From contig CALXAH010000001.1 of assembly GCA_944386225.1 (NCBI GenBank), forward strand, positions 108,161 to 172,160: a stretch of 64,000 bases of DNA. The letters are read 5' to 3'. Positions 1 through 64,000 of the stretch are shown here, piece by piece. Source of the DNA: an uncultured Gemmiger sp. (GTDB taxonomy: Bacteria > Bacillota > Clostridia > Oscillospirales > Ruminococcaceae). Numbering within the stretch: position 1 is the stretch's first letter; each line of letters starts with the position of its first letter. Position numbers and translations under genes: made by a program. Below the pieces are notes generated by a model, which searched no databases, was not told the DNA's origin, and saw nothing but the letters and a program-made list of their open reading frames with translations.

Positions 1-14
1 GGGGCCTGCTGGCG

Positions 15-338
15 GTGGCCGGTGCGGGCATCCCCTTCGGCCCGGCGGTTCCGGTGAGCGCGGCGCTGGGGGCGGCGGTGGCCTGGCTGAACTTTTTCGG
101 GCTGGCCGTTACCCTGCAGAAAGCCGTACATCGCGACAGTGAAACCGGCCGGCGCAACCTGCTGCGCATGTCCGATCTGTACCGCAAGCTGGGGCTGGGC
201 GTGTTCCTGGTGGCCATGATCCTGATCCCCTTTTTCAACTGGGTGGCGGCGGCCATCCCGCTTCTGTTCCCCCAGCTGACCATTTTTGTGATGTACGCCT
301 TCGGGCGCAAGACCACAAGCGGCAAGGGAGGTGAATAA
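15..338 (+). CDS. Small hydrophobic protein in the AtpI/AtpZ position upstream of atpB. The reading frame is open to the window edge, so it may be 5'-truncated.
   Basis: 107-aa ORF with two or three hydrophobic segments. It ends 9 nt before atpB. The call rests on position and composition only. Confidence 0.45.
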   Translation: MAGAGIPFGPAVPVSAALGAAVAWLNFFGLAVTLQKAVHRDSETGRRNLLRMSDLYRKLGLGVFLVAMILIPFFNWVAAAIPLLFPQLTIFVMYAFGRKTTSGKGGE

Positions 339-346
339 CAACAGCT

Positions 347-1093
347 ATGGATGTAAGCATCAACGGCGCACCAATTTATACCATCCCTATCGGCGGGGGC
401 ATCCCGATCTCCGCCACCATCGTCAGCAGCTGGATCGTGATGATCCTGATCACCGGTCTGTGCATCTGGCTTACCCGGGATCTGAAGGTCACCGGCATCT
501 CCAAGCGGCAGGCGGCGGCGGAATTTCTGGTAAACACCGCCACCAACTTCGTGCGGGGCAACATGGGGGTCAAATTTGATTTCTTCATCCCCTTTGTGGC
601 CGCCCTGTTCGCCACCAGCCTGGTGAGCAACCTGATCAGCCTGGTGGGCATCTGGAGCCCCACGGCGGATCTGTCCACCGAGGCGGCCTGGGCGGTGATG
701 GTGTTCTTCCTGATCACCCGCGCCAAGATCCGTTCCGGCGGTCTGGGCGGATACCTGAAGGGCTTTACCGAGCCGATCTTCGTGCTCACCCCCTTCAACA
801 TCCTGTCCGAGATTGCCACCCCCATCAGCATGGCCTGCCGTCACTTCGGCAACATCCTGTCCGGCACGGTCATCAGCGCGCTGCTCTACGCGGCGCTGGC
901 CCTGGCCAGCCACGCGCTGCTGGGCTGGCTGCCCGGCGCGCTGGGTGAGGTGCTGGGGGCCATCCCCATCCTGTCGGTGGGCATTCCGGCCATCGCCGGT
1001 TTGTACTTCGACTGGTTCTCCGGCTTCATGCAGGCGTTTATCTTCTGCATGCTGACCACCCTGTATATCGCCAACGCCGCCGGGGAGGAATGA
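347..1093 (+). CDS. atpB: F0F1 ATP synthase subunit a
   Basis: 248-aa polytopic protein. It carries the a-subunit Arg motif context 'ACRHFGNILSG'. An AAGGGAGG RBS lies upstream. It is the first gene of the B-E-F-H-A-G-D-C order. Confidence 0.95.
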   Translation: MDVSINGAPIYTIPIGGGIPISATIVSSWIVMILITGLCIWLTRDLKVTGISKRQAAAEFLVNTATNFVRGNMGVKFDFFIPFVAALFATSLVSNLISLVGIWSPTADLSTEAAWAVMVFFLITRAKIRSGGLGGYLKGFTEPIFVLTPFNILSEIATPISMACRHFGNILSGTVISALLYAALALASHALLGWLPGALGEVLGAIPILSVGIPAIAGLYFDWFSGFMQAFIFCMLTTLYIANAAGEE

Positions 1094-1139
1094 CCCTGCC
1101 CGGCTGCCGCACAACCAAAACACAACTATTATTTTTTAG

Positions 1140-1430
<291 letters not shown>

Positions 1431-1471
1431 TCGGCCCCATACCATTTTGAACAAGGAGGCGTGACGATCAG

Positions 1472-1972
1472 ATGTTTCAGCAACTGGTAACCATTGTACC
1501 CTGGAACTTTGTCGCGGCCATCTGCAACCTGCTGATCCAGATGTGGCTGATCAAGAAGTTCTTGTTCAAGCCTGTACAGAAGGTGCTGGCCCAGCGCCAG
1601 CAGCTTGCCGATGCCCAGATTGCGGACGCCGAGGCGGCCCGCACCGACGCGGAGGCCATGCGTGCCGACTATGAGCAGCGCCTGGCTGCCGCCAAGGAAG
1701 AGGCGGCCGCCCTGGTTCAGAACGCCACCCGCACCGCCCAGCTGCGCAGCGAGGAGATCCTGCGCCAGGCCCAGGCGGACGCGGTGGAGATCAAGAACAA
1801 GGCGGACGCGGACATCGCCCAGCAGCGCAAGAAGGCCATCAACGAGGTCAAGGACGAGATCGGCGGCATCGCCATGGACATTGCGTCCAAGGTGGTGGAG
1901 CGGGAGATCGACCAGCAGGCCCATCAGGACCTGATCGACGAGTTTATCCGGAATGTGGGTGACGCATCATGA
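1472..1972 (+). CDS. atpF: F0F1 ATP synthase subunit b
   Basis: One N-terminal TM helix, then a long Ala/Glu/Arg-rich coiled coil. AAGGAGG RBS. Position after atpE. Confidence 0.9.
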   Translation: MFQQLVTIVPWNFVAAICNLLIQMWLIKKFLFKPVQKVLAQRQQLADAQIADAEAARTDAEAMRADYEQRLAAAKEEAAALVQNATRTAQLRSEEILRQAQADAVEIKNKADADIAQQRKKAINEVKDEIGGIAMDIASKVVEREIDQQAHQDLIDEFIRNVGDAS

Positions 1973-2508
1973 CCGATGTGGGCAAGATGTACGGCGGCGC
2001 GCTGTTTGAACTGTGCGCCGAAGAAGCCCGGGACGAGGCCGTGCGCGATCAGCTGCGCCAGGTGACCGCCCTTATGCGGGAAAATCCCGACTACGAAAAG
2101 CTGCTGTGCACCCCGAACATCCCCAAAGCGGAGCGCTGCGCCCTGTTGGACGAGGCGCTGCGCGGGCAGGTGGACCCCTACCTGCTGAATTTCCTCAAGA
2201 TCCTGTGCGAGAACGGCACATTGCGGCAGCTGAGCGCCTGCGAGAAGGAGTTCAGCGCCCGGTACAACGCGGCGCGGGGCATTCTGCCCGCCAAGGCCGT
2301 GAGCGCGGTGCCTCTGACCGAGGACGCCGCCGCCCGCCTGAAAGCCAAGCTGGAAAGCCTGACCGGCAAGACCGTGGACCTGAGCTTTGCGGTGGATCCG
2401 GCCTGCCTGGGCGGCATCCGGCTGGAGATGGACGGCGTGCGCTTTGACGGCACGGTGGAGGGCCGCCTGGCCCGGCTGCGGCGCGATCTGGAGAATATCG
2501 TATTGTAA
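1969..2508 (+). CDS. atpH: F0F1 ATP synthase subunit delta (OSCP)
   Basis: 179 aa. Its start overlaps the atpF stop as ATGA. Position between atpF and atpA. Confidence 0.9.
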   Translation: MTDVGKMYGGALFELCAEEARDEAVRDQLRQVTALMRENPDYEKLLCTPNIPKAERCALLDEALRGQVDPYLLNFLKILCENGTLRQLSACEKEFSARYNAARGILPAKAVSAVPLTEDAAARLKAKLESLTGKTVDLSFAVDPACLGGIRLEMDGVRFDGTVEGRLARLRRDLENIVL

Positions 2509-4035
<1,527 letters not shown>

Positions 4036-4050
4036 GGAGGGATCAGACGC

Positions 4051-4896
4051 ATGGCTGGTTCCATGAAAGATATCAAGCTGCGCATCAAAAGCGTGGAGAG
4101 CACCATGCAGATCACCAAGGCCATGGAGCTGGTGGCTTCCTCCAAGCTGCGGCACGCCAAACTGCGGGTGGAAAAAAGCCGCCCTTACTTTGAGGTGCTG
4201 CACGCCACGCTGGCGGATATCGCAGCCGCAAACACCGATTTTTCTTCCCCCTATACCGCCAGCCGGCCGGTGAAGCGCACCTGCTATGTGGTGATCGCCG
4301 GTGACCGGGGCCTGGCGGGCGGCTACAACGCCAACGTGTTCAAGGCGGTGGCGGCCCATGCCGCGGGCAAGGACTGCTGCTATCTGCCGGTGGGCAAAAA
4401 GGCGCTGGAGCATTACCTGCACCAGGGCGCCGAGGTGCTGAGCCGGGATTTCCCCGAAGCGGAGGACGTATCGGTGGGGCACTGTTTCTCCATGGCGCGC
4501 ACGCTGGCCAAGGGCTTCCTGGCCGGCGAGTTCGACGAGATCTATGTGGGATACACCAACTTTGTTTCCATGCTGACCCAGACCCCGGCGGTGATGCGGC
4601 TGCTGCCGCTGAACCCGCCCAAGGAAAAGGCAGCCGGCCCCCAGCCCCTGATCCTCTACGAGCCGGACAGTCAGGCCGTATACGACGCCATCGTGCCGGA
4701 ATACCTGGCCGGGCTGATCTACGGGGCGCTGTGCGAGAGCGTGGCCAGCGAGATGGGCGCGCGCCGCACCGCCATGGACGCGGCCAGCAAAAACGCAGGC
4801 GAGATGATCAACACCCTGAGCCTGCACTACAACCGGGCCCGTCAGGCCGCCATTACCCAGGAGATCACCGAGATCGTAGCGGGCGGCGAGGCGTGA
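4051..4896 (+). CDS. atpG: F0F1 ATP synthase subunit gamma
   Basis: 281 aa. N-terminus 'IKLRIKSVESTMQITKAMELVA' and C-terminus 'ITQEITEIVAG' are typical of gamma. Confidence 0.95.
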   Translation: MAGSMKDIKLRIKSVESTMQITKAMELVASSKLRHAKLRVEKSRPYFEVLHATLADIAAANTDFSSPYTASRPVKRTCYVVIAGDRGLAGGYNANVFKAVAAHAAGKDCCYLPVGKKALEHYLHQGAEVLSRDFPEAEDVSVGHCFSMARTLAKGFLAGEFDEIYVGYTNFVSMLTQTPAVMRLLPLNPPKEKAAGPQPLILYEPDSQAVYDAIVPEYLAGLIYGALCESVASEMGARRTAMDAASKNAGEMINTLSLHYNRARQAAITQEITEIVAGGEA

Positions 4897-4922
4897 CGAG
4901 GCAAGCCGGATTCTAAACGTAA

Positions 4923-6332
<1,410 letters not shown>

Positions 6333-6334
6333 TC

Positions 6335-6733
6335 ATGACCTTTGAACTTCAGATCGTGACGCCGGACGGCCTCATCTTTGAAGGGGAGGCCGAAAGGCTG
6401 TTCTGCCGCACCATCGCCGGGGACGTGTGCATCCTGGCCCGGCACTGCGATTATATGACCGCGCTGGGCATGGGCGAAGCCCGTGTGACCATGGCGGACG
6501 GCACCGTGCGCCGGGCCGCCTGCATCGGCGGCATGCTGGCGGTGACCGGCGGCAAGGCCCGTCTGGTGGCCACCACCTGGGAGTGGGCCGAGGAGATCGA
6601 CAAGGCCCGCGCCGAGGCCAGCCGCCAGCGCGCCGAGGAGATTCTGGCCCGCAAGGGCGCCGATGCCCGGGAGTTGGAACTGGCCAACGCCCGGCTGCGC
6701 CGCGCCCTGGTGCGCACCAGCGTGGCCCGCTGA
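6335..6733 (+). CDS. atpC: F0F1 ATP synthase subunit epsilon
   Basis: About 132 aa, last gene of the operon. I prefer the ATG at 6335 over the GTG at 6329 because of spacing from AAGGGTGAG. A terminator follows. Confidence 0.92.
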   Translation: MTFELQIVTPDGLIFEGEAERLFCRTIAGDVCILARHCDYMTALGMGEARVTMADGTVRRAACIGGMLAVTGGKARLVATTWEWAEEIDKARAEASRQRAEEILARKGADARELELANARLRRALVRTSVAR

Positions 6734-6753
6734 AACGGCATTTCCGGAACAGA

Positions 6754-6790
6754 ATACGCGGAGGATTTCTTTCCTCCGCGTATTTTTATT
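6754..6790 (+). terminator. Intrinsic terminator of the atp operon
   Basis: Perfect 12-bp stem: ATACGCGGAGGA (6754..6765) pairs with TCCTCCGCGTAT (6772..6783). A TTTTATT tract follows. Confidence 0.85.
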
Positions 6791-6876
6791 CATTTATATA
6801 CTTTCTGTTTCTTTTTCAAGCCGGATATGGTAGGATGGATACAGATACAGGATTTTGCGCAAAGGAGGGCCCGCTT

Positions 6877-7740
6877 GTGGCAGACTACGACATCCGCATG
6901 GTGGCGCTGGATCTGGACGGCACCGTGTTCAATAACCAGAAGGAGATTACCCCGCGCACCCTGGCCGCCATCCGGGCGGCGCTGGAACGGGGTGTGGCGG
7001 TGCTGCCCGCCACCGGCCGCCCGCTGGTGGGCGCGCCTGACGAGTTTTTGTCCATTCCCGGGGTGGAGTGGGCGCTGACCAGCAACGGGGGCTGCGTGTG
7101 GCGGCTGGCCGGGCGGCAGCCGGTGGTGGAGCTGCTGTTCTCCCCCGCCCAGGCTATGGAGGTGCTGGGGATCCTGGCGCAGTACGACTGCACCGTGGAT
7201 CTGTTTTCCGACGGGCGCTCCTATACCACCGAAGCCCATCTGGCCCGGCTGCAGACGCTGGTGCCGCCGGAACTGCTGTCCTACATCCGGGCAAGCCGCA
7301 ACACGGTGCCGGATCTGGCTGCCTTTGCGGCGGCGGGCGCCCGGGTCGAGAAGTTCAGCTGCCAGTTCGGCACGCTGGCCCACCGGCAGCCGGCCTGGCA
7401 GAAGCTGGCGGCGCTGGGCTATGAGGTGACCTGCAGCCTGGGTACCAACATCGAGATCAACGCCCCCGGCGTGACCAAGGGCTCGGCCCTGCTGGCGCTG
7501 GCGGAGCATCTGGGGTTTGCCCGGGAGCAGGTGATGGCCTGCGGCGACTCGGACAACGACGCGGCCATGCTGAAAGCGGCGGGGCTGGGGGTGGCCATGG
7601 GCAACGCCGACCCGGCGCTGAAAGCGGAAGCCGATGCGGTGACCGCCACCAACCAGGAGGATGGGGTGGCCCTGGCGCTGGCCCGGTATATCCCCGGCGT
7701 GGCCGGGCAGCTGAAACAGGAGGGTTTTGCATGCGACTGA
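6877..7740 (+). CDS. Cof-type HAD-IIB family phosphatase
   Basis: Motifs 'ALDLDGTVF' (motif I), 'ATGRP' and 'GDSDNDAAML'. AGGAGG lies 8 nt upstream of the GTG at 6877; the ATG at 6898 is an alternative start. The long N-terminal extension in the ORF track overlaps atpC and is not coding. Confidence 0.85.
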   Translation: MADYDIRMVALDLDGTVFNNQKEITPRTLAAIRAALERGVAVLPATGRPLVGAPDEFLSIPGVEWALTSNGGCVWRLAGRQPVVELLFSPAQAMEVLGILAQYDCTVDLFSDGRSYTTEAHLARLQTLVPPELLSYIRASRNTVPDLAAFAAAGARVEKFSCQFGTLAHRQPAWQKLAALGYEVTCSLGTNIEINAPGVTKGSALLALAEHLGFAREQVMACGDSDNDAAMLKAAGLGVAMGNADPALKAEADAVTATNQEDGVALALARYIPGVAGQLKQEGFACD

Positions 7741-9608
7741 ATATTGGAACGCTTTCCGCCGGCCGGCAGTGCGCCTTTGCGCTGGCCGCCCCGGCACTGG
7801 GCCTTTCCGCCGCGCCGGAGGGGATCGTTCTGACCGGCGGCAGCCGGGAAACCGGGCTGGCGCTGGCCCGCACCGAAACCGGCTGGCAGCTGGACACAGC
7901 CGGTCTGGCCGGCTTTGTGCGGGGGCTGGGTCTGCTGGCCCAGCACCGGGACGCCGCCCCCGGCTGGGTGTACGAAGAACAGCCCTGGGCCCGCTCGCTG
8001 GGTGTGATGGTAGACTGTTCCCGCAATGGGGTGCCTGCCCCCGCCGCCCTGGAGCGGCTGTTTGTGCGGCTGGCGCTGATGGGCTACAACACCGTGCAGC
8101 TGTACACCGAGGACACCTACACCATCCCGGAGCAACCCTATTTCGGCTACCTGCGCGGGGCCTACACCCGGGAGGAACTGCGGGCGCTGGACGACTTTGC
8201 CGCCGCGCTGGGCATGGAACTGGTGCCCTGCGTGCAGACGCTGGCCCATCTGGCCCAGCCGCTGCGCTGGCAGCCTTTTGCGCCGCTGTGGGACTGCGAC
8301 GACATCCTGCTCTGCGAAGCGCCGGAAACCGAAGCCTTTCTGGAACAGATGTTCGCCTCGCTGGCGGATACCTTCCGCAGCCGCAGGGTGAACATCGGCA
8401 TGGACGAGGCCCATATGCTGGGCCTGGGCCGGTATCTGGACAAGCACGGCTACCGGGACCGGCCCGCCATCATGCGCCGCCACATGGAAACGGTGCTCAA
8501 GATCGCCCGGCGGCACGGGTTTGCCCCCATGATGTGGAGCGATATGTTCTTCCGGCTGGCCAACGGGGGCGAATACTACGCCGCCGACAAGCCCCTGGAC
8601 CCGGCGGCCGCCGCGGTGCCGGAGGGGCTGACCCTGGTATACTGGGATTACTACAGCGAGAAAGAAACCACCTACCGGAAGATGATGGCCCGGCACCGGG
8701 AACTGGGCCGGGAGCTGGTGTTTGCGGGCGGCGCCTGGAAATGGACCGGCTTTGTGCCTCACAACCGGTTCAGCCTGAAGCTGGCGGAGCTGGCCGCCGA
8801 TGCCTGCCGCGCCGAGGGGGTGGAGCAGGTTCTGATCACCTGCTGGGGCGACAACGGGGCCGAGGCCAGTGTGTTCTCGGTGCTGCCGGCCCTGAGCGCC
8901 TGGGCGGAACGGGCCTGGGCAGGCCGGGCGGAGGATTCCTGGCTGGATGCGCGGTTTGCCGCCTGCTGCGGCGCGTCCCGGGCCTGCCTGCTGGCGCTGG
9001 ACGACCCGGATATGACCCCGGACAACCCGGTCCCCGGCCGCCAGGGGGTGAACCCCACCAAGTACCTGCTGTATCAGGACGTGCTGCTGGGCCTGGCGGA
9101 CGCAGACGACAGGCCGGAACAGGCGGCGGAACACTTTGCCGCCTGTGCGGCCCGGCTGGGTTCGCTGGCGGACGAGGCGGGCGAATGGGGCGGTCTGCTG
9201 CGCACCGAGGCGGCGCTCTGCCGTCTGCTGGCCCGCAAGGCCCCGCTGGGGCGGCAGATGCGCGCCGCCTGGCAGGCCAAAGACCGGGCCGCGCTGGCCG
9301 GACTGGCCGCCGGAATCCCGGAGATCCTGGAACTGGCCGAAGCCTTCCGGCAGGCGTACCACACCCAGTGGTTGGCCGAAAACAAGCCCTTTGGCCTGGA
9401 GGCCTTTGACATCCGGCTGGGCGGGGTCTGCGCCCGGCTGCGCACCGCCGCCGACCGGCTGGAAAGCTGGCTGAACGGCCGCTGCGACACCATCCCCGAA
9501 CTGGATGCGGCGCTGCTGCCCTTTGCCCCCCGCACCGGCGCACCGGAGCCCTTCTCCGCCGTGCGCTGGGAACAGATCGCCGCCCCCTGCGCCCTGTACG
9601 GCGTATAA
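7731..9608 (+). CDS. Glycoside hydrolase family 20-like beta-N-acetylhexosaminidase, cytoplasmic (no signal peptide)
   Basis: 625 aa. TIM-barrel-type pattern with the catalytic Asp-Glu context 'VNIGMDEAH' and 'WSDMFF'. AGGAGGG RBS. The start overlaps the stop of the upstream gene. Confidence 0.75.
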   Translation: MRLNIGTLSAGRQCAFALAAPALGLSAAPEGIVLTGGSRETGLALARTETGWQLDTAGLAGFVRGLGLLAQHRDAAPGWVYEEQPWARSLGVMVDCSRNGVPAPAALERLFVRLALMGYNTVQLYTEDTYTIPEQPYFGYLRGAYTREELRALDDFAAALGMELVPCVQTLAHLAQPLRWQPFAPLWDCDDILLCEAPETEAFLEQMFASLADTFRSRRVNIGMDEAHMLGLGRYLDKHGYRDRPAIMRRHMETVLKIARRHGFAPMMWSDMFFRLANGGEYYAADKPLDPAAAAVPEGLTLVYWDYYSEKETTYRKMMARHRELGRELVFAGGAWKWTGFVPHNRFSLKLAELAADACRAEGVEQVLITCWGDNGAEASVFSVLPALSAWAERAWAGRAEDSWLDARFAACCGASRACLLALDDPDMTPDNPVPGRQGVNPTKYLLYQDVLLGLADADDRPEQAAEHFAACAARLGSLADEAGEWGGLLRTEAALCRLLARKAPLGRQMRAAWQAKDRAALAGLAAGIPEILELAEAFRQAYHTQWLAENKPFGLEAFDIRLGGVCARLRTAADRLESWLNGRCDTIPELDAALLPFAPRTGAPEPFSAVRWEQIAAPCALYGV

Positions 9609-9619
9609 ATCAGCAACAG

Positions 9620-9658
9620 GAACGCCCGCCGCAAACCCTGCGGCGGGCGTTCTTTATT
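9620..9658. terminator. Bidirectional terminator between the convergent GH20 and LysR genes
   Basis: 13-bp stem: GAACGCCCGCCGC (9620..9632) pairs with GCGGCGGGCGTTC (9640..9652). TTTATT follows. Confidence 0.8.
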
Positions 9659-10550
9659 GTATCTCCACGTCGGCCTCCCGGTAGCTGCGGCACAGCTCCA
9701 GAAAGGCGTCCAGCGCGGCGGAGTGAAACTTGCTCTTGTGCACGATCAGGCTGTAGCGGCGGCAGAAGTCCACCCCTTCCAGCGGCACCGCCGTCACAGT
9801 CCCCTGTTCGATGGCCTCCTGCACCAGATAATAGGGCAGCACCGCCACCCCCAGATCCGCCTGCACCGCCCGCACCAGCGCCTGGGTGCTCACGCTCTCC
9901 CAGGCGGGCTCGATGCGCACGCCCCGGCGCTCCATCAAACTGTCGAACAGATCCCGCCCGGCGCTGCCTTTCTCCCGCAGCAGCACATCCTCCACCGCCA
10001 GCACCTCCGGCGCCACCCGGCAGAACCCCGCATAGGGGTGCCGGGGACTGCACACCAGCACCAGCCGGTCGCCGCTGTAGGGCTGCGCCTGAATGTAGGG
10101 GCTGTGTACCTGCCCCTCCACCAGACCCAGGTCAATCTGGTTGTCCAGAACCATCCGGGCAATGGTGTCGGTGTTGTCCACCTTGACCTGCACCTGCATC
10201 TGGGGGTACAGCTCCTTGAACCGGCGCACATACTCCGGCAGAAAGCGGGTGGCGATGGTGATGCTGGATCCCACCCGCAGCGTGCCCGCTTCACCCTGGC
10301 TGCGGATCGCGTCCTCCGCCTCCTCCATCAGGTTCACCAGATGTTTGGCGTACTGGTACATCTGCTGGCCCGCCGGGGTCACGTACAGGTGCTTGGCGTA
10401 CCGCTCGAACATCCGCACCCCGTAGTGTTCCTCCAGTTCCCGCAAAGCCACGCTGACGGTGGGCTGGGAGATGAACAGCTGCTCGGCGGCGGCGGTGGTG
10501 CTGCCGGTCTCGTAGATGCTCAGAAAGATCTTCAGATGCCGCAGAGTCAT
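9654..10550 (-). CDS. LysR family transcriptional regulator
   Basis: 298 aa. N-terminal HTH 'LFISQPTVSVALRELEE' and a LysR substrate-binding-type C-terminus. Transcribed divergently from the transporter pair. Confidence 0.9.
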   Translation of the reverse strand: MTLRHLKIFLSIYETGSTTAAAEQLFISQPTVSVALRELEEHYGVRMFERYAKHLYVTPAGQQMYQYAKHLVNLMEEAEDAIRSQGEAGTLRVGSSITIATRFLPEYVRRFKELYPQMQVQVKVDNTDTIARMVLDNQIDLGLVEGQVHSPYIQAQPYSGDRLVLVCSPRHPYAGFCRVAPEVLAVEDVLLREKGSAGRDLFDSLMERRGVRIEPAWESVSTQALVRAVQADLGVAVLPYYLVQEAIEQGTVTAVPLEGVDFCRRYSLIVHKSKFHSAALDAFLELCRSYREADVEIQ

Positions 10551-10681
10551 ACCATACGCCTCCCGTTCCGGCCGGTACAGAAACCGGCCATATATAGCCT
10601 TTTATCTATTGATTCTATTATATCATAGTATTTTACAAATAACAAAGGCCGGCGTATGCTATCTTACGGGAGGAGATAGCG

Positions 10682-11272
10682 ATGCAGACAGAAACAAAAC
10701 CGAAAGGCAAAAACAAGTATTGGACCCTGTTCCTTTCCACCCTGACCATCAGCGCGTTCACCTTTGGCGGCGGGTATGTGATCGTATCCCTGTTGAAGAA
10801 AAAATTCGCGGATGAGCTGCACTGGCTGGAGGCGGACGAGATGCTGGATCTGGCGGCAATCGCCCAGTCCTCGCCGGGTGCGGTGGCGGTCAACGCGGCC
10901 ATCCTGGTGGGATACCGGACGCTGGGCCTGCCGGGCATGGGGATTGCGGTGCTGGGCACCATTATCCCGCCCTTTGTGGTCATCTCGCTGATTTCGCTGT
11001 GCTACACCGCGTTCCGCACCAACCCCATCGTGGCGGCGGTGCTGAAAGGGATGCAGTCCGGCGTGGCGGCGGTGATCGCCGACGTGACCGTGAACCTGTC
11101 CCGCAATGTGCAGCGGGAAAGCGGCGTGATCGGGGTGCTGATCATGGTGGGCGCGTTCCTGGCGTCCTGGATGTTCAGCGTAAACGTGCTGTGGATCATC
11201 TTTGTATGTGCGGTGTACGGGCTGGTTTCCACCTGGCTGCGGCTGCACCGCAGAAGGGAGCGGATGCTGTGA
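10682..11272 (+). CDS. Chromate transporter (ChrA) family protein, first half-size subunit
   Basis: 196 aa, polytopic, with 'FTFGGGYVIVSLL' and 'AIAQSSPGAVAVN' typical of the CHR family. GGGAGGAG RBS. Confidence 0.85.
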   Translation: MQTETKPKGKNKYWTLFLSTLTISAFTFGGGYVIVSLLKKKFADELHWLEADEMLDLAAIAQSSPGAVAVNAAILVGYRTLGLPGMGIAVLGTIIPPFVVISLISLCYTAFRTNPIVAAVLKGMQSGVAAVIADVTVNLSRNVQRESGVIGVLIMVGAFLASWMFSVNVLWIIFVCAVYGLVSTWLRLHRRRERML

Positions 11273-11841
11273 TGCTGTACTGGCAGTTGTTTACCAGCTT
11301 TTTTCAGATCGGGCTGTTCAGTTTCGGCGGCGGGATGGCGGCGGTGCCGCTGATCCAGCAGCAGGTGGTCACCGGCCACGGCTGGCTGACCATGAGCGAG
11401 TTCACCGATCTGATCACCATTGCCGAGATGACCCCCGGCCCCATCGCGGTGAATTCCTCCACCTTTGTGGGGATGCGGATCGCCGGGATCCCCGGGGCGC
11501 TGGTGGCTACCTTCAGCTGTATTGCGCCGGCCTGCCTGATCGTGTCGCTGCTGGCCTGGCTCTACTTCAAGTACCAGAACCTGGCCTACATCCAGGGCAC
11601 CCTGACCGGGCTGCGGCCCGCGGTGGTGGCGCTGATCGCCTCGGCGGGCGTGAGCATCCTGAGCCTGGCGGTGTTCGGCGACGGTGTGGCCAGCGCGGCA
11701 GCCTTCAACTGGCTGGGCGCGGGGCTGTTTGCGGCGGCCTTTGTGGTGCTGCGGCGCTGGAAGCCCGATCCCATCCTGGTGATGGCGGGCAGCGGGATTC
11801 TGGGCGGCGCGTTGTATTTACTTGCGGGAGGTGCGGTATGA
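11272..11841 (+). CDS. Chromate transporter (ChrA) family protein, second half-size subunit
   Basis: 189 aa with 'FSFGGGMAAVPLI' and 'TIAEMTPGPIAVNS'. TGATG overlap with the first half. The longer ORF-track start is out-of-gene. Confidence 0.85.
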   Translation: MLYWQLFTSFFQIGLFSFGGGMAAVPLIQQQVVTGHGWLTMSEFTDLITIAEMTPGPIAVNSSTFVGMRIAGIPGALVATFSCIAPACLIVSLLAWLYFKYQNLAYIQGTLTGLRPAVVALIASAGVSILSLAVFGDGVASAAAFNWLGAGLFAAAFVVLRRWKPDPILVMAGSGILGGALYLLAGGAV

Positions 11842-12338
11842 TTTTGCGGATTCGGCCCGCATTGGGCGGATATAAAATCAAGGACGAGGAGGGCACAGCC
11901 CTGGCAACCATCCGGCAGCAGAAGCTGCTGGGCCCGGCCAAGCTGGTGTTTGACCAGGCGGGCCCGGTGTATCACACTGATGTGCACGAGGCCAGCGAGG
12001 AAGGCCGGTACGAGGTGATGGACGAGGGCAATCGCGTGGTGGTCAGCAGCGACCTGGTGTTTGAGCCGGAACCGGCGGGCGGTTCCCTGACCCGGCCGCC
12101 CCGGGCCGACCGGATGGTACTGCACACCGCCCACTTCGGCGAGTGGGAGGTGCTGCACCAGCGGGATCACAGCGTTCTGTTTGCCCACGACGGCACGGTA
12201 CTGGGCAAACTGAGCCCCTTCTTTACGGTACGGCCGCAGGTGTTTGCCTGCTCGGACAAGTTCGCGGTGACCTTCTGGGCGGCGCTGTATGTGCTGGCCT
12301 ACTACATGGTGCACGAGGACGAGGTGGTACTGGTATAA
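11838..12338 (+). CDS. Hypothetical protein, translationally coupled to the chrA pair
   Basis: 166 aa. ATGA overlap with the upstream stop. Hydrophobic C-terminal segment 'FAVTFWAALYVLAYYMV'. I recognise no family. Confidence 0.55.
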   Translation: MILRIRPALGGYKIKDEEGTALATIRQQKLLGPAKLVFDQAGPVYHTDVHEASEEGRYEVMDEGNRVVVSSDLVFEPEPAGGSLTRPPRADRMVLHTAHFGEWEVLHQRDHSVLFAHDGTVLGKLSPFFTVRPQVFACSDKFAVTFWAALYVLAYYMVHEDEVVLV

Positions 12339-12346
12339 ACGCAAAG

Positions 12347-12379
12347 CCGCCCGGGCAGCAGCGCCCGGGTGGTTTTTTG
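12347..12379 (+). terminator. Intrinsic terminator
   Basis: 10-bp GC stem (12347..12356 pairs with 12363..12372, one G-U pair). TTTTTT follows. Confidence 0.8.
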
Positions 12380-12434
12380 TGCCGGTTTGTGCTACTATGG
12401 AAACCAGCGACGCAAGGGGAAAGGGGCGGTATCC

Positions 12435-12881
12435 ATGATTCAGCCGGTAACACCGGCGCAGCTGATGCAGGCGGCGGCCATCCACGCGGAAAGCTGGCAG
12501 GACTCCCACCGGGCAGTGTGTTCACAGGAATTTCTGGCGCAGCACACACCCCAAAGGCAGAAAGCCTGTCTGGAAGCGGCCATCGCCGGCGGGGCGCGGC
12601 TGTATATGCTCACCGACGGCAAGCCGGTGGGCATTGTGACGGTACGCGGCAGCTGCATTGAAAACCTCTACGTGCTGCCCGCCGAACAGAACAAAGGCTA
12701 CGGCAGCCGGCTGCTGGAATTTGCCATCGGGCAATGCAGCGGGGCGCCCACCCTGTGGGTGCTGAACACCAACCGGGGCGCGCGGCGGCTGTACGAGCGG
12801 CGGGGGTTCCGCCCTACCGGGCAGATCGTGCGGCACGGGGAGGATGTATACGAGCAGGAGTTCCGCCTGGATAGAAACTGA
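12435..12881 (+). CDS. GNAT family N-acetyltransferase
   Basis: 148 aa. Acetyl-CoA motif 'LYVLPAEQNKGYGSRLL' and 'RRLYERRGF'. AAGGGG lies 8 nt upstream of the ATG at 12435. Confidence 0.8.
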   Translation: MIQPVTPAQLMQAAAIHAESWQDSHRAVCSQEFLAQHTPQRQKACLEAAIAGGARLYMLTDGKPVGIVTVRGSCIENLYVLPAEQNKGYGSRLLEFAIGQCSGAPTLWVLNTNRGARRLYERRGFRPTGQIVRHGEDVYEQEFRLDRN

Positions 12882-12883
12882 AA

Positions 12884-12930
12884 CCGGCCGGGTGCGAGGC
12901 AGACGCTTCGCACCCGGCCGGGTCTTTTTT
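12884..12930. terminator. Terminator between convergent genes
   Basis: 14-bp perfect stem: CCGGCCGGGTGCGA (12884..12897) pairs with TCGCACCCGGCCGG (12908..12921). A T6 tract follows. Confidence 0.85.
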
Positions 12931-12931
12931 C

Positions 12932-13966
12932 TCAGGCGATATACAGGGGATTGGGCTCCTTGTAGACGTTGCGGCGCTGGTAGGCCACATGGCGGGCCAG
13001 ATAGTCGATCCAGGCCTCATAGGCGGGCTTCTTGATGTGGATGCCATCCGATTGTACGTAATCGGCCTTCATGTTGCCGTTCTCGTCGGCAAAGACCTCG
13101 TCCAGATCAATGAAGTAGCACTCCTTCTCCACCGCGATGCGGGCCAGCTCGTTGTTCACCCGCTCCACCTGCTCGTTGCTCAGCTTGGTGGTCTTGGAGG
13201 GATCCACCGGCGGGACAGACTGGATATAGATCCGCACCCCGGGCAGCAGACGCTCCCGCAGCATGTCGATCATCTTGGCATAGTAGGCCAGGAAGGACTG
13301 CTCTTTCTGTTCGCCGGCGTTCACCAGGGAGTTGGTGCCCAGCAGGATATACACCGCGTCGGGGCTGCTGGCCTCTACCGCATCCAGCACCACCAGCTCC
13401 TCGCCGGTGACCCGGTTTTTCACGGTGGAGCCGTTGACCACCGCATCCGGGCCCATGCTGCGGATTCCCAGGATGGTGGAATGCCCGAACACCGAGGTCT
13501 GGTAGCTTTGCAGGCCCTCGGTGATGCTGTCGCCGATAAAGGTGACGGTGTCAAAGTAGCTGATGTCGATCATCGGCTGGGCAGGCTGGGCGATCATCGG
13601 CCCGTAGGGCGAGGTGACGGTCATATTCAGGGTGGGGGCGGCCACCCGGGTCTGGGTATTCCAGCTCAGATCCCCGGCGCTGACCGTATCCCGCATGGCA
13701 GGCTGTTCGCCGCCCGCCTGGCTGTAATCATGGGTCACGGTGGGGGTGGCGGTGGGCTCGGCAACGGGCTGGCTCTGGTCCGGGTCGGAAACCGCCGGTA
13801 CCGAGGCAGGCTCGTCCCCCTGGGGAAGTATCCCACTCAGCCGCAGGGCACCCCATACGGCAGCGGCGATCAGCACCGCGCCGATCAGCAGCACCATAAA
13901 CCGGCGCAGCCGCCGCTGACGGGCGCGGCGCCGTGTCTTCTGTCGAAATTCCTGATAGGTTGCCAT
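12932..13966 (-). CDS. Membrane-anchored SGNH/GDSL family hydrolase
   Basis: Arg-rich N-terminus plus one TM helix. SGNH block I 'GDSITEG' and block V 'SDGIH'. GAGGAGG lies upstream of the ATG at 13966. Confidence 0.8.
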   Translation of the reverse strand: MATYQEFRQKTRRRARQRRLRRFMVLLIGAVLIAAAVWGALRLSGILPQGDEPASVPAVSDPDQSQPVAEPTATPTVTHDYSQAGGEQPAMRDTVSAGDLSWNTQTRVAAPTLNMTVTSPYGPMIAQPAQPMIDISYFDTVTFIGDSITEGLQSYQTSVFGHSTILGIRSMGPDAVVNGSTVKNRVTGEELVVLDAVEASSPDAVYILLGTNSLVNAGEQKEQSFLAYYAKMIDMLRERLLPGVRIYIQSVPPVDPSKTTKLSNEQVERVNNELARIAVEKECYFIDLDEVFADENGNMKADYVQSDGIHIKKPAYEAWIDYLARHVAYQRRNVYKEPNPLYIA

Positions 13967-14027
13967 AAAGGGCACACCTCCTCACTGGGCGGGCGCAGGA
14001 CCCGCAAAGGTCGGGCGCGGAGAGGGA

Positions 14028-15047
14028 TCAGGCTTCCCCTTCCGGCGCGGCGCTGTCGGCGCCGGTATCGGCGGCAGCGGTAGTTTTGGTTGCATAGGGG
14101 CTGCCGTACAAAAACGGCAGGTCATCGGCATAGGCCACATGGCGGCTGAGATAATCCACCCACTGTTTGTAGCCGGTGCCGTTCAGATGGATGCCGTCGT
14201 TGGCAGCCAGATCGGCGTTCAGGTCGCCGTTTTCATCGGCCAGGAATTCATGCAGATCCAGGTAGTGGCATCCCTGGGCCAGCGCCAGCTGGGCCAGCTG
14301 CTCGTTCACCCGGCGGATCTGCTCGTTGTTCAGGGTGGATACATCCGGCCGCACCGGAGTGATGGACTGGATATACAGTTCCGCGTCGGGCACGGTCTCC
14401 TTGAGCATCTGGATCATCCGCTCGTAGTAGGCCAGGAAGGACTCCTCCTTCTTTTCGTCGGCGCTGACCAGCGAGTTGGTGCCCAGCAGCACGTACACCG
14501 CTTTGGGGTTGGCGGCCGCCACCGCATCCAGGGCGATCTCCTGCACGCCGTCCTCCCTTGTCAGGGTGGTGCGGTTCACGATATCGCTGGGATGGATGCT
14601 GCGGTAGCCGCAGATGGTGGCCACCCCTTTGATCGAGGTGGAATAGGTGTAGAAGCCGGCGGTAACGCTGTCCCCCAGCATGACCACGTTCTGGAAATAC
14701 TCCGGCTTGACCAGGCCGGTCTCCGGCTGGGCGATCCGCTCGGCGTCCAGCTGCACCAGGTTCCAGCTTTCCTGCTGCACCGGCCCGATGGAGGAGAAAC
14801 TGGTGTTCTGCACAAGTTCGGCGCCGGTATTGGGCAGCGGGGCCAGGGCCACGTTGCCGCCCGAGGTGGGCGCACTGCTGTCGGCGGTCTGCCCTTCGGG
14901 GGGCACGATCCAGTTGAGCAGGGCGGTGATCCCCGCGGACAGGGTCAGGATGACCACCGCGGCGCAGAGCAATGCCAGTGTCCGGCGCAGACGCCGGCGT
15001 GCCTGCCGCTGCCGGTGGCGGCGGCGTACGCGTTGATATTCGTCCAT
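14028..15047 (-). CDS. Membrane-anchored SGNH/GDSL family hydrolase, paralog of the downstream gene
   Basis: Same architecture as 12932..13966: 'RRRHRQRQARRRLRR' plus a TM helix, 'GDSVTAG' and 'NDGIH'. GGAAAGGGGGA RBS upstream of the ATG at 15047. Confidence 0.8.
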   Translation of the reverse strand: MDEYQRVRRRHRQRQARRRLRRTLALLCAAVVILTLSAGITALLNWIVPPEGQTADSSAPTSGGNVALAPLPNTGAELVQNTSFSSIGPVQQESWNLVQLDAERIAQPETGLVKPEYFQNVVMLGDSVTAGFYTYSTSIKGVATICGYRSIHPSDIVNRTTLTREDGVQEIALDAVAAANPKAVYVLLGTNSLVSADEKKEESFLAYYERMIQMLKETVPDAELYIQSITPVRPDVSTLNNEQIRRVNEQLAQLALAQGCHYLDLHEFLADENGDLNADLAANDGIHLNGTGYKQWVDYLSRHVAYADDLPFLYGSPYATKTTAAADTGADSAAPEGEA

Positions 15048-15240
15048 TTGCGGGGTCCCCCTTTCCCGGGCGCTTTGTGTTTTATTGTACCACGCCCGGC
15101 CCGGTTTGCCAACCAAAAAAGGGGCGAAATAAAGAAGTTACCAAATGTTCACAATCACAACACGCCCGGCACTTGACGCGGCCGGAACCGCCGCCTATAA
15201 TATACATAGTATTGAATACCACGTAAAAGGAGCTATCAAC

Positions 15241-16080
15241 ATGACCTGGAAGATCGTTGCCGATTCCAGCTGTGAGCTGCGCCATCTGGAGGGCCTGGGC
15301 CCGGAACTTAGTTTTGACACCGTACCGCTGAAAATCCGGGTGGGCGAGCGGGAATTTGTGGACAACGCCGCCCTGGACACCGCCGCCATGATGTCCGCCA
15401 TGAGCAACTACAACGGGCCTTCCACCACCGCCTGCCCCAGCCCGGAGGAATGGGCGGAAAAATATCTGCAGGCCGATCAGGTAATCGCCCTGACCATCAC
15501 CAGCGGGCTGTCCGGCACCTACAACAGCGCCCTGGTGGCCAAGGAAATGGTGCTGGAAAGCCATCCGGAAAAGAAGATCTACGTGCTGGACACCCTGTCC
15601 ACCGGCGGGCAGATGGTGCTGGATATCTGGAAAGCCAAGGAACTGATCGAAGCGGGCCTGCCCTTTGAGCAGGTGTGCGCCGAACTGGAGATCTACAACC
15701 AGCAGCGCAGCCTGCTGTTTGCCCTGGCCAACTTTGACAATCTGGTCAAGAACGGCCGGATGAGCCGGTTGGTTGGTTTTATGGCCGGCGCCATGAACAT
15801 GCGGGCGGTGGGCCGCGCCAGCGACGCGGGCAAGATCGAATTGCTGCACAAGACCCGGGGCGAAACCCGGATGCTGGCTTACATCCTGGAAACCATCGAC
15901 CGCAGCGGGTACGACGGATCGAACCCGGTGGTGATCAGCCACTGCTTCAATGAAACGGCGGCCCATCTGCTGGCCAACGGCATTCACAACAAATGGCCCG
16001 GCGCCCGGGTGGAGATTCTGCCCACCGGCGGCCTGACCAGCTTCTACGCGGAAAATCAGGGCCTGATCGTGGGCTATTGA
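15241..16080 (+). CDS. DegV family fatty-acid-binding protein
   Basis: 279 aa. N-terminus 'WKIVADSSCEL' and 'LSGTYNSA' are typical of DegV. AAAGGAG RBS upstream of the ATG at 15241. Confidence 0.9.
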   Translation: MTWKIVADSSCELRHLEGLGPELSFDTVPLKIRVGEREFVDNAALDTAAMMSAMSNYNGPSTTACPSPEEWAEKYLQADQVIALTITSGLSGTYNSALVAKEMVLESHPEKKIYVLDTLSTGGQMVLDIWKAKELIEAGLPFEQVCAELEIYNQQRSLLFALANFDNLVKNGRMSRLVGFMAGAMNMRAVGRASDAGKIELLHKTRGETRMLAYILETIDRSGYDGSNPVVISHCFNETAAHLLANGIHNKWPGARVEILPTGGLTSFYAENQGLIVGY

Positions 16081-16101
16081 GCCGCGCATACTGTATATAC
16101 G

Positions 16102-16148
16102 AAACCGCCCCGCCTGGATATTTCAACCCGGCGGGGCGGTTTTATTTG
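16102..16148 (+). terminator. Intrinsic terminator after degV
   Basis: Stem AAACCGCCCCGCC (16102..16114) pairs with GGCGGGGCGGTTT (16131..16143). TATTT follows. Confidence 0.8.
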
Positions 16149-16203
16149 CATACCACAACGGGGACGCGCCGCACAAGGCGCGTCCCCGTTGTTCTGTTCC
16201 GTA

Positions 16204-17361
16204 TCAGGCGGCACTGTCGGAGGAAGCGGCGTTCTGCTCGCTTTCAGCCTCCTGGATGGCGCTGTCCACATCGCCCAGGGTACGGCCCGGGTCGATGTTC
16301 TTGCCCAGCGGCCAGTCATAGCCGGTGGGCAGGTTCAGCAGTTCGGCATCCACCGGCATCTCCGGGTCGCGGAAATGCTCGTTGAGCAGCTCGGCCATGG
16401 CGTCCCGGTCGGTGTAGTAGACGCTGGTCGAGGGATAGCTCTCCCGGGGCGGGTCGATGGTGAGCGGGCCGCCCGGGCTGCGCACCACATACACATCCTC
16501 CGGCTCCACCTGCATCATGGTGGCGTACAGGCCCCAGATCTCGGTGATGTCCAGGTCGGTCTTTAAGTAGGGGGCGATGGACCGGCAGGTCTCGTAGTAG
16601 CCCGCCAGGGTGCACTCGTTCAGGAAGTAATCCAGCACCGCCGCATAGAAATACTGCTGGGTTTCCAGCCGCTTGTAATCGCTCTGGGTGTAGTTGCGGT
16701 TGCGCAGGATCAGCTCGGCCGCGTCGCCGCTGACCTTGTGCCGGCCCTGGGGCACCGCCAGCACCTCTTCGCCGGTGTTCTTGTCGACATAGACGATATC
16801 CCAGGGCACGTACATCTCGATGCCGCCCATCACGTCGATCATGGTCTTGAAGGCGTCCATCTCGATATACACATAGTTGTCAATCGGAAGTTTATACAGC
16901 TCGTAAATTTCATTGGCCAAGTTGTTGACCAGATGATCCTGGTCGGGGCCGTTGGCGTAGACCTCGTTGATCTTGCAGAAGTAGCCGGTGATGCCGCCCA
17001 CCATGGTATCGCCGTACCAGGTATCCCGGGGGATCTGCAGCACGTTGACCTTGCGGGTGTCCCGGTCGATCTGCACGTAGAGGATCACGTCGGTCATACC
17101 CTTGCCCTCGGCGTAGGTGCGGCCGGAATCATCCGCGTCGTAGTCAATGCCGAACACCAGCAGGTTGTAGAACCGCTCGCCATTGGCTTCGATGTCCGGG
17201 TCCTGGGTCTGGCTCAGGCTGCCTACCTCGCCGGTGTCGAAGATGGCGGAGATCTGGCTGTACATATATACCGCCACGCCCGCCACCACCAGCACCACCG
17301 CCAGCACCACGCAAGCCAGGATCAGCGGCCAGCGCCGCCGTGTCTTTTTATTCTGTTCCAA
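16204..17361 (-). CDS. LytR-CpsA-Psr (LCP) family cell-wall polymer ligase
   Basis: One N-terminal TM helix. Core LCP motifs 'LVFGIDYD...MTDVILYVQID...VNVLQIPRDT'. I prefer the TTG at 17361, which has GAGGAG 8 nt upstream. The ORF-track ATG at 17478 adds an Arg/Gly-rich, non-coding-looking extension. Confidence 0.82.
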   Translation of the reverse strand: MEQNKKTRRRWPLILACVVLAVVLVVAGVAVYMYSQISAIFDTGEVGSLSQTQDPDIEANGERFYNLLVFGIDYDADDSGRTYAEGKGMTDVILYVQIDRDTRKVNVLQIPRDTWYGDTMVGGITGYFCKINEVYANGPDQDHLVNNLANEIYELYKLPIDNYVYIEMDAFKTMIDVMGGIEMYVPWDIVYVDKNTGEEVLAVPQGRHKVSGDAAELILRNRNYTQSDYKRLETQQYFYAAVLDYFLNECTLAGYYETCRSIAPYLKTDLDITEIWGLYATMMQVEPEDVYVVRSPGGPLTIDPPRESYPSTSVYYTDRDAMAELLNEHFRDPEMPVDAELLNLPTGYDWPLGKNIDPGRTLGDVDSAIQEAESEQNAASSDSAA

Positions 17362-17570
17362 GGTTCTGTCTCCTCGCTTTCCCCGGCGGACCGCAGGGCC
17401 CCGGCCGGTATCCTGTGTACAAGACAAAAGCGGGCCGGGCTCGGAAAAATGCCGAGCCCGGCCTCGGGCAGTATCCATTATACACGAATTTTACGAAATT
17501 GGGAGAGGTTTTCCCGAATTTCGCCCTTTGTAACAAAACGCTTGTAACTATTTTGTAATGTTTTTCAAAA

Positions 17571-20500
17571 TCAACCAACCGTCACCAGGGTGGTGCCCGG
17601 GTAGTAGTGGGCCAGGATCTGGCTGTAGTTCCAGCCCGCCCGGGCGTAGCCGATGGCGCCCCACTGGCTCATACCCACGCCGTGGCCATAGCCCCGCACA
17701 GTAAAGATAAAGGCATCCTGGGAGGCGTCGTACTGCACGGTAAAGGCCGGGCTGCGCATGGTGCGCTTGCGGCCCCAGATATCGGTCTGGCCGCCCAGCA
17801 GGGTGCTTTGCAGGTAGGTGCCGCTCTTGGTGACCGTGCCGATCCGCACCCCCTTGACATAGCCGTAGGTGGTGGTGCTGGTGACCTCCAGCCAGGTGGA
17901 GGGATCACCGGTCAGCTCGATGCCCAGTTTCTCCTTGGCCCGGGCGGCCACGGTGGCGCTGGAATAGACCTCGGTGGTCTCCCAGTTGGTGGCGGTGGTG
18001 GCGTCGTAGGGGCTTTCCACCTCGATCAGGTAGTTGCGCACACCGCCCCACACGTCCACACTGGCGGTTGTACCGCCGGCGCAGCTGGCGTGATAGGGGG
18101 TGAACGCCACGGTGTTGCCGTAAGCCACCACGATGTGGGCCACCTCGGCCACATTGGCCCGCACCGAATCGGTGGGGGCGCGGCCCGCCACCGAGGGATA
18201 GGCGGTGCCCTGGCTCAGGATCCAGCTGTGAGCCGCGATGGCCTGGGCTTTCTGGGCCTCGGCCGGGGCGGAGGAGCCGATCTCATTCATCACGATCATG
18301 GCCAGGCACTCGGTCAGATCCATGGTCTGGGGGGTGCCGTTCATGGTCACGTTGATGGTGGAAGAGGTCACGGGGGGCGCGGTGGGGGCCGGAGTGGTCT
18401 CGCCGCCCTCTGTGCCGCCGGAACTGCCGTCACCCGAATCGGTGGGCGCGGTGGTGGGGGCCGGAGTGGTCACCGGGGGCAGGGTGGCCTCCGGCGGCAG
18501 GCCGGTATCCCCGGTGCCGCCGCCCAGGCCGGTCTCGGTCTCCGGGTTGGGGGTCAGGTTGGGGGTGGGGGTGGGGCCTTCCTCCGGCATCAGGTCTTCC
18601 AGATCCGGCACCTCCCCCAGGCTGTCCAGAATCGCGTCCAGCTGCACCTCTTCTTCGGGCATGCCGGCCTCGATCTGCAGGTCGGCGTTGGTCTGGTTGC
18701 GGCCGCCGAACCAGTTCACCCAGCTCTGCATCAGCTCCAGCATATCCGGCATGGTGGTGCCGCTGGCGCTGTACATGGCGGCGGTGAGCAGCGGGTCGGT
18801 GGTGGGGGCGATGTTGGCGGTATCCACCGAGCGGCTTTCCTGCTCCCGCACCTTGCGGCCCACCACCACCAGCTTGGTGCCGTCCGGCTCGGCCGCGTCG
18901 GCCACCAGGCTGACAAAGCTGTCCCCTTCCTCAAAATCCACCGGCATGTCAAACAGGCTGCGGGCCTTGATCCCCACCACAAAATCCATAAAGGTATTGG
19001 CGTTGCTCAGATCGGTGAAGGCGGCCAGATCAAAGGCGCCCTCCCCTTCCTCGGTGGGATCCCAGTAAAATACAGCCGCCACCTTGTAACGGTAGGCGGC
19101 GGCTTCGGAATTGCCAGTATACAGGGTAAAGGCGCTGTTGTTCTGGACGGCGTCCAGCTGATCCAGGCCGCCCAGCTCCCGCAGGGCCTGCGCGGGGCAG
19201 AGCACCAGGCTGTGGGAGGTGGTCTGCGCCGGGTCAGCCCCCGGGGCGTAACACACCCGCTGGGGGCCGGTGTCCTCCGCGGCCAGTGCCGCCCCGGCGG
19301 GGGCGTCGTCGCGGGGATCGCCGTCGGTGTAGATCAGGCTGCCGGTCATGCCGGGCAGCGCCAGGTAACCGGCCACCTGATCGTCCTTTTCCTGTGCCCG
19401 CTCCAGATAGGAAATGGCGTTGGCATCGAACCCGGCGGTGCCGTAGCTGCGCCAGGCCGGGGCCTCGCCCAGGCTGTTCCAATAGTACAGGCCGGCCGCG
19501 GCGGCCACCGTCACTACCAGCAGGAAGAACACCGCCGCCAGGATGCGGCCCCAGTAGCTGCCCTCCTTTTTGGGGGCGGGGGGTTCGGTATCCGGCACGG
19601 CGCTCTCGTCCACCAGGCCGTACATGGCCTGGGCGGCTTTCTCCAGCCGGGAGTTATGCCCCACCGGTTCCAGCCGCACCACGCCGGTGGGCTCGGAGGG
19701 TTTGGGCGGCGCGGAGGGCGCCTGCCGGGTGGGCTGGGAAACCGCCACGCGGGTGGGCTGCGGGTCGGGTTCGGGGGCCAGCCGCAGCGGCGGTACCCGG
19801 CCGGTATCGCCGGACGCCGCGGGGGCTGCCGCCGGGGCCGCGGGCCGGGCCGGACGGTTTTCCTCCGGGTCGGCCACCAGGGCCGGGGCCTCCTGCCCCA
19901 GCCGGAACATCTGCACACCCTCCGCCTGGGGCTGACCCAGGGCGGCACGGCGGGCCATATCCAGCAGCCACAGCCCCGCCTGAGCGGGGTCGGCCTGGGT
20001 GCGGTTCAGCGCCCTGACCCAGGCGCTGCGCTCGTCCGCCAGCAGTACAAAGGCCGGGTAGCGGCCCTGGGCGGGCTGGAACACCAGCGCGAAATCCGCC
20101 TCCGACACCTTGAGGGCGGCGGCGGCCCGGCCGGCGGCGGGCTGTACCGGGCAGGCAGGCCAGCGGCGCAGCCAGCCGGCAGGGGGTTCGATACGGCCCG
20201 CCTTGCGGGGATGCGCCCAGCTCTCCTGACCAAAATCGTAGGCGCCGCCCGCCTGGGGCAGATCCCGCAGCAGCGGCTCCAGCAGCGCACCGGTGGTTTC
20301 ATCGGCGGCGCAGAACAGGAATTCTTCCTTCAGAAACGCGGCCAGCGCGGCCTGGGGCAGGTCGGTGGCATCGGTGGAGAACACCGCCGGGCCGAACTGC
20401 TCCCGCAGTTTTTTCTCCCAGGTCTCGCAGACCGACGCGGCGTCCGGGCCGGATGCGGCCAGACGCACCGCCAGTTCCCCGTTGCGGCCCATAAGGCGCA

Positions 20501-20606
20501 GGCCGGGGCAGCCCTCGGCGGCGGCCTGCCGCAGCACGGCGGAGGCCCGGGCGGTGGATATGCCGAACAGACGCAGGGTACGGCTTTGGGTAGCGGGTTG
20601 TGCCAT
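17571..20606 (-). CDS. Multidomain membrane protein: CinA-C-terminal-half paralog (degenerate), Pro-rich linker, TM helix, sortase-B-like region lacking the Cys, then a SpoIID/LytB domain
   Basis: The C-terminal motifs 'AIAAHSW', 'YHASCAGGT' and 'GYGHGVGMSQWGA' define SpoIID/LytB. The N-terminus aligns by hand to the neighbouring CinA (see findings). I prefer the ATG at 20606 because of GAGGTGA upstream. Confidence 0.8.
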   Translation of the reverse strand: MAQPATQSRTLRLFGISTARASAVLRQAAAEGCPGLRLMGRNGELAVRLAASGPDAASVCETWEKKLREQFGPAVFSTDATDLPQAALAAFLKEEFLFCAADETTGALLEPLLRDLPQAGGAYDFGQESWAHPRKAGRIEPPAGWLRRWPACPVQPAAGRAAAALKVSEADFALVFQPAQGRYPAFVLLADERSAWVRALNRTQADPAQAGLWLLDMARRAALGQPQAEGVQMFRLGQEAPALVADPEENRPARPAAPAAAPAASGDTGRVPPLRLAPEPDPQPTRVAVSQPTRQAPSAPPKPSEPTGVVRLEPVGHNSRLEKAAQAMYGLVDESAVPDTEPPAPKKEGSYWGRILAAVFFLLVVTVAAAAGLYYWNSLGEAPAWRSYGTAGFDANAISYLERAQEKDDQVAGYLALPGMTGSLIYTDGDPRDDAPAGAALAAEDTGPQRVCYAPGADPAQTTSHSLVLCPAQALRELGGLDQLDAVQNNSAFTLYTGNSEAAAYRYKVAAVFYWDPTEEGEGAFDLAAFTDLSNANTFMDFVVGIKARSLFDMPVDFEEGDSFVSLVADAAEPDGTKLVVVGRKVREQESRSVDTANIAPTTDPLLTAAMYSASGTTMPDMLELMQSWVNWFGGRNQTNADLQIEAGMPEEEVQLDAILDSLGEVPDLEDLMPEEGPTPTPNLTPNPETETGLGGGTGDTGLPPEATLPPVTTPAPTTAPTDSGDGSSGGTEGGETTPAPTAPPVTSSTINVTMNGTPQTMDLTECLAMIVMNEIGSSAPAEAQKAQAIAAHSWILSQGTAYPSVAGRAPTDSVRANVAEVAHIVVAYGNTVAFTPYHASCAGGTTASVDVWGGVRNYLIEVESPYDATTATNWETTEVYSSATVAARAKEKLGIELTGDPSTWLEVTSTTTYGYVKGVRIGTVTKSGTYLQSTLLGGQTDIWGRKRTMRSPAFTVQYDASQDAFIFTVRGYGHGVGMSQWGAIGYARAGWNYSQILAHYYPGTTLVTVG

Positions 20607-20611
20607 GGTGT

Positions 20612-21904
20612 TCACCTCATTTCCTCGGCCAGCCGGGCGGCGGGCACGGTCTGTGTGTCATCGGGCAGGGGCAGGCCCAGCGCCAGACGGCGGGCCAGAT
20701 CCAGCGCGTTCTGGGAGGAGCGCAGCCGCACAACCTCCCGGCTGCGGCCGCCCAGGCCCAGTTTGCGGATGTAAATGGTATCCCGGTACGCGGCGGCCAG
20801 GTATACCAGCCCCACCGGCTTGTCCGGGGTACCGCCGCCGGGGCCGGCCAGGCCGGTCAGCGCCAGGGAAATATCCGCGCCGGACATCCGGCGGGCCCCC
20901 TGGGCCATCCAGGCGGCTGTCTGGGGGGACACCGCCCCGTGGGCCGCCAGCACCTCGCCGGGCACACCCAGCAGTTTCTCCTTGGCCTCGTTGGCGTAGG
21001 TCACAAAGCCGAAGCCGAACACCTCGCTGGCGCCGGGCACATCGGTGATGCGGCGGCTTACCAGCCCGCCGGTGCAGCTTTCGGCGGTGGCCAGGGTCAG
21101 ACGGGCTTTCCGCAGGGCGACCACCGCGGCGGATTCCAGGGTGGCGTCGTCCTCGCCGTAGATGCAGTCGCCCAGAATGTCATAGAACGCCTGCGCCTTG
21201 GCCCGGCACATGGCCGCGGCCTCGGCGGGGGTGGCGGCCTTGGCGGTAATGCGGATGTGGCATTCGCAGGTCTTGGCGTAGATGGCGGCGGTGGGGTTCT
21301 GGCTGCGGAACAGATGGCCCACCGTTTCCTCCAGATGGCTTTCCCCCGGGCCGGTGACCTTCAGGGTCAGGCTGTGCAGCACCCCGCTGCACAGCGGCTG
21401 CAGCAGGGGCAGCACCTGCTCGTTCCACAGGGGGATCAGCTCATGGGGCGGGCCGGGCAGCAGCACCGCGTACCGGCCCTCGTCCTCAAACCAGATGCCG
21501 GGGGCGGTGCCGTTGCGGTTGGGCAGCTTTTTGCCCCGGGTGGGCACCATGGCCTGTTTTTCGTTGTTGTCGGGGGTGGTGCGGCCGCTTTTGGCAAAGA
21601 AGGCGGCGATCTTGTCCATCTCTTCCTGGTCAAAGCGCAGGGTATCGTGGTAGCAGCGGGCCACCGTCTCCTTGGTCAGGTCGTCCGCCGTGGGGCCCAG
21701 CCCTCCGCTGAACACCAGCAGGTCGCTGCGGGCCTTGGCGGTGCGCACCAGTTCTTCCAGGCGGGCGGCGTTGTCCCCCACCACATGCTGGTGCAGCACG
21801 GTGATGCCCAGATCCGCCAGCTGCCGGGCCAGAAATTGCGCGTTGGTATTCAGGATATCCCCCAGCAGCAGCTCGGTGCCTACCGCGATGATCTCCGCTT
21901 CCAT
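20612..21904 (-). CDS. cinA: Competence/damage-inducible protein CinA (MoCF-type domain plus PncC-like nicotinamide-nucleotide amidase domain)
   Basis: 430 aa with 'IIAVGTELLLGDILNTNAQFLA' and 'LATAESCTGGL'. Confidence 0.92.
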   Translation of the reverse strand: MEAEIIAVGTELLLGDILNTNAQFLARQLADLGITVLHQHVVGDNAARLEELVRTAKARSDLLVFSGGLGPTADDLTKETVARCYHDTLRFDQEEMDKIAAFFAKSGRTTPDNNEKQAMVPTRGKKLPNRNGTAPGIWFEDEGRYAVLLPGPPHELIPLWNEQVLPLLQPLCSGVLHSLTLKVTGPGESHLEETVGHLFRSQNPTAAIYAKTCECHIRITAKAATPAEAAAMCRAKAQAFYDILGDCIYGEDDATLESAAVVALRKARLTLATAESCTGGLVSRRITDVPGASEVFGFGFVTYANEAKEKLLGVPGEVLAAHGAVSPQTAAWMAQGARRMSGADISLALTGLAGPGGGTPDKPVGLVYLAAAYRDTIYIRKLGLGGRSREVVRLRSSQNALDLARRLALGLPLPDDTQTVPAARLAEEMR

Positions 21905-21939
21905 TGTCTTTTCCCCCCTCGGGCGGTCAGTACCGCCGG

Positions 21940-23139
21940 TTACTCCAGATATTCCACCTCATCCCGCCAGTCGATGCGGATGCGCTCCACCTCGGCCGCG
22001 GCCTTTTTCTCCAGTTCGGCCAGGCCGGGCATGGCCTCCTCCGCCGCCCGGATCTCCTCCAGGGTGGGGCGGGTCTTGGGGTGGGGCGGGGTGAAGATGG
22101 TGCAGCAATCCTCATAGGGCAGGATGCTGGTTTCAAAGGCGCCGATCGCCCGGCTGGTGGCCACGATCTCGCTCTTGTCCATGCCGATCAGCGGGCGCAG
22201 CACCGGCAGGGGCTGCACCTCGTCGGTGCAGGCCAGGGCCCGCAGGGTCTGGCTGGCCACCTGGGCCAGGCTTTCGCCGGTCACGATGGCCTGGCAGTCG
22301 ATGCTCTCGGCGATCTGGTGGGCGATGCGCAGCATACTGCGGCGCATGAGCACGGTGAACAGCGGCGCGGGGCCGTGATCCCGGATGTACTCCTGGGGCT
22401 CGGTATAGGGCACCACATACAGCACGCAGCTGCCGGTCCACTCGCTGACGATCTGGGCCAGCGCCTTGACCTTCAGCTTGGCGCGCTCGCTGGTGTAGGG
22501 CGGGCTGGCAAAGTGGATGTGATGCAGCGCCAGGCCGCGGCGGGCCATCCGCCAGGCGGCCACCGGGCTGTCGATACCGCCGCTGAGCATGTTCAGCGCC
22601 CGGCCGCTGGTACCCACCGGCAGGCCGCCCGCGCCGGGCACCTTATCCCCGTGTACGTAGGCGGCAAAGTCCCGCACCTCCACCATGACGGTCAGGTCCG
22701 GGTTGTGCACGTCCACCTTCAGATGGGGGAACCGGCTCAGCAGATACCCGCCCAATTCCCGGCTGATCTCGGGGCTCTTCATGGGGAACCGCTTGTCCGA
22801 CCGCTTGGCCTCCACCTTGAAGGTGCGGGCGGCGCGCAGGGAGCCGGCCAGGTACTCCCCGGCGGCGGCGCAGATGGCGTCGAAGTCCTTTTCGCAGACG
22901 GCGGCCCGGCTCATGGCGGCGATGCCGAACACCCGGCTCACCCGGCGGAAAGCCTCGTCCATATCCGCGTCCTCGGTTTCGGGCTCAATGTACAGGGTGC
23001 TCTGGGCCTTGTAGACCTTGAACTCCCCCAGATCCCGCAGGCGGAACCGCACCGCTTTGGCCAGGGATGCTTCAAAGGTGGCCTTGTTCAGACCTTTCAG
23101 GGCCATTTCGCCCTGGTAGCACAGGATGATCTGTTTCAT
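21940..23139 (-). CDS. thiI: tRNA 4-thiouridine(8) synthase ThiI
   Basis: 399 aa. THUMP-type N-terminus and PP-loop 'SGGIDSPVAAW'. Confidence 0.93.
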   Translation of the reverse strand: MKQIILCYQGEMALKGLNKATFEASLAKAVRFRLRDLGEFKVYKAQSTLYIEPETEDADMDEAFRRVSRVFGIAAMSRAAVCEKDFDAICAAAGEYLAGSLRAARTFKVEAKRSDKRFPMKSPEISRELGGYLLSRFPHLKVDVHNPDLTVMVEVRDFAAYVHGDKVPGAGGLPVGTSGRALNMLSGGIDSPVAAWRMARRGLALHHIHFASPPYTSERAKLKVKALAQIVSEWTGSCVLYVVPYTEPQEYIRDHGPAPLFTVLMRRSMLRIAHQIAESIDCQAIVTGESLAQVASQTLRALACTDEVQPLPVLRPLIGMDKSEIVATSRAIGAFETSILPYEDCCTIFTPPHPKTRPTLEEIRAAEEAMPGLAELEKKAAAEVERIRIDWRDEVEYLE

Positions 23140-23199
23140 GTTGTTCCTCTCGTCTTCCTTTTTAGGATACGCGCCCGGGCGGGCGCATTCTGTCGGTTT

Positions 23200-24345
23200 T
23201 CAGCGCAGCCGGGCCAGCTTTGCCAGCCCGTCCTCCAGGCCGGTGAGCAGCTCGTCAATGTCCTGTTCGGCGTTGTCGCCGCACAGGCTGATGCGCAGGG
23301 CGGTGTCGATGGCCCGGGCGGACAGCCCCATGGCCGCCAGCGTATGGCTGGCCGCCCCCTTGCTGCAGGCCGATCCGCTGGACACATACACCCGCCGCTG
23401 TTCCAGAAAATGCAGCATGGTCTCGCTGCGGATCACGTTCAGGCTGATGTTCAGAATCTCCGGCACCGCGTCGTCGGGGCTGTTCACCGTAACTTCCGGC
23501 AGTGCCGCCACACCCTGCCGCAGCCGGGCGTTCAGCGCCGCCACCCGGGCCTTGCGCTCCCGGCTGTTCGCGGCCATGAGCCGGGCGGCCTCGCCCAGGC
23601 CCACCGCATAGGGCACGTTCTCGGTGCCGGGACGGATGCCCTTTTCCTGCCCGCCGCCCAGGTACGGCGGCTCGATGTGGTAGCCCTTGCGCAGATAGAG
23701 CGCGCCGATGCCCTTGGGGGCGTGCACCTTGTGGCCGGACACGGTGAAGCTGTCCACCCCGGCCAGCGCCGCGGGCACCCGCAGCCAGGCCTGCACCCCG
23801 TCCACATGGACGGCGGTGCGGGGGTTGCGCGCCTTGACCAGGCGGGCCAGGGTCTCCACATCGGCCACCGCGCCGGTCTCGTTGTTCACCTGCATGCAGG
23901 TTACCAGGCAGGTACCCTTATCCACCCGGTCGGCCATGGCGGTCATGTCGATGCGGCCGTCCGGCCCGGGCGGCACAAACACCACCTCGAAGCCTTCCTT
24001 GCCCAGCTGTTCCACCGGCAGGGCGGCGCTGGGATGCTCGTACCCGCTGCACAGGATCTTTCTGCCCCAGCCTTTGCGGGCGATTGCCGCGCCCCGCAGC
24101 GCCAGGTTGTTGCTCTCGCTGCCGCAGGCGGTGAAGTACACCTCCCCCGGTGTGCAGCCCAGGGTTTTGGCCACCTGGGCCCGGGCCTTGCCCAGCGCCT
24201 GCTGGGCCTGCAGGCCCGGCGTATACAGCGCCGAAGGATTGGCCCACAGATCGGTCATGGCGGCGCGGATGGCGTCGGCCACCGCCGGGTCCACCCGGGT
24301 GGTGGCGGCGTTGTCCAGATAATGCAGCGTTTCGTCGTGGAGCAT
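23200..24345 (-). CDS. Cysteine desulfurase (NifS/IscS class V aminotransferase)
   Basis: PLP-lysine context 'SGHKVHAPKGIG' and active-site Cys 'SSGSACS'. AAGAGGG RBS upstream of the ATG at 24345. Adjacent to thiI. Confidence 0.92.
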   Translation of the reverse strand: MLHDETLHYLDNAATTRVDPAVADAIRAAMTDLWANPSALYTPGLQAQQALGKARAQVAKTLGCTPGEVYFTACGSESNNLALRGAAIARKGWGRKILCSGYEHPSAALPVEQLGKEGFEVVFVPPGPDGRIDMTAMADRVDKGTCLVTCMQVNNETGAVADVETLARLVKARNPRTAVHVDGVQAWLRVPAALAGVDSFTVSGHKVHAPKGIGALYLRKGYHIEPPYLGGGQEKGIRPGTENVPYAVGLGEAARLMAANSRERKARVAALNARLRQGVAALPEVTVNSPDDAVPEILNISLNVIRSETMLHFLEQRRVYVSSGSACSKGAASHTLAAMGLSARAIDTALRISLCGDNAEQDIDELLTGLEDGLAKLARLR

Positions 24346-24536
24346 GAAGGACCCTCTTTTTCGCAAAAATCACGGATGGGCAAATGCGCCCATAAAAATA
24401 CAGAATATAGTATACAACAAAATTTTCGCCCGCACAAGCCGCAGCCGGGCGGGCGGATTGTCACCGCCGCCGGAAGGTGGTACAATGAACGGGAACAAGA
24501 ATGCGCGCCGCGCAAAACTGACGGGGAGGATGCTGC

Positions 24537-26201
24537 ATGAAGACTGATATTCAGATCGCACAGGAAGCCACCATGAAACCCATCCGGGAGGTGGCCGCCG
24601 GCCTGGGCCTGACCGAGGACCAGATCGTACCCTACGGCAAGTACAAGGCCAAGATCGACCACCGGCTGCTCAAACAGCCCCACAAGGAGGGCAAGCTGAT
24701 CCTGGTGACCGCCATCAGCCCCACCCCGGCGGGCGAGGGCAAGACCACCACCAGCGTGGGCCTGGCGGACGCCATGTGCGCCATGGGCAAAAAGACCATG
24801 CTCTGCCTGCGGGAGCCCAGCCTGGGGCCGGTGTTCGGCATCAAGGGCGGCGCGGCCGGCGGCGGCTATGCCCAGGTGGTGCCCATGGAGGACATCAACC
24901 TGCATTTCACCGGTGACCTGCACGCCATCGGCGCGGCCAACAACCTGCTGGCGGCCATGGTGGACAACAGCATCTACCAGGGCAACCCTCACAACATCGA
25001 CCCCCGCCGGGTGACCTGGAAGCGCTGCGTGGATATGAACGACCGGCAGCTGCGGTATGTGACCGATGGTCTGGGCGGCAAGGTGAACGGCACCCCCCGG
25101 GAGGACGGTTTTGACATCACGGTAGCCAGCGAGGTCATGGCGATCTTCTGCCTGGCCACCGACCTGGCCGATCTGAAAGCCCGGCTGGGCCGGATCGTGG
25201 TGGGCTACACCTACGCGGGCGAGCCGGTGACCGCCGGCCAGATCGGCGCGGCGGGCGCCATGGCCGCCCTGCTGAAGGACGCCATCGACCCGAACCTGGT
25301 GCAGACGCTGGAGAACAACCCGGCCATCATCCACGGCGGACCCTTTGCCAACATTGCCCACGGCTGCAACAGCGTGATGGCCACCCGGCTGAGCCTGGCG
25401 CTGGCGGATTACGTGGTCACCGAGGCGGGCTTCGGCGCGGATCTGGGCGCGGAGAAGTTCCTGGACATCAAGTGCCGCAAGGCGGGGCTGAACCCGTCGG
25501 CGGTGGTGCTGGTGGCCACGGTGCGGGCGCTGAAGCATCACGGCGGCTGCCCCAAGGATCAGCTGGGGGTGCCCAGCGTGGACTACCTGGCCGCGGGCGT
25601 GCCCAACCTGCTGCGCCATCTGGACAACATGAAAAATCAGTTCGGCCTGCCGGTCTGCGTGGCGATCAACGCCTTCCCCACCGACAGTGCCGAGGAGCAC
25701 GAGTATCTGCGCAAGGTCTGTGCCGAGCAGGGCGTGCCCTGCGCGCTGAGCGAGGTGTTCGCCAAGGGCGGCGAGGGCGGCAGAGAGCTGGCCCAGGCGG
25801 TGCTGGATATCCTGGATGAGAACGCCCGCATCCGCTTCACCTACCCGGACGAGGCCCCGCTGGCCGACAAGGTCAAGGCGGTCTGCCAGAAGATCTACCG
25901 GGCCAAGGATGTGACCTGGGCCCCGGCCGCCCGCAAGGCGCTGGACGAGATCACCGCCCAGGGCTACGGCGATCTGCCGGTGTGCATCGCCAAGACCCAG
26001 TACAGCTTCTCGGACAACGCGGCGCTGCTGGCCGCGCCGGAAGGCTTTGTGATGAATGTGCGGGACGTGCGGCTGAGCGCCGGCGCCGGCTTTGTGGTGG
26101 TGATCATGGGCAGCATCATGACCATGCCCGGCCTGCCCAAGAAGCCCGCCGCCGAGAGCATCGACGTGGACGAGAACGGCCGCATCACCGGGTTGTTCTG
26201 A
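24537..26201 (+). CDS. fhs: Formate--tetrahydrofolate ligase
   Basis: 554 aa with P-loop '[10 protein letters not shown]'. The sequence is highly typical of Fhs from end to end. Confidence 0.97.
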
Positions 26202-26212
26202 TTGTGTTGCAG

Positions 26213-26260
26213 CAGGCAGGGGACGGGGCCGGTTGGCGTCGCCCCCTGCCTGTATTTTTT
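26213..26260 (+). terminator. Intrinsic terminator after fhs
   Basis: Stem CAGGCAGGGG (26213..26222) pairs with CCCCTGCCTG (26243..26252). TATTTTTT follows. Confidence 0.75.
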
Positions 26261-26279
26261 ACAGGGGATGGGATTGAGT

Positions 26280-26813
26280 ATGGAACTGTTTGAAGGCCGC
26301 CCGGCAGACTGCAGCGGGCGGCAGGATCGGGAAGTGCGGGTCTATGACCTGCTGGACAAGCTGGGTGTTGCCTACCAGCGCACCGACCATGAGGCCGCCG
26401 GCACCATGGAGGACTGCGACCGGATCGACGCGGTGCTGGAGGTGACCATCTGCAAGAACCTGTTTCTCTGCAACCGGCAGAAGACCGCGTTCTATCTGTT
26501 GATGATGCCGGGGCACAAGGCGTTCCGCACCAAGGATCTGTCGGCCCAGCTGGGGGTTGCCCGGCTGAGCTTCGGCACGCCGGAGGACATGCTGCGGCTG
26601 CTGGATCTGACCCCCGGCAGCGTGAGCGTGATGGGGCTGATGAACGACCGGGATAACCAGGTGCAGCTGGTGATTGACCGGGATGTGCTGACCGGTGAGC
26701 GCGTCGGCTGCCATCCCTGCCTGAATACCAGCAGCCTGCGGTTTGCCACCTCCGACCTGCTGGAAAAGGTATTGCCCGCCATGGGCCACAGCCCGATTCT
26801 GGTGGATCTTTAA
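26280..26813 (+). CDS. YbaK/ProX-type aminoacyl-tRNA editing (deacylase) domain protein
   Basis: 177 aa with 'CKNLFLCNRQKTAFYLLMMPGHKAF' and 'LTPGSVSVMGL', typical of the prolyl-tRNA-synthetase-associated domain. Confidence 0.8.
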   Translation: MELFEGRPADCSGRQDREVRVYDLLDKLGVAYQRTDHEAAGTMEDCDRIDAVLEVTICKNLFLCNRQKTAFYLLMMPGHKAFRTKDLSAQLGVARLSFGTPEDMLRLLDLTPGSVSVMGLMNDRDNQVQLVIDRDVLTGERVGCHPCLNTSSLRFATSDLLEKVLPAMGHSPILVDL

Positions 26814-27016
26814 CCAGGCCGCCGCGCCTGTGTTGCCCAAATATTACACAATCTTTGCCTTTTCTGACATTCTATCTTGTATGCACCCTGTATTTTTGGG
26901 ATGATAATTACTACTGTAAAGTGTTTCCGGCCACCGGAACACGCCTTGCAGAGCATCGCGCCGGGCAGAAGGCGGGGGGCCTTTTGCCTGTTTTTGTTTC
27001 AAGGGGGGCATCGGTT

Positions 27017-27766
27017 ATGTATGAGATCGCTGTGGTGGAGGACGACGCAGTCGATCGTGAACGTCTGGTAGAACTTTTGCGGCAGCAATGCGGCGCTGCC
27101 GCCCATATCACCGTGGCAGACCCGGGGTTTGAACCGGAGACCTGCGCATTCACGCCGGACATTCTGTTTCTGGATGTGCTGCTGGGTACCCAGAGCGGCA
27201 TCCGCCTGGCGGAGGTTGCCAACCGGCTGTGGCCCCGCTGCCAGGTAATTTTTGTGACCGGGCGGCTGGAATACGCCCCGGATCTGTATCAGGCCCGGCA
27301 TCTGTGCCTGCTGAGCAAGGCCCGTCTGGAGGAATTGCTGCCCGGCGCGCTGCATCGCGCGTTCACGGCCCTGGATGCGGACGATACCCCTCTGCTGGCG
27401 GTCGCCCAGAAAAACGGCGAGGTCATTATTCCGCAAAAGGACATTCTGTATGTGGAGCGGCGGCTGCGCATCTCCTACATTCATTCGACGCTGCGCACCG
27501 TAACCACCGGCCGTCGCCTGGATGAACTGGCCGGCGATCTGCAGCCGGGCCGTTTTGCGCTGTGCCACAACAGCTTTCTGGTCAATCTGGCCCAGGTGCG
27601 CCGGCTGCAGCGCAATCAGGTTCTGCTGACCGGCGGGGTAGTGCTGCCGGTATCCCGCTCTCAGTTCGGGCCTTTCCGGGAGGCGCTGGGCCGCCATATC
27701 GGCATTGATCTGGCCCATCACGGGGTTTCCGTGCTGCCGGAAGATCCGGACCCGGAAACCACCTGA
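27017..27766 (+). CDS. LytTR/AgrA-family response regulator
   Basis: Receiver domain ('IAVVEDD', 'DILFLDV') plus a LytTR DNA-binding C-terminus ('ILYVERR...HNSFLVNLAQV'). Confidence 0.88.
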   Translation: MYEIAVVEDDAVDRERLVELLRQQCGAAAHITVADPGFEPETCAFTPDILFLDVLLGTQSGIRLAEVANRLWPRCQVIFVTGRLEYAPDLYQARHLCLLSKARLEELLPGALHRAFTALDADDTPLLAVAQKNGEVIIPQKDILYVERRLRISYIHSTLRTVTTGRRLDELAGDLQPGRFALCHNSFLVNLAQVRRLQRNQVLLTGGVVLPVSRSQFGPFREALGRHIGIDLAHHGVSVLPEDPDPETT

Positions 27767-27803
27767 CCGCTTTCCGTTCTGGCAAAACACGCCTTTATAT
27801 TGT

Positions 27804-27840
27804 CAGCCGGCGCTGTACCAGTCGCCGGCTGTTTTTGTTT
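27804..27840 (+). terminator. Intrinsic terminator between the response-regulator and kinase genes
   Basis: 9-bp stem: CAGCCGGCG (27804..27812) pairs with CGCCGGCTG (27823..27831). TTTTTGTTTT follows. Confidence 0.75.
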
Positions 27841-27876
27841 TCCGACTTTTTCCGTTTTATACGAAAGGAGCCGCCT

Positions 27877-29187
27877 ATGTCTGTTCTGAGCACGGTATGC
27901 CGGTTTGCGACCATTGCCGTCATTCAGTGCATCGTACTGCTCAGCCTGCGCCGCTGTGTGCCTGCGGGCCGGCTGTTCTGGCCCTGTACCGGGCTGATGG
28001 TCCTGCTGTCCGCTTTGGGGGTCTGCCCGCCTTTCTCCCTGTCTCCGTTTGTATCCGCCCTGGCGCTGGTGCTGGAACCCCTCTGCCTTACCCTGCCCTT
28101 CCGCCCCCGCGCCCGGGAATCGGTCACCTGCTTCTTTCTGATCTTTTATCCCTTTGTCCTGTTCATGATCCTGTACGAGCTGGCCCTGACGCTGGCAGGC
28201 TTCACCGTGCTGTTTGTGCCTCTCACCTGGCGCCAGATCCCCGGTACTGTTCTGCGGCTTCTTCCGGTTCTGGGCGGGCTGTGGGTATTCTGCCGCCTGC
28301 CGTCCTGGTTTTCCGCCTGGCGGCGGCTGCCGGTCTGGGTGCCCATCGGCCTGATGACGGCCGACCGGCTGGGCGGGCTGTTTTCCCTGGGGATGGAGGC
28401 CCGTGGCCTGATCCCCAGCAGCGGCCTTTCTCTGGATTCACTGCTGCTGTTGGGCTGCTTTTCCTCGGTGGTTCTGGTACTGGGAATTGCCGCGGCGCTG
28501 CTGGTCCGGCAGGACCGGCGCAGCACCCGGCTGTATATCGAGCAGCTGGAACGGCAGCGGCGGCTGGAGCTGGACTATTACCGCAGCCTGTCCGACACAT
28601 TGCAGGAGTTCCGGCTGCTGCGGCATGATCTGCGCCATTACCTGAACCTGCTGGGGGACGCCCCGGCCCAGCTGCGCCAGGATCTGCAGGCCACCCTGGA
28701 TCACGCCGGGCAGGTGGAGCTGTGCGGCGACCCGTACCTGAACGCGGTGCTGTTCGGTAAAATGCGCCTGGCCCGGGAAAAGCAGGTGCACCTGGAAGCC
28801 CGGGCCGCCCTGGACGGCCCCGCCCCGGTATCCGGCTCCGCGCTGATCTGCGCCGCCTCCAACCTGCTGGAAAACGCGCTGGAAGCCGCCCATCCCGGGG
28901 AGACGGTGGAGCTGACCGCCGTTTGCCGGGCCGGAATGCTGGTGATGGAGATTACCAATCCCCTGCATGAGGGGGATATCTTCCCACCGCGACAGGGGTT
29001 CAGCCGCAAGGGCGGTTCACTGCATGGACTGGGGATTACCAGTGTGCGCCGGGTACTGGCTGAGGCGGACGGTTCCCTGACGCTGGAGACTCGGGAAGGC
29101 CGGGCGGTAGCCCGGGTGCTGCTGCCCTGCCTGCCGCCGGACGCATGCACCGACGCGGCACGCCCTCACCCGTTGAACGATCTTTGA
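27877..29187 (+). CDS. AgrC/ComD-like (HPK10-type) membrane sensor histidine kinase
   Basis: About 6 TM helices. H-box 'LRHDLRHYLNLL' and GHKL ATPase motifs 'NLLENALEA' and 'HGLGITSVRR'. AAGGAG RBS upstream of the ATG at 27877. Confidence 0.8.
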   Translation: MSVLSTVCRFATIAVIQCIVLLSLRRCVPAGRLFWPCTGLMVLLSALGVCPPFSLSPFVSALALVLEPLCLTLPFRPRARESVTCFFLIFYPFVLFMILYELALTLAGFTVLFVPLTWRQIPGTVLRLLPVLGGLWVFCRLPSWFSAWRRLPVWVPIGLMTADRLGGLFSLGMEARGLIPSSGLSLDSLLLLGCFSSVVLVLGIAAALLVRQDRRSTRLYIEQLERQRRLELDYYRSLSDTLQEFRLLRHDLRHYLNLLGDAPAQLRQDLQATLDHAGQVELCGDPYLNAVLFGKMRLAREKQVHLEARAALDGPAPVSGSALICAASNLLENALEAAHPGETVELTAVCRAGMLVMEITNPLHEGDIFPPRQGFSRKGGSLHGLGITSVRRVLAEADGSLTLETREGRAVARVLLPCLPPDACTDAARPHPLNDL

Positions 29188-29190
29188 TTC

Positions 29191-29245
29191 AAAGAAAAAC
29201 AGCCGGGCGCTCCCCATTTACGCGGGAGCGCCCGGCTGTTTGCTT
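29191..29245. terminator. Bidirectional terminator
   Basis: Perfect 17-bp stem (29198..29214 pairs with 29224..29240). Flanked by an A-rich tract on the left and TGCTTG on the right. Confidence 0.8.
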
Positions 29246-29342
29246 GCGGGCAGGGCCCGCCCGGCGGTTGCTGGTCCACCGGACGGACTCTATAGGGGGC
29301 ACGGACGGCTATGCGCCGCCCGCACTCTGCCCGGTGAACCCG

Positions 29343-29645
29343 TCATGCCGAGCGAAGCGCCGGGCGACGGGTCTTATGGGAAGCGGCGGAGCAAAAGGGT
29401 GCGGACACCGTTTTCACCCCGGCCGGCCGGGCAGCTTGCCGGTGCAGCCGCACAACACGGGCAGCCGCGGCGCGGCGCTGTGTTCTGCGGGCCAGATACG
29501 AAGCACGGCGGGCCGCAAGGCCCAGCAGCACAAGGATGGCCAGTGCCGCAGGCACAGGCAGGGTATCCTCGATCAGGGCGCCCGCCGCCGGGAACAACCC
29601 CAGTACGGCCAGTATGGCAGCACATTGCAGCAGATAGCGTTTCAT
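29343..29645 (-). CDS. Small membrane protein with two predicted TM helices and an Arg-rich tail; no recognisable family
   Basis: AAGGAGG lies 8 nt upstream of the ATG. Hydrophobic segments 'YLLQCAAILAVLGLFPAAGALI' and 'LPVPAALAILVLLGLAA'. A promoter and operators lie upstream. The true C-terminus is uncertain. Confidence 0.5.
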   Translation of the reverse strand: MKRYLLQCAAILAVLGLFPAAGALIEDTLPVPAALAILVLLGLAARRASYLARRTQRRAAAARVVRLHRQAARPAGVKTVSAPFCSAASHKTRRPALRSA

Positions 29646-29689
29646 CGCGATGACCTCCTTGTTTTGGGTGACATTGCTTCGTTGGGTTT

Positions 29690-29718
29690 ATCATAATACA
29701 ACTCGCAGTTGTTGTCAA
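29690..29718 (-). promoter_or_regulatory. Sigma-A-type promoter for the small membrane-protein gene
   Basis: On the minus strand: TTGACA (29713..29718), a 17-nt spacer, then TATGAT (29690..29695). Overlapped by operators O1 and O2. Confidence 0.6.
29698..29712. promoter_or_regulatory. Operator-like palindrome O1
   Basis: ACAACT-CGC-AGTTGT, perfect 6+6 inverted repeat. Confidence 0.65.
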
Positions 29719-29733
29719 GCGTATTTTGACAAC
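29711..29733. promoter_or_regulatory. Operator-like palindrome O2
   Basis: GTTGTCAA-GCGTATT-TTGACAAC, perfect 8+8 inverted repeat. It shares the GTTGT/ACAAC half-site with O1 and O3. Confidence 0.65.
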
Positions 29734-29761
29734 TTTTTTTAGTTTAATTTTGGAATTCCCC

Positions 29762-29790
29762 TTTACATGCACTACGATTAGTTGTATAAT
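29762..29790 (+). promoter_or_regulatory. Sigma-A-type promoter of the XRE-S24 repressor gene
   Basis: TTTACA (29762..29767), a 17-nt spacer, then TATAAT (29785..29790). The -10 box sits inside palindrome O3. Confidence 0.65.
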
Positions 29791-29795
29791 ACAAC
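29781..29795. promoter_or_regulatory. Operator-like palindrome O3
   Basis: GTTGTATAATACAAC, a perfect 15-nt palindrome around the -10 box. Confidence 0.65.
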
Positions 29796-29815
29796 CATGC
29801 AAAGGAGGGAGTAGT

Positions 29816-30430
29816 ATGTTCAGTGAACGCCTGAAAGCTCTCCGCAAAGAACGAAAGCTCAGCCAGGCCGCCCTCTCCGCCCAGCTGGGGGTAACGCAGC
29901 AGGCCGTGGGCAAATGGGAGACCGGCCGTTCCACACCGGATCCGGCCACTGTGGCCCGCCTGGCCGCACTGCTGGGCACCACAACCGACATGCTGCTGGG
30001 GGTATCCCCCGCGCCGCAGGATTTCGGCGGCCCGGTGGGCGCCTATATGGAAAGCCCGGTGCCGGTGGTGGGCAGCGTGCGCGCCGGGTACGGGGCGCTG
30101 GCCTTTGAAGAGGATTACGGCACCGAACCCGCCCCCGTGAAAGACCCGGAGAATTACTTCTACCTGGTGGTCAAGGGCGACAGCATGGAACCCCGCATCC
30201 ACGACGGGGATTACGCGCTGGTGCGCCGTCAGCCTACCCTGAACAACGGGGATCTGGGCGTGATGGTCTTTGACGAGGGTGAGGGTACCCTGAAACGGTA
30301 CATCCGCCGGGGCAATGCGGTAATTCTGCAGCCCTTCAACCCGGACTATCCGGAAAAGGTCATCCGGGGCGCGGATCTGGAGCGGCTGTACATTGCCGGC
30401 AAGGTGGTCGAGACCAAGACCAAGTGGTAA
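29816..30430 (+). CDS. XRE-family HTH plus S24 (LexA/CI-like) self-cleaving peptidase-domain repressor
   Basis: HTH_XRE 'LSQAALSAQLGVTQQAVGKWETG'. Ala-Gly cleavage context 'SVRAGYG', Ser in 'KGDSMEP' and Lys in 'GTLKRY'. AAAGGAGGGAG RBS. Confidence 0.88.
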   Translation: MFSERLKALRKERKLSQAALSAQLGVTQQAVGKWETGRSTPDPATVARLAALLGTTTDMLLGVSPAPQDFGGPVGAYMESPVPVVGSVRAGYGALAFEEDYGTEPAPVKDPENYFYLVVKGDSMEPRIHDGDYALVRRQPTLNNGDLGVMVFDEGEGTLKRYIRRGNAVILQPFNPDYPEKVIRGADLERLYIAGKVVETKTKW

Positions 30431-30771
30431 GGCGCCGGTCGGGGCGTTTTGCCTTTCCGGCCTGTCTGTATTCTAGCATGCGGGCAGGGCGATAAATCGG
30501 ATTATCAAAAGGGCCGCGGCGGGATTTTCCGCGGCGGCCCGGGTTTTCCGCCCTTTTCGAAAAGAAGAGCGGAGGGCCTGGTTTTTTGCGGCCTTTTTGC
30601 GAAAAGGCCGCGCGCCCGGCGCGGAGAATGGGAAGCCCGCGCCCGGCGCGCCGAAGCGGTGCGGCAAAGCCAGCAGCTTTTCCGCGCAGCGCTGCATCCG
30701 GCAGCGGTCAGGGGGCCCGCCGCCTTTGTTCCGGCATACCGGCCGGAACGGAGAGGGACGGGCCTTTTTCT

Positions 30772-32106
30772 ATGGATCTGATGGAAAAACTTTCCATTCT
30801 GGCGGACAGCGCCAAATACGACGTGGCCTGCACCAGCAGCGGTGTGGACCGGGGCGGTGCGCCGGGCGCGCTGGGCAGCTGCCATGCGCCGGGCATCTGC
30901 CACACCTTTACCGCCGACGGCCGCTGCGTGAGCCTTTTAAAGGTTCTGATGACCAACATCTGCGCCTACGACTGCCGTTACTGCACCAACCGCCGCTCGG
31001 AGGACCGGCCCCGGGCGGCCTTTACCCCGGAGGAACTGGCGGAACTGACCATCCAGTTTTACCGGCGCAACTACATCGAGGGGCTGTTTTTATCCAGCGC
31101 GGTACTGGTAAGCCCGGATTACACCATGGAGCGGATGATCCGGGTGCTGGAACTGCTGCGGGGGCCGTACCGGTTCCGGGGCTACATCCACGCCAAGACC
31201 ATTCCGGGGGCGGACCCGGCGCTGGTGCACCGGATGGGTCTGCTGGCCGACCGGCTGAGCGTAAACATCGAGCTGCCCAGCGAGGCCAGTCTGAAACTGC
31301 TGGCCCCGGACAAGCAGAAAACCGGCATCCTGCGGCCGATGGGGCTGATTGCCCGCACCGCCGCCGAGAACCGCCGGGAACTCACCGTTTACCGGCACGC
31401 CCCGGCCTTTGCCCCCGCCGGGCAGAGCACCCAGATGATCGTGGGGGCCAGCCCGGAGAGCGATTACCAGATTCTGCAGCTCACCGAGGGGCTGTATCAG
31501 AAATACAGCCTGAAACGGGTGTTTTTCTCCGCCTATGTGCCGGTCTGCCGGGACGAGCGGCTGCCTGCGCTGGACACAAAGCCGCCGCTTCTGCGGGAGC
31601 ACCGGCTGTACCAGGCGGACTGGCTGCTGCGGTATTACCAGTTTTCCGCCGGGGAGATCCTGAGCCCGGAGGCCCCCAACTTTGACCCCTGGCTGGACCC
31701 GAAATGCAACTGGGCGCTGCACCATCTGGATCAGTTTCCGGTGGACGTGGAGCGCTGCGACTACGAGATGCTGCTGCGGGTGCCGGGCATCGGGCCCAAG
31801 AGCGCCCGGCGCATCCGCACCGCCCGGCGGCACGGCCGTCTGCGGCTGGAGGATCTGCGCCGTATCGGGGTGGTGCTGCGGCGGGCCCGGTATTTCATTG
31901 TATGCAGCGGATACGCGGGCCCCGGCCGGCTGAGCCGGATAACGGTGGCCCAGGCGCTGCTGGACCCGGGGGTGTTTGAGGGCGGCGCCCGGCAACTGAG
32001 TTTGTTTGACGATCCGGCCGGGCGGCTGAGCGCCCCGGATCATCCCGCCCTGCCCATGGCAGCGGCACGAGAGGAGGCGGCGGCATGGCTGTCCAGGCGG
32101 ATGTAG
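30772..32106 (+). CDS. Putative DNA modification/repair radical SAM protein (TIGR03916-like)
   Basis: CX3CX2C motif 'CAYDCRYC'. N-terminus 'LSILADSAKYDVAC' and a C-terminal HhH-like 'LLRVPGIGPKSARRI'. The start is uncertain (ATG 30772 or 30781). The ORF-track N-terminal extension is non-coding. Confidence 0.85.
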   Translation: MDLMEKLSILADSAKYDVACTSSGVDRGGAPGALGSCHAPGICHTFTADGRCVSLLKVLMTNICAYDCRYCTNRRSEDRPRAAFTPEELAELTIQFYRRNYIEGLFLSSAVLVSPDYTMERMIRVLELLRGPYRFRGYIHAKTIPGADPALVHRMGLLADRLSVNIELPSEASLKLLAPDKQKTGILRPMGLIARTAAENRRELTVYRHAPAFAPAGQSTQMIVGASPESDYQILQLTEGLYQKYSLKRVFFSAYVPVCRDERLPALDTKPPLLREHRLYQADWLLRYYQFSAGEILSPEAPNFDPWLDPKCNWALHHLDQFPVDVERCDYEMLLRVPGIGPKSARRIRTARRHGRLRLEDLRRIGVVLRRARYFIVCSGYAGPGRLSRITVAQALLDPGVFEGGARQLSLFDDPAGRLSAPDHPALPMAAAREEAAAWLSRRM

Positions 32107-32843
32107 TGTATCGGTACGACGGCAGCTTTGAGGGCTTTTTAAGCTGCGTGTTTGAAAGTTTTCTGCGCAAGGAGATCCCCTTTGCGATCTATCCCGACCG
32201 GGCGGCCTGGCCCACCCTGTTCCCCATCCGGCGGGTGCCCACCGATCCGGCGCGGGCGGCCCGGGTGTTCGACAGCTTTGAAAAGAAGCTGGGCACCCGT
32301 ACCCGGGATCTGGTGACCCGGGCCTTTCTGAACGACAGCCCGGACAAGGAACTGACCCTGCTGCGGTTTCTGCACTTTGCCTACGGGCAGGGTCCCCGGG
32401 CCCCCTGGATGCAGGGGCACGAGCGGGTGGCCCCGGTGCTGGCGCTGGAAAAGGCGGTGAACGGGGAAGCCCACCTGCTGACCGGGTTTGTGCGGTTTGA
32501 GCAGCGGGGCGGCGCGCTGGGGGCGGTGATCCAGCCCCGGCATTTTGTGCTGCCCTTGCTGCGGCAGCATTTCTGCAACCGATACCCGGGAGAGGATTTT
32601 GTGATCTGGGACAAGACCCACCGGGCGGTACTAGCGGTGCAGGCGGGCCGGGCGGAATATCTGGAACTGGCCACCGATCCGGACCTGCCGCCTCCCGACG
32701 AGGAGGAAGCCCGGTTCCAGGCCATGTGGCGGGCCTTTTACGACGCACTGGCCATTCCGGCCCGGTACAATCCGAACCTGCGACGCAGCCACTGCCCCAA
32801 GCGGTACTGGGCCTGCATGACCGAACTGCGGGACCGGCTGTGA
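32085..32843 (+). CDS. DUF4130/TIGR03915-like probable DNA metabolism protein, the usual partner of the radical SAM protein
   Basis: 252 aa with 'VVYRYDGSFEGFLSCVFESF' near the N-terminus. GAGAGGAGG RBS. Its start overlaps the end of the radical SAM gene by 22 nt. Confidence 0.75.
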   Translation: MAVQADVVYRYDGSFEGFLSCVFESFLRKEIPFAIYPDRAAWPTLFPIRRVPTDPARAARVFDSFEKKLGTRTRDLVTRAFLNDSPDKELTLLRFLHFAYGQGPRAPWMQGHERVAPVLALEKAVNGEAHLLTGFVRFEQRGGALGAVIQPRHFVLPLLRQHFCNRYPGEDFVIWDKTHRAVLAVQAGRAEYLELATDPDLPPPDEEEARFQAMWRAFYDALAIPARYNPNLRRSHCPKRYWACMTELRDRL

Positions 32844-32939
32844 CCCCCTTGCGGGGCGCGCGGCGCGTGCTATAATGGAGGTACCGACACACACCGGCGC
32901 GCCGCGCCCCGATCGCCCTGGGAGGGGCAGTTTTCTGTT

Positions 32940-33602
32940 ATGTTTGTTACGGTAAACGGCATTCAGTTGTATTACGAGGTAGCCGGTCAGGGGCCGGCCA
33001 TGCTGCTGCTGCACGGCAACGGCGAGGATCACACCACCTTTGACGTGCTGGCCAAGCGGCTGGAAAGCCGGTACACCCTGTATATGCCGGACAGCCGGGG
33101 CCACGGCCAGAGCAGCCCGGTGCCCCATCTGACCTACGACGAGATGGCGATGGATATGGCCGCCTTTATCCGGCAGCTGGGGCTGGAGAAGCCGGTGGTG
33201 CTGGGCTTTTCCGACGGGGGCATCGTGGCGCTGCTGCTGGCCTGCCGCTGCCCCGATCTGGTGGGCAAGCTGGTGGTGTGCGGGGCCAACCGCACCCCCA
33301 AGGGATTGCGCGCCGGTACCCGCCGGGCGATCCGGCTGGCCAACCTGCTGCACCACAGCGACAAGCTGGATCTGATGCTGCAGCAGCCCCACATCACCGA
33401 CAGGATGCTGGGCGCCATCACCGCCCCCACCCTGGTGCTGGCCGGCGAGAAGGACATGATCCTGCCCCAGGAGACCCGCGCCATTGCCCGGGCCATACCC
33501 GGCGCCCGGCTGCTGGTGCTGCCCGGTGAGGATCACGGCAGCTACGTGGAGCATTCCGATACCGTCTGGCTGGCAATGAAGCCGTTCCTGACCGGGAAAT
33601 GA
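32940..33602 (+). CDS. Alpha/beta hydrolase
   Basis: 220 aa with 'LLLHGNGED', nucleophile elbow 'GFSDGG' and C-terminal 'GEDHGS'. Confidence 0.85.
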   Translation: MFVTVNGIQLYYEVAGQGPAMLLLHGNGEDHTTFDVLAKRLESRYTLYMPDSRGHGQSSPVPHLTYDEMAMDMAAFIRQLGLEKPVVLGFSDGGIVALLLACRCPDLVGKLVVCGANRTPKGLRAGTRRAIRLANLLHHSDKLDLMLQQPHITDRMLGAITAPTLVLAGEKDMILPQETRAIARAIPGARLLVLPGEDHGSYVEHSDTVWLAMKPFLTGK

Positions 33603-33611
33603 AACGAAATC

Positions 33612-33656
33612 ACAGGGCCCGCGCCGTTTGATCGGCGCGGGCCCTGTTCTGTTTTT
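33612..33656. terminator. Bidirectional terminator
   Basis: Perfect 15-bp stem: ACAGGGCCCGCGCCG pairs with CGGCGCGGGCCCTGT. TCTGTTTTT follows. Confidence 0.85.
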
Positions 33657-35145
33657 ATTCCTCGCCAAACGGTACCGCCGGGTCGTCGTTGGGGTAGAAC
33701 TGCAGCGCGTCCTGCACCAGGGCAAAGGCACTGTTCAGGCCGGTGTTGCCGGTCTGCCGGGCCTCCAGGGCCGAGCAGACCGGATACTGAAAGGCGCTGG
33801 TCTGGTGGACATAGTTCACCCAGCTGTCCACGATCCAGCCGTCGCTGACCTCCTGTACGGTGTAGGTCAGGTAGCCGCGCCGGTTCTCGGCGCGGCGGGG
33901 CAGCGAGAAGGAGGCAAACACATCCCGCCGCTGCTCCTCTCCCCAGAACATGCTGGTTGCGGTGTAGCTCTGCTCGCCCAGATACGCATAGGGGGCGGTC
34001 ATCGTCTGCCCGTTTTGCTCGCAGAGCAGCCGGCCGGTGACCGGTTCGGCCTCGGCCCAGCCCTCCGGCAGCAGGTCGTAGACCGGCCAGAGCTGGATGC
34101 ACTCGGTGCCCCACCAGGGGGCCGGTTCCATCCACTGGAAATGCTGGAACAGCTTCCACTGCTCCCGCTCGCCGGGCAGTTCCACGGCTACGCCGGTACT
34201 GCGCAAAGCGCCCTGCCGGCCCTGAATGCCGAAATCGGTCAGCGGCAGATCCCGCTCCGACACCACCACCCGCCTGGCGCCCCGGCAGGCCAGCACCTCA
34301 TCGTCGGTCAGGTCGGCCAGCACCGTTTCCGGGAAGCCCATCGCGGCCAGTTCCTGCCGCACGACGGCCGCCTGCGGGTCGGCGGAGGGGGCCGCGGGCT
34401 GCCAGTCCATGGGGATGCGGCCGCCAAAGCCATACCCCGCCGCCAGGCCCAGCACCAGCACCAGGGCCAGCAGCACCATAAGCATCCGGTCGGACAGGCG
34501 GGACGGGGCGGGGTGCAGCCCGTAGCCGGTTGTTTCCATCTCCCGGCTCAGCCGATACAAACGGTAGAGAATCAGCAGATAGGCCCCGATCATGGCCAGC
34601 GGGATCAGCAGCCCGTTATACCGCACCAGAGCCAGGGCGTACAGGCCCGCGTACCAGACCACCAGCCAGCCCGCGCCGGTACCCTGGGCCCGGCCCGCGG
34701 CCCGGCGCACCTGATCCAGGCCCTGCCACAGGCAGACCAGCTGCCCCAGCTGAGTAAGCAGGCTCACACCGGTCAGCACCGCCATGACCGCCTGCCCGGC
34801 GGGGGTCTGCCGCCAGAGAAAGGCGTTCAGAATCAGTATCCCCCATACTGCTCCTGTGCGCACCGCCGACACCATCCAGCCCGCCCGCAGCCAGGGGTTC
34901 TCCCGCCGCAGCGTCCGGAAAGCCAGCAGGCAGAGTAGCGTGCCCAGAGCGGGCAGCCAATACTGCAGCCCCCCTACCTGCAGGGTGATGCCGGTGAGCG
35001 CCAGGCCCCACACCAGCTGCTCCATCACCCGCCGCCAGGGGGTGACCGCCCGGGCCACCTCGTCCGGGGGCGGGTCGGGCAGGCTGGCGGCCAGCAGCCG
35101 GTCGAACTCCGCGTCGCCGGGGGCGTTCCAAAGCCGCTTATCCAT
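33655..35145 (-). CDS. Polytopic membrane protein in the anti-sigma position, with a C-terminal extracytoplasmic domain of about 250 aa of unknown family
   Basis: Its start overlaps the sigma-gene stop (ATGGATAA). It has a short cytoplasmic N-terminus, about 6 TM helices, then a soluble domain. GGGAGGTGA RBS. Confidence 0.6.
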   Translation of the reverse strand: MDKRLWNAPGDAEFDRLLAASLPDPPPDEVARAVTPWRRVMEQLVWGLALTGITLQVGGLQYWLPALGTLLCLLAFRTLRRENPWLRAGWMVSAVRTGAVWGILILNAFLWRQTPAGQAVMAVLTGVSLLTQLGQLVCLWQGLDQVRRAAGRAQGTGAGWLVVWYAGLYALALVRYNGLLIPLAMIGAYLLILYRLYRLSREMETTGYGLHPAPSRLSDRMLMVLLALVLVLGLAAGYGFGGRIPMDWQPAAPSADPQAAVVRQELAAMGFPETVLADLTDDEVLACRGARRVVVSERDLPLTDFGIQGRQGALRSTGVAVELPGEREQWKLFQHFQWMEPAPWWGTECIQLWPVYDLLPEGWAEAEPVTGRLLCEQNGQTMTAPYAYLGEQSYTATSMFWGEEQRRDVFASFSLPRRAENRRGYLTYTVQEVSDGWIVDSWVNYVHQTSAFQYPVCSALEARQTGNTGLNSAFALVQDALQFYPNDDPAVPFGEE

Positions 35146-35677
35146 CCCGCTCACCTCCCAGACTGTCCCGCAGCCGCATCCGCAGCCGGTAGAGCCGCCC
35201 CTCCACCGCCCGCTCGGTCAATCCGGTCTCCCGGGCGATCTGGGCGGTGGACTGACGGTAGTAGTATTTCCGGTAGAACAGTACCTGTTCCGCCTCCGGC
35301 AGGGCGGCCACCGCCCGGCGCAGCGCGGCCTGACGCTCGCTCTGCATCACCGACTCCTCCGGCGAGGGGCCGGGGGCGGGGGCATCCTCCGGCAAAGCGT
35401 CCGCGCCGCTGCGCCCGGCTTTGCGGGCCAGGTTCAGCGCCGTGTTGCGGGTGACGGCGGTCACCCAGGCCACCCAGCCGCCCCGGGCCGGGTCATAGCG
35501 TTCAATGCCGTTCCACACCCGCATGGCCGCCTCGGAGACGCACTCCTCCGCGTCCCGCCCGTCGGGCAGGATGGGCGCGGCCACATACCGCATCAGCGGG
35601 CCGTACTCCGCCAGCAGCGCGCGCATCCCCTGCTCGTCCTTTTCGCGCAGCAGGGCGATCAGTTCCTCCTGGCGCAT
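35138..35677 (-). CDS. ECF-type RNA polymerase sigma-70 family factor
   Basis: 179 aa. Region 2 'AEECVSEAAMRVW...WVTAVTRNTALN' and region 4 HTH 'STAQIARETGLTERAVEGRLYR'. AAGGAGG RBS upstream of the ATG at 35677. Confidence 0.88.
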   Translation of the reverse strand: MRQEELIALLREKDEQGMRALLAEYGPLMRYVAAPILPDGRDAEECVSEAAMRVWNGIERYDPARGGWVAWVTAVTRNTALNLARKAGRSGADALPEDAPAPGPSPEESVMQSERQAALRRAVAALPEAEQVLFYRKYYYRQSTAQIARETGLTERAVEGRLYRLRMRLRDSLGGERDG

Positions 35678-35821
35678 GGGGCCGCCTCCTTTCCCCGGAA
35701 ATTTCTTTTCTATCCCATTATACACACCAAAACGGGAAAACCCACGGCCCCGCCGGAAAAAGCGCGCAAAAAAGCGGGGCGCTGTGCTTTGCGGCACACG
35801 CCCCGCCTGTTCGGCGATCCT

Positions 35822-36283
35822 TCAGTTTTCGCTGCGGCCCGTTTCCACCGCCAGGGCCAGCGGCAGCATGATCAGGCAGGCCAGGGCCGTGCGCGCCGGG
35901 TGTTCCAGCCCCCGGAATACCACCAGCCATCCGGCCAGCTGCATGGGCAGCCGGAAAACCGGCAGCGCGGGCAGGACGTTCAGATAGGCCAGCACCCCCG
36001 CCAGGTAACTCAGCACCAGCAGCACACTCACCGCCCCCAGCACCGCCCGCAGCCACCGGGGCCGCAAGGTCAGCCCGGTCAGGTGGATGGCCAGCGCCCA
36101 CAGCACATAGGCGGTGAGGCAGAGGGCCAGCGGGTAGGCCAGCGACACGGCCGGGTTGCCGGCGTGCAGCGCCCAGCTCTCCCCGCGCTCCCAGGCGGCC
36201 GCCAGCCAGGGACAGGCTATCAGCGAGGCCGCGGCCAGCATTTGCAGGATCAGCAGCCGAAGCTGCCAGGCTTTGCGGTTCAT
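35822..36283 (-). CDS. Hypothetical membrane protein with 4-5 TM helices, first gene of the ECF sigma operon
   Basis: GAGGAGG lies 6 nt upstream of the ATG. The protein is hydrophobic throughout. I recognise no family. Confidence 0.6.
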   Translation of the reverse strand: MNRKAWQLRLLILQMLAAASLIACPWLAAAWERGESWALHAGNPAVSLAYPLALCLTAYVLWALAIHLTGLTLRPRWLRAVLGAVSVLLVLSYLAGVLAYLNVLPALPVFRLPMQLAGWLVVFRGLEHPARTALACLIMLPLALAVETGRSEN

Positions 36284-36377
36284 AGGCGTCCTCCTCTCTT
36301 TGGTACGGGAACCATTTTCGATTTGGATACACTTGCCGGTTATTCCATACGCCCTGTCTTTGATTCCATTATAACAA

Positions 36378-36412
36378 ACAAGGCTTCAACGCGCAAACCG
36401 TTGAAGCCTTGT
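36378..36412 (-). terminator. Terminator of the activase-exonuclease operon
   Basis: Perfect 13-bp stem: ACAAGGCTTCAAC (36378..36390) pairs with GTTGAAGCCTTGT (36400..36412). On the minus strand TTGTTATAAT follows. Confidence 0.7.
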
Positions 36413-36423
36413 CGGATTTTCTG

Positions 36424-37398
36424 TTATCGTCCCGCCTGGGCCACCCGTTCCTGGGCGGCGCGGCGCAGCCGGGCCAGGGCCTTGGCCTTCTGGGCCTTCC
36501 ACTGGGCCAGCTGGGCCTCGGTGGGGGTCTCGGTCACCCGGGCGACGCTCCAGTGCAGGCCGTCCCGGCGGGCCAGCTTGAACCGCACCATAAAGCCACC
36601 GTGGGCGGCGCACTCGTACAGGCTGTAGTAGCCGGTGTTGCCCCGGCGCAGCCACACGTCGTGGGGGTCGGGCTTCATGGCCGCGCCGCACACCGGGCAG
36701 GCGGCGTTTTTCAGCGTCTCCTGCTCCCGGAAGTCCTCCCGCTGGATGTGGCCGGGGCTGTAGACAAAGTCCGCAAACTGCCCCTCGCCGCCGCAGAGGG
36801 TGGCGCGCAGGGAGTCCTCCTCCGAGGGGTAGGCGGCCAGACCGGCGGCCAGATCCAGCTGCTGGCAGACCCGGGCGGTGTATTTCGCGTCGCTGAGGGC
36901 GTCGTGGAAGGGCTCGTCCTTTTCGATGCCCAGCCGCTCCACCACGCTTTCCAGGGTCATGCCCTCGCCCTCCGCCCGGCCGCGCTGGGCCAGAAACACC
37001 TGCTGCAGGTCGTACCAGCGGTGGGGCCAGCTCTCATCCAGCCCGTTCAGGAACAGGTTCTGCTTGAGCACCGGCACGTCGTCCATGCCCCATTCGCCGA
37101 ACGCCGCGTCCGGGCCGCACCAGTCCATAAACCGGCGCAGGCCCTCCTTGATGGGTACGCCCGCGTCCAGTTGGCTCTGGGTCATGCCGGTGACCTTGGC
37201 GATGTGGTGGTGCAGCTTGCGGAACAGCCGGGGCCGCAGGTTCAGCTGCAGGCTGTCCAGCATGCGGCCGGCTTCGTCCACCTTTACCGCACCGATCTGG
37301 ATCAGCTCGCCCCGCAGGGTCTGCTCCGCGCCGTGGTAGTCGAACAGATAGGGCTTGTAGCCCATGTTCCATTCCAGGTCAAAGATGATGAGCTGCAT
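36424..37398 (-). CDS. DEDDh 3'-5' exonuclease (KapD/ERI-1-like) with a C-terminal Cys-containing extension
   Basis: Exo motifs 'IIFDLEWN', 'IQIGAVKV' and 'FHDALSDAKY'. C-terminal 'CPVCGAAM...YECAAHG'. AAGGAGGAACC RBS. Confidence 0.85.
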   Translation of the reverse strand: MQLIIFDLEWNMGYKPYLFDYHGAEQTLRGELIQIGAVKVDEAGRMLDSLQLNLRPRLFRKLHHHIAKVTGMTQSQLDAGVPIKEGLRRFMDWCGPDAAFGEWGMDDVPVLKQNLFLNGLDESWPHRWYDLQQVFLAQRGRAEGEGMTLESVVERLGIEKDEPFHDALSDAKYTARVCQQLDLAAGLAAYPSEEDSLRATLCGGEGQFADFVYSPGHIQREDFREQETLKNAACPVCGAAMKPDPHDVWLRRGNTGYYSLYECAAHGGFMVRFKLARRDGLHWSVARVTETPTEAQLAQWKAQKAKALARLRRAAQERVAQAGR

Positions 37399-37407
37399 GG
37401 TTCCTCC

Positions 37408-38730
37408 TTATACAGGGGCAGCGCTGCTGATCTGGGGCGCCTGCCCGTAGAACGGATTTTCCTCGTGAGGGACGGCCTCGCCGCCCGATTCCAGCCGCTC
37501 CCGGCCCACCGCCAGCATCAGCTTGATGCGGTTTTCCTGATTGACGCGGGTGGCGCTGGGGTCGTAGTCGATGGGGGTGATGTTGGCCTGGGGATACAGC
37601 GCCCGGATCTTGCCCACCATGCCCTTACCGCAGATATGGTTGGGCAGGCAGCCGAAAGGCTGGGCGCAGACGATGTTCTCATAGCCGCTCTGCACCAGCT
37701 CGATCATCTCGGCGGTAAGCAGCCAGCCCTCGCCCATCTTGTTGCCCATGCCGATGATGCCGTCGGGCAGGGTGCGCAGCACGCTGAACGGGGCCGGGGC
37801 GTGGTAGCCCGCGTCCTTCAGCGCGCCGCAGAGGGCCTTTTCCAGCCCGTCCAGCCAGCGCAGCAGCAGTTCGGGGGCCAGCTCCTCCAGCTTGCTGCCG
37901 CCGTACAGCCGCACGGTTTCGCTCATATTGAAGCAGCAGTACTGCACGAAGCCCAGCAGGCCCGGCAGGTTGACCTCACAGTCCTGGGAGGCCAGGAACT
38001 CCTCCAGATTGTTGTTGCCCAGGGGGGAGTATTTCACGTAGATCTCCCCCACCACCCCGACCTTGACCTTGGGGGTATGGGTCTTGGGGATGGCGGCGAA
38101 CTCCTTGGCGATCACCGGGAAGGTGCGCTTCATCTCCGGGGCGGAGTAGCCCTTGCCCGCGCGGAACTGCTTGGAAAGCGCGGCGATCCACGTATCGGTG
38201 AGGGCCTCGGCGGCGCCCTTTTCGTCCTCGTAAGGGGCGGTCTGGTTGCGCAGCGCCATGAGCAGATCGCCGTAGAGCACGGCGGCAATCAGCATCCGGG
38301 CCAGGGGCAGGGTCATCTGGAAGCCGCTGTCCTTTTCCAGGCCGGAGAAGTTCAGGCTGGCCACCGGCACCTGCTTGTAGCCGGCCTTGTACAGGGCCTT
38401 GCGCAGCAGGTGGATGTAGTTGGAGGCCCGGCAGCCGCCGCCGGTCTGGGTGATCAGCAGGGCGGTGTGGTCCAGATCGTACCGGCCGCTGTTCAGCGCG
38501 TCCAAAAACTGGCCGATGACCAGCAGAGCCGGGTAACAGGTATCGTTGTGGACATATTTCAGCCCCAGCTGGGCCACCTGCTCGCCGCAGTTGCCCAGCA
38601 GTTCCACCCGGTAACCTTCCCGTTCCATGGCCGCTTTCATCAGCTTGAACTGCAGCGGGGCCATGTTGGGCACCAGAATGGTATGGGTGCGCTTCATGTC
38701 CTTGGTAAATTTTGCGGTGGTGTATTCCAT
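37408..38730 (-). CDS. DUF2229-like protein related to 2-hydroxyacyl-CoA dehydratase subunits; the usual partner or C-terminal part of long BadF/BcrA-type activase proteins
   Basis: 440 aa with 'LVPNMAPLQFKLMKAAMEREGY', 'NDTCYPALL' and 'GGGCRASNY'. GTGAGGTGA RBS. It starts 9 nt after the upstream gene ends. Confidence 0.72.
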   Translation of the reverse strand: MEYTTAKFTKDMKRTHTILVPNMAPLQFKLMKAAMEREGYRVELLGNCGEQVAQLGLKYVHNDTCYPALLVIGQFLDALNSGRYDLDHTALLITQTGGGCRASNYIHLLRKALYKAGYKQVPVASLNFSGLEKDSGFQMTLPLARMLIAAVLYGDLLMALRNQTAPYEDEKGAAEALTDTWIAALSKQFRAGKGYSAPEMKRTFPVIAKEFAAIPKTHTPKVKVGVVGEIYVKYSPLGNNNLEEFLASQDCEVNLPGLLGFVQYCCFNMSETVRLYGGSKLEELAPELLLRWLDGLEKALCGALKDAGYHAPAPFSVLRTLPDGIIGMGNKMGEGWLLTAEMIELVQSGYENIVCAQPFGCLPNHICGKGMVGKIRALYPQANITPIDYDPSATRVNQENRIKLMLAVGRERLESGGEAVPHEENPFYGQAPQISSAAPV

Positions 38731-38739
38731 GGTTTCACC

Positions 38740-41667
38740 TCACTGTTTGCCAGGGTGGTTGCGCTGCTTTTCATCCAGCGCCGCGAACAGGCTGCGCAGC
38801 CGGATGTTGACAGCGCCCAGGTTGGTGATCTCGTCGATCTTCAGCTGGGTGTACAGCTTGCCGCCGTCGTGCAGGATCTCCCTTGTCTCGTCGGTGGTGA
38901 TGGCGTCCAGGCCGCAGCCGAAACTCACCAGCTGCACCAGTTCCATATCGGGCTGGGTGGTGCAGTATTTGGCGGCGGCGTACAGGCGGCTGTGGTAGGT
39001 CCACTGGTTGAGCACGGTGGTGGCAAATTTCTCCTGCAGCCAGCTTACGCTGTCCTCGGTGACAACGGCGGCCCCGTGGCGGCAGATCAGCTTGTCGATG
39101 CCGTGGTTGACCTCCGGGTCCACATGGTAGGGGCGGCCCGCCAGCACCACGATCCGCTTGCCCTCGGCCCGGGCCTGTTTGATGATCTCGGCGCCCTTGG
39201 CCCGCACCTGGGCCATGTGCCGCTCGTACTCGGCCCAGGCCGCGTCGGTGGCGGCGGCCACCTCCGCCTTGGAGATGCCCGCGAAATATTTGGCCAGGAT
39301 GGCGGTCATGTGCACCACAAAGTCCTTGCGCCGGTGGATGCCCACATAGTCATAGATGAACTTGGTGCCCTCCAGCTCGGGGCAGTTGCCGGCAATGACC
39401 TCCGGGTAGTAGGCCACCACCGGGCAGTTGTAGTGGTTCTGGCCCAGGCCCTCGTCCACGTTGTAGGTCATGCAGGGGTAGAAGATGGCGTCCAGCCCCA
39501 TCTGCGCCAGCGCGTGGATGTGCCCGTGGGCCATCTTGGCGGGGAAGCAGGCGGTATCGCTGGGGATGGTGCCCTGGCCGGACTGGTACAGTTCCCGGCT
39601 GGAGACCGGGCTGGTGACCACCGCAAAGCCCAGGCTGGTGAAGAACGCGTGCCAGAAGGGCAGCAGCTCGTACATGTTCAGCGCCAGAGGGATGCCGATG
39701 CGGCCCCGGGTGCCGCTGCCCGGCTGGTAGGCAGCCAGCAGCTGCTGCTTGTACTCATACAGGTTCAGGCTGTCGGCGGCGGCCCGGCCGGTGACCGGCC
39801 GCTCGCAGCGGTTGCCGCTGATCAGCTTTTTGCCGCCGGGGAACAGGTTGACGGTCAGCTGGCAGTGGTTGCCGCACAGGCCGCACTGCACGTTCTTGAC
39901 CTGCTGGGTGAAGTTTTCCAGATCCGCGGGGCCCAGCAGGGCGCTGGCATGGCCCGTGCCCACCAGGCCCTTGCCGTAGAGGGCCGCGCCGAAGGCGCCC
40001 ATCAGGCCGGCGATGTCCGGACGGATGACCTCCACCCCCATCTCCTGCTCAAAGGCGCGCAGCACAGCCTCGTTGTAGAAGGTGCCGCCCTGTACCACGA
40101 TGTTGCGGCCCAGTTCCTCCGGGCGGGAGGCGCGGATGACCTTGTACAGGGCGTTCTTGACCACGCTGATGGACAGGCCGGCGGAGATGTTCTCCACGGT
40201 GGCGCCGTCCTTCTGGGCCTGCTTGACGCTGGAATTCATGAACACGGTGCAGCGGCTGCCCAGATCCACCGGCCGGTCGGCAAACAGGCCCAGGGCGGCG
40301 AACTCCTTTACATCATAGCCCAGCGCCTGGGCGAAGGTCTGCAAAAAGCTGCCGCAGCCGGAGGAGCAGGCCTCGTTCAGGAAGATGTCACTGATGGCGC
40401 CGTCGGCGATCTTGAAGCACTTCATGTCCTGGCCGCCGATGTCGATGATGAAGTCCACCTCGGGCATGAAATGGCGGGCGGCGGTGAAGTGGGCCACCGT
40501 TTCCACTACCCCGAAATCCGCCCCGAAAGCCTGCTTGACCAGTTCTTCGCCGTAGCCGGTGGCGGTGGCGCTGGCCACCTGCAGGCCGGGATGGGCGGCG
40601 TAGAGTTTCTGCAGCACCTCCCGGATCAGGGGCACCGGGTTGCCCAGGTTGGGCTGGTAGCTGGTAAAGAGCAGGTTGGCCTCGTCGTCGATCACCACCA
40701 GCTTGACGGTGGTGCTGCCGGAGTCGATGCCGATATGTACCGGCCCCACATCCGGGCCGAAGGGCCGGTGGGGCACGCTGGCTTTCAGGTGACGGGCATG
40801 GAATTCGTCGTATTCCTGCTTGCTCTTGAACAGCGGCGGCTGGCTGGCGTAGTCCGCCTGGGCGCTGTACTGTTCCAGCCGGTCGGCCAGCTGGGGCAGG
40901 TTGAATTCCTGATCGGCGTAGAGGGCCGCGCCCAGGGCCACAAACAGCAGGCTGTTTTCCGGGCAGGTGCCGGTGACCTCCAGGGTGCGGTCAAAGCTCT
41001 GGCGCAGCACGGTGCTGAAGGTGAGCGGCCCGCCCAGATACAGCACCTTGCCCTTGATGGGCCGGCCCTGGGCCAGGCCCGCGATGGTCTGGTTGACCAC
41101 CGCCTGGTAGATGCTGGCGGCGATGTCCTCGGCGCGGGCGCCCTGGTTGATCAGGGGCTGGATGTCGCTTTTGGCAAACACGCCGCAGCGGCTGGCGATG
41201 GTGTAGGTCTTTTCCGCTTTCTGCGCGGCGGCGTCCATCTCGTCCGCCCCCATCTTCAGCAGGGTAGCCATCTGGTCGATGAAGGCGCCGGTGCCGCCGG
41301 CGCAGCTGCCGTTCATCCGCACCTCGGTGCCGCCGGACAAAAACAGGATCTTGGCGTCCTCGCCGCCCAGCTCGATGATCACGTCGGTGTCCGGGCACAG
41401 GCGGGTGGCGGCCACGCGGGTGGAGAACACCTCCTGCACAAAGGGCACCCCACAGCTTTGCGCCAGGCCCATGCCGGCGCTGCCGGAAATGGCCAGCTTG
41501 GCGGTGGCGGCGGGAATAGCCTCCCGCACCACCCGCAGCAGCAGTTCCCGGGCTTTTTCCACGATGTGGCTGTAATGGCGTTCGTAGGTGTGGAACACCA
41601 GGTTGTCTTGGTCGTCCAGCACGGCGCACTTGATGGTGGTGCTGCCGATGTCCAGGCCAACTCTCAT
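38740..41667 (-). CDS. CoA-substrate-specific enzyme activase-type protein: two BadF/BadG/BcrA/BcrD (HgdC-like) ATPase domains plus a dehydratase-like C-terminal domain
   Basis: Two actin-fold phosphate-1 motifs 'VGLDIGSTTIK' and 'IGIDSGSTTVK'. Cluster-bridging Cys contexts 'ASRCGVFAKSD' and 'GSRCTVFMNSS'. Cys-rich 'CGLCGNHC'. GGGAGG RBS upstream of the ATG at 41667. Confidence 0.88.
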   Translation of the reverse strand: MRVGLDIGSTTIKCAVLDDQDNLVFHTYERHYSHIVEKARELLLRVVREAIPAATAKLAISGSAGMGLAQSCGVPFVQEVFSTRVAATRLCPDTDVIIELGGEDAKILFLSGGTEVRMNGSCAGGTGAFIDQMATLLKMGADEMDAAAQKAEKTYTIASRCGVFAKSDIQPLINQGARAEDIAASIYQAVVNQTIAGLAQGRPIKGKVLYLGGPLTFSTVLRQSFDRTLEVTGTCPENSLLFVALGAALYADQEFNLPQLADRLEQYSAQADYASQPPLFKSKQEYDEFHARHLKASVPHRPFGPDVGPVHIGIDSGSTTVKLVVIDDEANLLFTSYQPNLGNPVPLIREVLQKLYAAHPGLQVASATATGYGEELVKQAFGADFGVVETVAHFTAARHFMPEVDFIIDIGGQDMKCFKIADGAISDIFLNEACSSGCGSFLQTFAQALGYDVKEFAALGLFADRPVDLGSRCTVFMNSSVKQAQKDGATVENISAGLSISVVKNALYKVIRASRPEELGRNIVVQGGTFYNEAVLRAFEQEMGVEVIRPDIAGLMGAFGAALYGKGLVGTGHASALLGPADLENFTQQVKNVQCGLCGNHCQLTVNLFPGGKKLISGNRCERPVTGRAAADSLNLYEYKQQLLAAYQPGSGTRGRIGIPLALNMYELLPFWHAFFTSLGFAVVTSPVSSRELYQSGQGTIPSDTACFPAKMAHGHIHALAQMGLDAIFYPCMTYNVDEGLGQNHYNCPVVAYYPEVIAGNCPELEGTKFIYDYVGIHRRKDFVVHMTAILAKYFAGISKAEVAAATDAAWAEYERHMAQVRAKGAEIIKQARAEGKRIVVLAGRPYHVDPEVNHGIDKLICRHGAAVVTEDSVSWLQEKFATTVLNQWTYHSRLYAAAKYCTTQPDMELVQLVSFGCGLDAITTDETREILHDGGKLYTQLKIDEITNLGAVNIRLRSLFAALDEKQRNHPGKQ

Positions 41668-42006
41668 ACCGTTACCTCCCTCTCCCTTGCACCGTCCCCC
41701 GACGGCGCAAAACAAAAAAAGAACGAATCAACCGCGCGGCCCGACCGGGCCCTACAGGCCCGCGGACACGCGCGGCAGGTTTGGATGCACTGTCCGAACC
41801 GCCGCGGCGGGCCCGTCCGTCCGGGGGCCTTCCCAGCCGGGCAAACGGCCTCGCAGCGCGCTTTTTGCGGGCCGTGCGGCAATAATTTAGTACACGTTAC
41901 ATATTAAAACACTCCACTCGACAAAATGTCAAGTGGTTTGCCCCTGACAGCTGCCCAAAGGCAGATTTTGCCGCAAAAACCCGGGCAAAAAGCGCGGAAT
42001 CCCCTC

Positions 42007-42035
42007 TTGCACGTCCGGGCAAGGTGTGGTATAGT
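42007..42035 (+). promoter_or_regulatory. Sigma-A-type promoter of the FMN-binding lipoprotein gene
   Basis: TTGCAC (42007..42012), a 17-nt spacer, then TATAGT (42030..42035). Confidence 0.7.
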
Positions 42036-42094
42036 GGGGCCATCGGGCGGGAACACTGATACCGTCCTACCTATTAAAAAGGAGATTGAGTAAA

Positions 42095-42457
42095 ATGAAA
42101 CGTTCTGCAATCCGTATTGCCGTTCTGGTTTTGGTTCTGGCTCTGACCGCCGGTCTGCTGACCGCCTGCGGCGGCGGCGACAAGGCTGCCTACACCGCCG
42201 GCACCTACACCGGCACCGCCCAGGGCTACGGCGGCGAGGTCACCGTGACCATCACCGTGGACGCCAGCAGCATCACCGACGTGACCATCGAGGGCGCTGA
42301 CGAGACCCCCGAGGTGGGCGGCGCGGCTCTGGACACCCTGGCCGAGTCCATCAAGACCGCCGGCAGCGCCGAGATCGACGGCGTGGCGGGCGCCACCGTT
42401 ACCAGCGACGCGGTGAAGGCCGCCGCCGCTGACGCTCTGGCTCAGGCGCAGGGCTAA
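42095..42457 (+). CDS. FMN-binding-domain lipoprotein
   Basis: Lipobox 'LLTAC'. A single FMN_bind-type domain ending 'IDGVAGATVTSDAV'. AAGGAG RBS. Confidence 0.85.
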   Translation: MKRSAIRIAVLVLVLALTAGLLTACGGGDKAAYTAGTYTGTAQGYGGEVTVTITVDASSITDVTIEGADETPEVGGAALDTLAESIKTAGSAEIDGVAGATVTSDAVKAAAADALAQAQG

Positions 42458-42473
42458 GGTCGGATTTTTCAGC

Positions 42474-42527
42474 GAAAAAACGCCCGGGGCGGATCGTGCT
42501 TTTCACGATCCGCCCCGGGCCGTTTTA
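42474..42527. terminator. Bidirectional terminator
   Basis: 17-bp perfect stem (42482..42498 pairs with 42504..42520). Flanked by A6 on the left and GTTTT on the right. Confidence 0.85.
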
Positions 42528-42575
42528 CAAGGATCCCTGTGAAGGAGGACGCCACTTCTGGCAGGCCGGGCTAAA

Positions 42576-44465
42576 TCACAGCCCGGTACCGGTCAGTGTG
42601 GTAGAGTTCATGCAGAGACAAAGAGTCACCAACATACCGTTTACGATTCCGCCGATATATGGATTCCGGGTGCGCTTGTAGATTGCCCGTGCAATATAGG
42701 GGGTGATAAACAAGATCAGTACAGCGGTATGGAGCCAGGTCGGAATACGAGCTTCCGCACCGGTACCCCACATCTGGAATCCGGTAGAAACGAACACTGT
42801 GTACTGGATTACAATGAAGATCAGGGGAGCCAGACAGTTCAGCAACCCCAGCACCAACATATTGACCCATTCTTTCTTGCCCAAAGCATTGCTGTATCCC
42901 TGCACATTGATTGCTACGGAATTAGCGACAAAGAACAACAGGAACAGCGGGAGAAATGTAAGGGTCGGAAGGATCTTGGCCGCCGGGAAGGCTTTTGCCG
43001 ACCATTGCCAGAAGCGGAAATCCGTCTGGAAGAAATAATCCGCAAAGAAAACAATGCTCCAGGCGCCCACAATCGTGACAATGGCAATTGCTACCGTTTT
43101 CAGGATATTCTTGCGAGGCAGGATGAGACCAGCTTCCCGGAGATCCACACCACGTTTTTTTGCATAGCCATAGTACCAGGCCGCAACCGTGGCAATGATA
43201 ACCAGTGCATTGAGGGCTGCCCAGCCGGCAATGCAGAAAGTATTCTTTTGCTGCCAGACCGGGTCTATCCGGCTGTACATGGTACTGTGCATAATCTGCC
43301 AGAAGATAAAAGCAGACGCGCCAATCTTGACTGCCGAGGTTCCCAGCGCCCAAATCCGATCTTTTCCATCCGCATTTTGTCGCATCTCCACCGGTCGTTT
43401 CAGACCTTCGAACACCCGTGTGTTCAGTAGCTCAATGGCAAAGGCGGCGAGGAAGATCCAGAATCCGGCCAGGCCCAAAGCTCCAAGTGCCGCCTTCAGC
43501 GGCCAAATCTGCTCATTCGGCGTCAACCTTGTTTGGGTGGGGAAAATCTGCTCCAAGAAAGTAATACCGTCATTGACCACAGCGGTCGATAACCAGCACT
43601 GCGCATGGATCGCGGAGGGATTGTAAATGACCCGTACCGCCTGTCGTTCTCCTACCGTCTGAGTATAGAACTTTCCTTCCTCCACCTTTTCTTCCGAAAA
43701 GGCCTGTGGACCATTTCCAAAGCTCACAAATGCTTTCGCCATCGTTGTGCTTAAATATTCCCGTGTGGCCGTTACTGGCTTGGAGTTCTCCTTGACGGTG
43801 AAGAAGTAGTCATCATACTGCCCTGCGATCAGCGCCACATCCCGGTTTCCATAAATGTTGTTGTAGGTACCGCTGCTGGTCGATACGCCAAAGGTATCGG
43901 TATTGTTCTCGTCCGCCTCCATGATGACCGGATCATATGCAATCAGCAAGCAGGCCTTAATCAGGTTCGTTTCATTTTCATTATCGATCACCACAGCCTT
44001 ACTGCAGGCATTCGCCCCGGCAGAATGGCCGCTGATCACAATCTTGTCCTTGTCCACATACGGCAGGGTGGCAACGTAGGCTGCCGCGTCATACATTCCG
44101 TTGCCTCCATCCCACACAGCCACATTATCCAAGTCTTCGGAATTACCATGGGAATACATATCATAGGTAAAGACGACATACCCGCGCCGGGAATATTCAA
44201 CCGCGAACAGGTCACCGTTTTCTTTGTTATTGTACCATCCGTGCGCATATACCACCACAGGGGCCGGGTTCTCCGCCGTAGCGCTTTTCGGAATAAACAG
44301 CTTGGCACTCATGGTATGCCCTGATATGCTCTCCAACGTGAGGGTCTTCACGGTGACCGTTCCGCCCCCCGACTGAATAAAACTGGTTCCTATCATGCTG
44401 ACGAGCATCATGATCACCGCAATCAACAGGGCGTACCTTGCTTTATCTTTGATTCGTCCAAACAT
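42576..44465 (-). CDS. Fusion of an N-terminally anchored alpha/beta hydrolase with a C-terminal polytopic membrane domain; the gene has markedly low GC
   Basis: 629 aa with 'VVVYAHGW' and nucleophile elbow 'ISGHSAGANA', followed by about 8 TM helices. Its AAGGAGGAG RBS lies in the last codons of larA. Confidence 0.8.
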   Translation of the reverse strand: MFGRIKDKARYALLIAVIMMLVSMIGTSFIQSGGGTVTVKTLTLESISGHTMSAKLFIPKSATAENPAPVVVYAHGWYNNKENGDLFAVEYSRRGYVVFTYDMYSHGNSEDLDNVAVWDGGNGMYDAAAYVATLPYVDKDKIVISGHSAGANACSKAVVIDNENETNLIKACLLIAYDPVIMEADENNTDTFGVSTSSGTYNNIYGNRDVALIAGQYDDYFFTVKENSKPVTATREYLSTTMAKAFVSFGNGPQAFSEEKVEEGKFYTQTVGERQAVRVIYNPSAIHAQCWLSTAVVNDGITFLEQIFPTQTRLTPNEQIWPLKAALGALGLAGFWIFLAAFAIELLNTRVFEGLKRPVEMRQNADGKDRIWALGTSAVKIGASAFIFWQIMHSTMYSRIDPVWQQKNTFCIAGWAALNALVIIATVAAWYYGYAKKRGVDLREAGLILPRKNILKTVAIAIVTIVGAWSIVFFADYFFQTDFRFWQWSAKAFPAAKILPTLTFLPLFLLFFVANSVAINVQGYSNALGKKEWVNMLVLGLLNCLAPLIFIVIQYTVFVSTGFQMWGTGAEARIPTWLHTAVLILFITPYIARAIYKRTRNPYIGGIVNGMLVTLCLCMNSTTLTGTGL

Positions 44466-44468
44466 TGA

Positions 44469-45791
44469 CTACTCCTCCTTTGCTTTGAAACGCGAAGATG
44501 TTTTTCGTCTCTGCCATGTTTCCACCGTGATCGTCCCCACGCCGTCCGGGATCACGGTAAGCGGCTGCGGGCCGCCCAGCAGCTGGTCGGCCAGGCCGAT
44601 CGCTTCCTCCAGCGATCCGGCGGGCACCAGCCCCATACGGGCCGCCAGCTCTCCGGGCTGGCGGCTTACCAGGATCACCCGATGGTTTTCCATCACTCGG
44701 GCCAGGATCTGGCTTTGCCATTGGTCGGGCCGGGTCTCGGTGGCGGGCACCGCCCGGATCGCCCGCAGGATCTCCGCGGGGCCACCGCCCTGGGCAAAGG
44801 TGTCGTAAAAGACCTGGCCGCCATGCCCGTCCCGGCAGGCTGCCGCCGCGATGATGACACCGCCCGGGCTGCATACGCGGGCTGCCGTAGAGATGCACTT
44901 GACCGCCTGGTAAATGTTTTGATCCAGCGGATAGCCGCCGTTGCTGGTGATCACCACCGGGCAGGGCCCCTGTACACGGGTACTGCACAGCCGGCCTGCA
45001 AACGCCGCGCCCTCCTGATGGGCGGCGCGGAAATCACCGGCAAAGGCCCCGATCACCTGCTTGTCCGGCCCGCAGACCACGTTCAGGATGAACGCCAGGC
45101 CGGCGCGCCGCGCGCCCTCCACCATGTCCCGGTGGATCGGATTGTCCGTCAGGCTGCCGCAGCGGGCGGCGGGGTGATCGATCAGCCGGGAGCAGTGGTT
45201 AGCGTACACCGTGACCGTGGAGCAGATCCCCGGCAGTACGCTTTTGCGGCCGCCGGAAAATCCCGCAAAGAAATGCGGTTCGATGAAGCCCTCCGCCACC
45301 AGCAGATCCGCTTCCGCCGCCAGCCGGTTTACCGCCAGCGGCGCCCCGGAGGGAAGCACGCCCAGATCGACCATCTGGTCGCTTTGGGTACTGTCGTGGA
45401 TGACCACCGGGATCTTGTCCAGGATCTCCCGGCCAAACTTTTTTTCCAGTTCCTCGGGGGTGGTGCCCCGGTGGCAGCCGGTGGCGATCAGGATGGTCAC
45501 CTGGGCGTCCGGGTTGCCCTGATAGATCTGCTCCAGCATGGCCGGCACCAACAGGCGGCTGGGCACCGGGCGGGTATGGTCGCTGGCGATCAGGACCACC
45601 CGGTTTTTGCCCCTGGCCAGCTGGCGCAGCGGCGGGCTGCCGATGGGATGCTCCATGGCCTGACGGATCAGTTCCTCCGGGCTCAGCGGCGGCGTATAGC
45701 GGTGCAGCTCACTGTGCGCGGTCTGCACCGCGCGCCCCGGATCGACGTTGGCGGTCAGGAAGCCCTCGTCATAGGGAAGTGTTATGGTCAT
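44469..45791 (-). CDS. larA: LarA-family nickel-pincer-cofactor-dependent 2-hydroxyacid racemase/epimerase (DUF2088)
   Basis: 440 aa with 'IASDHTRP', 'ATGCHRGTT', 'GFIEPHFFAGFSGGRKSVLPG' and 'YANHCS', which fit the LarA active-site His/Lys pattern. GGAAAGGA RBS upstream of the ATG at 45791. Confidence 0.83.
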   Translation of the reverse strand: MTITLPYDEGFLTANVDPGRAVQTAHSELHRYTPPLSPEELIRQAMEHPIGSPPLRQLARGKNRVVLIASDHTRPVPSRLLVPAMLEQIYQGNPDAQVTILIATGCHRGTTPEELEKKFGREILDKIPVVIHDSTQSDQMVDLGVLPSGAPLAVNRLAAEADLLVAEGFIEPHFFAGFSGGRKSVLPGICSTVTVYANHCSRLIDHPAARCGSLTDNPIHRDMVEGARRAGLAFILNVVCGPDKQVIGAFAGDFRAAHQEGAAFAGRLCSTRVQGPCPVVITSNGGYPLDQNIYQAVKCISTAARVCSPGGVIIAAAACRDGHGGQVFYDTFAQGGGPAEILRAIRAVPATETRPDQWQSQILARVMENHRVILVSRQPGELAARMGLVPAGSLEEAIGLADQLLGGPQPLTVIPDGVGTITVETWQRRKTSSRFKAKEE

Positions 45792-46015
45792 ATGCGGTCC
45801 TTTCCCGGCGGCGGCCTGCGCCGTCCCGGTCTTGTTGCTTGCACAGCGGGGCGTCCCCCGCCGTACCCAAACGATACGCGCATTTCGTTCTGCTTCAAGG
45901 ATAGCACAGTTTGTTTTCACAAGATACGGCCCAGAAACCAAAATCCCCCAGGATTTTCTGTTCCTCAGACATATTCGTTTTCAACTCCCCCGGATGTTTT
46001 TGTGCAAAATCAATA

Positions 46016-46049
46016 AACGGCCCCTTCCTGTTGAGAAAGGGACCGTTTG
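46016..46049 (-). terminator. Probable terminator after the cdaR-like gene
   Basis: 11-bp stem with one mismatch: AACGGCCCCTT pairs with AAGGGACCGTT. On the minus strand ATTGATTTT follows. Confidence 0.55.
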
Positions 46050-46063
46050 GCGTGGACTGCAGA

Positions 46064-47206
46064 TCAGCGTCCGCCGCGGCGGTCATAAAATGTCATGGCC
46101 AGGTAATACAGCGGCGCGTGGTCCAGCCGGCGGGGATCGAAGCCTGTCTGCTGGGCCAGGCGGTTGATCTTGTACTGCAGGGTATTCTTGTGGATATACA
46201 GTTGGGCCGAGGCCTGGGTCAGCGAGCCGTTGCAGGCATACAGCACCCGCAGCATCTGGATGTCGGTCTCGATCTGTTCCGGCGTGCAGCCCCGAAAGAT
46301 CCGCCGCACAAACTCCGCCCGGCTGGCCGGGGCGATCTCGTTGATAAAGATCTCCAGCAGGATGTCGTCGTAACTCACGATCCCCTCGGCACGGCACCGG
46401 GCATGGGGGGCGTCCAGCGCCTTTTTGGCCCGGATAAACCCCTCCCGGATCTGCCCGCCGCTGACCGGCGTGCTGTCCAGTCCTGCGTGCAGCCAGCACC
46501 CGCAGCGGCTGTGGATCTCCCGCCGGATACGGGCGGCCAGGGCCACAGCCTGCCGGTCTTCCCGGTCGGTCATCAGAACCACAAAGCTGGTGCCGCTGCT
46601 GGTGGTAATGTTGCGGGCATCCTCTTTGAGCAGACGGCGCAGGGTGTGCTCCACCTGATCCACCACCTGCTGGCTCACCGCGCTGTCTTCCCGTTCCTCC
46701 AGCGCAAACACCGCCACCCGGCGGGGCAGGGTCACATCGATTCCCAGCGCCTGTCCGTGGTTGACCAGTGCCGGGCTCATCCGCAGTTCATCGGTCATGA
46801 GCCATTCCTGCACAAACCGGCTGCGGGCGCTGCGCTCCATCCGTTTCTGCTCTTTCAGATACTCATCCAGCAGCAGGATCTCGGTCATCTTCTTGATAAC
46901 CTGCCCGTAGCGGCTTACCTGGGTATATTCGCCGGTGATGCCCACTACCCCCACGATCTCATCCTCAAACTCCAGTGCCAGGTTGATGCCGCTTCGGGTG
47001 CCCTGGTAGGTGGTGTCATCCGGCACGATCAGCTCCCGCAGACCCTCGTCCAGCATCTTGCGGGTTGCCTCGTGAAAATCTCCGATCCGGCTTTCGTCGG
47101 TGCAGGCGATGATCCGGCAGGAAGAGTCCATAAAGGTCAGGTCCTCATGGATGATCTTTTTCAGTTCGGTCACAATGCTCATCGCCGTGCTTGCCGCAAT
47201 ATGCAA
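46064..47206 (-). CDS. CdaR/PucR-family (sugar diacid regulator-like) transcriptional regulator
   Basis: N-terminal diacid-recognition-type domain 'IACTDESRIGDFHEA...GINLALEFEDEIVGVVGITG'. C-terminal PucR HTH 'LYIHKNTLQYKINRL'. TTG at 47206 has GGGAGGAAAG 8 nt upstream; the ATG at 47182 is an alternative start. Confidence 0.85.
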   Translation of the reverse strand: MHIAASTAMSIVTELKKIIHEDLTFMDSSCRIIACTDESRIGDFHEATRKMLDEGLRELIVPDDTTYQGTRSGINLALEFEDEIVGVVGITGEYTQVSRYGQVIKKMTEILLLDEYLKEQKRMERSARSRFVQEWLMTDELRMSPALVNHGQALGIDVTLPRRVAVFALEEREDSAVSQQVVDQVEHTLRRLLKEDARNITTSSGTSFVVLMTDREDRQAVALAARIRREIHSRCGCWLHAGLDSTPVSGGQIREGFIRAKKALDAPHARCRAEGIVSYDDILLEIFINEIAPASRAEFVRRIFRGCTPEQIETDIQMLRVLYACNGSLTQASAQLYIHKNTLQYKINRLAQQTGFDPRRLDHAPLYYLAMTFYDRRGGR

Positions 47207-47267
47207 CGTTCTTTCCTCCCGATCTTCTTTTTTTCGAGGGTAGCACATTGGCGCCCCAAATGCAAGC

Positions 47268-47298
47268 CGCAAAAACGCCCGGCCATGTGGCCGGGCGT
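47268..47298 (-). terminator. secA terminator
   Basis: 10-bp stem: ACGCCCGGCC pairs with GGCCGGGCGT. On the minus strand TTTTT follows. Confidence 0.8.
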
Positions 47299-47313
47299 CG
47301 CGTCTGTGAGCGT

Positions 47314-50082
<2,769 letters not shown>

Positions 50083-50167
50083 GATAATTTCCCCCTCTGT
50101 AATTCACTTGCAAACTGGCCGCGCCCCGGCTTTTCGCCTTATAAAAGGGCATACGGCTGACCTTATC

Positions 50168-50197
50168 ATATTACTACGAATGCACAAAGCCTGTCAA
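50168..50197 (-). promoter_or_regulatory. Sigma-A-type promoter of secA
   Basis: On the minus strand: TTGACA (50192..50197), an 18-nt spacer, then TAATAT (50168..50173). Confidence 0.6.
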
Positions 50198-50237
50198 ATC
50201 AGGCCTGTGACAAAACTGTTAATTTTTGCCGCTTTTC

Positions 50238-50266
50238 TTGACTTCCCTGCATAATCGCAGTATCAT
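50238..50266 (+). promoter_or_regulatory. Sigma-A-type promoter of the hemolysin III-family gene
   Basis: TTGACT (50238..50243), a 17-nt spacer, then TATCAT (50261..50266). Confidence 0.6.
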
Positions 50267-50325
50267 AAGCGCATGATATAGTATTTAATACTACATGATG
50301 CATTTTTCAAGAGGGGGTCTGGGCC

Positions 50326-50976
50326 ATGAGCCGGTATTTTGCACATGCACGGGAACCAATGAACAGCTACACCCATTTCTGGGGCGCGGTGCTGAGCGGT
50401 GTGGGGATTCTGGCGCTGCTGGGCCGGGGCCTGGCCCGGAACGCGGCGGGGCCGGTACTGGCCGGGGCGCTGCTGTTCGGGGTATCGCTGGTGGCGCTGT
50501 ACTCGGCCAGCAGCGTATACCATTACGCGCTCTGCGCGGGGCGGCGGCTGCTGCGGCTGCGCAAGCTGGATCACGCCATGATCTATGTGCTGATCGCGGG
50601 CAGCTATACCCCGCTGTGCGCCAAATACCTGGCCCCGGGCAAGCGGGAGATCTTTCTGGCCTGCATCTGGGCCGCAGCCGCGGCGGGCATCCTGCTCAAG
50701 CTGCTCTGGCTGGACGCGCCCCGCTGGGTCTGCACCGGGCTGTACCTGGCGCTGGGCTGGTCGATCATGGTGGATCTGCCCGCCTTTGCCGCCATGCCCG
50801 CCGGATGTCTGGCGCTGGTGGCCGCGGGCGGTGTGTGCTACTCGGCGGGCGCGGTGATCTACTGGCTCAAAAAGCCCAACCTGAGCGCCCGGTGGGGGTT
50901 CCATGAACTGTTCCACCTGTTCATCCTGGCGGGCAGCGCCTGCCATTTTGCCGCGGTGTTTTTCTTTGTGCTGTAA
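50326..50976 (+). CDS. Hemolysin III / PAQR family channel protein
   Basis: 216 aa, 7 TM helices, with 'NSYTHFWGAVLS', 'LDHAMIYVLIAGSYTP' and 'HELFHLFILAGS'. Confidence 0.9.
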   Translation: MSRYFAHAREPMNSYTHFWGAVLSGVGILALLGRGLARNAAGPVLAGALLFGVSLVALYSASSVYHYALCAGRRLLRLRKLDHAMIYVLIAGSYTPLCAKYLAPGKREIFLACIWAAAAAGILLKLLWLDAPRWVCTGLYLALGWSIMVDLPAFAAMPAGCLALVAAGGVCYSAGAVIYWLKKPNLSARWGFHELFHLFILAGSACHFAAVFFFVL

Positions 50977-50984
50977 CAGCGAGA

Positions 50985-51010
50985 GCCGGGCCACGGGGCC
51001 CGGCCTTTGC
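50985..51010. terminator. Hairpin between convergent genes
   Basis: 8-bp stem: GCCGGGCC pairs with GGCCCGGC. CTTTGCTG follows. Confidence 0.5.
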
Positions 51011-51022
51011 TGTGGATTTCAA

Positions 51023-51658
51023 TTATAATAACTCCGGCAGACCGGCCAGGGTGTCGATGACCGGCACACCGGCGGTTTCCAGGGTGGCGCGGGGCTGGTG
51101 CCCGGCGGCGCAGAGCACGCAGCGTGCGCCCAGCTCCCGGGCTACCTCCGCGTCGTGGAGGGTGTCCCCCACCAGGACGGCGCGGGCGGGATCGATGCCG
51201 CTGCGGGCGATCCAGTCCCGGCCCAGCTGCACCTTGCTGCGGGCGTAGATGTCGGACAGGCCCAGCAGTTCCTCAAACCAGCCGGTAACCTGCAGGTTTT
51301 CGGTCTGGCGGCGCAGAGTGGTCAGGGGCGAGGCGGACAGGATCACCTGCCGGCAGCCCGCATCCCGCACGGCGGCCAGCACCGCGGGGGCGTCGGCAGC
51401 CAGCGGGCAGGCCATGCTGTGGGGGATATAGAACTGCATATACCGCTCGGCCAGGTCGGCAAAGGAATCTTTGGAAAAATCAAAGCCCGCCCGGCGGTAA
51501 TAGTCCTCGATGGGAAAGCCGAAGATCCCCTGGTACCGGGCCCGGTCGTACCGCTGGGGATAGCCGAACTGAGCCAGCAGCCAGTTCAGGCCGTCCACAC
51601 AGAGATCCACATCGTCCAGCAGGGTACCGTTCCAGTCCCAGATCACGTATTCGGTCAC
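51023..51658 (-). CDS. HAD family hydrolase (phosphoglycolate-phosphatase-like subfamily IA)
   Basis: 211 aa. Motif I variant 'VIWDWNGTLLDD', then 'ILSAS' and 'VGDTLHD'. GTG start with AAGGAGG 7 nt upstream. Confidence 0.82.
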   Translation of the reverse strand: MTEYVIWDWNGTLLDDVDLCVDGLNWLLAQFGYPQRYDRARYQGIFGFPIEDYYRRAGFDFSKDSFADLAERYMQFYIPHSMACPLAADAPAVLAAVRDAGCRQVILSASPLTTLRRQTENLQVTGWFEELLGLSDIYARSKVQLGRDWIARSGIDPARAVLVGDTLHDAEVARELGARCVLCAAGHQPRATLETAGVPVIDTLAGLPELL

Positions 51659-51686
51659 AGGGGAGCCTCCTTTCCAGGCAGGGAAA

Positions 51687-52202
51687 TCAGCGGAAAAGCT
51701 TCTGCAGCGCGGGGTTGGTTTCGATCAGCTTTACCAGGGCCACACCCAGGATGCTGCAGCAGATGATCTCGCCCAGGCCCACGGTCAGGGCGTTGAAGGC
51801 GGCGGCGGGCAGGGTGGCGGCGGCGTCCGGCACGAAGAAGGTCAGTTCCAGCGCGCCCACGATCACCGCGTTGACCAGCACCGGAGGCAGGCTGGCCGGA
51901 ATGGCCAGGCCGCGGATGCGCACATTCCGCAGCAGCCAGGTGCCCACGGCGGCCACCAGGGTGGCGGCGGTGCCGAAGATCACATCGATGGGGGTGCTGC
52001 CCAGCAGGTTGGCCAGGAAGCAGCCCAGCACCGAGGAAACAATGTACTCGGGGCCGAATACCGGCAGCATGACCAGGGCTTCGGCGATGCGGAACTGCAC
52101 CGGCCCGAAGGCGGCGTAGCCCAGCACTAGGCAGAGCACCGTGTAGACAGCGGCCAGCAGGGCGCAGCGAACAAGACGACGGGTACGATTGGTTTTTTGC
52201 AT
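51687..52202 (-). CDS. queT: Queuosine precursor transporter QueT
   Basis: 171 aa, polytopic, with 'GPVQFRIAEALVMLPVF', typical of QueT (ECF S-component-like). Confidence 0.85.
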   Translation of the reverse strand: MQKTNRTRRLVRCALLAAVYTVLCLVLGYAAFGPVQFRIAEALVMLPVFGPEYIVSSVLGCFLANLLGSTPIDVIFGTAATLVAAVGTWLLRNVRIRGLAIPASLPPVLVNAVIVGALELTFFVPDAAATLPAAAFNALTVGLGEIICCSILGVALVKLIETNPALQKLFR

Positions 52203-52328
52203 AATAATACACTCCGGCGGAAAGATTTTGCCCGCCGCGGCACCGCCAGGTCCGCGGGGGTGGTCCGCGCTTTGCGCGCGGCGGGCCTAAAATCCTAAGT
52301 TGCCCGGCGCGGCCGGAAAGGCCGCACG
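52203..52328 (-). ncRNA. Structured 5' leader of queT, a candidate preQ1 riboswitch (class not determined; class III is plausible)
   Basis: About 125 nt lie between a strong promoter and the queT ATG. Several GC hairpins are present: GCGGCC..GGCCGC, CCGCGC-GCAAA-GCGCGG and CTGGCGG..CCGCCGG. The last of these reaches the GGAG SD. The call rests on gene association only; I could not verify a consensus match. Confidence 0.4.
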
Positions 52329-52334
52329 GATGGT

Positions 52335-52363
52335 ATTATACCGCGCTTTTGCGCCCTGTGCAA
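52335..52363 (-). promoter_or_regulatory. Sigma-A-type promoter of queT
   Basis: On the minus strand: TTGCAC (52358..52363), a 17-nt spacer, then TATAAT (52335..52340). Confidence 0.7.
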
Positions 52364-52428
52364 GCAAAAAATGAGCCGGGGGAGATACCCTCTCCCCCGG
52401 CCCCGGTTTTGCGGTTATGTATGGCAGC

Positions 52429-53301
52429 TCAGCGACGGGCCGCGCCCAGATAGACCAGGGCGATGGCGTCCGGGCCGGTGTTGCTGGAGACGGCGGCGCC
52501 CAGGTGGAACACCTGCACCGGCGGATGGCCGAACTCCTTTTTGCACTGACGCACCAGATCGTCCACACAGGCCACGTCGGTATAACCGATCATGTAGTCC
52601 TCGTTTTTGATGTCGGTGGCGCGGGCGGCGGCCAGCTTCACCATGGCGGGCAGCACCGCGGCGTCGCCGCGCACCTTGTTCTGCACCACGCTGACCCCGT
52701 CGATCAGGCTGATCACCGGACGCAGGCCCAGCAGCTCACCGGCAAAGGCGGCCGCGGCGCTGATGCGGCCGCTCTTCTTCATCTGCTTCAGGCTGAACGC
52801 CGCCAGAATCGCCTCGCTGCGGGCGTAGGTCTGCTCCAGTTCGGCAACGGCCATCCGCATCTCGCCGCCGTTGCGGATCTTGCGGGCGGCCTCGCAGATG
52901 GGCCAGCCCTGCACCATGGAGTAGGTGTGGCTGTCCACCAGATGAATCTTCAGGTTGTGGCCGGGGCGTTCCTCCTCCAGCATGTCCATCGCCATGCGGG
53001 CGGCGTCGTAGGTGGCGCTGCCGGTGGAGTTCAGGGTCACGTGCAGTACCTCGGTGTACTCCTCGTCCACATACTTGCAGTACTGCTCACAGAACCGGAT
53101 GGCGGTGATGTGGGCGGTGCTGGGCACGCCCTTGCCGTTGCGCAGCATGTCGTAGAACTGCTCCATGGTAAAGTCCTGCCGTTCGGTATAGCTCACGCCG
53201 TCCAGCGTGATGGTAAAGGGCAGGATGTCGATGCCGTACCGGGCTTCCAGCTCAGCGGGGATGTCGCAGGCGGAGTCGGTGAGGATGGCGATCTTGCTCA
53301 T
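52429..53301 (-). CDS. DegV family fatty-acid-binding protein (second copy in this window)
   Basis: 290 aa with 'KIAILTDSACDIP' and 'NSTGSATYDAA'. Confidence 0.9.
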   Translation of the reverse strand: MSKIAILTDSACDIPAELEARYGIDILPFTITLDGVSYTERQDFTMEQFYDMLRNGKGVPSTAHITAIRFCEQYCKYVDEEYTEVLHVTLNSTGSATYDAARMAMDMLEEERPGHNLKIHLVDSHTYSMVQGWPICEAARKIRNGGEMRMAVAELEQTYARSEAILAAFSLKQMKKSGRISAAAAFAGELLGLRPVISLIDGVSVVQNKVRGDAAVLPAMVKLAAARATDIKNEDYMIGYTDVACVDDLVRQCKKEFGHPPVQVFHLGAAVSSNTGPDAIALVYLGAARR

Positions 53302-53328
53302 CGATAAAACCTCGCTTCCAAAAAAAGT

Positions 53329-53826
53329 TCAGTCCCAGTCGTATTCCCGCAGGCGGCCGGCGTTCTGCAGCGCGGGAAAATCCCACTGGCGCAGCGCCTC
53401 GTACACCCCTACGGCCACGGTATTGGACAGATTCAGGCTGCGTGCCTCGCCCCGCATGGGAAGCCGTACACAGCTGGCGGGATTCTTCACCAGCAGGGAT
53501 TCCGGCAGACCGGCGTCCTCCCGGCCAAAAACCAGGTAGGCGCCGTCGGGGTAGGCCACGTCGGTATAACGATTTTTCGCTTTTGTGGTGAAATAGTAGA
53601 ACGGGCCGGAACTGCGGGCAAAAAAGTCGTCCAGCCCCTCATAATATGTTATATCCAACAGGTGCCAATAGTCAAGCCCCGCCCGCTTGAGTTTTCGGTC
53701 ATCCACCGTAAATCCCATCGGCCCCACCAGATGCAGGCGGGCGCCGGTGGCGGCACAGGTGCGGGCGATGTTGCCGCTGTTCTGGGGAATCTGGGGTTCC
53801 ACCAGCACGATGTTCAGCTGCGGCAT
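53329..53826 (-). CDS. trmL: tRNA (cytidine/uridine(34)-2'-O)-methyltransferase TrmL (SpoU/TrmH family)
   Basis: 165 aa with 'NIVLVEPQIPQNSGNIARTCAATG' and 'RSLNLSNTVAVGVYEA'. Confidence 0.9.
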   Translation of the reverse strand: MPQLNIVLVEPQIPQNSGNIARTCAATGARLHLVGPMGFTVDDRKLKRAGLDYWHLLDITYYEGLDDFFARSSGPFYYFTTKAKNRYTDVAYPDGAYLVFGREDAGLPESLLVKNPASCVRLPMRGEARSLNLSNTVAVGVYEALRQWDFPALQNAGRLREYDWD

Positions 53827-53829
53827 GGC

Positions 53830-54660
53830 TCAGCCCTCCCGCACCGGGGCCAGACGGCCCAGCAGCGGCTCGTACCAGACGCCCAGCCGGGTATCGGCGG
53901 CGGGGCCGGTGTGGCTGATGGCCTGCCAGACAAACTCCGCGGCCATATCGGCGGCGGCGCTCAGGGCGTTGCCCCGCATGAGCGAACCCGCCAGCACCGC
54001 GGCGAACAGGTCGCCGGTGCCGGGGAAGCTGCGGGCCAGCCGGGGTTTCTGCACCAGGAAGGCGGTGCGCCCGGCGGCGCAGACCCCGATGTTCTTGCCC
54101 ATGGGCAGCCCGGTGACCACCACCCCGGTGTTCAGGCTTTCCCGCAGGCGGTCGGCCAGGGCGCAGGCCCAGTCCGGGGTGACGGGGCCTTCCGGCACCG
54201 GCTCGTTCAGCAGCAGACAGGCTTCGGTCAGGTTGGGCAGCACCAGATCCGCCCGGGCAGCCAGCTGCCGGACGGGTTCCACCGCATCTTCCATGCCCTG
54301 GTACAACTTTCCATTGTCGGCCATGGCCGGGTCCAGCAGCTTGAGGGCCGCGGGCCACTGTTCAAATGCCTGGGCGGCGGCGGCCCGGGCGGCATCGTCC
54401 GGCAGGTAGCCGGCAAACACACAGCTGACCTCCAGCCCCAGATCCTTGTACCCGTTCAGGGCCTGTGCCGCAAAGCCCGCGGCATTCATCCGCGCCGGTT
54501 CGCCCAGACCGCCGGTATGGCTGGATAACACCACCGTGGGCACCGGTACCGGCTGAAAGCCCATGGTAGCCAGAACCGGCGCCACGGCCCCCATCCCCGC
54601 CCGGCCCAGGCAGGCCAGGTCATGTACGCACAAAACAACAGGTGGCGCGATCGTTTTCAC
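53830..54660 (-). CDS. Pyridoxal/pyridoxamine kinase (ribokinase superfamily)
   Basis: Motifs 'LCVHDLACLGRAGMGAVAPVL', 'LSSHTGG' and 'GTGDLFAA'. I prefer the GTG at 54660, which has AAGAGGGAGAA upstream. Confidence 0.8.
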   Translation of the reverse strand: MKTIAPPVVLCVHDLACLGRAGMGAVAPVLATMGFQPVPVPTVVLSSHTGGLGEPARMNAAGFAAQALNGYKDLGLEVSCVFAGYLPDDAARAAAAQAFEQWPAALKLLDPAMADNGKLYQGMEDAVEPVRQLAARADLVLPNLTEACLLLNEPVPEGPVTPDWACALADRLRESLNTGVVVTGLPMGKNIGVCAAGRTAFLVQKPRLARSFPGTGDLFAAVLAGSLMRGNALSAAADMAAEFVWQAISHTGPAADTRLGVWYEPLLGRLAPVREG

Positions 54661-54959
54661 AGTTCTCCCTCTTTTCCGCAAAGCGGCATTCCCACAGCCC
54701 GAACCGGTCCACACAACACCGGGGCTTGTTCCGCTTTTCTTCCTTTACAGCCCGCCGGCGCGCAGAGATTCCCTGCGCGCCGGCGGGCCTTTGGCCTTTA
54801 TTATAGCACACCGGCAAAACAAAAAACAGCAGTTTCTGCCGCCTGTGCAGGACTGGCCGGGTAAACGACAGCTTTGGCATCCCGGGTATGAACCGGCTTT
54901 GCCGGGGCACACTAGCTGTGTACCGCCCCAGAGCGGAACCGCAAAGGAGGATACAAGCA

Positions 54960-55157
54960 ATGGATAAAAACACGTCTGCCATGATGAGCGCCGCCGCCCC
55001 GGCCATGCTGGGGATCGCGGCGGTGGCCGCCGTAGGCGCGGCGGGCACCGCCATGGTCCGCAGCAAACGCAAACCCGCCAAACGCATGGCCCGCAAGGTT
55101 GCCAAGGGCGCCGAAAAGGCCGTGATGCAGATGGACCGGATGCTGCGCCAGTTCTGA
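54960..55157 (+). CDS. Small protein with one hydrophobic helix and a Lys/Arg-rich tail; hypothetical
   Basis: 65 aa. AAGGAGG lies 9 nt upstream of the ATG. A strong hairpin lies downstream. Confidence 0.5.
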   Translation: MDKNTSAMMSAAAPAMLGIAAVAAVGAAGTAMVRSKRKPAKRMARKVAKGAEKAVMQMDRMLRQF

Positions 55158-55173
55158 CGCCTTGCCCCGGCAG

Positions 55174-55207
55174 AACGATACCCCGGGCCGCGGCCCGGGG
55201 TATCGTT
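55174..55207. terminator. Strong hairpin between convergent genes
   Basis: Perfect 16-bp stem: AACGATACCCCGGGCC pairs with GGCCCGGGGTATCGTT. The T-tract is weak. Confidence 0.6.
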
Positions 55208-55241
55208 ATACGTAAAGGATATTTTCTGTATTTTATACAGA

Positions 55242-56933
55242 TCAGGCGGTGGCCCGGGCGTTCTCGCAGCTCTTGGTCAGGGCGGTGAGGATATCGCCAT
55301 GGGCGTCCCGCAGGCTCATGGTGGCGCCGGCGGTCAGGTCGGCCAGCACGGTCTGCTCGTCCTCGGTCAGGGCGTCAAACTTGGCCTTGTCCTCCTCGCT
55401 GGACTTGTCGGTGATCTTCAGCGGGCGGCCGTTGCCGTCGGAGCAGCTGGCCGCAAACCAGGCTTCGATCTCGTCGATGGTCTTGCCGGCGAAGAAAGCC
55501 TCAAAGGCGTCCATCTCCTCGGTCCAGGTGCCGCTGCCCAGCTGGTAGCCGTCGCCGCGCTGGCGCTTGGTCTGCCAGGAGGCAACCTCCTCCAGGAAGC
55601 TCTCGTCGGTGGGCTCGATGGTGCCGTCCACCACGGCGTCATGGTTCTCGTCGTAGTTGTAGGCATCCTGGCCGGGCCAGCCGGAGAAGTGGGGCATGCC
55701 GTCGCCGTCGTAGTTGGGGGTGGCAACCTCCACCTGATCCACATACACGTCCAGCAGTTTGCCGTCCGCATCCAGCAGGGTGGCGGCATAGACGGTGTTG
55801 AAGCTGTAGACCGGCACTTCCTGGTCATCGGAACCGGGGCCCTGGCGGCCGTTGCTCACCACGCCCAGGCCCATGCCGGCGATCTGGTCGGCGGCCACGT
55901 CGATGCCACGGCGGGCGTCGTAGGCGGCACGGATGGCGGACAGGATATCGCCGTGGCCGTCCCGCAGGCTCATGGTGGCGGTGGCGGTCAGGTCAGCCAG
56001 GGCGGCCTGCTCGTCCGCGCTCAGGGCGTCGAACTTGGCCTTGTCCTCCTCGCTGGACTTGTCGGTGATCTTCAGCGGGCGGCCGTTGGAATCGGAGCAG
56101 CTGGCGGCGAACCAGGCCTCCACCTCGTCCACGGTCATGCCCACAAAGAACTGCTCAAAGGCGTTCATCTCGTCGGTCCAGGTGCCGCTGCCCAGCTGGT
56201 AGCCGTCGCCGCGCTCCCGCTTGGTCTGCCAGGCGGCAATCTCCTCCAGGAAGCTCTCATCGGTGGGCTCCAGCACGCTGTCCACCACCGCGTCGTGGTT
56301 CTCGTCGTAGTTGTAGCCGCCCTTGCCGGGGTAGCCGCTGAAATGGGGCATGCCGTCGCCGTCGTAGTTGGGGGTGGCAACCTCCACCTGATCCACGTTC
56401 AGCGCCACGATCTTGCCCTCGCCGTCAAACAGCGCCTGCACCGCCACGGTGTTGAAGCTGTAGACCGGCACTTCCTGATCGTCGGAGCCGGGGCCCTGAC
56501 GGCCGGTGCTCACGATGCCCAGGCCGTGGTACAGGTCGGCGCCTTCCAGGGTCTTGGAGTCGTCCTTCTCCGCGGGCTCCTCATAGGGGTAGGCCGCCGG
56601 ATCCAGGGCGTTGTTCACCGCGGCCACGGCGGCGTTGCTGGTGACGGTGGCCCCCGCCACCAGGTCCACCTCCACGCTGCCCGCCTCGGTCATGGCGGCG
56701 GCCAGGGTTTCCAACGCCTTGCCGCCCAGATCGGGGGTCTCGTTGGGGCCGTCAAAGCTGACGGCGGTGATCTTGCCGCCCTCGGTGGTAACGGTGGCGG
56801 TGATCACGCCGCCGAAACCGTTGGCCTTGCCGGTCAGGGTGACGCTCTCGCCGCCGGCGGACTGGGTCTGGCCGCAGGCGGCCAGGCTCAGAACCATCGC
56901 CGCACAGAGCAGCCATGCGATCCATCGTTTCAT
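55242..56933 (-). CDS. Lipoprotein with an N-terminal FMN-binding domain followed by two tandem copies of a domain of about 200 aa of unknown family
   Basis: Lipobox 'LSLAAC'. FMN_bind-type domain ending 'DLVAGATVTSNAA'. Repeat copies span aa 138-338 and 355-555. GAGAGGAGAA RBS. Confidence 0.85.
   Translation of the reverse strand: MKRWIAWLLCAAMVLSLAACGQTQSAGGESVTLTGKANGFGGVITATVTTEGGKITAVSFDGPNETPDLGGKALETLAAAMTEAGSVEVDLVAGATVTSNAAVAAVNNALDPAAYPYEEPAEKDDSKTLEGADLYHGLGIVSTGRQGPGSDDQEVPVYSFNTVAVQALFDGEGKIVALNVDQVEVATPNYDGDGMPHFSGYPGKGGYNYDENHDAVVDSVLEPTDESFLEEIAAWQTKRERGDGYQLGSGTWTDEMNAFEQFFVGMTVDEVEAWFAASCSDSNGRPLKITDKSSEEDKAKFDALSADEQAALADLTATATMSLRDGHGDILSAIRAAYDARRGIDVAADQIAGMGLGVVSNGRQGPGSDDQEVPVYSFNTVYAATLLDADGKLLDVYVDQVEVATPNYDGDGMPHFSGWPGQDAYNYDENHDAVVDGTIEPTDESFLEEVASWQTKRQRGDGYQLGSGTWTEEMDAFEAFFAGKTIDEIEAWFAASCSDGNGRPLKITDKSSEEDKAKFDALTEDEQTVLADLTAGATMSLRDAHGDILTALTKSCENARATA
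55269..56522 (-). repeat. Intragenic tandem duplication: two units offset by 651 nt
   Basis: Units at 55269..55871 and 55920..56522. A hand alignment gives about 40 mismatches over about 198 aa with no gaps. Long identical DNA runs occur, for example CTTGGCCTTGTCCTCCTCGCTGGACTTGTCGGTGATCTTCAGCGGGCGGCCGTTG. Confidence 0.9.
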
Positions 56934-57007
56934 AGATTCTTTTCTCCTCTCTTTGTTCCCGGTTGCGGGGGATACCCCCGGGGTTGTTTTTATTCTACAA
57001 AGGGATT

Positions 57008-57047
57008 TTGTCAGAACCTTGTCAGCAAAATAAACCGTTGTTATAAT
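57008..57047 (+). promoter_or_regulatory. Promoter of the OmpR-type two-component operon, with direct-repeat boxes
   Basis: TTGTCAG at 57008 and again at 57019 (11-nt phasing). The second copy serves as the -35 TTGTCA, followed by a 17-nt spacer and TATAAT (57042..57047). A third TTGTCA lies at 57060. Confidence 0.65.
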
Positions 57048-57081
57048 GAAAAAAGAAATTTGTCAACACGGAGGGATCCCG

Positions 57082-57759
57082 ATGGCAACGCTGCTGTTGG
57101 TGGACGACAACGAACAGATCCTGCAGGTGCTGGACCGGTATGCCCAGGCCCAGGGCCACGAAACCGTGCTGGCCCGCACCGGCGACGAGGCACTGGCGGC
57201 CTTTGCCGCCCGGGAACCGGATCTGGTGCTGCTGGACGTGATGCTGCCCGGGCCGGACGGGTTTGCGGTGTGCCGTGCCATCCGCCGCCAGAGCCTGACC
57301 CCGGTGATCATGATTACCGCCCGCAGCGAGGACGAGGACCGGATTCTGGGGCTGGATACCGGGGCGGACGATTATGTGGTAAAGCCCTTTTCCCCCAGCG
57401 AGGTGATGGCCCGGGTGCGGGCGGTGCTGCGGCGGGTGCCCCCCGCCCGGCAGCCGGAGGTATTCCGTACCGGGGCGCTGGCCATCGACCTGCAGACCTT
57501 TACGGTGCAGGTGGCGGGGCAGCCGGTGGCGCTGACCCGCCGGGCCGCCGAGATCCTGTGGACACTGGCCCGGCGGCCCCGGCAGGTATTCACCCGGGAA
57601 ATGCTGCTGGAGATGCTGTGGGGCCCGGACTATCTGGGGGACGTACGGGCGGTGGACAGCCAGATCAAGCGGATGCGCAGCGTGCTGGCGGATGTTCCCG
57701 GCCGGGATTTTGAGATCCGCACTGTATGGGGAGTGGGGTATCAGTTTGAAAAAGCGTGA
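57082..57759 (+). CDS. OmpR/PhoB-family response regulator
   Basis: Motifs 'LLLVDDNE', 'DLVLLDVMLPG' and winged-helix 'VWGVGYQF'. GGAGGG RBS upstream of the ATG at 57082. Confidence 0.92.
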   Translation: MATLLLVDDNEQILQVLDRYAQAQGHETVLARTGDEALAAFAAREPDLVLLDVMLPGPDGFAVCRAIRRQSLTPVIMITARSEDEDRILGLDTGADDYVVKPFSPSEVMARVRAVLRRVPPARQPEVFRTGALAIDLQTFTVQVAGQPVALTRRAAEILWTLARRPRQVFTREMLLEMLWGPDYLGDVRAVDSQIKRMRSVLADVPGRDFEIRTVWGVGYQFEKA

Positions 57760-59191
57760 CAGGGGCCTGGCCCGGGAGATTGCGCTGCAGGCCGGGCTGC
57801 GGATGGGCATTCTGAGCCTGGCGCTGTTTCTGACCTTCGGGCTGGTGCATCTGGTGCAGGGGGTGCGGCAGCTGCTGCTGGACCCACTGGACACCGCCGC
57901 CGCCCGGCTGGAACGCAAGCTGAGCGACGGGGAGCTGCTGCTGGCCGCCCCGCCCGCCGAAGGGCTGCCCACCGAACTGCGGTTTCTGCAGACGCTGGAG
58001 CAGAACGGGGTGGATCTGGTCATCCTGCTGCAGGACGGCCGGGCGGTGTGGTACAACGAGGCAGCGGGCCAGATGACCGAAGGGCCGCTGCCCGAGCCTT
58101 TTTCGCCGGAGCATGTCGCCGAGGGCATCCGGCTGGAGCTGGACCCGGTGCACGGCTGGATGGCAACGGCGGGCACGCTGGTGGAAGATCCGGCGGGCGG
58201 CAGCGCCCTGGTGCTGGCGGCGCTGCCGCTGGGCGCTTTGGCGCAGGAACTGCTGCCGGTGCTGGCCATGCTGACCCTGAGCACCCTGGCCGCTGTGCGG
58301 ACAACGTCCTGGCTGAGCCGGCAGCTGACCCAACGGCTGATCCAGCCGCTGGGCGCGATGAAGCAGGCGCTGGCCGCCTGGCGGGGTGACCGGTACGATC
58401 CGCCCCCCGCCGTGCCGGGGCAGGACGAACTGGGCGAGCTGTGGAACGCCATGGAGCAGACCGCCCGCCAGCTGGAGCAGGCCCGGGACCGCCGCCAGCA
58501 GGAGGATGAGACCCGGCGGCAGTTTTTTGCGGATATCAGCCACGAACTGAAAACCCCGCTGGCGGTGCTGCGGGCCCGGGCGGAACTGATGCGGGACGGC
58601 ATGGTGGGCCCGGAGGAGGTACCCGTCCAGGCGGAGGGGATGCTGACCGAACTGGAACAGCTGCAGACGGTGGTGCAGGATCTGCTGACCCTGGCCCGGA
58701 TGCAGGCGCCCGGTTTTATGGTGGAGCGGCAGGTGTACAGCCTGAGCGAGATTCTGCGGGACGCGGGCCGTTCGCTGGCTCAGCTGGCCCGCAAGCAGGG
58801 GGTGACGTTCGCCCTGGAGCTGCCGGAATGCGATCCGGCCCGGGACCGGGTGCTGACCCACTACGACCGGCTGCGTCAGCTGGTGATGATCCTGGGGGAA
58901 AACGGCATCAAGTACACAAAGCCGGGCGGCCGGGCCGGAATGCGGCTGGAATACCGCCCGGAAGGCCCGCTGGTGCTGGTGTGGGACCAGGGCTTCGGCA
59001 TCCCGCCGGAGGAACAGGGCCGGGTATTCGACCGGTTCTACCGGGGGGTAAACCGTACCGCCGGCCCGGGCGAGGGGCTGGGGCTGGCCATCGCCCGCCA
59101 GCTGAGCGAGGTACTGGACGCCCCGGTACAGCTGGAGAGCACCGGGCCGGAGGGCAGCCTGTTCAGCCTGCGGCCCCCGGCAGCGGAATAG
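57746..59191 (+). CDS. Membrane sensor histidine kinase (HisKA plus HATPase_c)
   Basis: H-box 'FFADISHELKTPLA', N-box 'ILGENGIKYT' and G-boxes 'DQGFGIP' and 'GLGLAIARQL'. The probable TTG start at 57746 overlaps the end of the response-regulator gene. Confidence 0.88.
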   Translation: MKKRDRGLAREIALQAGLRMGILSLALFLTFGLVHLVQGVRQLLLDPLDTAAARLERKLSDGELLLAAPPAEGLPTELRFLQTLEQNGVDLVILLQDGRAVWYNEAAGQMTEGPLPEPFSPEHVAEGIRLELDPVHGWMATAGTLVEDPAGGSALVLAALPLGALAQELLPVLAMLTLSTLAAVRTTSWLSRQLTQRLIQPLGAMKQALAAWRGDRYDPPPAVPGQDELGELWNAMEQTARQLEQARDRRQQEDETRRQFFADISHELKTPLAVLRARAELMRDGMVGPEEVPVQAEGMLTELEQLQTVVQDLLTLARMQAPGFMVERQVYSLSEILRDAGRSLAQLARKQGVTFALELPECDPARDRVLTHYDRLRQLVMILGENGIKYTKPGGRAGMRLEYRPEGPLVLVWDQGFGIPPEEQGRVFDRFYRGVNRTAGPGEGLGLAIARQLSEVLDAPVQLESTGPEGSLFSLRPPAAE

Positions 59192-59196
59192 CAGAC

Positions 59197-59236
59197 AGAC
59201 CGGCGCGGATCGTTCCGCGCCGGTCTTTTCTTTTTC
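59197..59236 (+). terminator. Intrinsic terminator after the kinase gene
   Basis: Perfect 13-bp stem: AGACCGGCGCGGA pairs with TCCGCGCCGGTCT. TTTCTTTTTC follows. Confidence 0.85.
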
Positions 59237-59895
59237 TATTCTGCCAGAGCGTTGGGGTTGCGGGTGGCGGGGCTTTTCAGGGTATCCACCAGGGCCTGGC
59301 ACTGGCCGGGGGACAAGGCCATCGGCTCGCAGCCGTAGTAATGCCGGGCTGCGGCCCGCAGGCCGGTGCAGCCCTCCCCGAACCAGACCACGTTGATGTA
59401 CAGTTCCAATATTTCGTCCTTGGTGAGCATCCGTTCCAGCCGCCAGGCGGCGAACACCTCCGCCACCTTGCGCTCGAACCGCTTTTCAAAGCTGAACCAC
59501 AGATTCTTGGCCAGCTGCTGGGTGATGGTGCTGCCGCCCTGGGCCAGGCGGCCCTGGCGCAGGTTCTCCGCCGCCGCCCGCAGGATGGCCAGCGGGTCCA
59601 CCCCGCCGTGGGTGTAGAAGCGGTGATCCTCCGAGGTGAGCAGCATCTGCCGGAAAGCGGACGGTACCTGATCCAGGGGCAGATAATCCTCCCGCTGGCG
59701 CACCCGGGCGATCGCCGTTTCGGGCGGGTCGGCGGCCATGGCCTGCCGGTACATTTCGTGCCCCGCCCGCAGCAGCAACCCGGTGACCACCGCCCCGGCC
59801 AGCATCGCCAGCACCAGCAGCCCGGCCAGCACCCGCAGCAGCGCCCGGCATGCCCGGCGCAGGCCGGTGCGGGGCTTTTGTTCCGTTTGTTCCAT
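59236..59895 (-). CDS. Monofunctional peptidoglycan glycosyltransferase (GT51, MtgA-like)
   Basis: N-terminal TM helix. GT51 motifs 'SEDHRFYTHGGVD', 'GGSTITQQLAKN' and 'RKVAEVF...LTKDEILELY'. Confidence 0.85.
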   Translation of the reverse strand: MEQTEQKPRTGLRRACRALLRVLAGLLVLAMLAGAVVTGLLLRAGHEMYRQAMAADPPETAIARVRQREDYLPLDQVPSAFRQMLLTSEDHRFYTHGGVDPLAILRAAAENLRQGRLAQGGSTITQQLAKNLWFSFEKRFERKVAEVFAAWRLERMLTKDEILELYINVVWFGEGCTGLRAAARHYYGCEPMALSPGQCQALVDTLKSPATRNPNALAE

Positions 59896-59984
59896 TCCGG
59901 TTCCCTCCCTCCGGAATCATCCTACCACCCCGGGGAGCCTGCCGCCATCGAACAACCTTACGGGCAGCGAACAGTTTTGTCACA

Positions 59985-60023
59985 AACGCAGAAAGCCCGC
60001 CGCCCCCGAAGGGAGCGGCGGGC
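59985..60023 (-). terminator. Terminator after the DUF368 gene
   Basis: 9-bp stem: GCCCGCCGC pairs with GCGGCGGGC. On the minus strand TTTCTGCGTTT follows. Confidence 0.65.
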
Positions 60024-60037
60024 CGCAGCAGCGGGTT

Positions 60038-60922
60038 TTATTCCTTTTCGCCCATGAGCAGGGTGATCCAGGCACCCGCGGCGCCCAGCACGATGCCCAC
60101 CACCAGCTCGATCCAGTTGAGGCCGCCGGCCAGCGCACCGGAAGCATACAGGATGGCAAAGGGCGAGGAGACCACCAGACCAATGATGGCGGAGTAGGTC
60201 TGGCTGGGGAACCGGTCAAACAGCCAGTCGATCAGCTTGGCGATCAGCAGAATGCCCAGCAGCACGCCGATGCCGAAGGGCACCAGCAGCAGCATACCGT
60301 TGAACACGCCGGCAAAGTCCAGCGCTTTCAGGGCGGAGATGGTGCCGGTGACCGCGTTGATCACCCCGTAGTAGTAGCCCAGGATCATCAGCACCATGCT
60401 GCCGGACACGCCCGGAATCACCATGGTGGCGCTGGCAATCACGCCCAGGATCAGCAGCAGCAGGGCCATGCCCACGCCGGGGGTCAGGGTCTGCACGCCG
60501 TCGCCGCCGCCCTGCAGCAGGGGCATGCCCACGCCCACCGCCAGCAGAACCAGGAACGCCAGCACCTCCGGCGCGCCGGCCTTGCCGCCGGGCTTTTTGG
60601 CGATGCTCTTTTTCAGGGAAGGCCACAGCACCGGCAGGCCGCCCAGGATCAGGCCCACAAAGGTCAGGCAGGTGGCCAGGGTGTGCTGGGCCAGCAGATA
60701 CTCAACCAGATAGCTGAAGCCTACTACGCCGATGGCCATACCCACCAGCACCGGGGCCAGGATGCGCACGCTGCGCACAAAGTTCTTGGCCAGCCCGTTG
60801 ACGGCCCCGATGAGCTTGTCGTAGATGCCCATGGAGACCGCCATCGTGCCGCCGGATACGCCGGGGATCACGTTGGCAATGCCGATCACGATGCCCCGCA
60901 CAATGTCCAGAATGGTTTTCAT
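60038..60922 (-). CDS. DUF368 family polytopic membrane protein
   Basis: 294 aa with the duplicated signature 'VIPGVSGGTMA' and 'VIPGVSGSMV'. AAGGAG RBS. Confidence 0.85.
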   Translation of the reverse strand: MKTILDIVRGIVIGIANVIPGVSGGTMAVSMGIYDKLIGAVNGLAKNFVRSVRILAPVLVGMAIGVVGFSYLVEYLLAQHTLATCLTFVGLILGGLPVLWPSLKKSIAKKPGGKAGAPEVLAFLVLLAVGVGMPLLQGGGDGVQTLTPGVGMALLLLILGVIASATMVIPGVSGSMVLMILGYYYGVINAVTGTISALKALDFAGVFNGMLLLVPFGIGVLLGILLIAKLIDWLFDRFPSQTYSAIIGLVVSSPFAILYASGALAGGLNWIELVVGIVLGAAGAWITLLMGEKE

Positions 60923-61039
60923 ATCGTATATACTCCTTTTATCGTTTTCCTAGCGAAACGCGCGCCGAAAGGCACACTGCCTATACTATATACGAATCGG
61001 GCGCGGGATGCAATACATCCCGCGCCCGATTTTCCGATT

Positions 61040-61795
61040 TTACAATTCCAGCTCCAGCAGCACCGGGCAGTGGTCGCTGCCCATCACCTGGGGCAGAATC
61101 TCCGCCCGGGTGATCCGGTCGGCCAGCCGCCGGGACACCACAAAGTAGTCGATGCGCCACCCCGCGTTGTTCTTGCGGGCGTTGAACCGGTAGCTCCACC
61201 AGCTGTAGGCCCCGGTCACGTCCGGGTGCAGATGGCGGAAGCTGTCCACAAAGCCCGCTGCCAGCAGTTCGGTCATCTTGGCCCGCTCCTGATCCGAAAA
61301 GCCCGCGTTGCCCCGGTTGGGGCCGGGATTTTTCAGGTCGATCTCGTTGTGGGCCACGTTCAGATCCCCGCACAGCACCACCGGCTTGTGCTTGTCCAGT
61401 TCCAGCAGGTAGGCGCGCAGATCGTCCTCCCAATGCATGCGGTAGTCGATCCGGGCCAGCCCCTCCTGGGCGTTGGGGGTGTACACGTTGACCAAGTAAA
61501 ACCCCTCAAATTCCAGGGTGATGGCCCGGCCCTCGTGGCTGTGGATCTCCGGCCCGATGCCGTACCGCACCGACAGCGGCGCCACCCGCGTCCAGCAGGC
61601 GGTGCCGGAGTAGCCCTTTTTCTCGGCGCTGCTCAGGTATTCGGTATAGCCCTGCGGGGCAAAATCCGCCTGCCCCGGCTGCATCTTGGTCTCCTGCACG
61701 CTGAACACGTCCGCGTCCAGGTCGGCAAAGGTCTCGGCAAAGCCCTTGCCCAGGCAGGCCCGAAGGCCGTTTACATTCCAGCTGATCAGCTTCAT
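61040..61795 (-). CDS. xth: Exodeoxyribonuclease III
   Basis: 251 aa with 'LISWNVNGLRA', 'FSVQETK', 'LCGDLNVAH' and 'GSDHCPV'. Confidence 0.93.
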   Translation of the reverse strand: MKLISWNVNGLRACLGKGFAETFADLDADVFSVQETKMQPGQADFAPQGYTEYLSSAEKKGYSGTACWTRVAPLSVRYGIGPEIHSHEGRAITLEFEGFYLVNVYTPNAQEGLARIDYRMHWEDDLRAYLLELDKHKPVVLCGDLNVAHNEIDLKNPGPNRGNAGFSDQERAKMTELLAAGFVDSFRHLHPDVTGAYSWWSYRFNARKNNAGWRIDYFVVSRRLADRITRAEILPQVMGSDHCPVLLELEL

Positions 61796-63165
61796 ACGGT
61801 CTCCTTTTCTTTATAGAAGTGTTCCCAGCGGCCGCTTTTCCAGCGGCCCACAAAACAGGCAGTGCGGCAGATCCAGTCCACCACCATGGCGATCCAGACG
61901 CCCACCGCGCCCCATTCCATCTGCACGGCCAGCAGGTAGCTGAACCCCAGCCGCCAGATGACCATGGACAGGATGCTCACCCACATGGGGAATTTCACGT
62001 CGTTTGCGGCACGCAGCGCGCAGGGCAGCACAAAGCTGGCCGGCCAGATCAGCATGCCCACCGTCAGGTGGATCACCACCAGCAGCCAGGCCAGCTGCCA
62101 GGTGGCGTCGGAGATTTCATACAGGCCCAGCAGCAGCGGCAGCCCCGCCAGCATCACCAGGCTGACTGCGGCCAGGCTCAGATAGCTGCCCTTCATCAGG
62201 CGGCCGGTATAATACCGGGCCTGGCGCATATCCCGGGCGCCGATGCACCGGCCCACCACCGCGATCATAGCCAGCTCGTAGGCCTGGCCGGGGATGATGG
62301 CCAGACCGTCCAGGTTGTTGGCCACCGCGTTGGCGGCAATCTGCACCGTGCCGAACAGGGAGATCATGCTGACCACCACAATCCGCCCCAGCTGGAACAC
62401 GCTGTTTTCCATGGCGCTGGGGATGCCGATGCCCAGGATATTGCGCGCCATATCCCCCTGCAGCCGGAGGGTGAAGCCCACCGGCAGAGGCATATCCGGG
62501 CTGCGCAGCAGCCAGAGCATGAGCGCCGCGCCCACAATATAGCTGATCAGGCTGGGAATGGCCACACCGGCCACCCCCATGCCCAGGCCGAACACGCAGA
62601 TGGCGTTGCCGATCACATTGAGCACGTTGACCAGCGCGCTGACCTGCATGGACACCTTGCTGTTGCCCATGCTGCGGAACAGCGCCGCCCCCGCGTTGTA
62701 CAGCGCCAGGAACGGATAGCTCAGGGCCACGATCCGCAGGTACAGAAGGCCCGCGGCCATCACGTCGTCGGTGATCTGGCCGAAGAACAGCCGCAGCATC
62801 GGGCGGGAAAACACCAGCGCAAACAGCATGATGCCGGTGCCCGCCAGGGCGCTGAGCAGCACCAGCTGCCCGGCGGAATCCGACGCCTTGTGCCGGGCCC
62901 GGGCCCCCAGAAACTGGCTGGTGACCACCGCGCCGCCGGTGGCCAGCGCCGCCAGCAGCTGAAAGATCAGCTTGTTGATCATATCCACCAGGCTTACGCC
63001 GGAGATGGCGGCCTCCCCCGCCCGGGAGACCATCATGGTATCGGCCATGCCCACGGCGGCGGCCAGAAACTGTTCGATCACCAGCGGCACCATCAGGGCC
63101 ATCAGTGCCTCGTTGGAAAACAAATACCCCTCGGGCACCGGTTTTCTCTTTCCCATAAGCAGCAT
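61792..63165 (-). CDS. MATE family efflux transporter
   Basis: About 457 aa, 12 TM helices, with N-terminal 'PLVIEQFLAAAVGMADTMMVSR'. Its stop overlaps the xth start by 4 nt. GAGAGG RBS upstream of the ATG at 63165. Confidence 0.9.
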   Translation of the reverse strand: MLLMGKRKPVPEGYLFSNEALMALMVPLVIEQFLAAAVGMADTMMVSRAGEAAISGVSLVDMINKLIFQLLAALATGGAVVTSQFLGARARHKASDSAGQLVLLSALAGTGIMLFALVFSRPMLRLFFGQITDDVMAAGLLYLRIVALSYPFLALYNAGAALFRSMGNSKVSMQVSALVNVLNVIGNAICVFGLGMGVAGVAIPSLISYIVGAALMLWLLRSPDMPLPVGFTLRLQGDMARNILGIGIPSAMENSVFQLGRIVVVSMISLFGTVQIAANAVANNLDGLAIIPGQAYELAMIAVVGRCIGARDMRQARYYTGRLMKGSYLSLAAVSLVMLAGLPLLLGLYEISDATWQLAWLLVVIHLTVGMLIWPASFVLPCALRAANDVKFPMWVSILSMVIWRLGFSYLLAVQMEWGAVGVWIAMVVDWICRTACFVGRWKSGRWEHFYKEKETV

Positions 63166-63351
63166 TGTATACGCCTCTCTATCCTGCTTTGATTTTCCCA
63201 CAAAATCCACTCGGTAATTTTTTATTGTAAAACAGAACCCTGGAAATTGCAAGAAAGGGCGCGGCTATTGCCCTGTCTTTTGCGATCCGCTATACTTTTT
63301 ATGGGGACGGCGCCCCCGTGCGTCCCCTTTATAAAAAGGAGCCGGATCGTC

Positions 63352-64000
63352 ATGTATTACACCCGCACACAGATGGCAAAGCTTTTGGGAACCACCGTGG
63401 AGACCCTTCGCTATTATGAGGACAGCGGCCTGATCCGCGCCTGCTACGACGAAGCCTCCAAACGGTATCAGTACCGGGAATCGGATATTCCGCGGCTGCT
63501 GAGCATCCTGCTGTTCCGCTCGATGGAGGTGTCCATCCCGGATATCCGGGCGTTCACGGAAAACACGTCCCCGGGAGAAAGCCCCTCCATGCTGGATACC
63601 CAGATCGAGAGCATCCGCCGCCGGATCAAGTTTCTGGTGGAAACGCAGGATCAGCTGATCGCCATGCGCCGGCGCACCCGGGACGTGGCGGTTCTGCTGG
63701 ATGCGGTGGAGGAAATTCCCCGGGGCGATGTCTATTTCATGCCCATATCCGGTGAGACCGCCCGGCGCAGGCCCTCGGTCATGCAGGCGTGGACCCAGGC
63801 GCTTCCCTTTGCCTGGCCGGGCGTGATGGTGGAACCGGACGCGCTGCAGGCAGCACAGGACGTATGTACCGCCCGCCTGGCGCTGAACATCTCGCGGGAA
63901 TACGCCAGCCGGTATCTGCCGCCCAAAGCGCTGGAGCAGGCCCTGTTCAAGCCGGCCGCCTCCACCTGCAAGACGGTTGTGGTCACCGAGGATCCCTGCC
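63352..64000 (+). CDS. MerR family transcriptional regulator (3'-partial; runs off the window)
   Basis: The ORF is open to the window end. HTH 'YTRTQMAKLLGTTVETLRYYEDSGLI'. AAAGGAG RBS. Transcribed divergently from the MATE gene. Confidence 0.8.
   Translation, partial: MYYTRTQMAKLLGTTVETLRYYEDSGLIRACYDEASKRYQYRESDIPRLLSILLFRSMEVSIPDIRAFTENTSPGESPSMLDTQIESIRRRIKFLVETQDQLIAMRRRTRDVAVLLDAVEEIPRGDVYFMPISGETARRRPSVMQAWTQALPFAWPGVMVEPDALQAAQDVCTARLALNISREYASRYLPPKALEQALFKPAASTCKTVVVTEDPC

Follow-up and report, generated by a model that had tools for sequence, protein, structure and literature searches.

A gene next to cinA in Gemmiger encodes a predicted membrane protein with degenerate CinA and sortase B domains and an apparently intact SpoIID domain

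The gene and its neighbourhood

The window, which is the whole stretch of 64,000 nucleotides from an uncultured Gemmiger sp. analysed here, carries on its reverse strand a long open reading frame directly downstream of a complete cinA gene. The features of this locus, listed in the direction of transcription, are as follows.

20612..21904, reverse strand: upstream cinA, complete, with MoCF, KH and PncC domains and the AESCTGG motif (profile scans)
20613..20618, reverse strand: GAGGTG, Shine-Dalgarno sequence of the target gene, lying within the final codons of cinA, stop included (sequence read directly)
17571..20606, reverse strand: whole coding sequence for pseudo-CinA, transmembrane helix, pseudo-sortase B and SpoIID, 1011 amino acids plus stop (open reading frame list and translation)
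20373..20606, reverse strand: degenerate CinA KH-type domain, residues 1-78, GIGES changed to GISTA (sub-threshold PF18146 match, profile against 6mr3, alignment)
19887..20372, reverse strand: PncC (NMN deamidase)-like domain, residues 79-240 (NF001813, BLASTP, 6mr3 profile, AF2/Foldseek)
19548..19886, reverse strand: Pro/Ala-rich linker, predicted cytoplasmic, residues 241-353, with a conserved juxtamembrane LEKAAQAMYGL (alignment)
19479..19547, reverse strand: single transmembrane helix, residues 354-376 (Kyte-Doolittle scan)
18807..19478, reverse strand: predicted class B sortase fold, residues 377-600, His loop deleted, D570 in place of Cys, R584 kept (profiles, AF2/Foldseek, alignment)
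18657..18806, reverse strand: helical C-terminal extension, residues 601-650, PLLxxxxY...W.NW...LQ.EAGMP (alignment and AF2 secondary structure)
18363..18656, reverse strand: Pro/Thr/Gly-rich linker, predicted extracellular, residues 651-748 (alignment, sequence)
17574..18362, reverse strand: SpoIID/LytB lytic transglycosylase domain, residues 749-1011 (TIGR02669; PDB SpoIID matches)
18282..18284, reverse strand: codon of E775, equivalent to the catalytic Glu of SpoIID (E101, C. difficile) (alignment to 5i1t)
17433..17463, reverse strand: terminator-like hairpin with a 12-pair stem and a T-rich tail behind it, 108 nt past the target stop

The length of 1011 amino acids is counted from an ATG at 20606. 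When the sequence was read directly, the cinA stop codon TGA (20614-20612) was found to be followed by the five nucleotides ACACC and then by this ATG, exactly the spacing claimed in the original prediction, and the motif strings quoted there were all present in the protein in the order given. A GTG at 20615, overlapping the cinA stop, is an alternative start. The target gene is probably translationally coupled to cinA, and from the Shine-Dalgarno sequence, the 5-nt spacing and the terminator after the gene we infer that both are co-transcribed. Its GC3 of 0.87 is the usual value for genes in the window.

Domain composition of the protein

The N-terminus had been proposed to correspond to the KH plus PncC half of CinA, and the different searches agree on this. 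Residues 5-175 matched positions 177-351 of NCBIfam NF001813 (E=6.5e-9), the score of 35.3 bits missing the curated CinA family cut-off of 379, and the match of the KH domain to PF18146 was likewise below threshold (16.6-19.3 versus a gathering cut-off of 27, E=0.0012-0.008). The Pfam scan gave no match to PF02464 in the target protein. In BLASTP, the N-terminus aligned to the neighbouring CinA over 197 columns with 25% identity (E=2e-9), and the family profile of this domain matched the S. mutans CinA structure 6mr3 (E=5e-13) beginning at chain residue 177. The AF2 model of the N-domain (pLDDT 96.1) retrieved 6mr3 in Foldseek with E=3.5e-12 and TM 0.69/0.70, and TtCinA with 1e-10. A chance similarity to CinA was ruled out by NF001813, BLASTP, the 6mr3 profile and Foldseek. 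These results show, at the level of the predicted structure, that residues 1-240 adopt the KH and PncC fold of CinA.

CinA consists of a COG1058 ADP-ribose pyrophosphatase, a KH domain and a PncC NMN deamidase. Compared with the enzymes of T. thermophilus (4ct8/4uux) and S. mutans, the window protein shares the KH and PncC fold and a location adjoining or replacing cinA after nifS-thiI; it differs in being tethered by a transmembrane helix and in lacking the COG1058/MoCF domain, since it begins at the KH domain. The catalytic dyad of A. tumefaciens CinA/PncC is S31/K63, and the conserved PncC-site positions are taken from the same work (PMC5384747). As AESCTGG is changed to ADETTGA, the equivalent of the Ser31 nucleophile is a Glu, E103, and this position varies among family members between E, K and G. 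In the alignment, the oxyanion-loop segment, the 10-residue TGxAGP loop (T105/G106/A108/G109/P110), is deleted from the PncC-like domain, and the Glu of the KH motif GIGES, whose role is described in PMC4246079, is lost. K136 aligns with K63 and is not invariant in the family. The T-G of ESCTGG and the ALDxxRR motif (R219/R220) are retained, and the Y58 position still has an aromatic side chain. Because the Ser nucleophile, the TGxAGP loop and the GIGES Glu are gone, the CinA-like part is judged to be catalytically dead, which supports an expectation that had been based on ADETTGA only; what is missing from the PncC-like site speaks against catalysis, though the domain may still bind a ligand. 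With dN/dS of 0.08-0.22, the pseudo-PncC domain is under purifying selection.

The Kyte-Doolittle scan gave a single hydrophobic peak at residues 354-376, with K/K/R flanking its N-terminal side, in agreement with the one transmembrane helix that had been announced. Since CinA is cytoplasmic and sortases and SpoIID are extracellular, an N-in, C-out orientation is inferred by analogy. The linkers on both sides of the membrane show dN/dS of 0.17-0.45 (cytoplasmic, 241-353), more relaxed than the domains, and of 0.12-0.51 (extracellular, 651-748).

The resemblance of the middle region to class B sortases, which the original prediction had derived from the order of short motifs, held up, although not in Pfam. 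A Pfam scan of this region gave no match at E up to 10, no sortase match for the window protein was obtained with Pfam and NCBIfam (TIGR03064 / PF04203), and the single-sequence search of the PDB gave only E ~0.6 to C. difficile SrtB. Significance was reached only with a family profile, which matched C. difficile SrtB 4ux7 with E=1.3e-6 and also reached sortases that pass the Pfam Sortase model (E ~1e-13 to 1e-19). When a profile of the middle domain was used to search for homologous proteins, mostly fragments were obtained and little was gained. The AF2 model of the region had a pLDDT of 86.9, and class B sortases made up all of its best 14 Foldseek matches (E 2e-10 to 5.5e-8, probability 1.00, TM to target 0.60-0.78). 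The model thus shows a predicted sortase B beta-barrel with its N-terminal helix. The C-terminal extension (residues 601-650) is typical of this sortase subfamily.

As had been noted, the Cys of the TLxTC motif is absent (LVADA). D570 stands in its position, which varies within the family between D, T, P, A and S, and the alignment showed that the YGHxM catalytic His loop is deleted as well. The catalytic Arg, R584, does not vary within the family, and sortase homologues nearly always have it too. The window protein therefore resembles the class B sortases (TIGR03064; C. difficile 4ux7/5gyj, C. perfringens 5b23, S. aureus 1ng5) in fold, N-terminal membrane anchor, conserved Arg, K.RS motif and motif order, whereas it lacks the His loop and the Cys, and has a cytoplasmic domain before the anchor and a SpoIID domain after it. 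The pseudo-sortase is also under purifying selection (dN/dS 0.08-0.15).

The C-terminal SpoIID/LytB domain, described beforehand as intact, was borne out by TIGR02669 with 130.8 bits versus a cut-off of 83.3, covering profile positions 5-268 of 270, and by PDB matches to the SpoIID structures 5i1t, 4rwr and 5txu (~1e-19). E101 is the catalytic Glu of C. difficile SpoIID (PMC6221140); the aligned E775 is invariant in the family alignment, and the C-terminal GYGHGxGMSQxGA motif is present. The domain, with dN/dS of 0.03-0.16 indicating purifying selection, is apparently intact and is predicted to be a wall-cutting enzyme. In common with the SpoIID proteins of B. anthracis (4rwr) and C. difficile (5i1t/5txu), the window protein has a complete domain with these residues and would be membrane-anchored and extracellular, given the topology proposed above. 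It differs from them in the ~750 residues of other domains that precede SpoIID and in failing the spore_II_D equivalog TIGR02870 (107.4 bits versus a cut-off of 234.75), and the turn-beta-turn zinc motif of C. difficile SpoIID was not noted in it. The SpoIID enzymes studied so far act only after an amidase has stripped the glycan (PMC6221140); none of the neighbouring genes scanned, covering about 6.4-29 kb of the window, was recognised as coding for one.

Conservation and a wider family of CinA-sortase B fusions

The protein is real and conserved in Gemmiger-type gut bacteria. In all 54 related loci carrying the three regions (Gemmiger, Subdoligranulum, Allofournierella and Fournierella), these lie in one stop-free frame, which answers whether orthologs are one reading frame or several. 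The isolate genomes of G. formicilis ATCC 27749, G. gallinarum DSM 109015 and A. massiliensis DSM 100451 are among them, and nifS-thiI-cinA precedes the gene in nearly all loci with enough flank.

At the same nifS-thiI position, relatives have one gene coding for a complete CinA, a transmembrane helix and a sortase B, with or without SpoIID. Directly after nifS-thiI lie P0125 (MoCF, CinA, Sortase and SpoIID) and P0107 (MoCF, KH, CinA and Sortase), both above the class B sortase cut-off of TIGR03064, while in L070 and L073 a complete CinA, a transmembrane helix, a pseudo-sortase and SpoIID share one frame. Full-length fusions of this kind in Oscillospiraceae-type Clostridia are exemplified by P0125, P0086, L070 (3433-6780) and Neobittarella massiliensis WP_186487047.1; the last one is named 'competence/damage-inducible protein A'. 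The window gene is homologous to them in all shared domains, occupies the same locus and has a sortase of the same subfamily with the RxVRxGE...PLYPxxWY extension, and the ...EAGMP motif is common to the window protein and the SpoIID-bearing subgroup. In contrast to the window, where a separate cinA stands beside a degenerate tethered copy, the fusions keep a complete CinA with AESCTGG, and several have the full H/C/R triad of sortases. As its 54 loci show, the protein is no one-off. It represents the degenerate extreme of a larger family whose members join a complete and apparently active CinA to a membrane-anchored class B sortase with all three triad residues, some of them carrying SpoIID as well. 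The His and Cys of the sortase are missing in 34/36 members bearing SpoIID versus 22/89 without it, counts that were taken over related sequences and not over independent events.

The original prediction had also proposed that the N-terminus arose by partial duplication of the upstream cinA. Since CinA-sortase(-SpoIID) fusion genes occupy the nifS-thiI position in relatives, the gene pair in the window looks as if a CinA-sortase B fusion gene had been duplicated in part, in tandem, and had then undergone fission, which agrees with that proposal. In the best NJ tree the N-domain clade stood beside the lineage's own free cinA genes with weak support and a long branch, and in 100 bootstraps free cinA alone was its sister in 34 and something else in 60.

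What is new here are the relatives that encode complete CinA, transmembrane helix, sortase B and sometimes SpoIID in a single gene at the nifS-thiI position. A literature search for CinA fused to sortase or SpoIID returned nothing relevant, and CinA-TM-sortase B(-SpoIID) fusions were not the subject of any publication found; on CinA, the paper that classifies NMN deamidases says only that it is 'occasionally fused with other domains'. In a search on pseudo- or inactive sortases, no paper on a catalytically dead sortase domain was found.

Possible function and alternative readings

We consider it rather probable that the gene product is a bitopic membrane protein, with a dead CinA half inside and a dead sortase B together with SpoIID outside, and that the origin of the gene and the roles of the modules are as follows. 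A fusion gene would have undergone a tandem duplication of its KH-PncC part and then split, the upstream copy staying an enzyme and the tethered copy degenerating. SpoIID would be the only catalytic module, cleaving the glycan strands of peptidoglycan outside the membrane. The pseudo-sortase may act as a non-catalytic binder of a peptide, lipid II or a partner protein, positioning or gating SpoIID; as the residue replacing the Cys varies (D, T, P, A), it gives no pointer to a specific ligand. Stand-alone PncC is a stable dimer (PMC5384747), and by analogy with solved CinA structures the pseudo-CinA may keep the symmetric dimer core of CinA. In this way it could dimerise the membrane protein from the cytoplasmic side or provide a place where free CinA docks.

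CinA occurs widely, and what it does in the cell apart from its NMN deamidase and ADP-ribose pyrophosphatase activities is unsettled. The CinA-TM-sortase B-SpoIID family offers a concrete, testable lead tying it to the cell envelope. If the reading above holds, the protein would be an unusual case of two pseudo-enzymes on opposite sides of a membrane and one predicted live enzyme, with both dead domains under purifying selection, and a clear illustration of how a fusion gene can be duplicated in part and split, with loss of chemistry in the tethered copy. Its hosts, Gemmiger, Subdoligranulum and Fournierella, are abundant gut commensals. More speculatively, and on balance doubtful, the repeated fusion of complete CinA to a membrane-anchored class B sortase, frequently together with SpoIID, may indicate that CinA normally sits at the membrane with the machinery for surface-protein anchoring and peptidoglycan remodelling, and the Gemmiger protein would have kept its dead CinA half because this docks free CinA there. 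If so, the turnover of NAD-derived nucleotides (NMN, ADP-ribose) would be tied spatially or regulatorily to wall remodelling.

It had been suggested instead that the degenerate PncC-like domain is a nucleotide sensor, binding NMN, NaMN, ADP-ribose or kin and signalling across the membrane to SpoIID. The kept remnants of the PncC site (the T-G of ESCTGG, the aromatic at the Y58 position and R219/R220) and the purifying selection on this domain would fit such a role, and inactive PncC mutants have been studied as candidates for recognising NMN in a biosensor (PMC8231969). Nevertheless, S31 is replaced and the T105/G106/A108/G109/P110 loop is missing, and a lone transmembrane helix between long low-complexity linkers is a poor route for an allosteric signal, so that we think a sensor unlikely.

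Another reading takes the protein for this organism's plain sporulation SpoIID, which would act with SpoIIP and SpoIIM when the forespore is engulfed, the extra domains being decoration; we consider it quite improbable. The SpoIID domain is intact, and in one relative the germination gene ypeB lies near the fused gene, wherefore that host is probably a spore former. Against this, the architecture and the cinA linkage differ from those of canonical spoIID, and the failed TIGR02870 cut-off led us to reject the canonical assignment. Gemmiger and Subdoligranulum are described as non-spore-forming, and SpoIID homologues are reportedly discussed in work on peptidoglycan remodelling during the division of Chlamydia, which does not sporulate. 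Neither spoIIP nor spoIIM was identified among the window genes scanned, and nothing of use came from a literature search on sporulation and cell shape in Gemmiger.

Residual activity of the sortase-like and/or CinA-like domains through substitute residues, such as the Asp at the Cys position, is very improbable. It is true that the window protein and the relatives closest to it have an acidic residue there (LVADA), but the position is not conserved in the family, nor is the Ser-equivalent of PncC, and the entire His loop of the sortase is deleted; substitute catalysis was therefore rejected. Finally, there is practically no chance that an assembly or frameshift artefact joined what are really separate genes, namely part of cinA, a sortase-like gene and spoIID: nothing was found in its favour beyond the unusual length and the low-complexity linkers that suggest the idea, and it is rejected by the single stop-free frame in 54/54 independent loci, isolates included, and by a GC3 normal for window genes.

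The fused gene, its junction with cinA and its domains

The genes and signals around the 1011-aa protein lie in the window as follows.

20612–21904, minus strand: complete cinA, with MoCF_biosynth, CinA_KH and CinA/PncC domains (domain scans)
17571–20606, minus strand: the fused ORF, 1011 aa from its ATG (ORF list and translation)
17463–17433, minus strand: hairpin of 12 pairs and T-rich tail, after the stop of the fused ORF (sequence scan)
12932–13975, 14028–15116 and 16204–17478, minus strand: an LCP (LytR_cpsA_psr) gene and two tandem SGNH/GDSL hydrolases, downstream of the fused ORF

As read directly in the sequence, the TGA stop of cinA (20614–20612; product 485.7 bits with NF001813) is followed by ACACC and then by the ATG of the fused gene, and an alternative GTG at 20615, 3 codons 5' of this ATG, overlaps the stop. 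A Shine-Dalgarno sequence, GAGGTG, lies within the last codons of cinA, which makes translational coupling of the two genes probable.

It had been predicted that the product joins a degenerate CinA half, a transmembrane (TM) helix, a sortase-B-like region without Cys and an intact SpoIID domain. The motif strings then quoted are all present, and profiles, AF2/Foldseek and SpoIID matches agree with this architecture. In the N-terminal region (residues 1–240), residues 5–175 matched positions 177–351 of the NCBIfam CinA model (E = 6.5e-9), and identity with the neighbouring CinA was 25% over 197 columns (BLASTP, E = 2e-9). A profile of eight family members found S. mutans CinA 6mr3 (E = 5e-13) and A. 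tumefaciens CinA 2a9s (4.6e-6), and with the AF2 model (33 sequences, pLDDT 96.1, pTM 0.92) Foldseek retrieved 6mr3 (E = 3.5e-12, TM 0.69/0.70) and T. thermophilus CinA (E = 1e-10). The catalytic dyad of A. tumefaciens CinA, S31 and K63, is backed by mutagenesis (PMC5384747). In the alignment, AESCTGG of genuine CinA is ADETTGA, so that the S31 position is taken by Glu103; this residue differs among family members (E, K or G), most of which retain Lys at the K63 position. The ten-residue ITGxAGPGGG segment (conserved T105/G106/A108/G109/P110 positions) is deleted, as are six residues near the C-terminus of the region, and the KH-domain motif GIGES, whose Glu touches the ADP-ribose bound at the partner chain's COG1058 site (PMC4246079), reads GISTA. 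The ALDxxRR motif survives, as do the T-G of ESCTGG and aromatic character at the Y58 position. The region is thus a CinA KH + PncC fold that, with S31 replaced and the loop and the GIGES Glu gone, no longer has the known catalytic requirements, as anticipated. The defining catalytic features of CinA were looked for and are absent, and the protein was rejected as a CinA member.

There is a single hydrophobic segment (354–376), and its N-terminal flank has K, K and R. Because CinA belongs to the cytoplasm, whereas sortases and SpoIID work outside the membrane, the protein would be oriented N-in, C-out. Just before the helix stands LEKAAQAMYGL (residues ~318–332, ~19611–19655; AAxxLF/Y then acidic residues in relatives), conserved family-wide despite the variable, low-complexity linker around it, which could be a linear interaction motif.

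The middle region (residues 377–650) gave no match in a Pfam scan, and as a single sequence against the PDB it reached only E ~0.6, with C. difficile sortase B. Sortases were reached with a family profile: eight members matched C. difficile SrtB 4ux7 (E = 1.3e-6), C. perfringens SrtB (7e-5) and B. anthracis SrtB (2e-3), over a span that takes in the TLxTC and Arg motifs. In a search of 1.84 billion representative proteins, the middle-region profile had 1174 matches at E<=1e-3; the farther ones carry the full class B consensus (NxDxxGWIxIxGT..YPVVQ..DN.YYL.HDF, YGHxM, TLSTC, RLVVVAR.VR.GE), and 40 of 56 sampled matches passed Pfam Sortase at E<=1e-3. With the AF2 model (39 sequences, pLDDT 86.9, pTM 0.85), every one of the best 14 Foldseek matches in the PDB was a class B sortase (E 2e-10 to 5.5e-8, TM to target 0.60–0.78). 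The predicted lack of Cys was borne out: Asp stands there, relatives having T, P, A or S, and the protein shares with its clade a deletion of the YGHxM loop. Two Arg residues, the catalytic R584 and R549 of the K.RS motif, are invariant in the family. The defining catalytic features of a class B sortase were looked for and are missing, and membership was rejected.

The C-terminal region (residues 749–1011) qualifies the protein as a SpoIID/LytB-domain protein, with 130.8 bits for TIGR02669 against a cut-off of 83.3; SpoIID chains 5i1t, 4rwr and 5txu in the PDB match at ~1e-19. The sporulation SpoIID equivalog TIGR02870 was rejected (107.4 vs 234.75). E775, the Glu of 'NEI', is invariant in the family and aligns with the Glu of 'GEM' in C. 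difficile SpoIID, E101, mutation of which abolishes activity (PMC6221140), in keeping with an intact domain.

Conservation and selection

With each species represented by a single genome, the scan gave 73 related loci, spread over Gemmiger, Subdoligranulum, Allofournierella, Fournierella and unnamed Oscillospiraceae. Isolates are among them (G. formicilis ATCC 27749, G. gallinarum DSM 109015, A. massiliensis DSM 100451); the nearest relative (95% identity) is in Candidatus Gemmiger avium. In all 54 loci holding the three regions, these form one stop-free frame with a separate cinA ORF just upstream, which rules out an assembly artefact. The order nifS-thiI-cinA-fused gene is kept in nearly all loci with enough flank, and an LCP gene comes next in a subset.

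Between close pairs, dN/dS (Nei-Gojobori) was 0.08–0.22 for the pseudo-PncC part, 0.08–0.15 for the pseudo-sortase, 0.03–0.16 for SpoIID and 0.12–0.51 for the two linkers. Both dead domains are under purifying selection and are maintained, not decaying.

The four-gene order also occurs on two contigs labelled 'Bulleidia sp.' and 'Coriobacteriaceae bacterium' (L040, L066), with identities like those of Gemmiger loci, which suggests mis-binned or mislabelled assemblies.

A wider CinA-sortase family and the origin of the pair

The architectures of 125 longer proteins (P-numbers) from among the middle-domain matches were surveyed.

Complete CinA-TM-sortase B with H/C/R triad: P0100, P0107, P0112, P0138
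Complete CinA-TM-sortase B with triad-SpoIID: P0086, P0125 (CinA part of P0125: MoCF + PncC)
Complete CinA-TM-pseudo-sortase-SpoIID: P0032, P0038, P0039, P0040, P0043, P0065, P0075, P0081, P0149
PncC only-TM-pseudo-sortase-SpoIID: P0062, P0083

Among the 36 SpoIID-bearing proteins, the triad is full in 2, and His and Cys are both absent in 34 (Arg kept in 31/34); without SpoIID, 67 of 89 have the full triad. These tallies count related sequences, not independent events. P0125 (167.5 bits) and P0107 (194.3) pass the class B sortase equivalog cut-off of 153.75, and L070 scores 72.7. Complete CinA-TM-pseudo-sortase-SpoIID is a single ORF in two Oscillospiraceae MAGs (L070, 3433–6780, 1115 aa; L073, 1–2925, the whole contig). 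The cluster of P0107 includes Neobittarella massiliensis WP_186487047.1, recorded only as 'competence/damage-inducible protein A'; public records name these proteins so or 'SpoIID/LytB domain-containing protein'.

The three component families are well known. In the papers searched, neither fusions of CinA with sortase or SpoIID nor sortase domains devoid of catalysis are described. The original observation is confirmed and its interpretation partly supported and extended to a wider CinA-sortase family, which, with the architecture, would surprise CinA and sortase specialists and leads to testable hypotheses.

The genes of both P0125 and P0107 stand immediately behind nifS (Aminotran_5) and thiI, the position occupied in the window by cinA and the fused gene, which begins exactly at the KH boundary. 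Duplication of a KH-PncC unit is required, because both window genes contain one. The simplest path would be tandem duplication of this segment within a fused gene, emergence of a stop and a start between the copies, and degeneration of the tethered copy. By NJ, the N-domains of the fused proteins form a monophyletic group (100/100 bootstraps) on a long branch. Within it they branch in the same pattern as the free cinA genes next to them, so the duplication is older than this clade. These cinA genes are their neighbours in the best tree, and free cinA genes alone made up the sister group in only 34/100 replicates; the tree is consistent with duplication and split, not decisive. The shared unit and the nifS-thiI-adjacent fusions support the predicted partial duplication of cinA.

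The window CinA runs ~24 residues past the NF001813 model, and this tail (20612–20690), which aligns opposite the first linker residues of fused CinA proteins (EFTKSQEADFDR...), may be a remnant of an earlier fusion. The linker before SpoIID in L070 and L073 is a long poly-Ser, Asp/Glu-rich stretch, and upstream of the L070 fusion a glycyl-tRNA-synthetase-like ORF (assigned by eye) replaces nifS-thiI. Among P0047-P0157 there is a large triad-intact class B subfamily with a C-terminal extension RxVRxGE...N..PLYPxxWY; many members have 100–650 residues N-terminal to the TM helix, and Pfam matches in those sampled include PASTA, zinc-ribbon and Big_2. Two genes upstream of the triad-intact CinA-sortase-SpoIID fusion on L074 lies a gene for YpeB (spore germination; 1965–3224), so its host is probably a spore former.

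Proposed mechanism and apparent cell-envelope surroundings

SpoIID would be the sole catalytic module, and its target would be the glycan strands of peptidoglycan on the outer side of the membrane. The pseudo-sortase retains the substrate-side Arg and the fold, and most likely binds peptide, lipid II or a partner protein, so placing or gating SpoIID. In T. thermophilus CinA, KH and NMN-deamidase parts are related by the dimer 2-fold axis (PMC4246079), and PncC on its own is a stable dimer (PMC5384747). Since just these parts are retained, the most likely role of the pseudo-CinA is to dimerise the membrane protein or to serve as a dock for co-expressed CinA. The earlier idea of an NMN-type sensor is weakened by the deleted TGxAGP-type loop, and we consider it improbable. 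SpoIID enzymes studied so far need an amidase acting upstream (PMC6221140), and no amidase was identified among the scanned window genes (~6.4–29 kb).

With the LCP and SGNH/GDSL genes, the locus looks like a cell-envelope neighbourhood. The LCP product and the first SGNH/GDSL hydrolase start with a hydrophobic stretch, and a DegV gene lies between the LCP and SGNH/GDSL genes on the opposite strand. In the stretch 17433–17478, the terminator-like hairpin shares sequence with the opening codons of the longest LCP ORF, to which relatives align only from about residue 14–72; the real LCP start is therefore probably further downstream. Elsewhere in the window, a 629-aa ORF (42576–44465, minus strand) with GC3 0.62 and GC1 0.50, versus ~0.8–0.9 and 0.6–0.7 in other genes, may have been horizontally acquired.

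Follow-up and report, generated by a model that had tools for sequence, protein, structure and literature searches.

Self-cleaving repressors that join an XRE- or CI-type helix-turn-helix (HTH) to an S24 peptidase with an Ala-Gly site, a Ser, and a Lys act as SOS-type repressors in place of LexA or beside it, as described for HdiR of Lactococcus and Streptococcus and for the non-canonical LexA of Bacteroidetes (PMC8565304). FddR of Francisella is a chromosomal CI-like S24 peptidase of co-opted phage type that is conserved across its clade, and a divergent gene of uncharacterised function lies beside it (PMC13148647). In the Firmicute Streptococcus suis, the self-cleaving XRE-S24 repressor PrlP is chromosomally encoded and conserved, and its regulon is very small (PMC12273997). 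In the CI-Cro switch of phages 434 and lambda, a repressor with an XRE HTH and an S24 domain acts on divergent promoters with three operators. The genes yneA of B. subtilis, sosA of S. aureus, and chiZ of M. tuberculosis encode small membrane proteins and lie divergent from a self-cleaving SOS repressor, behind its operator; sosA and yneA, both divergent from lexA, share no sequence homology with each other (PMC6851548). Here, we describe a locus of Candidatus Gemmiger avium (G. avium) that shares features with each of these systems. Most likely, the locus is a local switch responding to DNA damage, and switches of this kind are known from other bacteria. For the more specific reading as a local SOS-like module of the HdiR/FddR/non-canonical LexA kind, switched by damage, we estimate a probability of roughly 0.55. 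Faecalibacterium, Gemmiger, and Subdoligranulum are among the most abundant commensals of the human and animal gut; literature searches returned nothing specific on the DNA-damage response of these genera, and only reviews for Faecalibacterium in combination with LexA.

In the window (the whole stretch of 64,000 nucleotides that was analysed), a 170-bp divergent region separates the gene for a 204-aa XRE-HTH and S24 repressor (29816-30430, plus strand; Pfam HTH_3 and Peptidase_S24) from the gene for a 100-aa protein with two transmembrane (TM) segments (29343-29645, minus strand). A first-pass annotation had the repressor start at 29817; the ATG is in fact at 29816. Domain and profile annotation of the flanking genes yielded a LytTR two-component system, formate-THF ligase, SecA, and LarA. 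Phage, integrase, or lysin genes were not found within the 64 kb around the locus. The comparative set consisted of 80 species (loci); operators were analysed on 76 loci and residue conservation on 81 repressor orthologues. Synteny of the locus was retained in more than 60 species of several genera with differing left flanks, and the predicted module is conserved throughout the Faecalibacterium-Gemmiger-Subdoligranulum-Allofournierella clade as a chromosomal, self-contained unit. The housekeeping character of the neighbours and the synteny across genera bear out the earlier view that this is not a prophage immunity region. The adjacent LytTR system was considered as a regulator of the 'holin-like' small gene and ruled out because this neighbour is limited to the G. 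avium group.

In an alignment with Thermotoga LexA (3k2z), the repressor motifs VRAGYG, GDSMEP, and TLKRY fell on the Ala-Gly site, the Ser, and the Lys, in agreement with the initial identification of the repressor as an XRE-S24 protein. Its recognition helix reads T27-Q28-Q29-AVGKWE, the cleavage site is A90-G91, the nucleophile is S123, and the general base is K160. Among the 81 orthologues, A90-G91 was conserved to 100% and S123 and K160 to 99%; helix 3 (QQAVGKWE) was invariant as well (100%), whereas the interdomain linker was merely 25% conserved. The predicted determinants of self-cleavage are intact in this CI-type XRE-S24 repressor. Matches in the PDB comprised LexA, lambda CI, P22 C2, and 434. 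The canonical LexA profile TIGR00498 reached 71.2 bits, below its cutoff of 110.95, and covered residues 79-198 only, and the N-terminus of the repressor is of the HTH_3/XRE type, so that the HTH is, as proposed before, not LexA-type. BLASTP gave 38% identity to the DNA-binding domain of the 434 repressor, with GVTQQ aligned with GTTQQ and with Q28-Q29 matched. Established structural work on phage 434 has demonstrated that Gln28-Gln29 of its repressor contact the ACAA half-site.

The phage repressor family phrog_4 (CI type, COG2932 architecture) was matched over the full length of the protein (1.1e-47, residues 2-201). Together with the 434-like recognition helix, the CI/Cro-like divergent promoters with several operators, and the predicted class-II-holin build of the small protein (two TM segments, N-in/C-in, basic C-terminal tail), this match could be explained by a domesticated prophage immunity remnant. 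Such a remnant would have retained its CI-like repressor, and once a phage or damage signal had inactivated this repressor, the cell would be killed or protected by the product of the gene in the 'cro position', a membrane protein of the holin-like, superinfection-exclusion, or abortive-infection type. We regard this origin as improbable in view of the absence of phage, integrase, and lysin genes from the 64 kb, the synteny in several genera with differing left flanks, and the low dN/dS of the repressor (0.03-0.05, about 0.04). Moreover, the closest true phage repressors were at most 38% identical, that of Faecalibacterium phage Aster 32%. PADLOC returned generic matches to the HTH region of defence regulators (residues 1-68) and matched no defence effector, which also speaks against a remnant; a reading of the locus as a defence system was rejected on the same result. 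The Gemmiger module differs from 434 and lambda in that it lies outside a phage and has a membrane protein rather than a second repressor on the 'cro side'.

A promoter scan recovered both promoters that had been proposed in the divergent region, each with 11 of 12 consensus matches, and found three promoter-like sites there versus 0.4 expected. The predicted repressor promoter P_right (29762-29790, plus strand) consists of a -35 element TTTACA (29762-29767), a 17-nt spacer, and a -10 element TATAAT (29785-29790); its TTTACA was conserved in position in 75 of the 76 loci. The predicted small-gene promoter P_left (29690-29718, minus strand) has TTGACA at 29718-29713, again a 17-nt spacer, and TATGAT at 29695-29690, and its GTTGTTGTCAAG block was invariant between genera. 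The predicted operators overlap these promoters, as expected from the earlier description of divergent promoters with multiple operators.

All three palindromes noted in the first pass were present, namely ACAACT-CGC-AGTTGT (29698-29712), GTTGTCAA-N7-TTGACAAC (29711-29733), and GTTGTATAATACAAC (29781-29795). The window contains 47 ACAAC and 57 GTTGT half-sites, with six within 100 bp in the divergent region, and each of its four inverted ACAAC/GTTGT pairs separated by at most 16 bp falls into that region. This clustering is far beyond chance. As evident from the comparison across 76 species, the recurring conserved operator unit is ACAAC-N5-GTTGT, 15 bp in length, with invariant arms and variable spacers in the alignment of relatives. 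A perfect copy occurred once in the window (0.03 expected); 1.06 Mb of fetched loci contained 116 sites (0.6 expected), essentially always at the repressor locus. The operator grid was fixed over the 76 loci, with positions at 0, about -42, -73, and -107 bp.

The predicted operator O_A (ACAACTCGCAGTTGT, 29698-29712) is a perfect site wholly inside the P_left spacer. It is identical with the palindrome formerly called O1, and 52 loci have a counterpart at a distance of about 73 bp from O_C on its upstream side (offsets -69 to -75). O_B (ACAACTTTTTTTAGT, 29729-29743), situated between both promoters, has a perfect left half and a degenerate right half with two mismatches. Its ACAAC and T-run were kept in nearly all loci, and the right half is better in relatives, where it reads GTTGT (L041) or GTTGG (L034, L035, L037, L039). 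O_C (ACTACGATTAGTTGT, 29771-29785) carries one mismatch (ACTAC-N5-GTTGT), occupies the P_right spacer, and touches the -10 element. Its consensus is ACnnC-N5-GTTGT; 54 of 76 loci deviate by at most one mismatch, and conservation of the GTTGT arm was 96-100%. Thus, palindromic sites in the repressor's own promoter (O_C) and in the divergent promoter (O_A) are both conserved in silico between species.

The architecture proposed in the first-pass annotation stood up to this comparison, but its assignments of O2 and O3 as operators did not. O2, the second palindrome, is a composite in which the leftward -35 element is joined with one arm each of two neighbouring sites, the right one of O1 and the left one of a second site that is degenerate; its 8-bp arms exist in G. 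avium only. The palindrome taken as O3 (GTTGTATAATACAAC) shares letters with O_C, whose right arm serves as its left arm; its own right arm occurs in G. avium alone, is lost in a 97%-identical relative (L011/L022, ATACAGG), and is absent in other genera. The alignments identify the predicted site O_C, not the GTTGTATAATACAAC palindrome, as the true conserved autoregulatory site. The sites share ACAA...TTGT half-sites with those of 434, and Gln28-Gln29 open the recognition helix in both repressors. However, the 434 operator spans 14 bp (ACAA-N6-TTGT) and the Gemmiger site 15 bp (ACAA-N7-TTGT). Furthermore, the operators of 434 and lambda are adjacent, whereas O_A and O_B are 31 bp and O_B and O_C 42 bp apart (centre to centre), with each main site within a promoter spacer. 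These spacings place the three sites on one face of the helix.

All features originally ascribed to the leftward gene were confirmed: a good ribosome-binding site, two hydrophobic helices, and an Arg-rich tail. The ribosome-binding site AAGGAGG (29654-29660, minus strand) lies 8 nt before the ATG, and its CCTCC core is kept in relatives. The protein is predicted to form a two-TM hairpin with the loop motif IE(D/G)TLP and an Arg-rich cytoplasmic tail ending in ...PALRSA. Topology prediction (N-terminus net +1.8, tail net +6) placed both ends in the cytoplasm (N-in/C-in). An AF2 model, of low confidence (pLDDT 65), gave a helical hairpin of helices 2-25 and 31-72 and a disordered tail. No match was obtained in Pfam, NCBIfam, PHROGs, or PADLOC, and BLAST and word-index searches retrieved 8 close relatives only; an exhaustive profile search gave 3 clusters. 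The family was recovered only by synteny combined with iterative HMM searches on the upstream ORFs, by which a member divergent from the repressor was found in 66 of 80 species. Lack of conservation or translation of this ORF had been named as a possible objection; instead, purifying selection was confined to its own frame, where dN/dS was 0.38-0.52; the other two frames gave 0.74-1.83, with values above 1 in 17 of 18 comparisons. The sole indel seen was an in-frame deletion of 7 codons (P0004), and there were no frameshifts. Judged by these codon-level comparisons, the small ORF represents a real, fast-evolving, clade-restricted coding family, and the membrane protein that it encodes was previously unrecognised.

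In its placement behind a predicted repressor operator, the small gene mirrors the lexA-linked membrane genes, as had been proposed. Nevertheless, topology prediction, Pfam, and the AF2 model did not reveal the structural hallmarks of YneA, SosA, and ChiZ in the small protein. Those proteins combine a single TM segment with an extracellular or LysM domain, whereas the Gemmiger protein has two TM segments, a basic tail predicted to be cytoplasmic, and no LysM domain. Moreover, the repressor at this locus fails the canonical LexA profile TIGR00498 and the operator is, as stated before, not a Cheo box: GAAC-N4-GTTC was not present in the intergenic region, and its single copy in the window (position 8343) is at chance level, as was the Cheo-box scan as a whole. 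The SOS toxins TisB and DinQ differ in being shorter than 40 aa, with a single TM segment and an antisense or sRNA partner; the region 29000-31000 gave no Rfam match near the gathering score. The predicted topology with two TM segments, N-in/C-in, and a charged C-terminal tail resembles that of class II holins; an endolysin or lysis cassette was not found beside the small gene in the window or in relatives.

The C-terminus of the small protein followed [R/H/K]-[A/V/S]-A in 57-62 of 67 members, versus 10% Ala in control ORFs. An Ala-COOH end can act as a signal for ClpXP/ClpCP (PMC12273997), and the extreme C-terminus of SosA is a turnover signal (PMC6851548). A probable role of the conserved [R/H]-A-A terminus is that of a degron of the ClpXP/FtsH type. 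The protease implied here would thus be cytoplasmic (ClpXP/FtsH), in contrast to CtpA/DdcP for the lexA-linked membrane proteins. The ending ...L-R-S-A or ...G-R-A-A also resembles the ...V-R-A end that is created by cleavage of the repressor. This resemblance and the strict co-occurrence of both genes in 66 of 80 loci would suit a small protein that partners the repressor as co-repressor, anti-repressor, or membrane tether and whose ...R-A-A mimics the product end of the cleaved repressor; DdrR with UmuDAb and the membrane inhibitors of LytTR regulators would be analogous cases. A small co-repressor paired with an S24 regulator has a precedent in the literature (PMC11332147). However, eleven species retain the repressor and O_C autoregulation without the small gene, from which it follows that the repressor does not need the small protein. 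In addition, the gene stands behind the strongest predicted operator, as expected of a repressed target. A partner function is therefore very improbable, and we treat the small protein as the predicted target of the damage switch.

Downstream of the repressor, a radical-SAM gene (30772-32106, plus strand; TIGR03916, 643 bits versus an NCBIfam cutoff of 343.5; Pfam Radical_SAM and HHH) overlaps by 22 nt (32085-32106) with the gene of a putative DNA-repair partner (32085-32843, plus strand; TIGR03915, 210 bits versus a cutoff of 112; Pfam DUF4130). This pair had been overlooked in the first-pass annotation. It lies 3' of the repressor in 65 of 80 loci (TIGR03915/DUF4130 itself in 61 of 80), and the gap to the repressor is often 27-65 bp, with nine loci at 65 bp or below. 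In G. avium, the gap (30431-30771, plus strand) measures 341 bp and contains GC-rich hairpins with short T-runs, including one of -27 kcal/mol, as possible partial terminators; the pair may be co-transcribed with the repressor, and coupling may be weak. Terminator-like hairpins were also seen in about half of the gaps of other species. A promoter or operator before the radical-SAM gene was found neither in the window nor in 58 gaps from the loci. The small gene occurs without the repair pair in eight species and the pair without the small gene in 11. Alternative cargo was considered for species without the pair and rejected, as the genes present there were limited to a PPIase, a flavoprotein, or a phosphoglycerate-mutase-family gene. 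The conserved linkage to the pair strengthens the connection with DNA damage. A related COG1573-COG4277 UDG/radical-SAM operon belongs to the regulon of the non-canonical LexA of Bacteroidetes and is SOS-regulated in other phyla (PMC8565304), and DUF4130 has been placed in SOS gene networks (PMC3765255).

A search of the window for further palindromes that might define a regulon gave two more sites with at most one mismatch (17154 and 54303). Both are intragenic, in an LCP-family gene and a kinase-like gene, and were treated as chance occurrences because they lie inside coding genes. Typical SOS genes (recA, uvrA, dinB) were not seen under an ACAAC-N5-GTTGT operator in the window, and tblastn with canonical LexA and RecA against the window and about 1 Mb of fetched loci matched only the S24 half of the repressor. 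The locus differs from the non-canonical LexA of Bacteroidetes, a phylum-restricted family with a full SOS regulon (PMC8565304), in that only a local unit is visible. HdiR controls umuC-type polymerases, whereas no error-prone polymerase is linked at the Gemmiger locus. FddR belongs to an unrelated clade (Gammaproteobacteria), recognises GTG-N11-CAC instead of ACAAC-N5-GTTGT, has cargo other than a small two-TM protein, and lacks the radical-SAM/DUF4130 linkage; it is backed by RNA-seq and EMSA, the predicted Gemmiger module by sequence comparison.

The same architecture might respond to another input. In a stress sensor similar to PrlP, the rate of self-cleavage would depend on pH or on oxidative or envelope stress; the small protein would then be an envelope-stress effector and the radical-SAM linkage would reflect nucleic-acid modification unrelated to SOS. 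For PrlP itself, acid, oxidative, osmotic, and heat stress are known inputs, and there is one main target (PMC12273997); HdiR responds to heat too, and the TIGR03916/DUF4130 pair is biochemically uncharacterised. No canonical SOS gene was seen under the operator in the window or the fetched loci, which is in line with this explanation. We nevertheless rate it as unlikely, because the conservation of the repressor at Ala-Gly, Ser, and Lys and around the cleavage site matches that of RecA-responsive repressors, COG4277/DUF4130 pairs are repeatedly SOS-associated in other phyla, and the position of the small gene is analogous to that of yneA and sosA beside lexA. PrlP also differs in its length (266 aa), its non-palindromic motif CCTGAAWCT, its response to acid, oxidative, and thermal stress, and a target that is not divergent (PMC12273997).

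For the damage-switched module, we propose the following sequence of events. A dimeric CI/434-type repressor would bind the 15-bp ACAAC-N5-GTTGT sites, reading them via Gln28-Gln29. The strong O_A would fill the P_left spacer and the weaker O_C the spacer of the repressor's own promoter, with the half-degenerate O_B between them, and the location on one helix face probably permits cooperative occupancy. Through this occupancy, the small gene would be tightly off and the repressor autoregulated. An inducing signal, most likely RecA-ssDNA filaments after DNA damage, would stimulate self-cleavage at Ala90-Gly91 via Ser123 and Lys160, whereupon both promoters would fire. The leftward transcript would yield the two-TM N-in/C-in membrane effector, possibly a division or checkpoint inhibitor or a membrane-perturbing protein, and the [R/H]-A-A degron would remove it once repression returns. 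The rightward transcript would replenish the repressor and, in most species, read on into the radical-SAM/DUF4130 nucleic-acid repair pair.

A more far-reaching version appears doubtful to us. In it, the XRE-S24 protein would functionally stand in for LexA in Faecalibacterium, Gemmiger, and Subdoligranulum or serve there as a second, dedicated SOS regulator, and its divergent partner would found a new family of damage-induced two-TM checkpoint proteins with a degron similar to those of ssrA and LexA fragments ([R/H]-A-A). One cytoplasmic protease (ClpXP or FtsH) would clear both the cleaved repressor fragment and the effector and so time the exit from the checkpoint.

The locus offers a testable entry point: the repressor is defined, genomes can be scanned for the 15-bp operator, a cleavage site is predicted, and there are two cargoes. 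One of these is an unannotated small membrane protein family missed by standard homology searches, the other the widespread, biochemically uncharacterised TIGR03916/DUF4130 pair. If the switch is damage-responsive, it bears on the response of these commensals to genotoxic drugs, on how prophages are induced in the gut, and on local phage-derived S24 units as seeds of SOS-like networks; if it is not, the locus is one more well-conserved local repressor-target pair. The small gene is followed by its own strong intrinsic terminator (29191-29236, minus strand), a GC-rich hairpin followed by TTTTTCTTT, which it shares with a convergent histidine-kinase gene on the plus strand.

The small gene (29645-29343, minus strand) and the repressor gene (29816-30430, plus strand) are divergent within 29343-30430, with 170 bp between them. 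AAGGAGG precedes the ATG of the small gene by 8 nt, its product has 100 residues, and a strong intrinsic terminator lies downstream on the same strand (hairpin 29236-29200, then TTTTTCTTT). The repressor begins at the ATG at 29816 and comprises 204 residues with matches to Pfam HTH_3 (5e-16) and Peptidase_S24 (3e-25). Promoter scanning of the region yielded three promoter-like sites versus 0.4 expected. Both promoters proposed in the first-pass annotation were recovered with 11 of 12 matches each, namely the leftward promoter of the small gene, TTGACA-17-TATGAT (29718-29690, minus strand), and the rightward repressor promoter, TTTACA-17-TATAAT (29762-29790, plus strand). The three palindromes named there (O1, O2, and O3) were likewise present, exactly where they had been placed. 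The half-sites ACAAC and GTTGT occur 47 and 57 times, respectively, in the window, and six of them lie within 100 bp in the divergent region. Inverted half-site pairs with a gap of at most 16 bp number four in the 64 kb, and all four fall in the intergenic region. Together with the half-site clustering, this shows that the palindromes did not arise by chance.

The locus is real and well conserved. The layout-level interpretation of the first-pass annotation largely holds, but two of its three operators had to be revised. As evident from an intergenic alignment of close relatives, the half-site arms are invariant and the spacers freely variable. When 76 loci were anchored at the repressor -10, a unit ACAAC-N5-GTTGT recurred at fixed offsets. 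The site at offset 0, termed O_C, follows the consensus ACnnC-N5-GTTGT with no more than one mismatch in 54 of the 76 loci; O_B, at about -42, usually has a perfect left and a degenerate right half; and O_A, at about -73, was found in 52 loci. In the window, O_A (ACAACTCGCAGTTGT, 29698-29712) is perfect and lies wholly inside the 17-nt spacer of the leftward promoter, O_B (ACAACTTTTTTTAGT, 29729-29743) carries two mismatches, and O_C (ACTACGATTAGTTGT, 29771-29785; one mismatch) fills the repressor-promoter spacer, abutting the -10. The centers of O_A and O_B are 31 bp apart and those of O_B and O_C 42 bp, corresponding to three and four helical turns, so the operators share one face of the helix. 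One perfect ACAAC-N5-GTTGT was present in the window versus 0.03 expected. In 1.06 Mb from relatives (stretches of 6-10 kb either side of the repressor locus), there were 116 versus 0.6 expected, essentially all of them at the repressor locus itself.

The palindrome O1 is identical to O_A. O2, with its 8-bp arms, turned out to be a composite to which O_A contributes its right arm, O_B its left arm, and the leftward promoter its -35; the right side of its additional TTGA/TCAA bases is not conserved in other species. O3 was abandoned as an operator: its right arm is gone in a relative with a 97% identical repressor (L011/L022) and absent from other genera.

A fourth ACAAC-N5-GTTGT was seen about 107 bp upstream of O_C (offset about -107) in 45 of the 76 loci. 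Most Gemmiger/Subdoligranulum loci carry it, within the 5' leader of the small gene, and the window has no counterpart; the number of operators thus varies among species. In Gemmiger sp. An194 (L029), the operator block TCTACAACAACCGTCAGTTGTTGTCAATGG is at about 4283 and the repressor start at 6001. This distance of about 1.7 kb, rather than the usual 100 bp or so, suggests that an insertion separated the switch from the repressor gene. Eight loci from Faecalibacterium and related metagenome-assembled genomes (L077, L078, L084, L087, L090, L094, L096, and L097) are without the small gene and have a tRNA-like sequence upstream. They retain a TGTCAAG block, an ACAAC plus T-run half-site, and O_C, implying that the predicted autoregulation outlives the loss of the divergent cargo.

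The repressor was classified by domain and profile comparisons. Its N-terminal 62 residues align with the DNA-binding domains of P22 C2, 434, and lambda CI, and the phage CI-type family phrog_4 covers it at full length (1e-47). A canonical LexA was considered and rejected: TIGR00498 scored 71 bits versus a cutoff of 111 and matched the S24 half only. Alignment of this half with solved LexA structures assigned VPVVGSVRAGYG to the cleavage-site region, KGDSM to the nucleophilic Ser, and TLKRY to the general-base Lys. With the DNA-binding domain of 434, identity is 38%, and G-V-T-Q28-Q29 aligns with G-T-T-Q28-Q29. In the 434 repressor, Gln28 and Gln29 contact the ACAA of an ACAA-N6-TTGT operator, which lends independent support, by homology, to the ACAA half-site here. 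The present dyad, ACAA-N7-TTGT, is 1 bp longer.

Scanning of genomes returned 247 stretches with a repressor relative. From these, 80 loci with 65-100% identity were kept, whose hosts are Gemmiger, Subdoligranulum, Faecalibacterium, Allofournierella, Ruthenibacterium, and relatives; the repressor of Candidatus Gemmiger avium is 100% identical to that of the window. Among 81 orthologues, Ala90-Gly91 and the recognition helix QQAVGKWE are 100% and Ser123 and Lys160 99% conserved, and the interdomain linker is conserved only 25%. Pairwise dN/dS was 0.03-0.05. Judged from the sequences, this is the conservation pattern of a core, functional, cleavage-competent regulator. Identity to genuine phage repressors reached 38% at best (32% for Faecalibacterium phage Aster). 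A single hit stood at 64% identity over the full length, GenBank MT839076.1, an unannotated 4.6-kb "Bacteriophage sp." record from human feces; it is probably a piece of bacterial chromosome filed under phage by mistake.

The surroundings are those of an ordinary chromosome, with genes for cysteine desulfurase, ThiI, CinA, formate-THF ligase, a LytTR/GHKL two-component pair, an ECF sigma factor, SecA, LarA, and a CoA-enzyme activase. Phage genes of any kind, including those for integrase, capsid, and lysin, were not found in the 64-kb window, and the earlier view that the locus is no prophage immunity region holds. The LytTR response regulator and GHKL (HATPase_c_5) membrane histidine kinase genes (27017-29187, plus strand) lie immediately upstream, are convergent with the small gene, and share a bidirectional terminator with it. 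This neighbor is restricted to the G. avium group; because the left flanks differ in other genera, the pair is probably unrelated to the switch.

The small protein had no match in Pfam, NCBIfam, PHROGs, or PADLOC. A sequence search returned only eight close relatives (66-95% identical) and an exhaustive profile search of 1.84 billion representatives just three clusters. The family was collected by position, using an iterative HMM on ORFs upstream of the repressor, and 66 of the 80 species proved to have a member divergent from the repressor gene. That the ORF is conserved and coding was borne out by this distribution and by a dN/dS of 0.38-0.52 in its own frame, versus 0.74-1.83 when either of the other frames was read (17 of the 18 comparisons exceeded 1). 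Frameshifts were not seen among the compared relatives, one of which had an in-frame deletion of seven codons. This family of membrane proteins is previously unrecognized. Its consensus opens with a short, basic N-terminal segment (net +1.8), continues with a hydrophobic hairpin of some 42 residues free of Lys and Arg, with a single Glu in the loop (A-x-E-G-T-L-P-L), and closes with a variable tail of some 35 residues (net +6). From these features, an N-in/C-in topology is predicted. AlphaFold2, run on a shallow alignment, gave helices at 2-25 and 31-72, a loop at 26-30, and a disordered tail (pLDDT 65).

The best conserved part of the tail is its extreme C-terminus. At position -3, 57 of 67 members have R, H, or K; A, V, or S follows at -2, and Ala is the final residue (-1) in 62 of the 67. 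Typical ends are ...LRVVRGGRAA and ...ALRAA, and the window protein ends in ...PALRSA; of control ORFs taken from these same regions, 10% end in Ala and 2% in the pair AA. Proteins are directed to ClpXP/ClpCP by the ssrA tag and, in the case of LexA, by the ...V-A-A end that cleavage leaves (restated in PMC12273997), and cleavage at Ala90-Gly91 would give a repressor fragment ending in ...V-R-A. Because a conserved Ala-COOH on a predicted cytoplasmic tail resembles these ends, we infer a built-in C-terminal degron in the small protein.

The first-pass annotation overlooked the most informative neighbor, a putative repair pair. Directly 3' of the repressor lies a TIGR03916 radical-SAM/HhH gene (643 bits), followed with a 22-nt overlap by a TIGR03915/DUF4130 gene (210 bits). 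This order is kept at 65 of the 80 loci. Of 70 informative loci, 51 have the full module including the small gene, 11 have the pair but no small gene, and eight have the small gene but no pair. Gaps between the repressor and radical-SAM genes range from 27 to about 1100 bp (at most 65 bp in nine loci). None of 58 gaps contained a strong promoter or operator, and about half had terminator-like hairpins; the window gap measures 341 bp, with a -27 kcal/mol hairpin and short T-runs. On these grounds, co-transcription of repressor and repair pair appears likely in Faecalibacterium-type loci and uncertain in G. avium. Elsewhere, the pair has a damage pedigree: the related COG1573-COG4277 operon is SOS-regulated in Bacteroidetes, among other groups (PMC8565304), DUF4130 occurs in SOS gene-neighborhood networks (PMC3765255), and a DUF4130/radical-SAM complex is predicted to act on single-stranded nucleic acid (2026 preprint).

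The architecture of the module, its conservation and gene linkage, the catalytic competence of the repressor, and the coding status of the small ORF have in-silico support, and a mechanism may be proposed. In the repressed state, repressor dimers on O_A would block the leftward promoter, and binding to O_C with lower affinity would provide negative autoregulation, O_B probably contributing by cooperative contacts. An inducing signal, for which RecA is the candidate trigger, would elicit self-cleavage at Ala90-Gly91 and part the HTH from the dimerization domain. Both promoters would then open, yielding the membrane protein as presumed effector, the repressor, and, where read-through happens, the repair pair. 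Once the signal ends, fresh repressor would close the switch, and the effector would be cleared via its C-terminal tag.

The module can be interpreted, by analogy, as a local SOS-like unit under a phage-derived S24 repressor, a kind already known. The closest conceptual match is Francisella FddR, a phage-type S24 repressor that was co-opted by its host, regulates its own gene, and controls a divergent one of unknown function; it is described by its authors as a self-contained, divergently transcribed unit that can serve for rebuilding SOS networks (PMC13148647). HdiR and the non-canonical LexA of Bacteroidetes are regulators of the same kind with different cargo (PMC8565304). The layout parallels lexA-yneA, lexA-sosA, and lexA-chiZ, whose inhibitors have position rather than sequence in common, and SosA carries a proteolysis signal at its extreme C-terminus (PMC6851548). 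Unlike YneA, SosA, and ChiZ, the small protein has two transmembrane helices, a predicted cytoplasmic tail, and no LysM domain. Streptococcus suis PrlP, a conserved chromosomal XRE-S24 repressor responding to acid and oxidative stress and not to DNA damage (PMC12273997), warns that a repressor such as this can have a non-damage input. The module occurs in an important, poorly studied clade and would gain weight if it were the SOS regulator of that clade or if the small protein were a new type of checkpoint effector.

Other features of the window were noted. Within 33655-35797 (minus strand), an ECF-type sigma-70 gene (about 179-219 residues depending on the start codon) overlaps that of a 496-499-residue protein without a Pfam match, probably a membrane anti-sigma factor. 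Both are syntenic with the module in Gemmiger L001-L004, L011, and L014, and Allofournierella L017 and L018 have a sigma gene at the equivalent position with other genes downstream. An RNase T/DnaQ-like exonuclease gene (36424-37398, minus strand), some 6 kb downstream of the module, is syntenic in several close relatives (L001, L002, and L004). Very long spurious ORFs antisense to real genes (21904-24540 and 36409-41907, plus strand, and similar ones) are typical of 65% GC DNA, and ORF lists of the window need GC3 or homology filtering. The GC content dips to 0.51 at 43-44 kb, versus about 0.65 elsewhere, coinciding with a 629-residue alpha/beta-hydrolase-like gene (42576-44465, minus strand) that may have been acquired horizontally.
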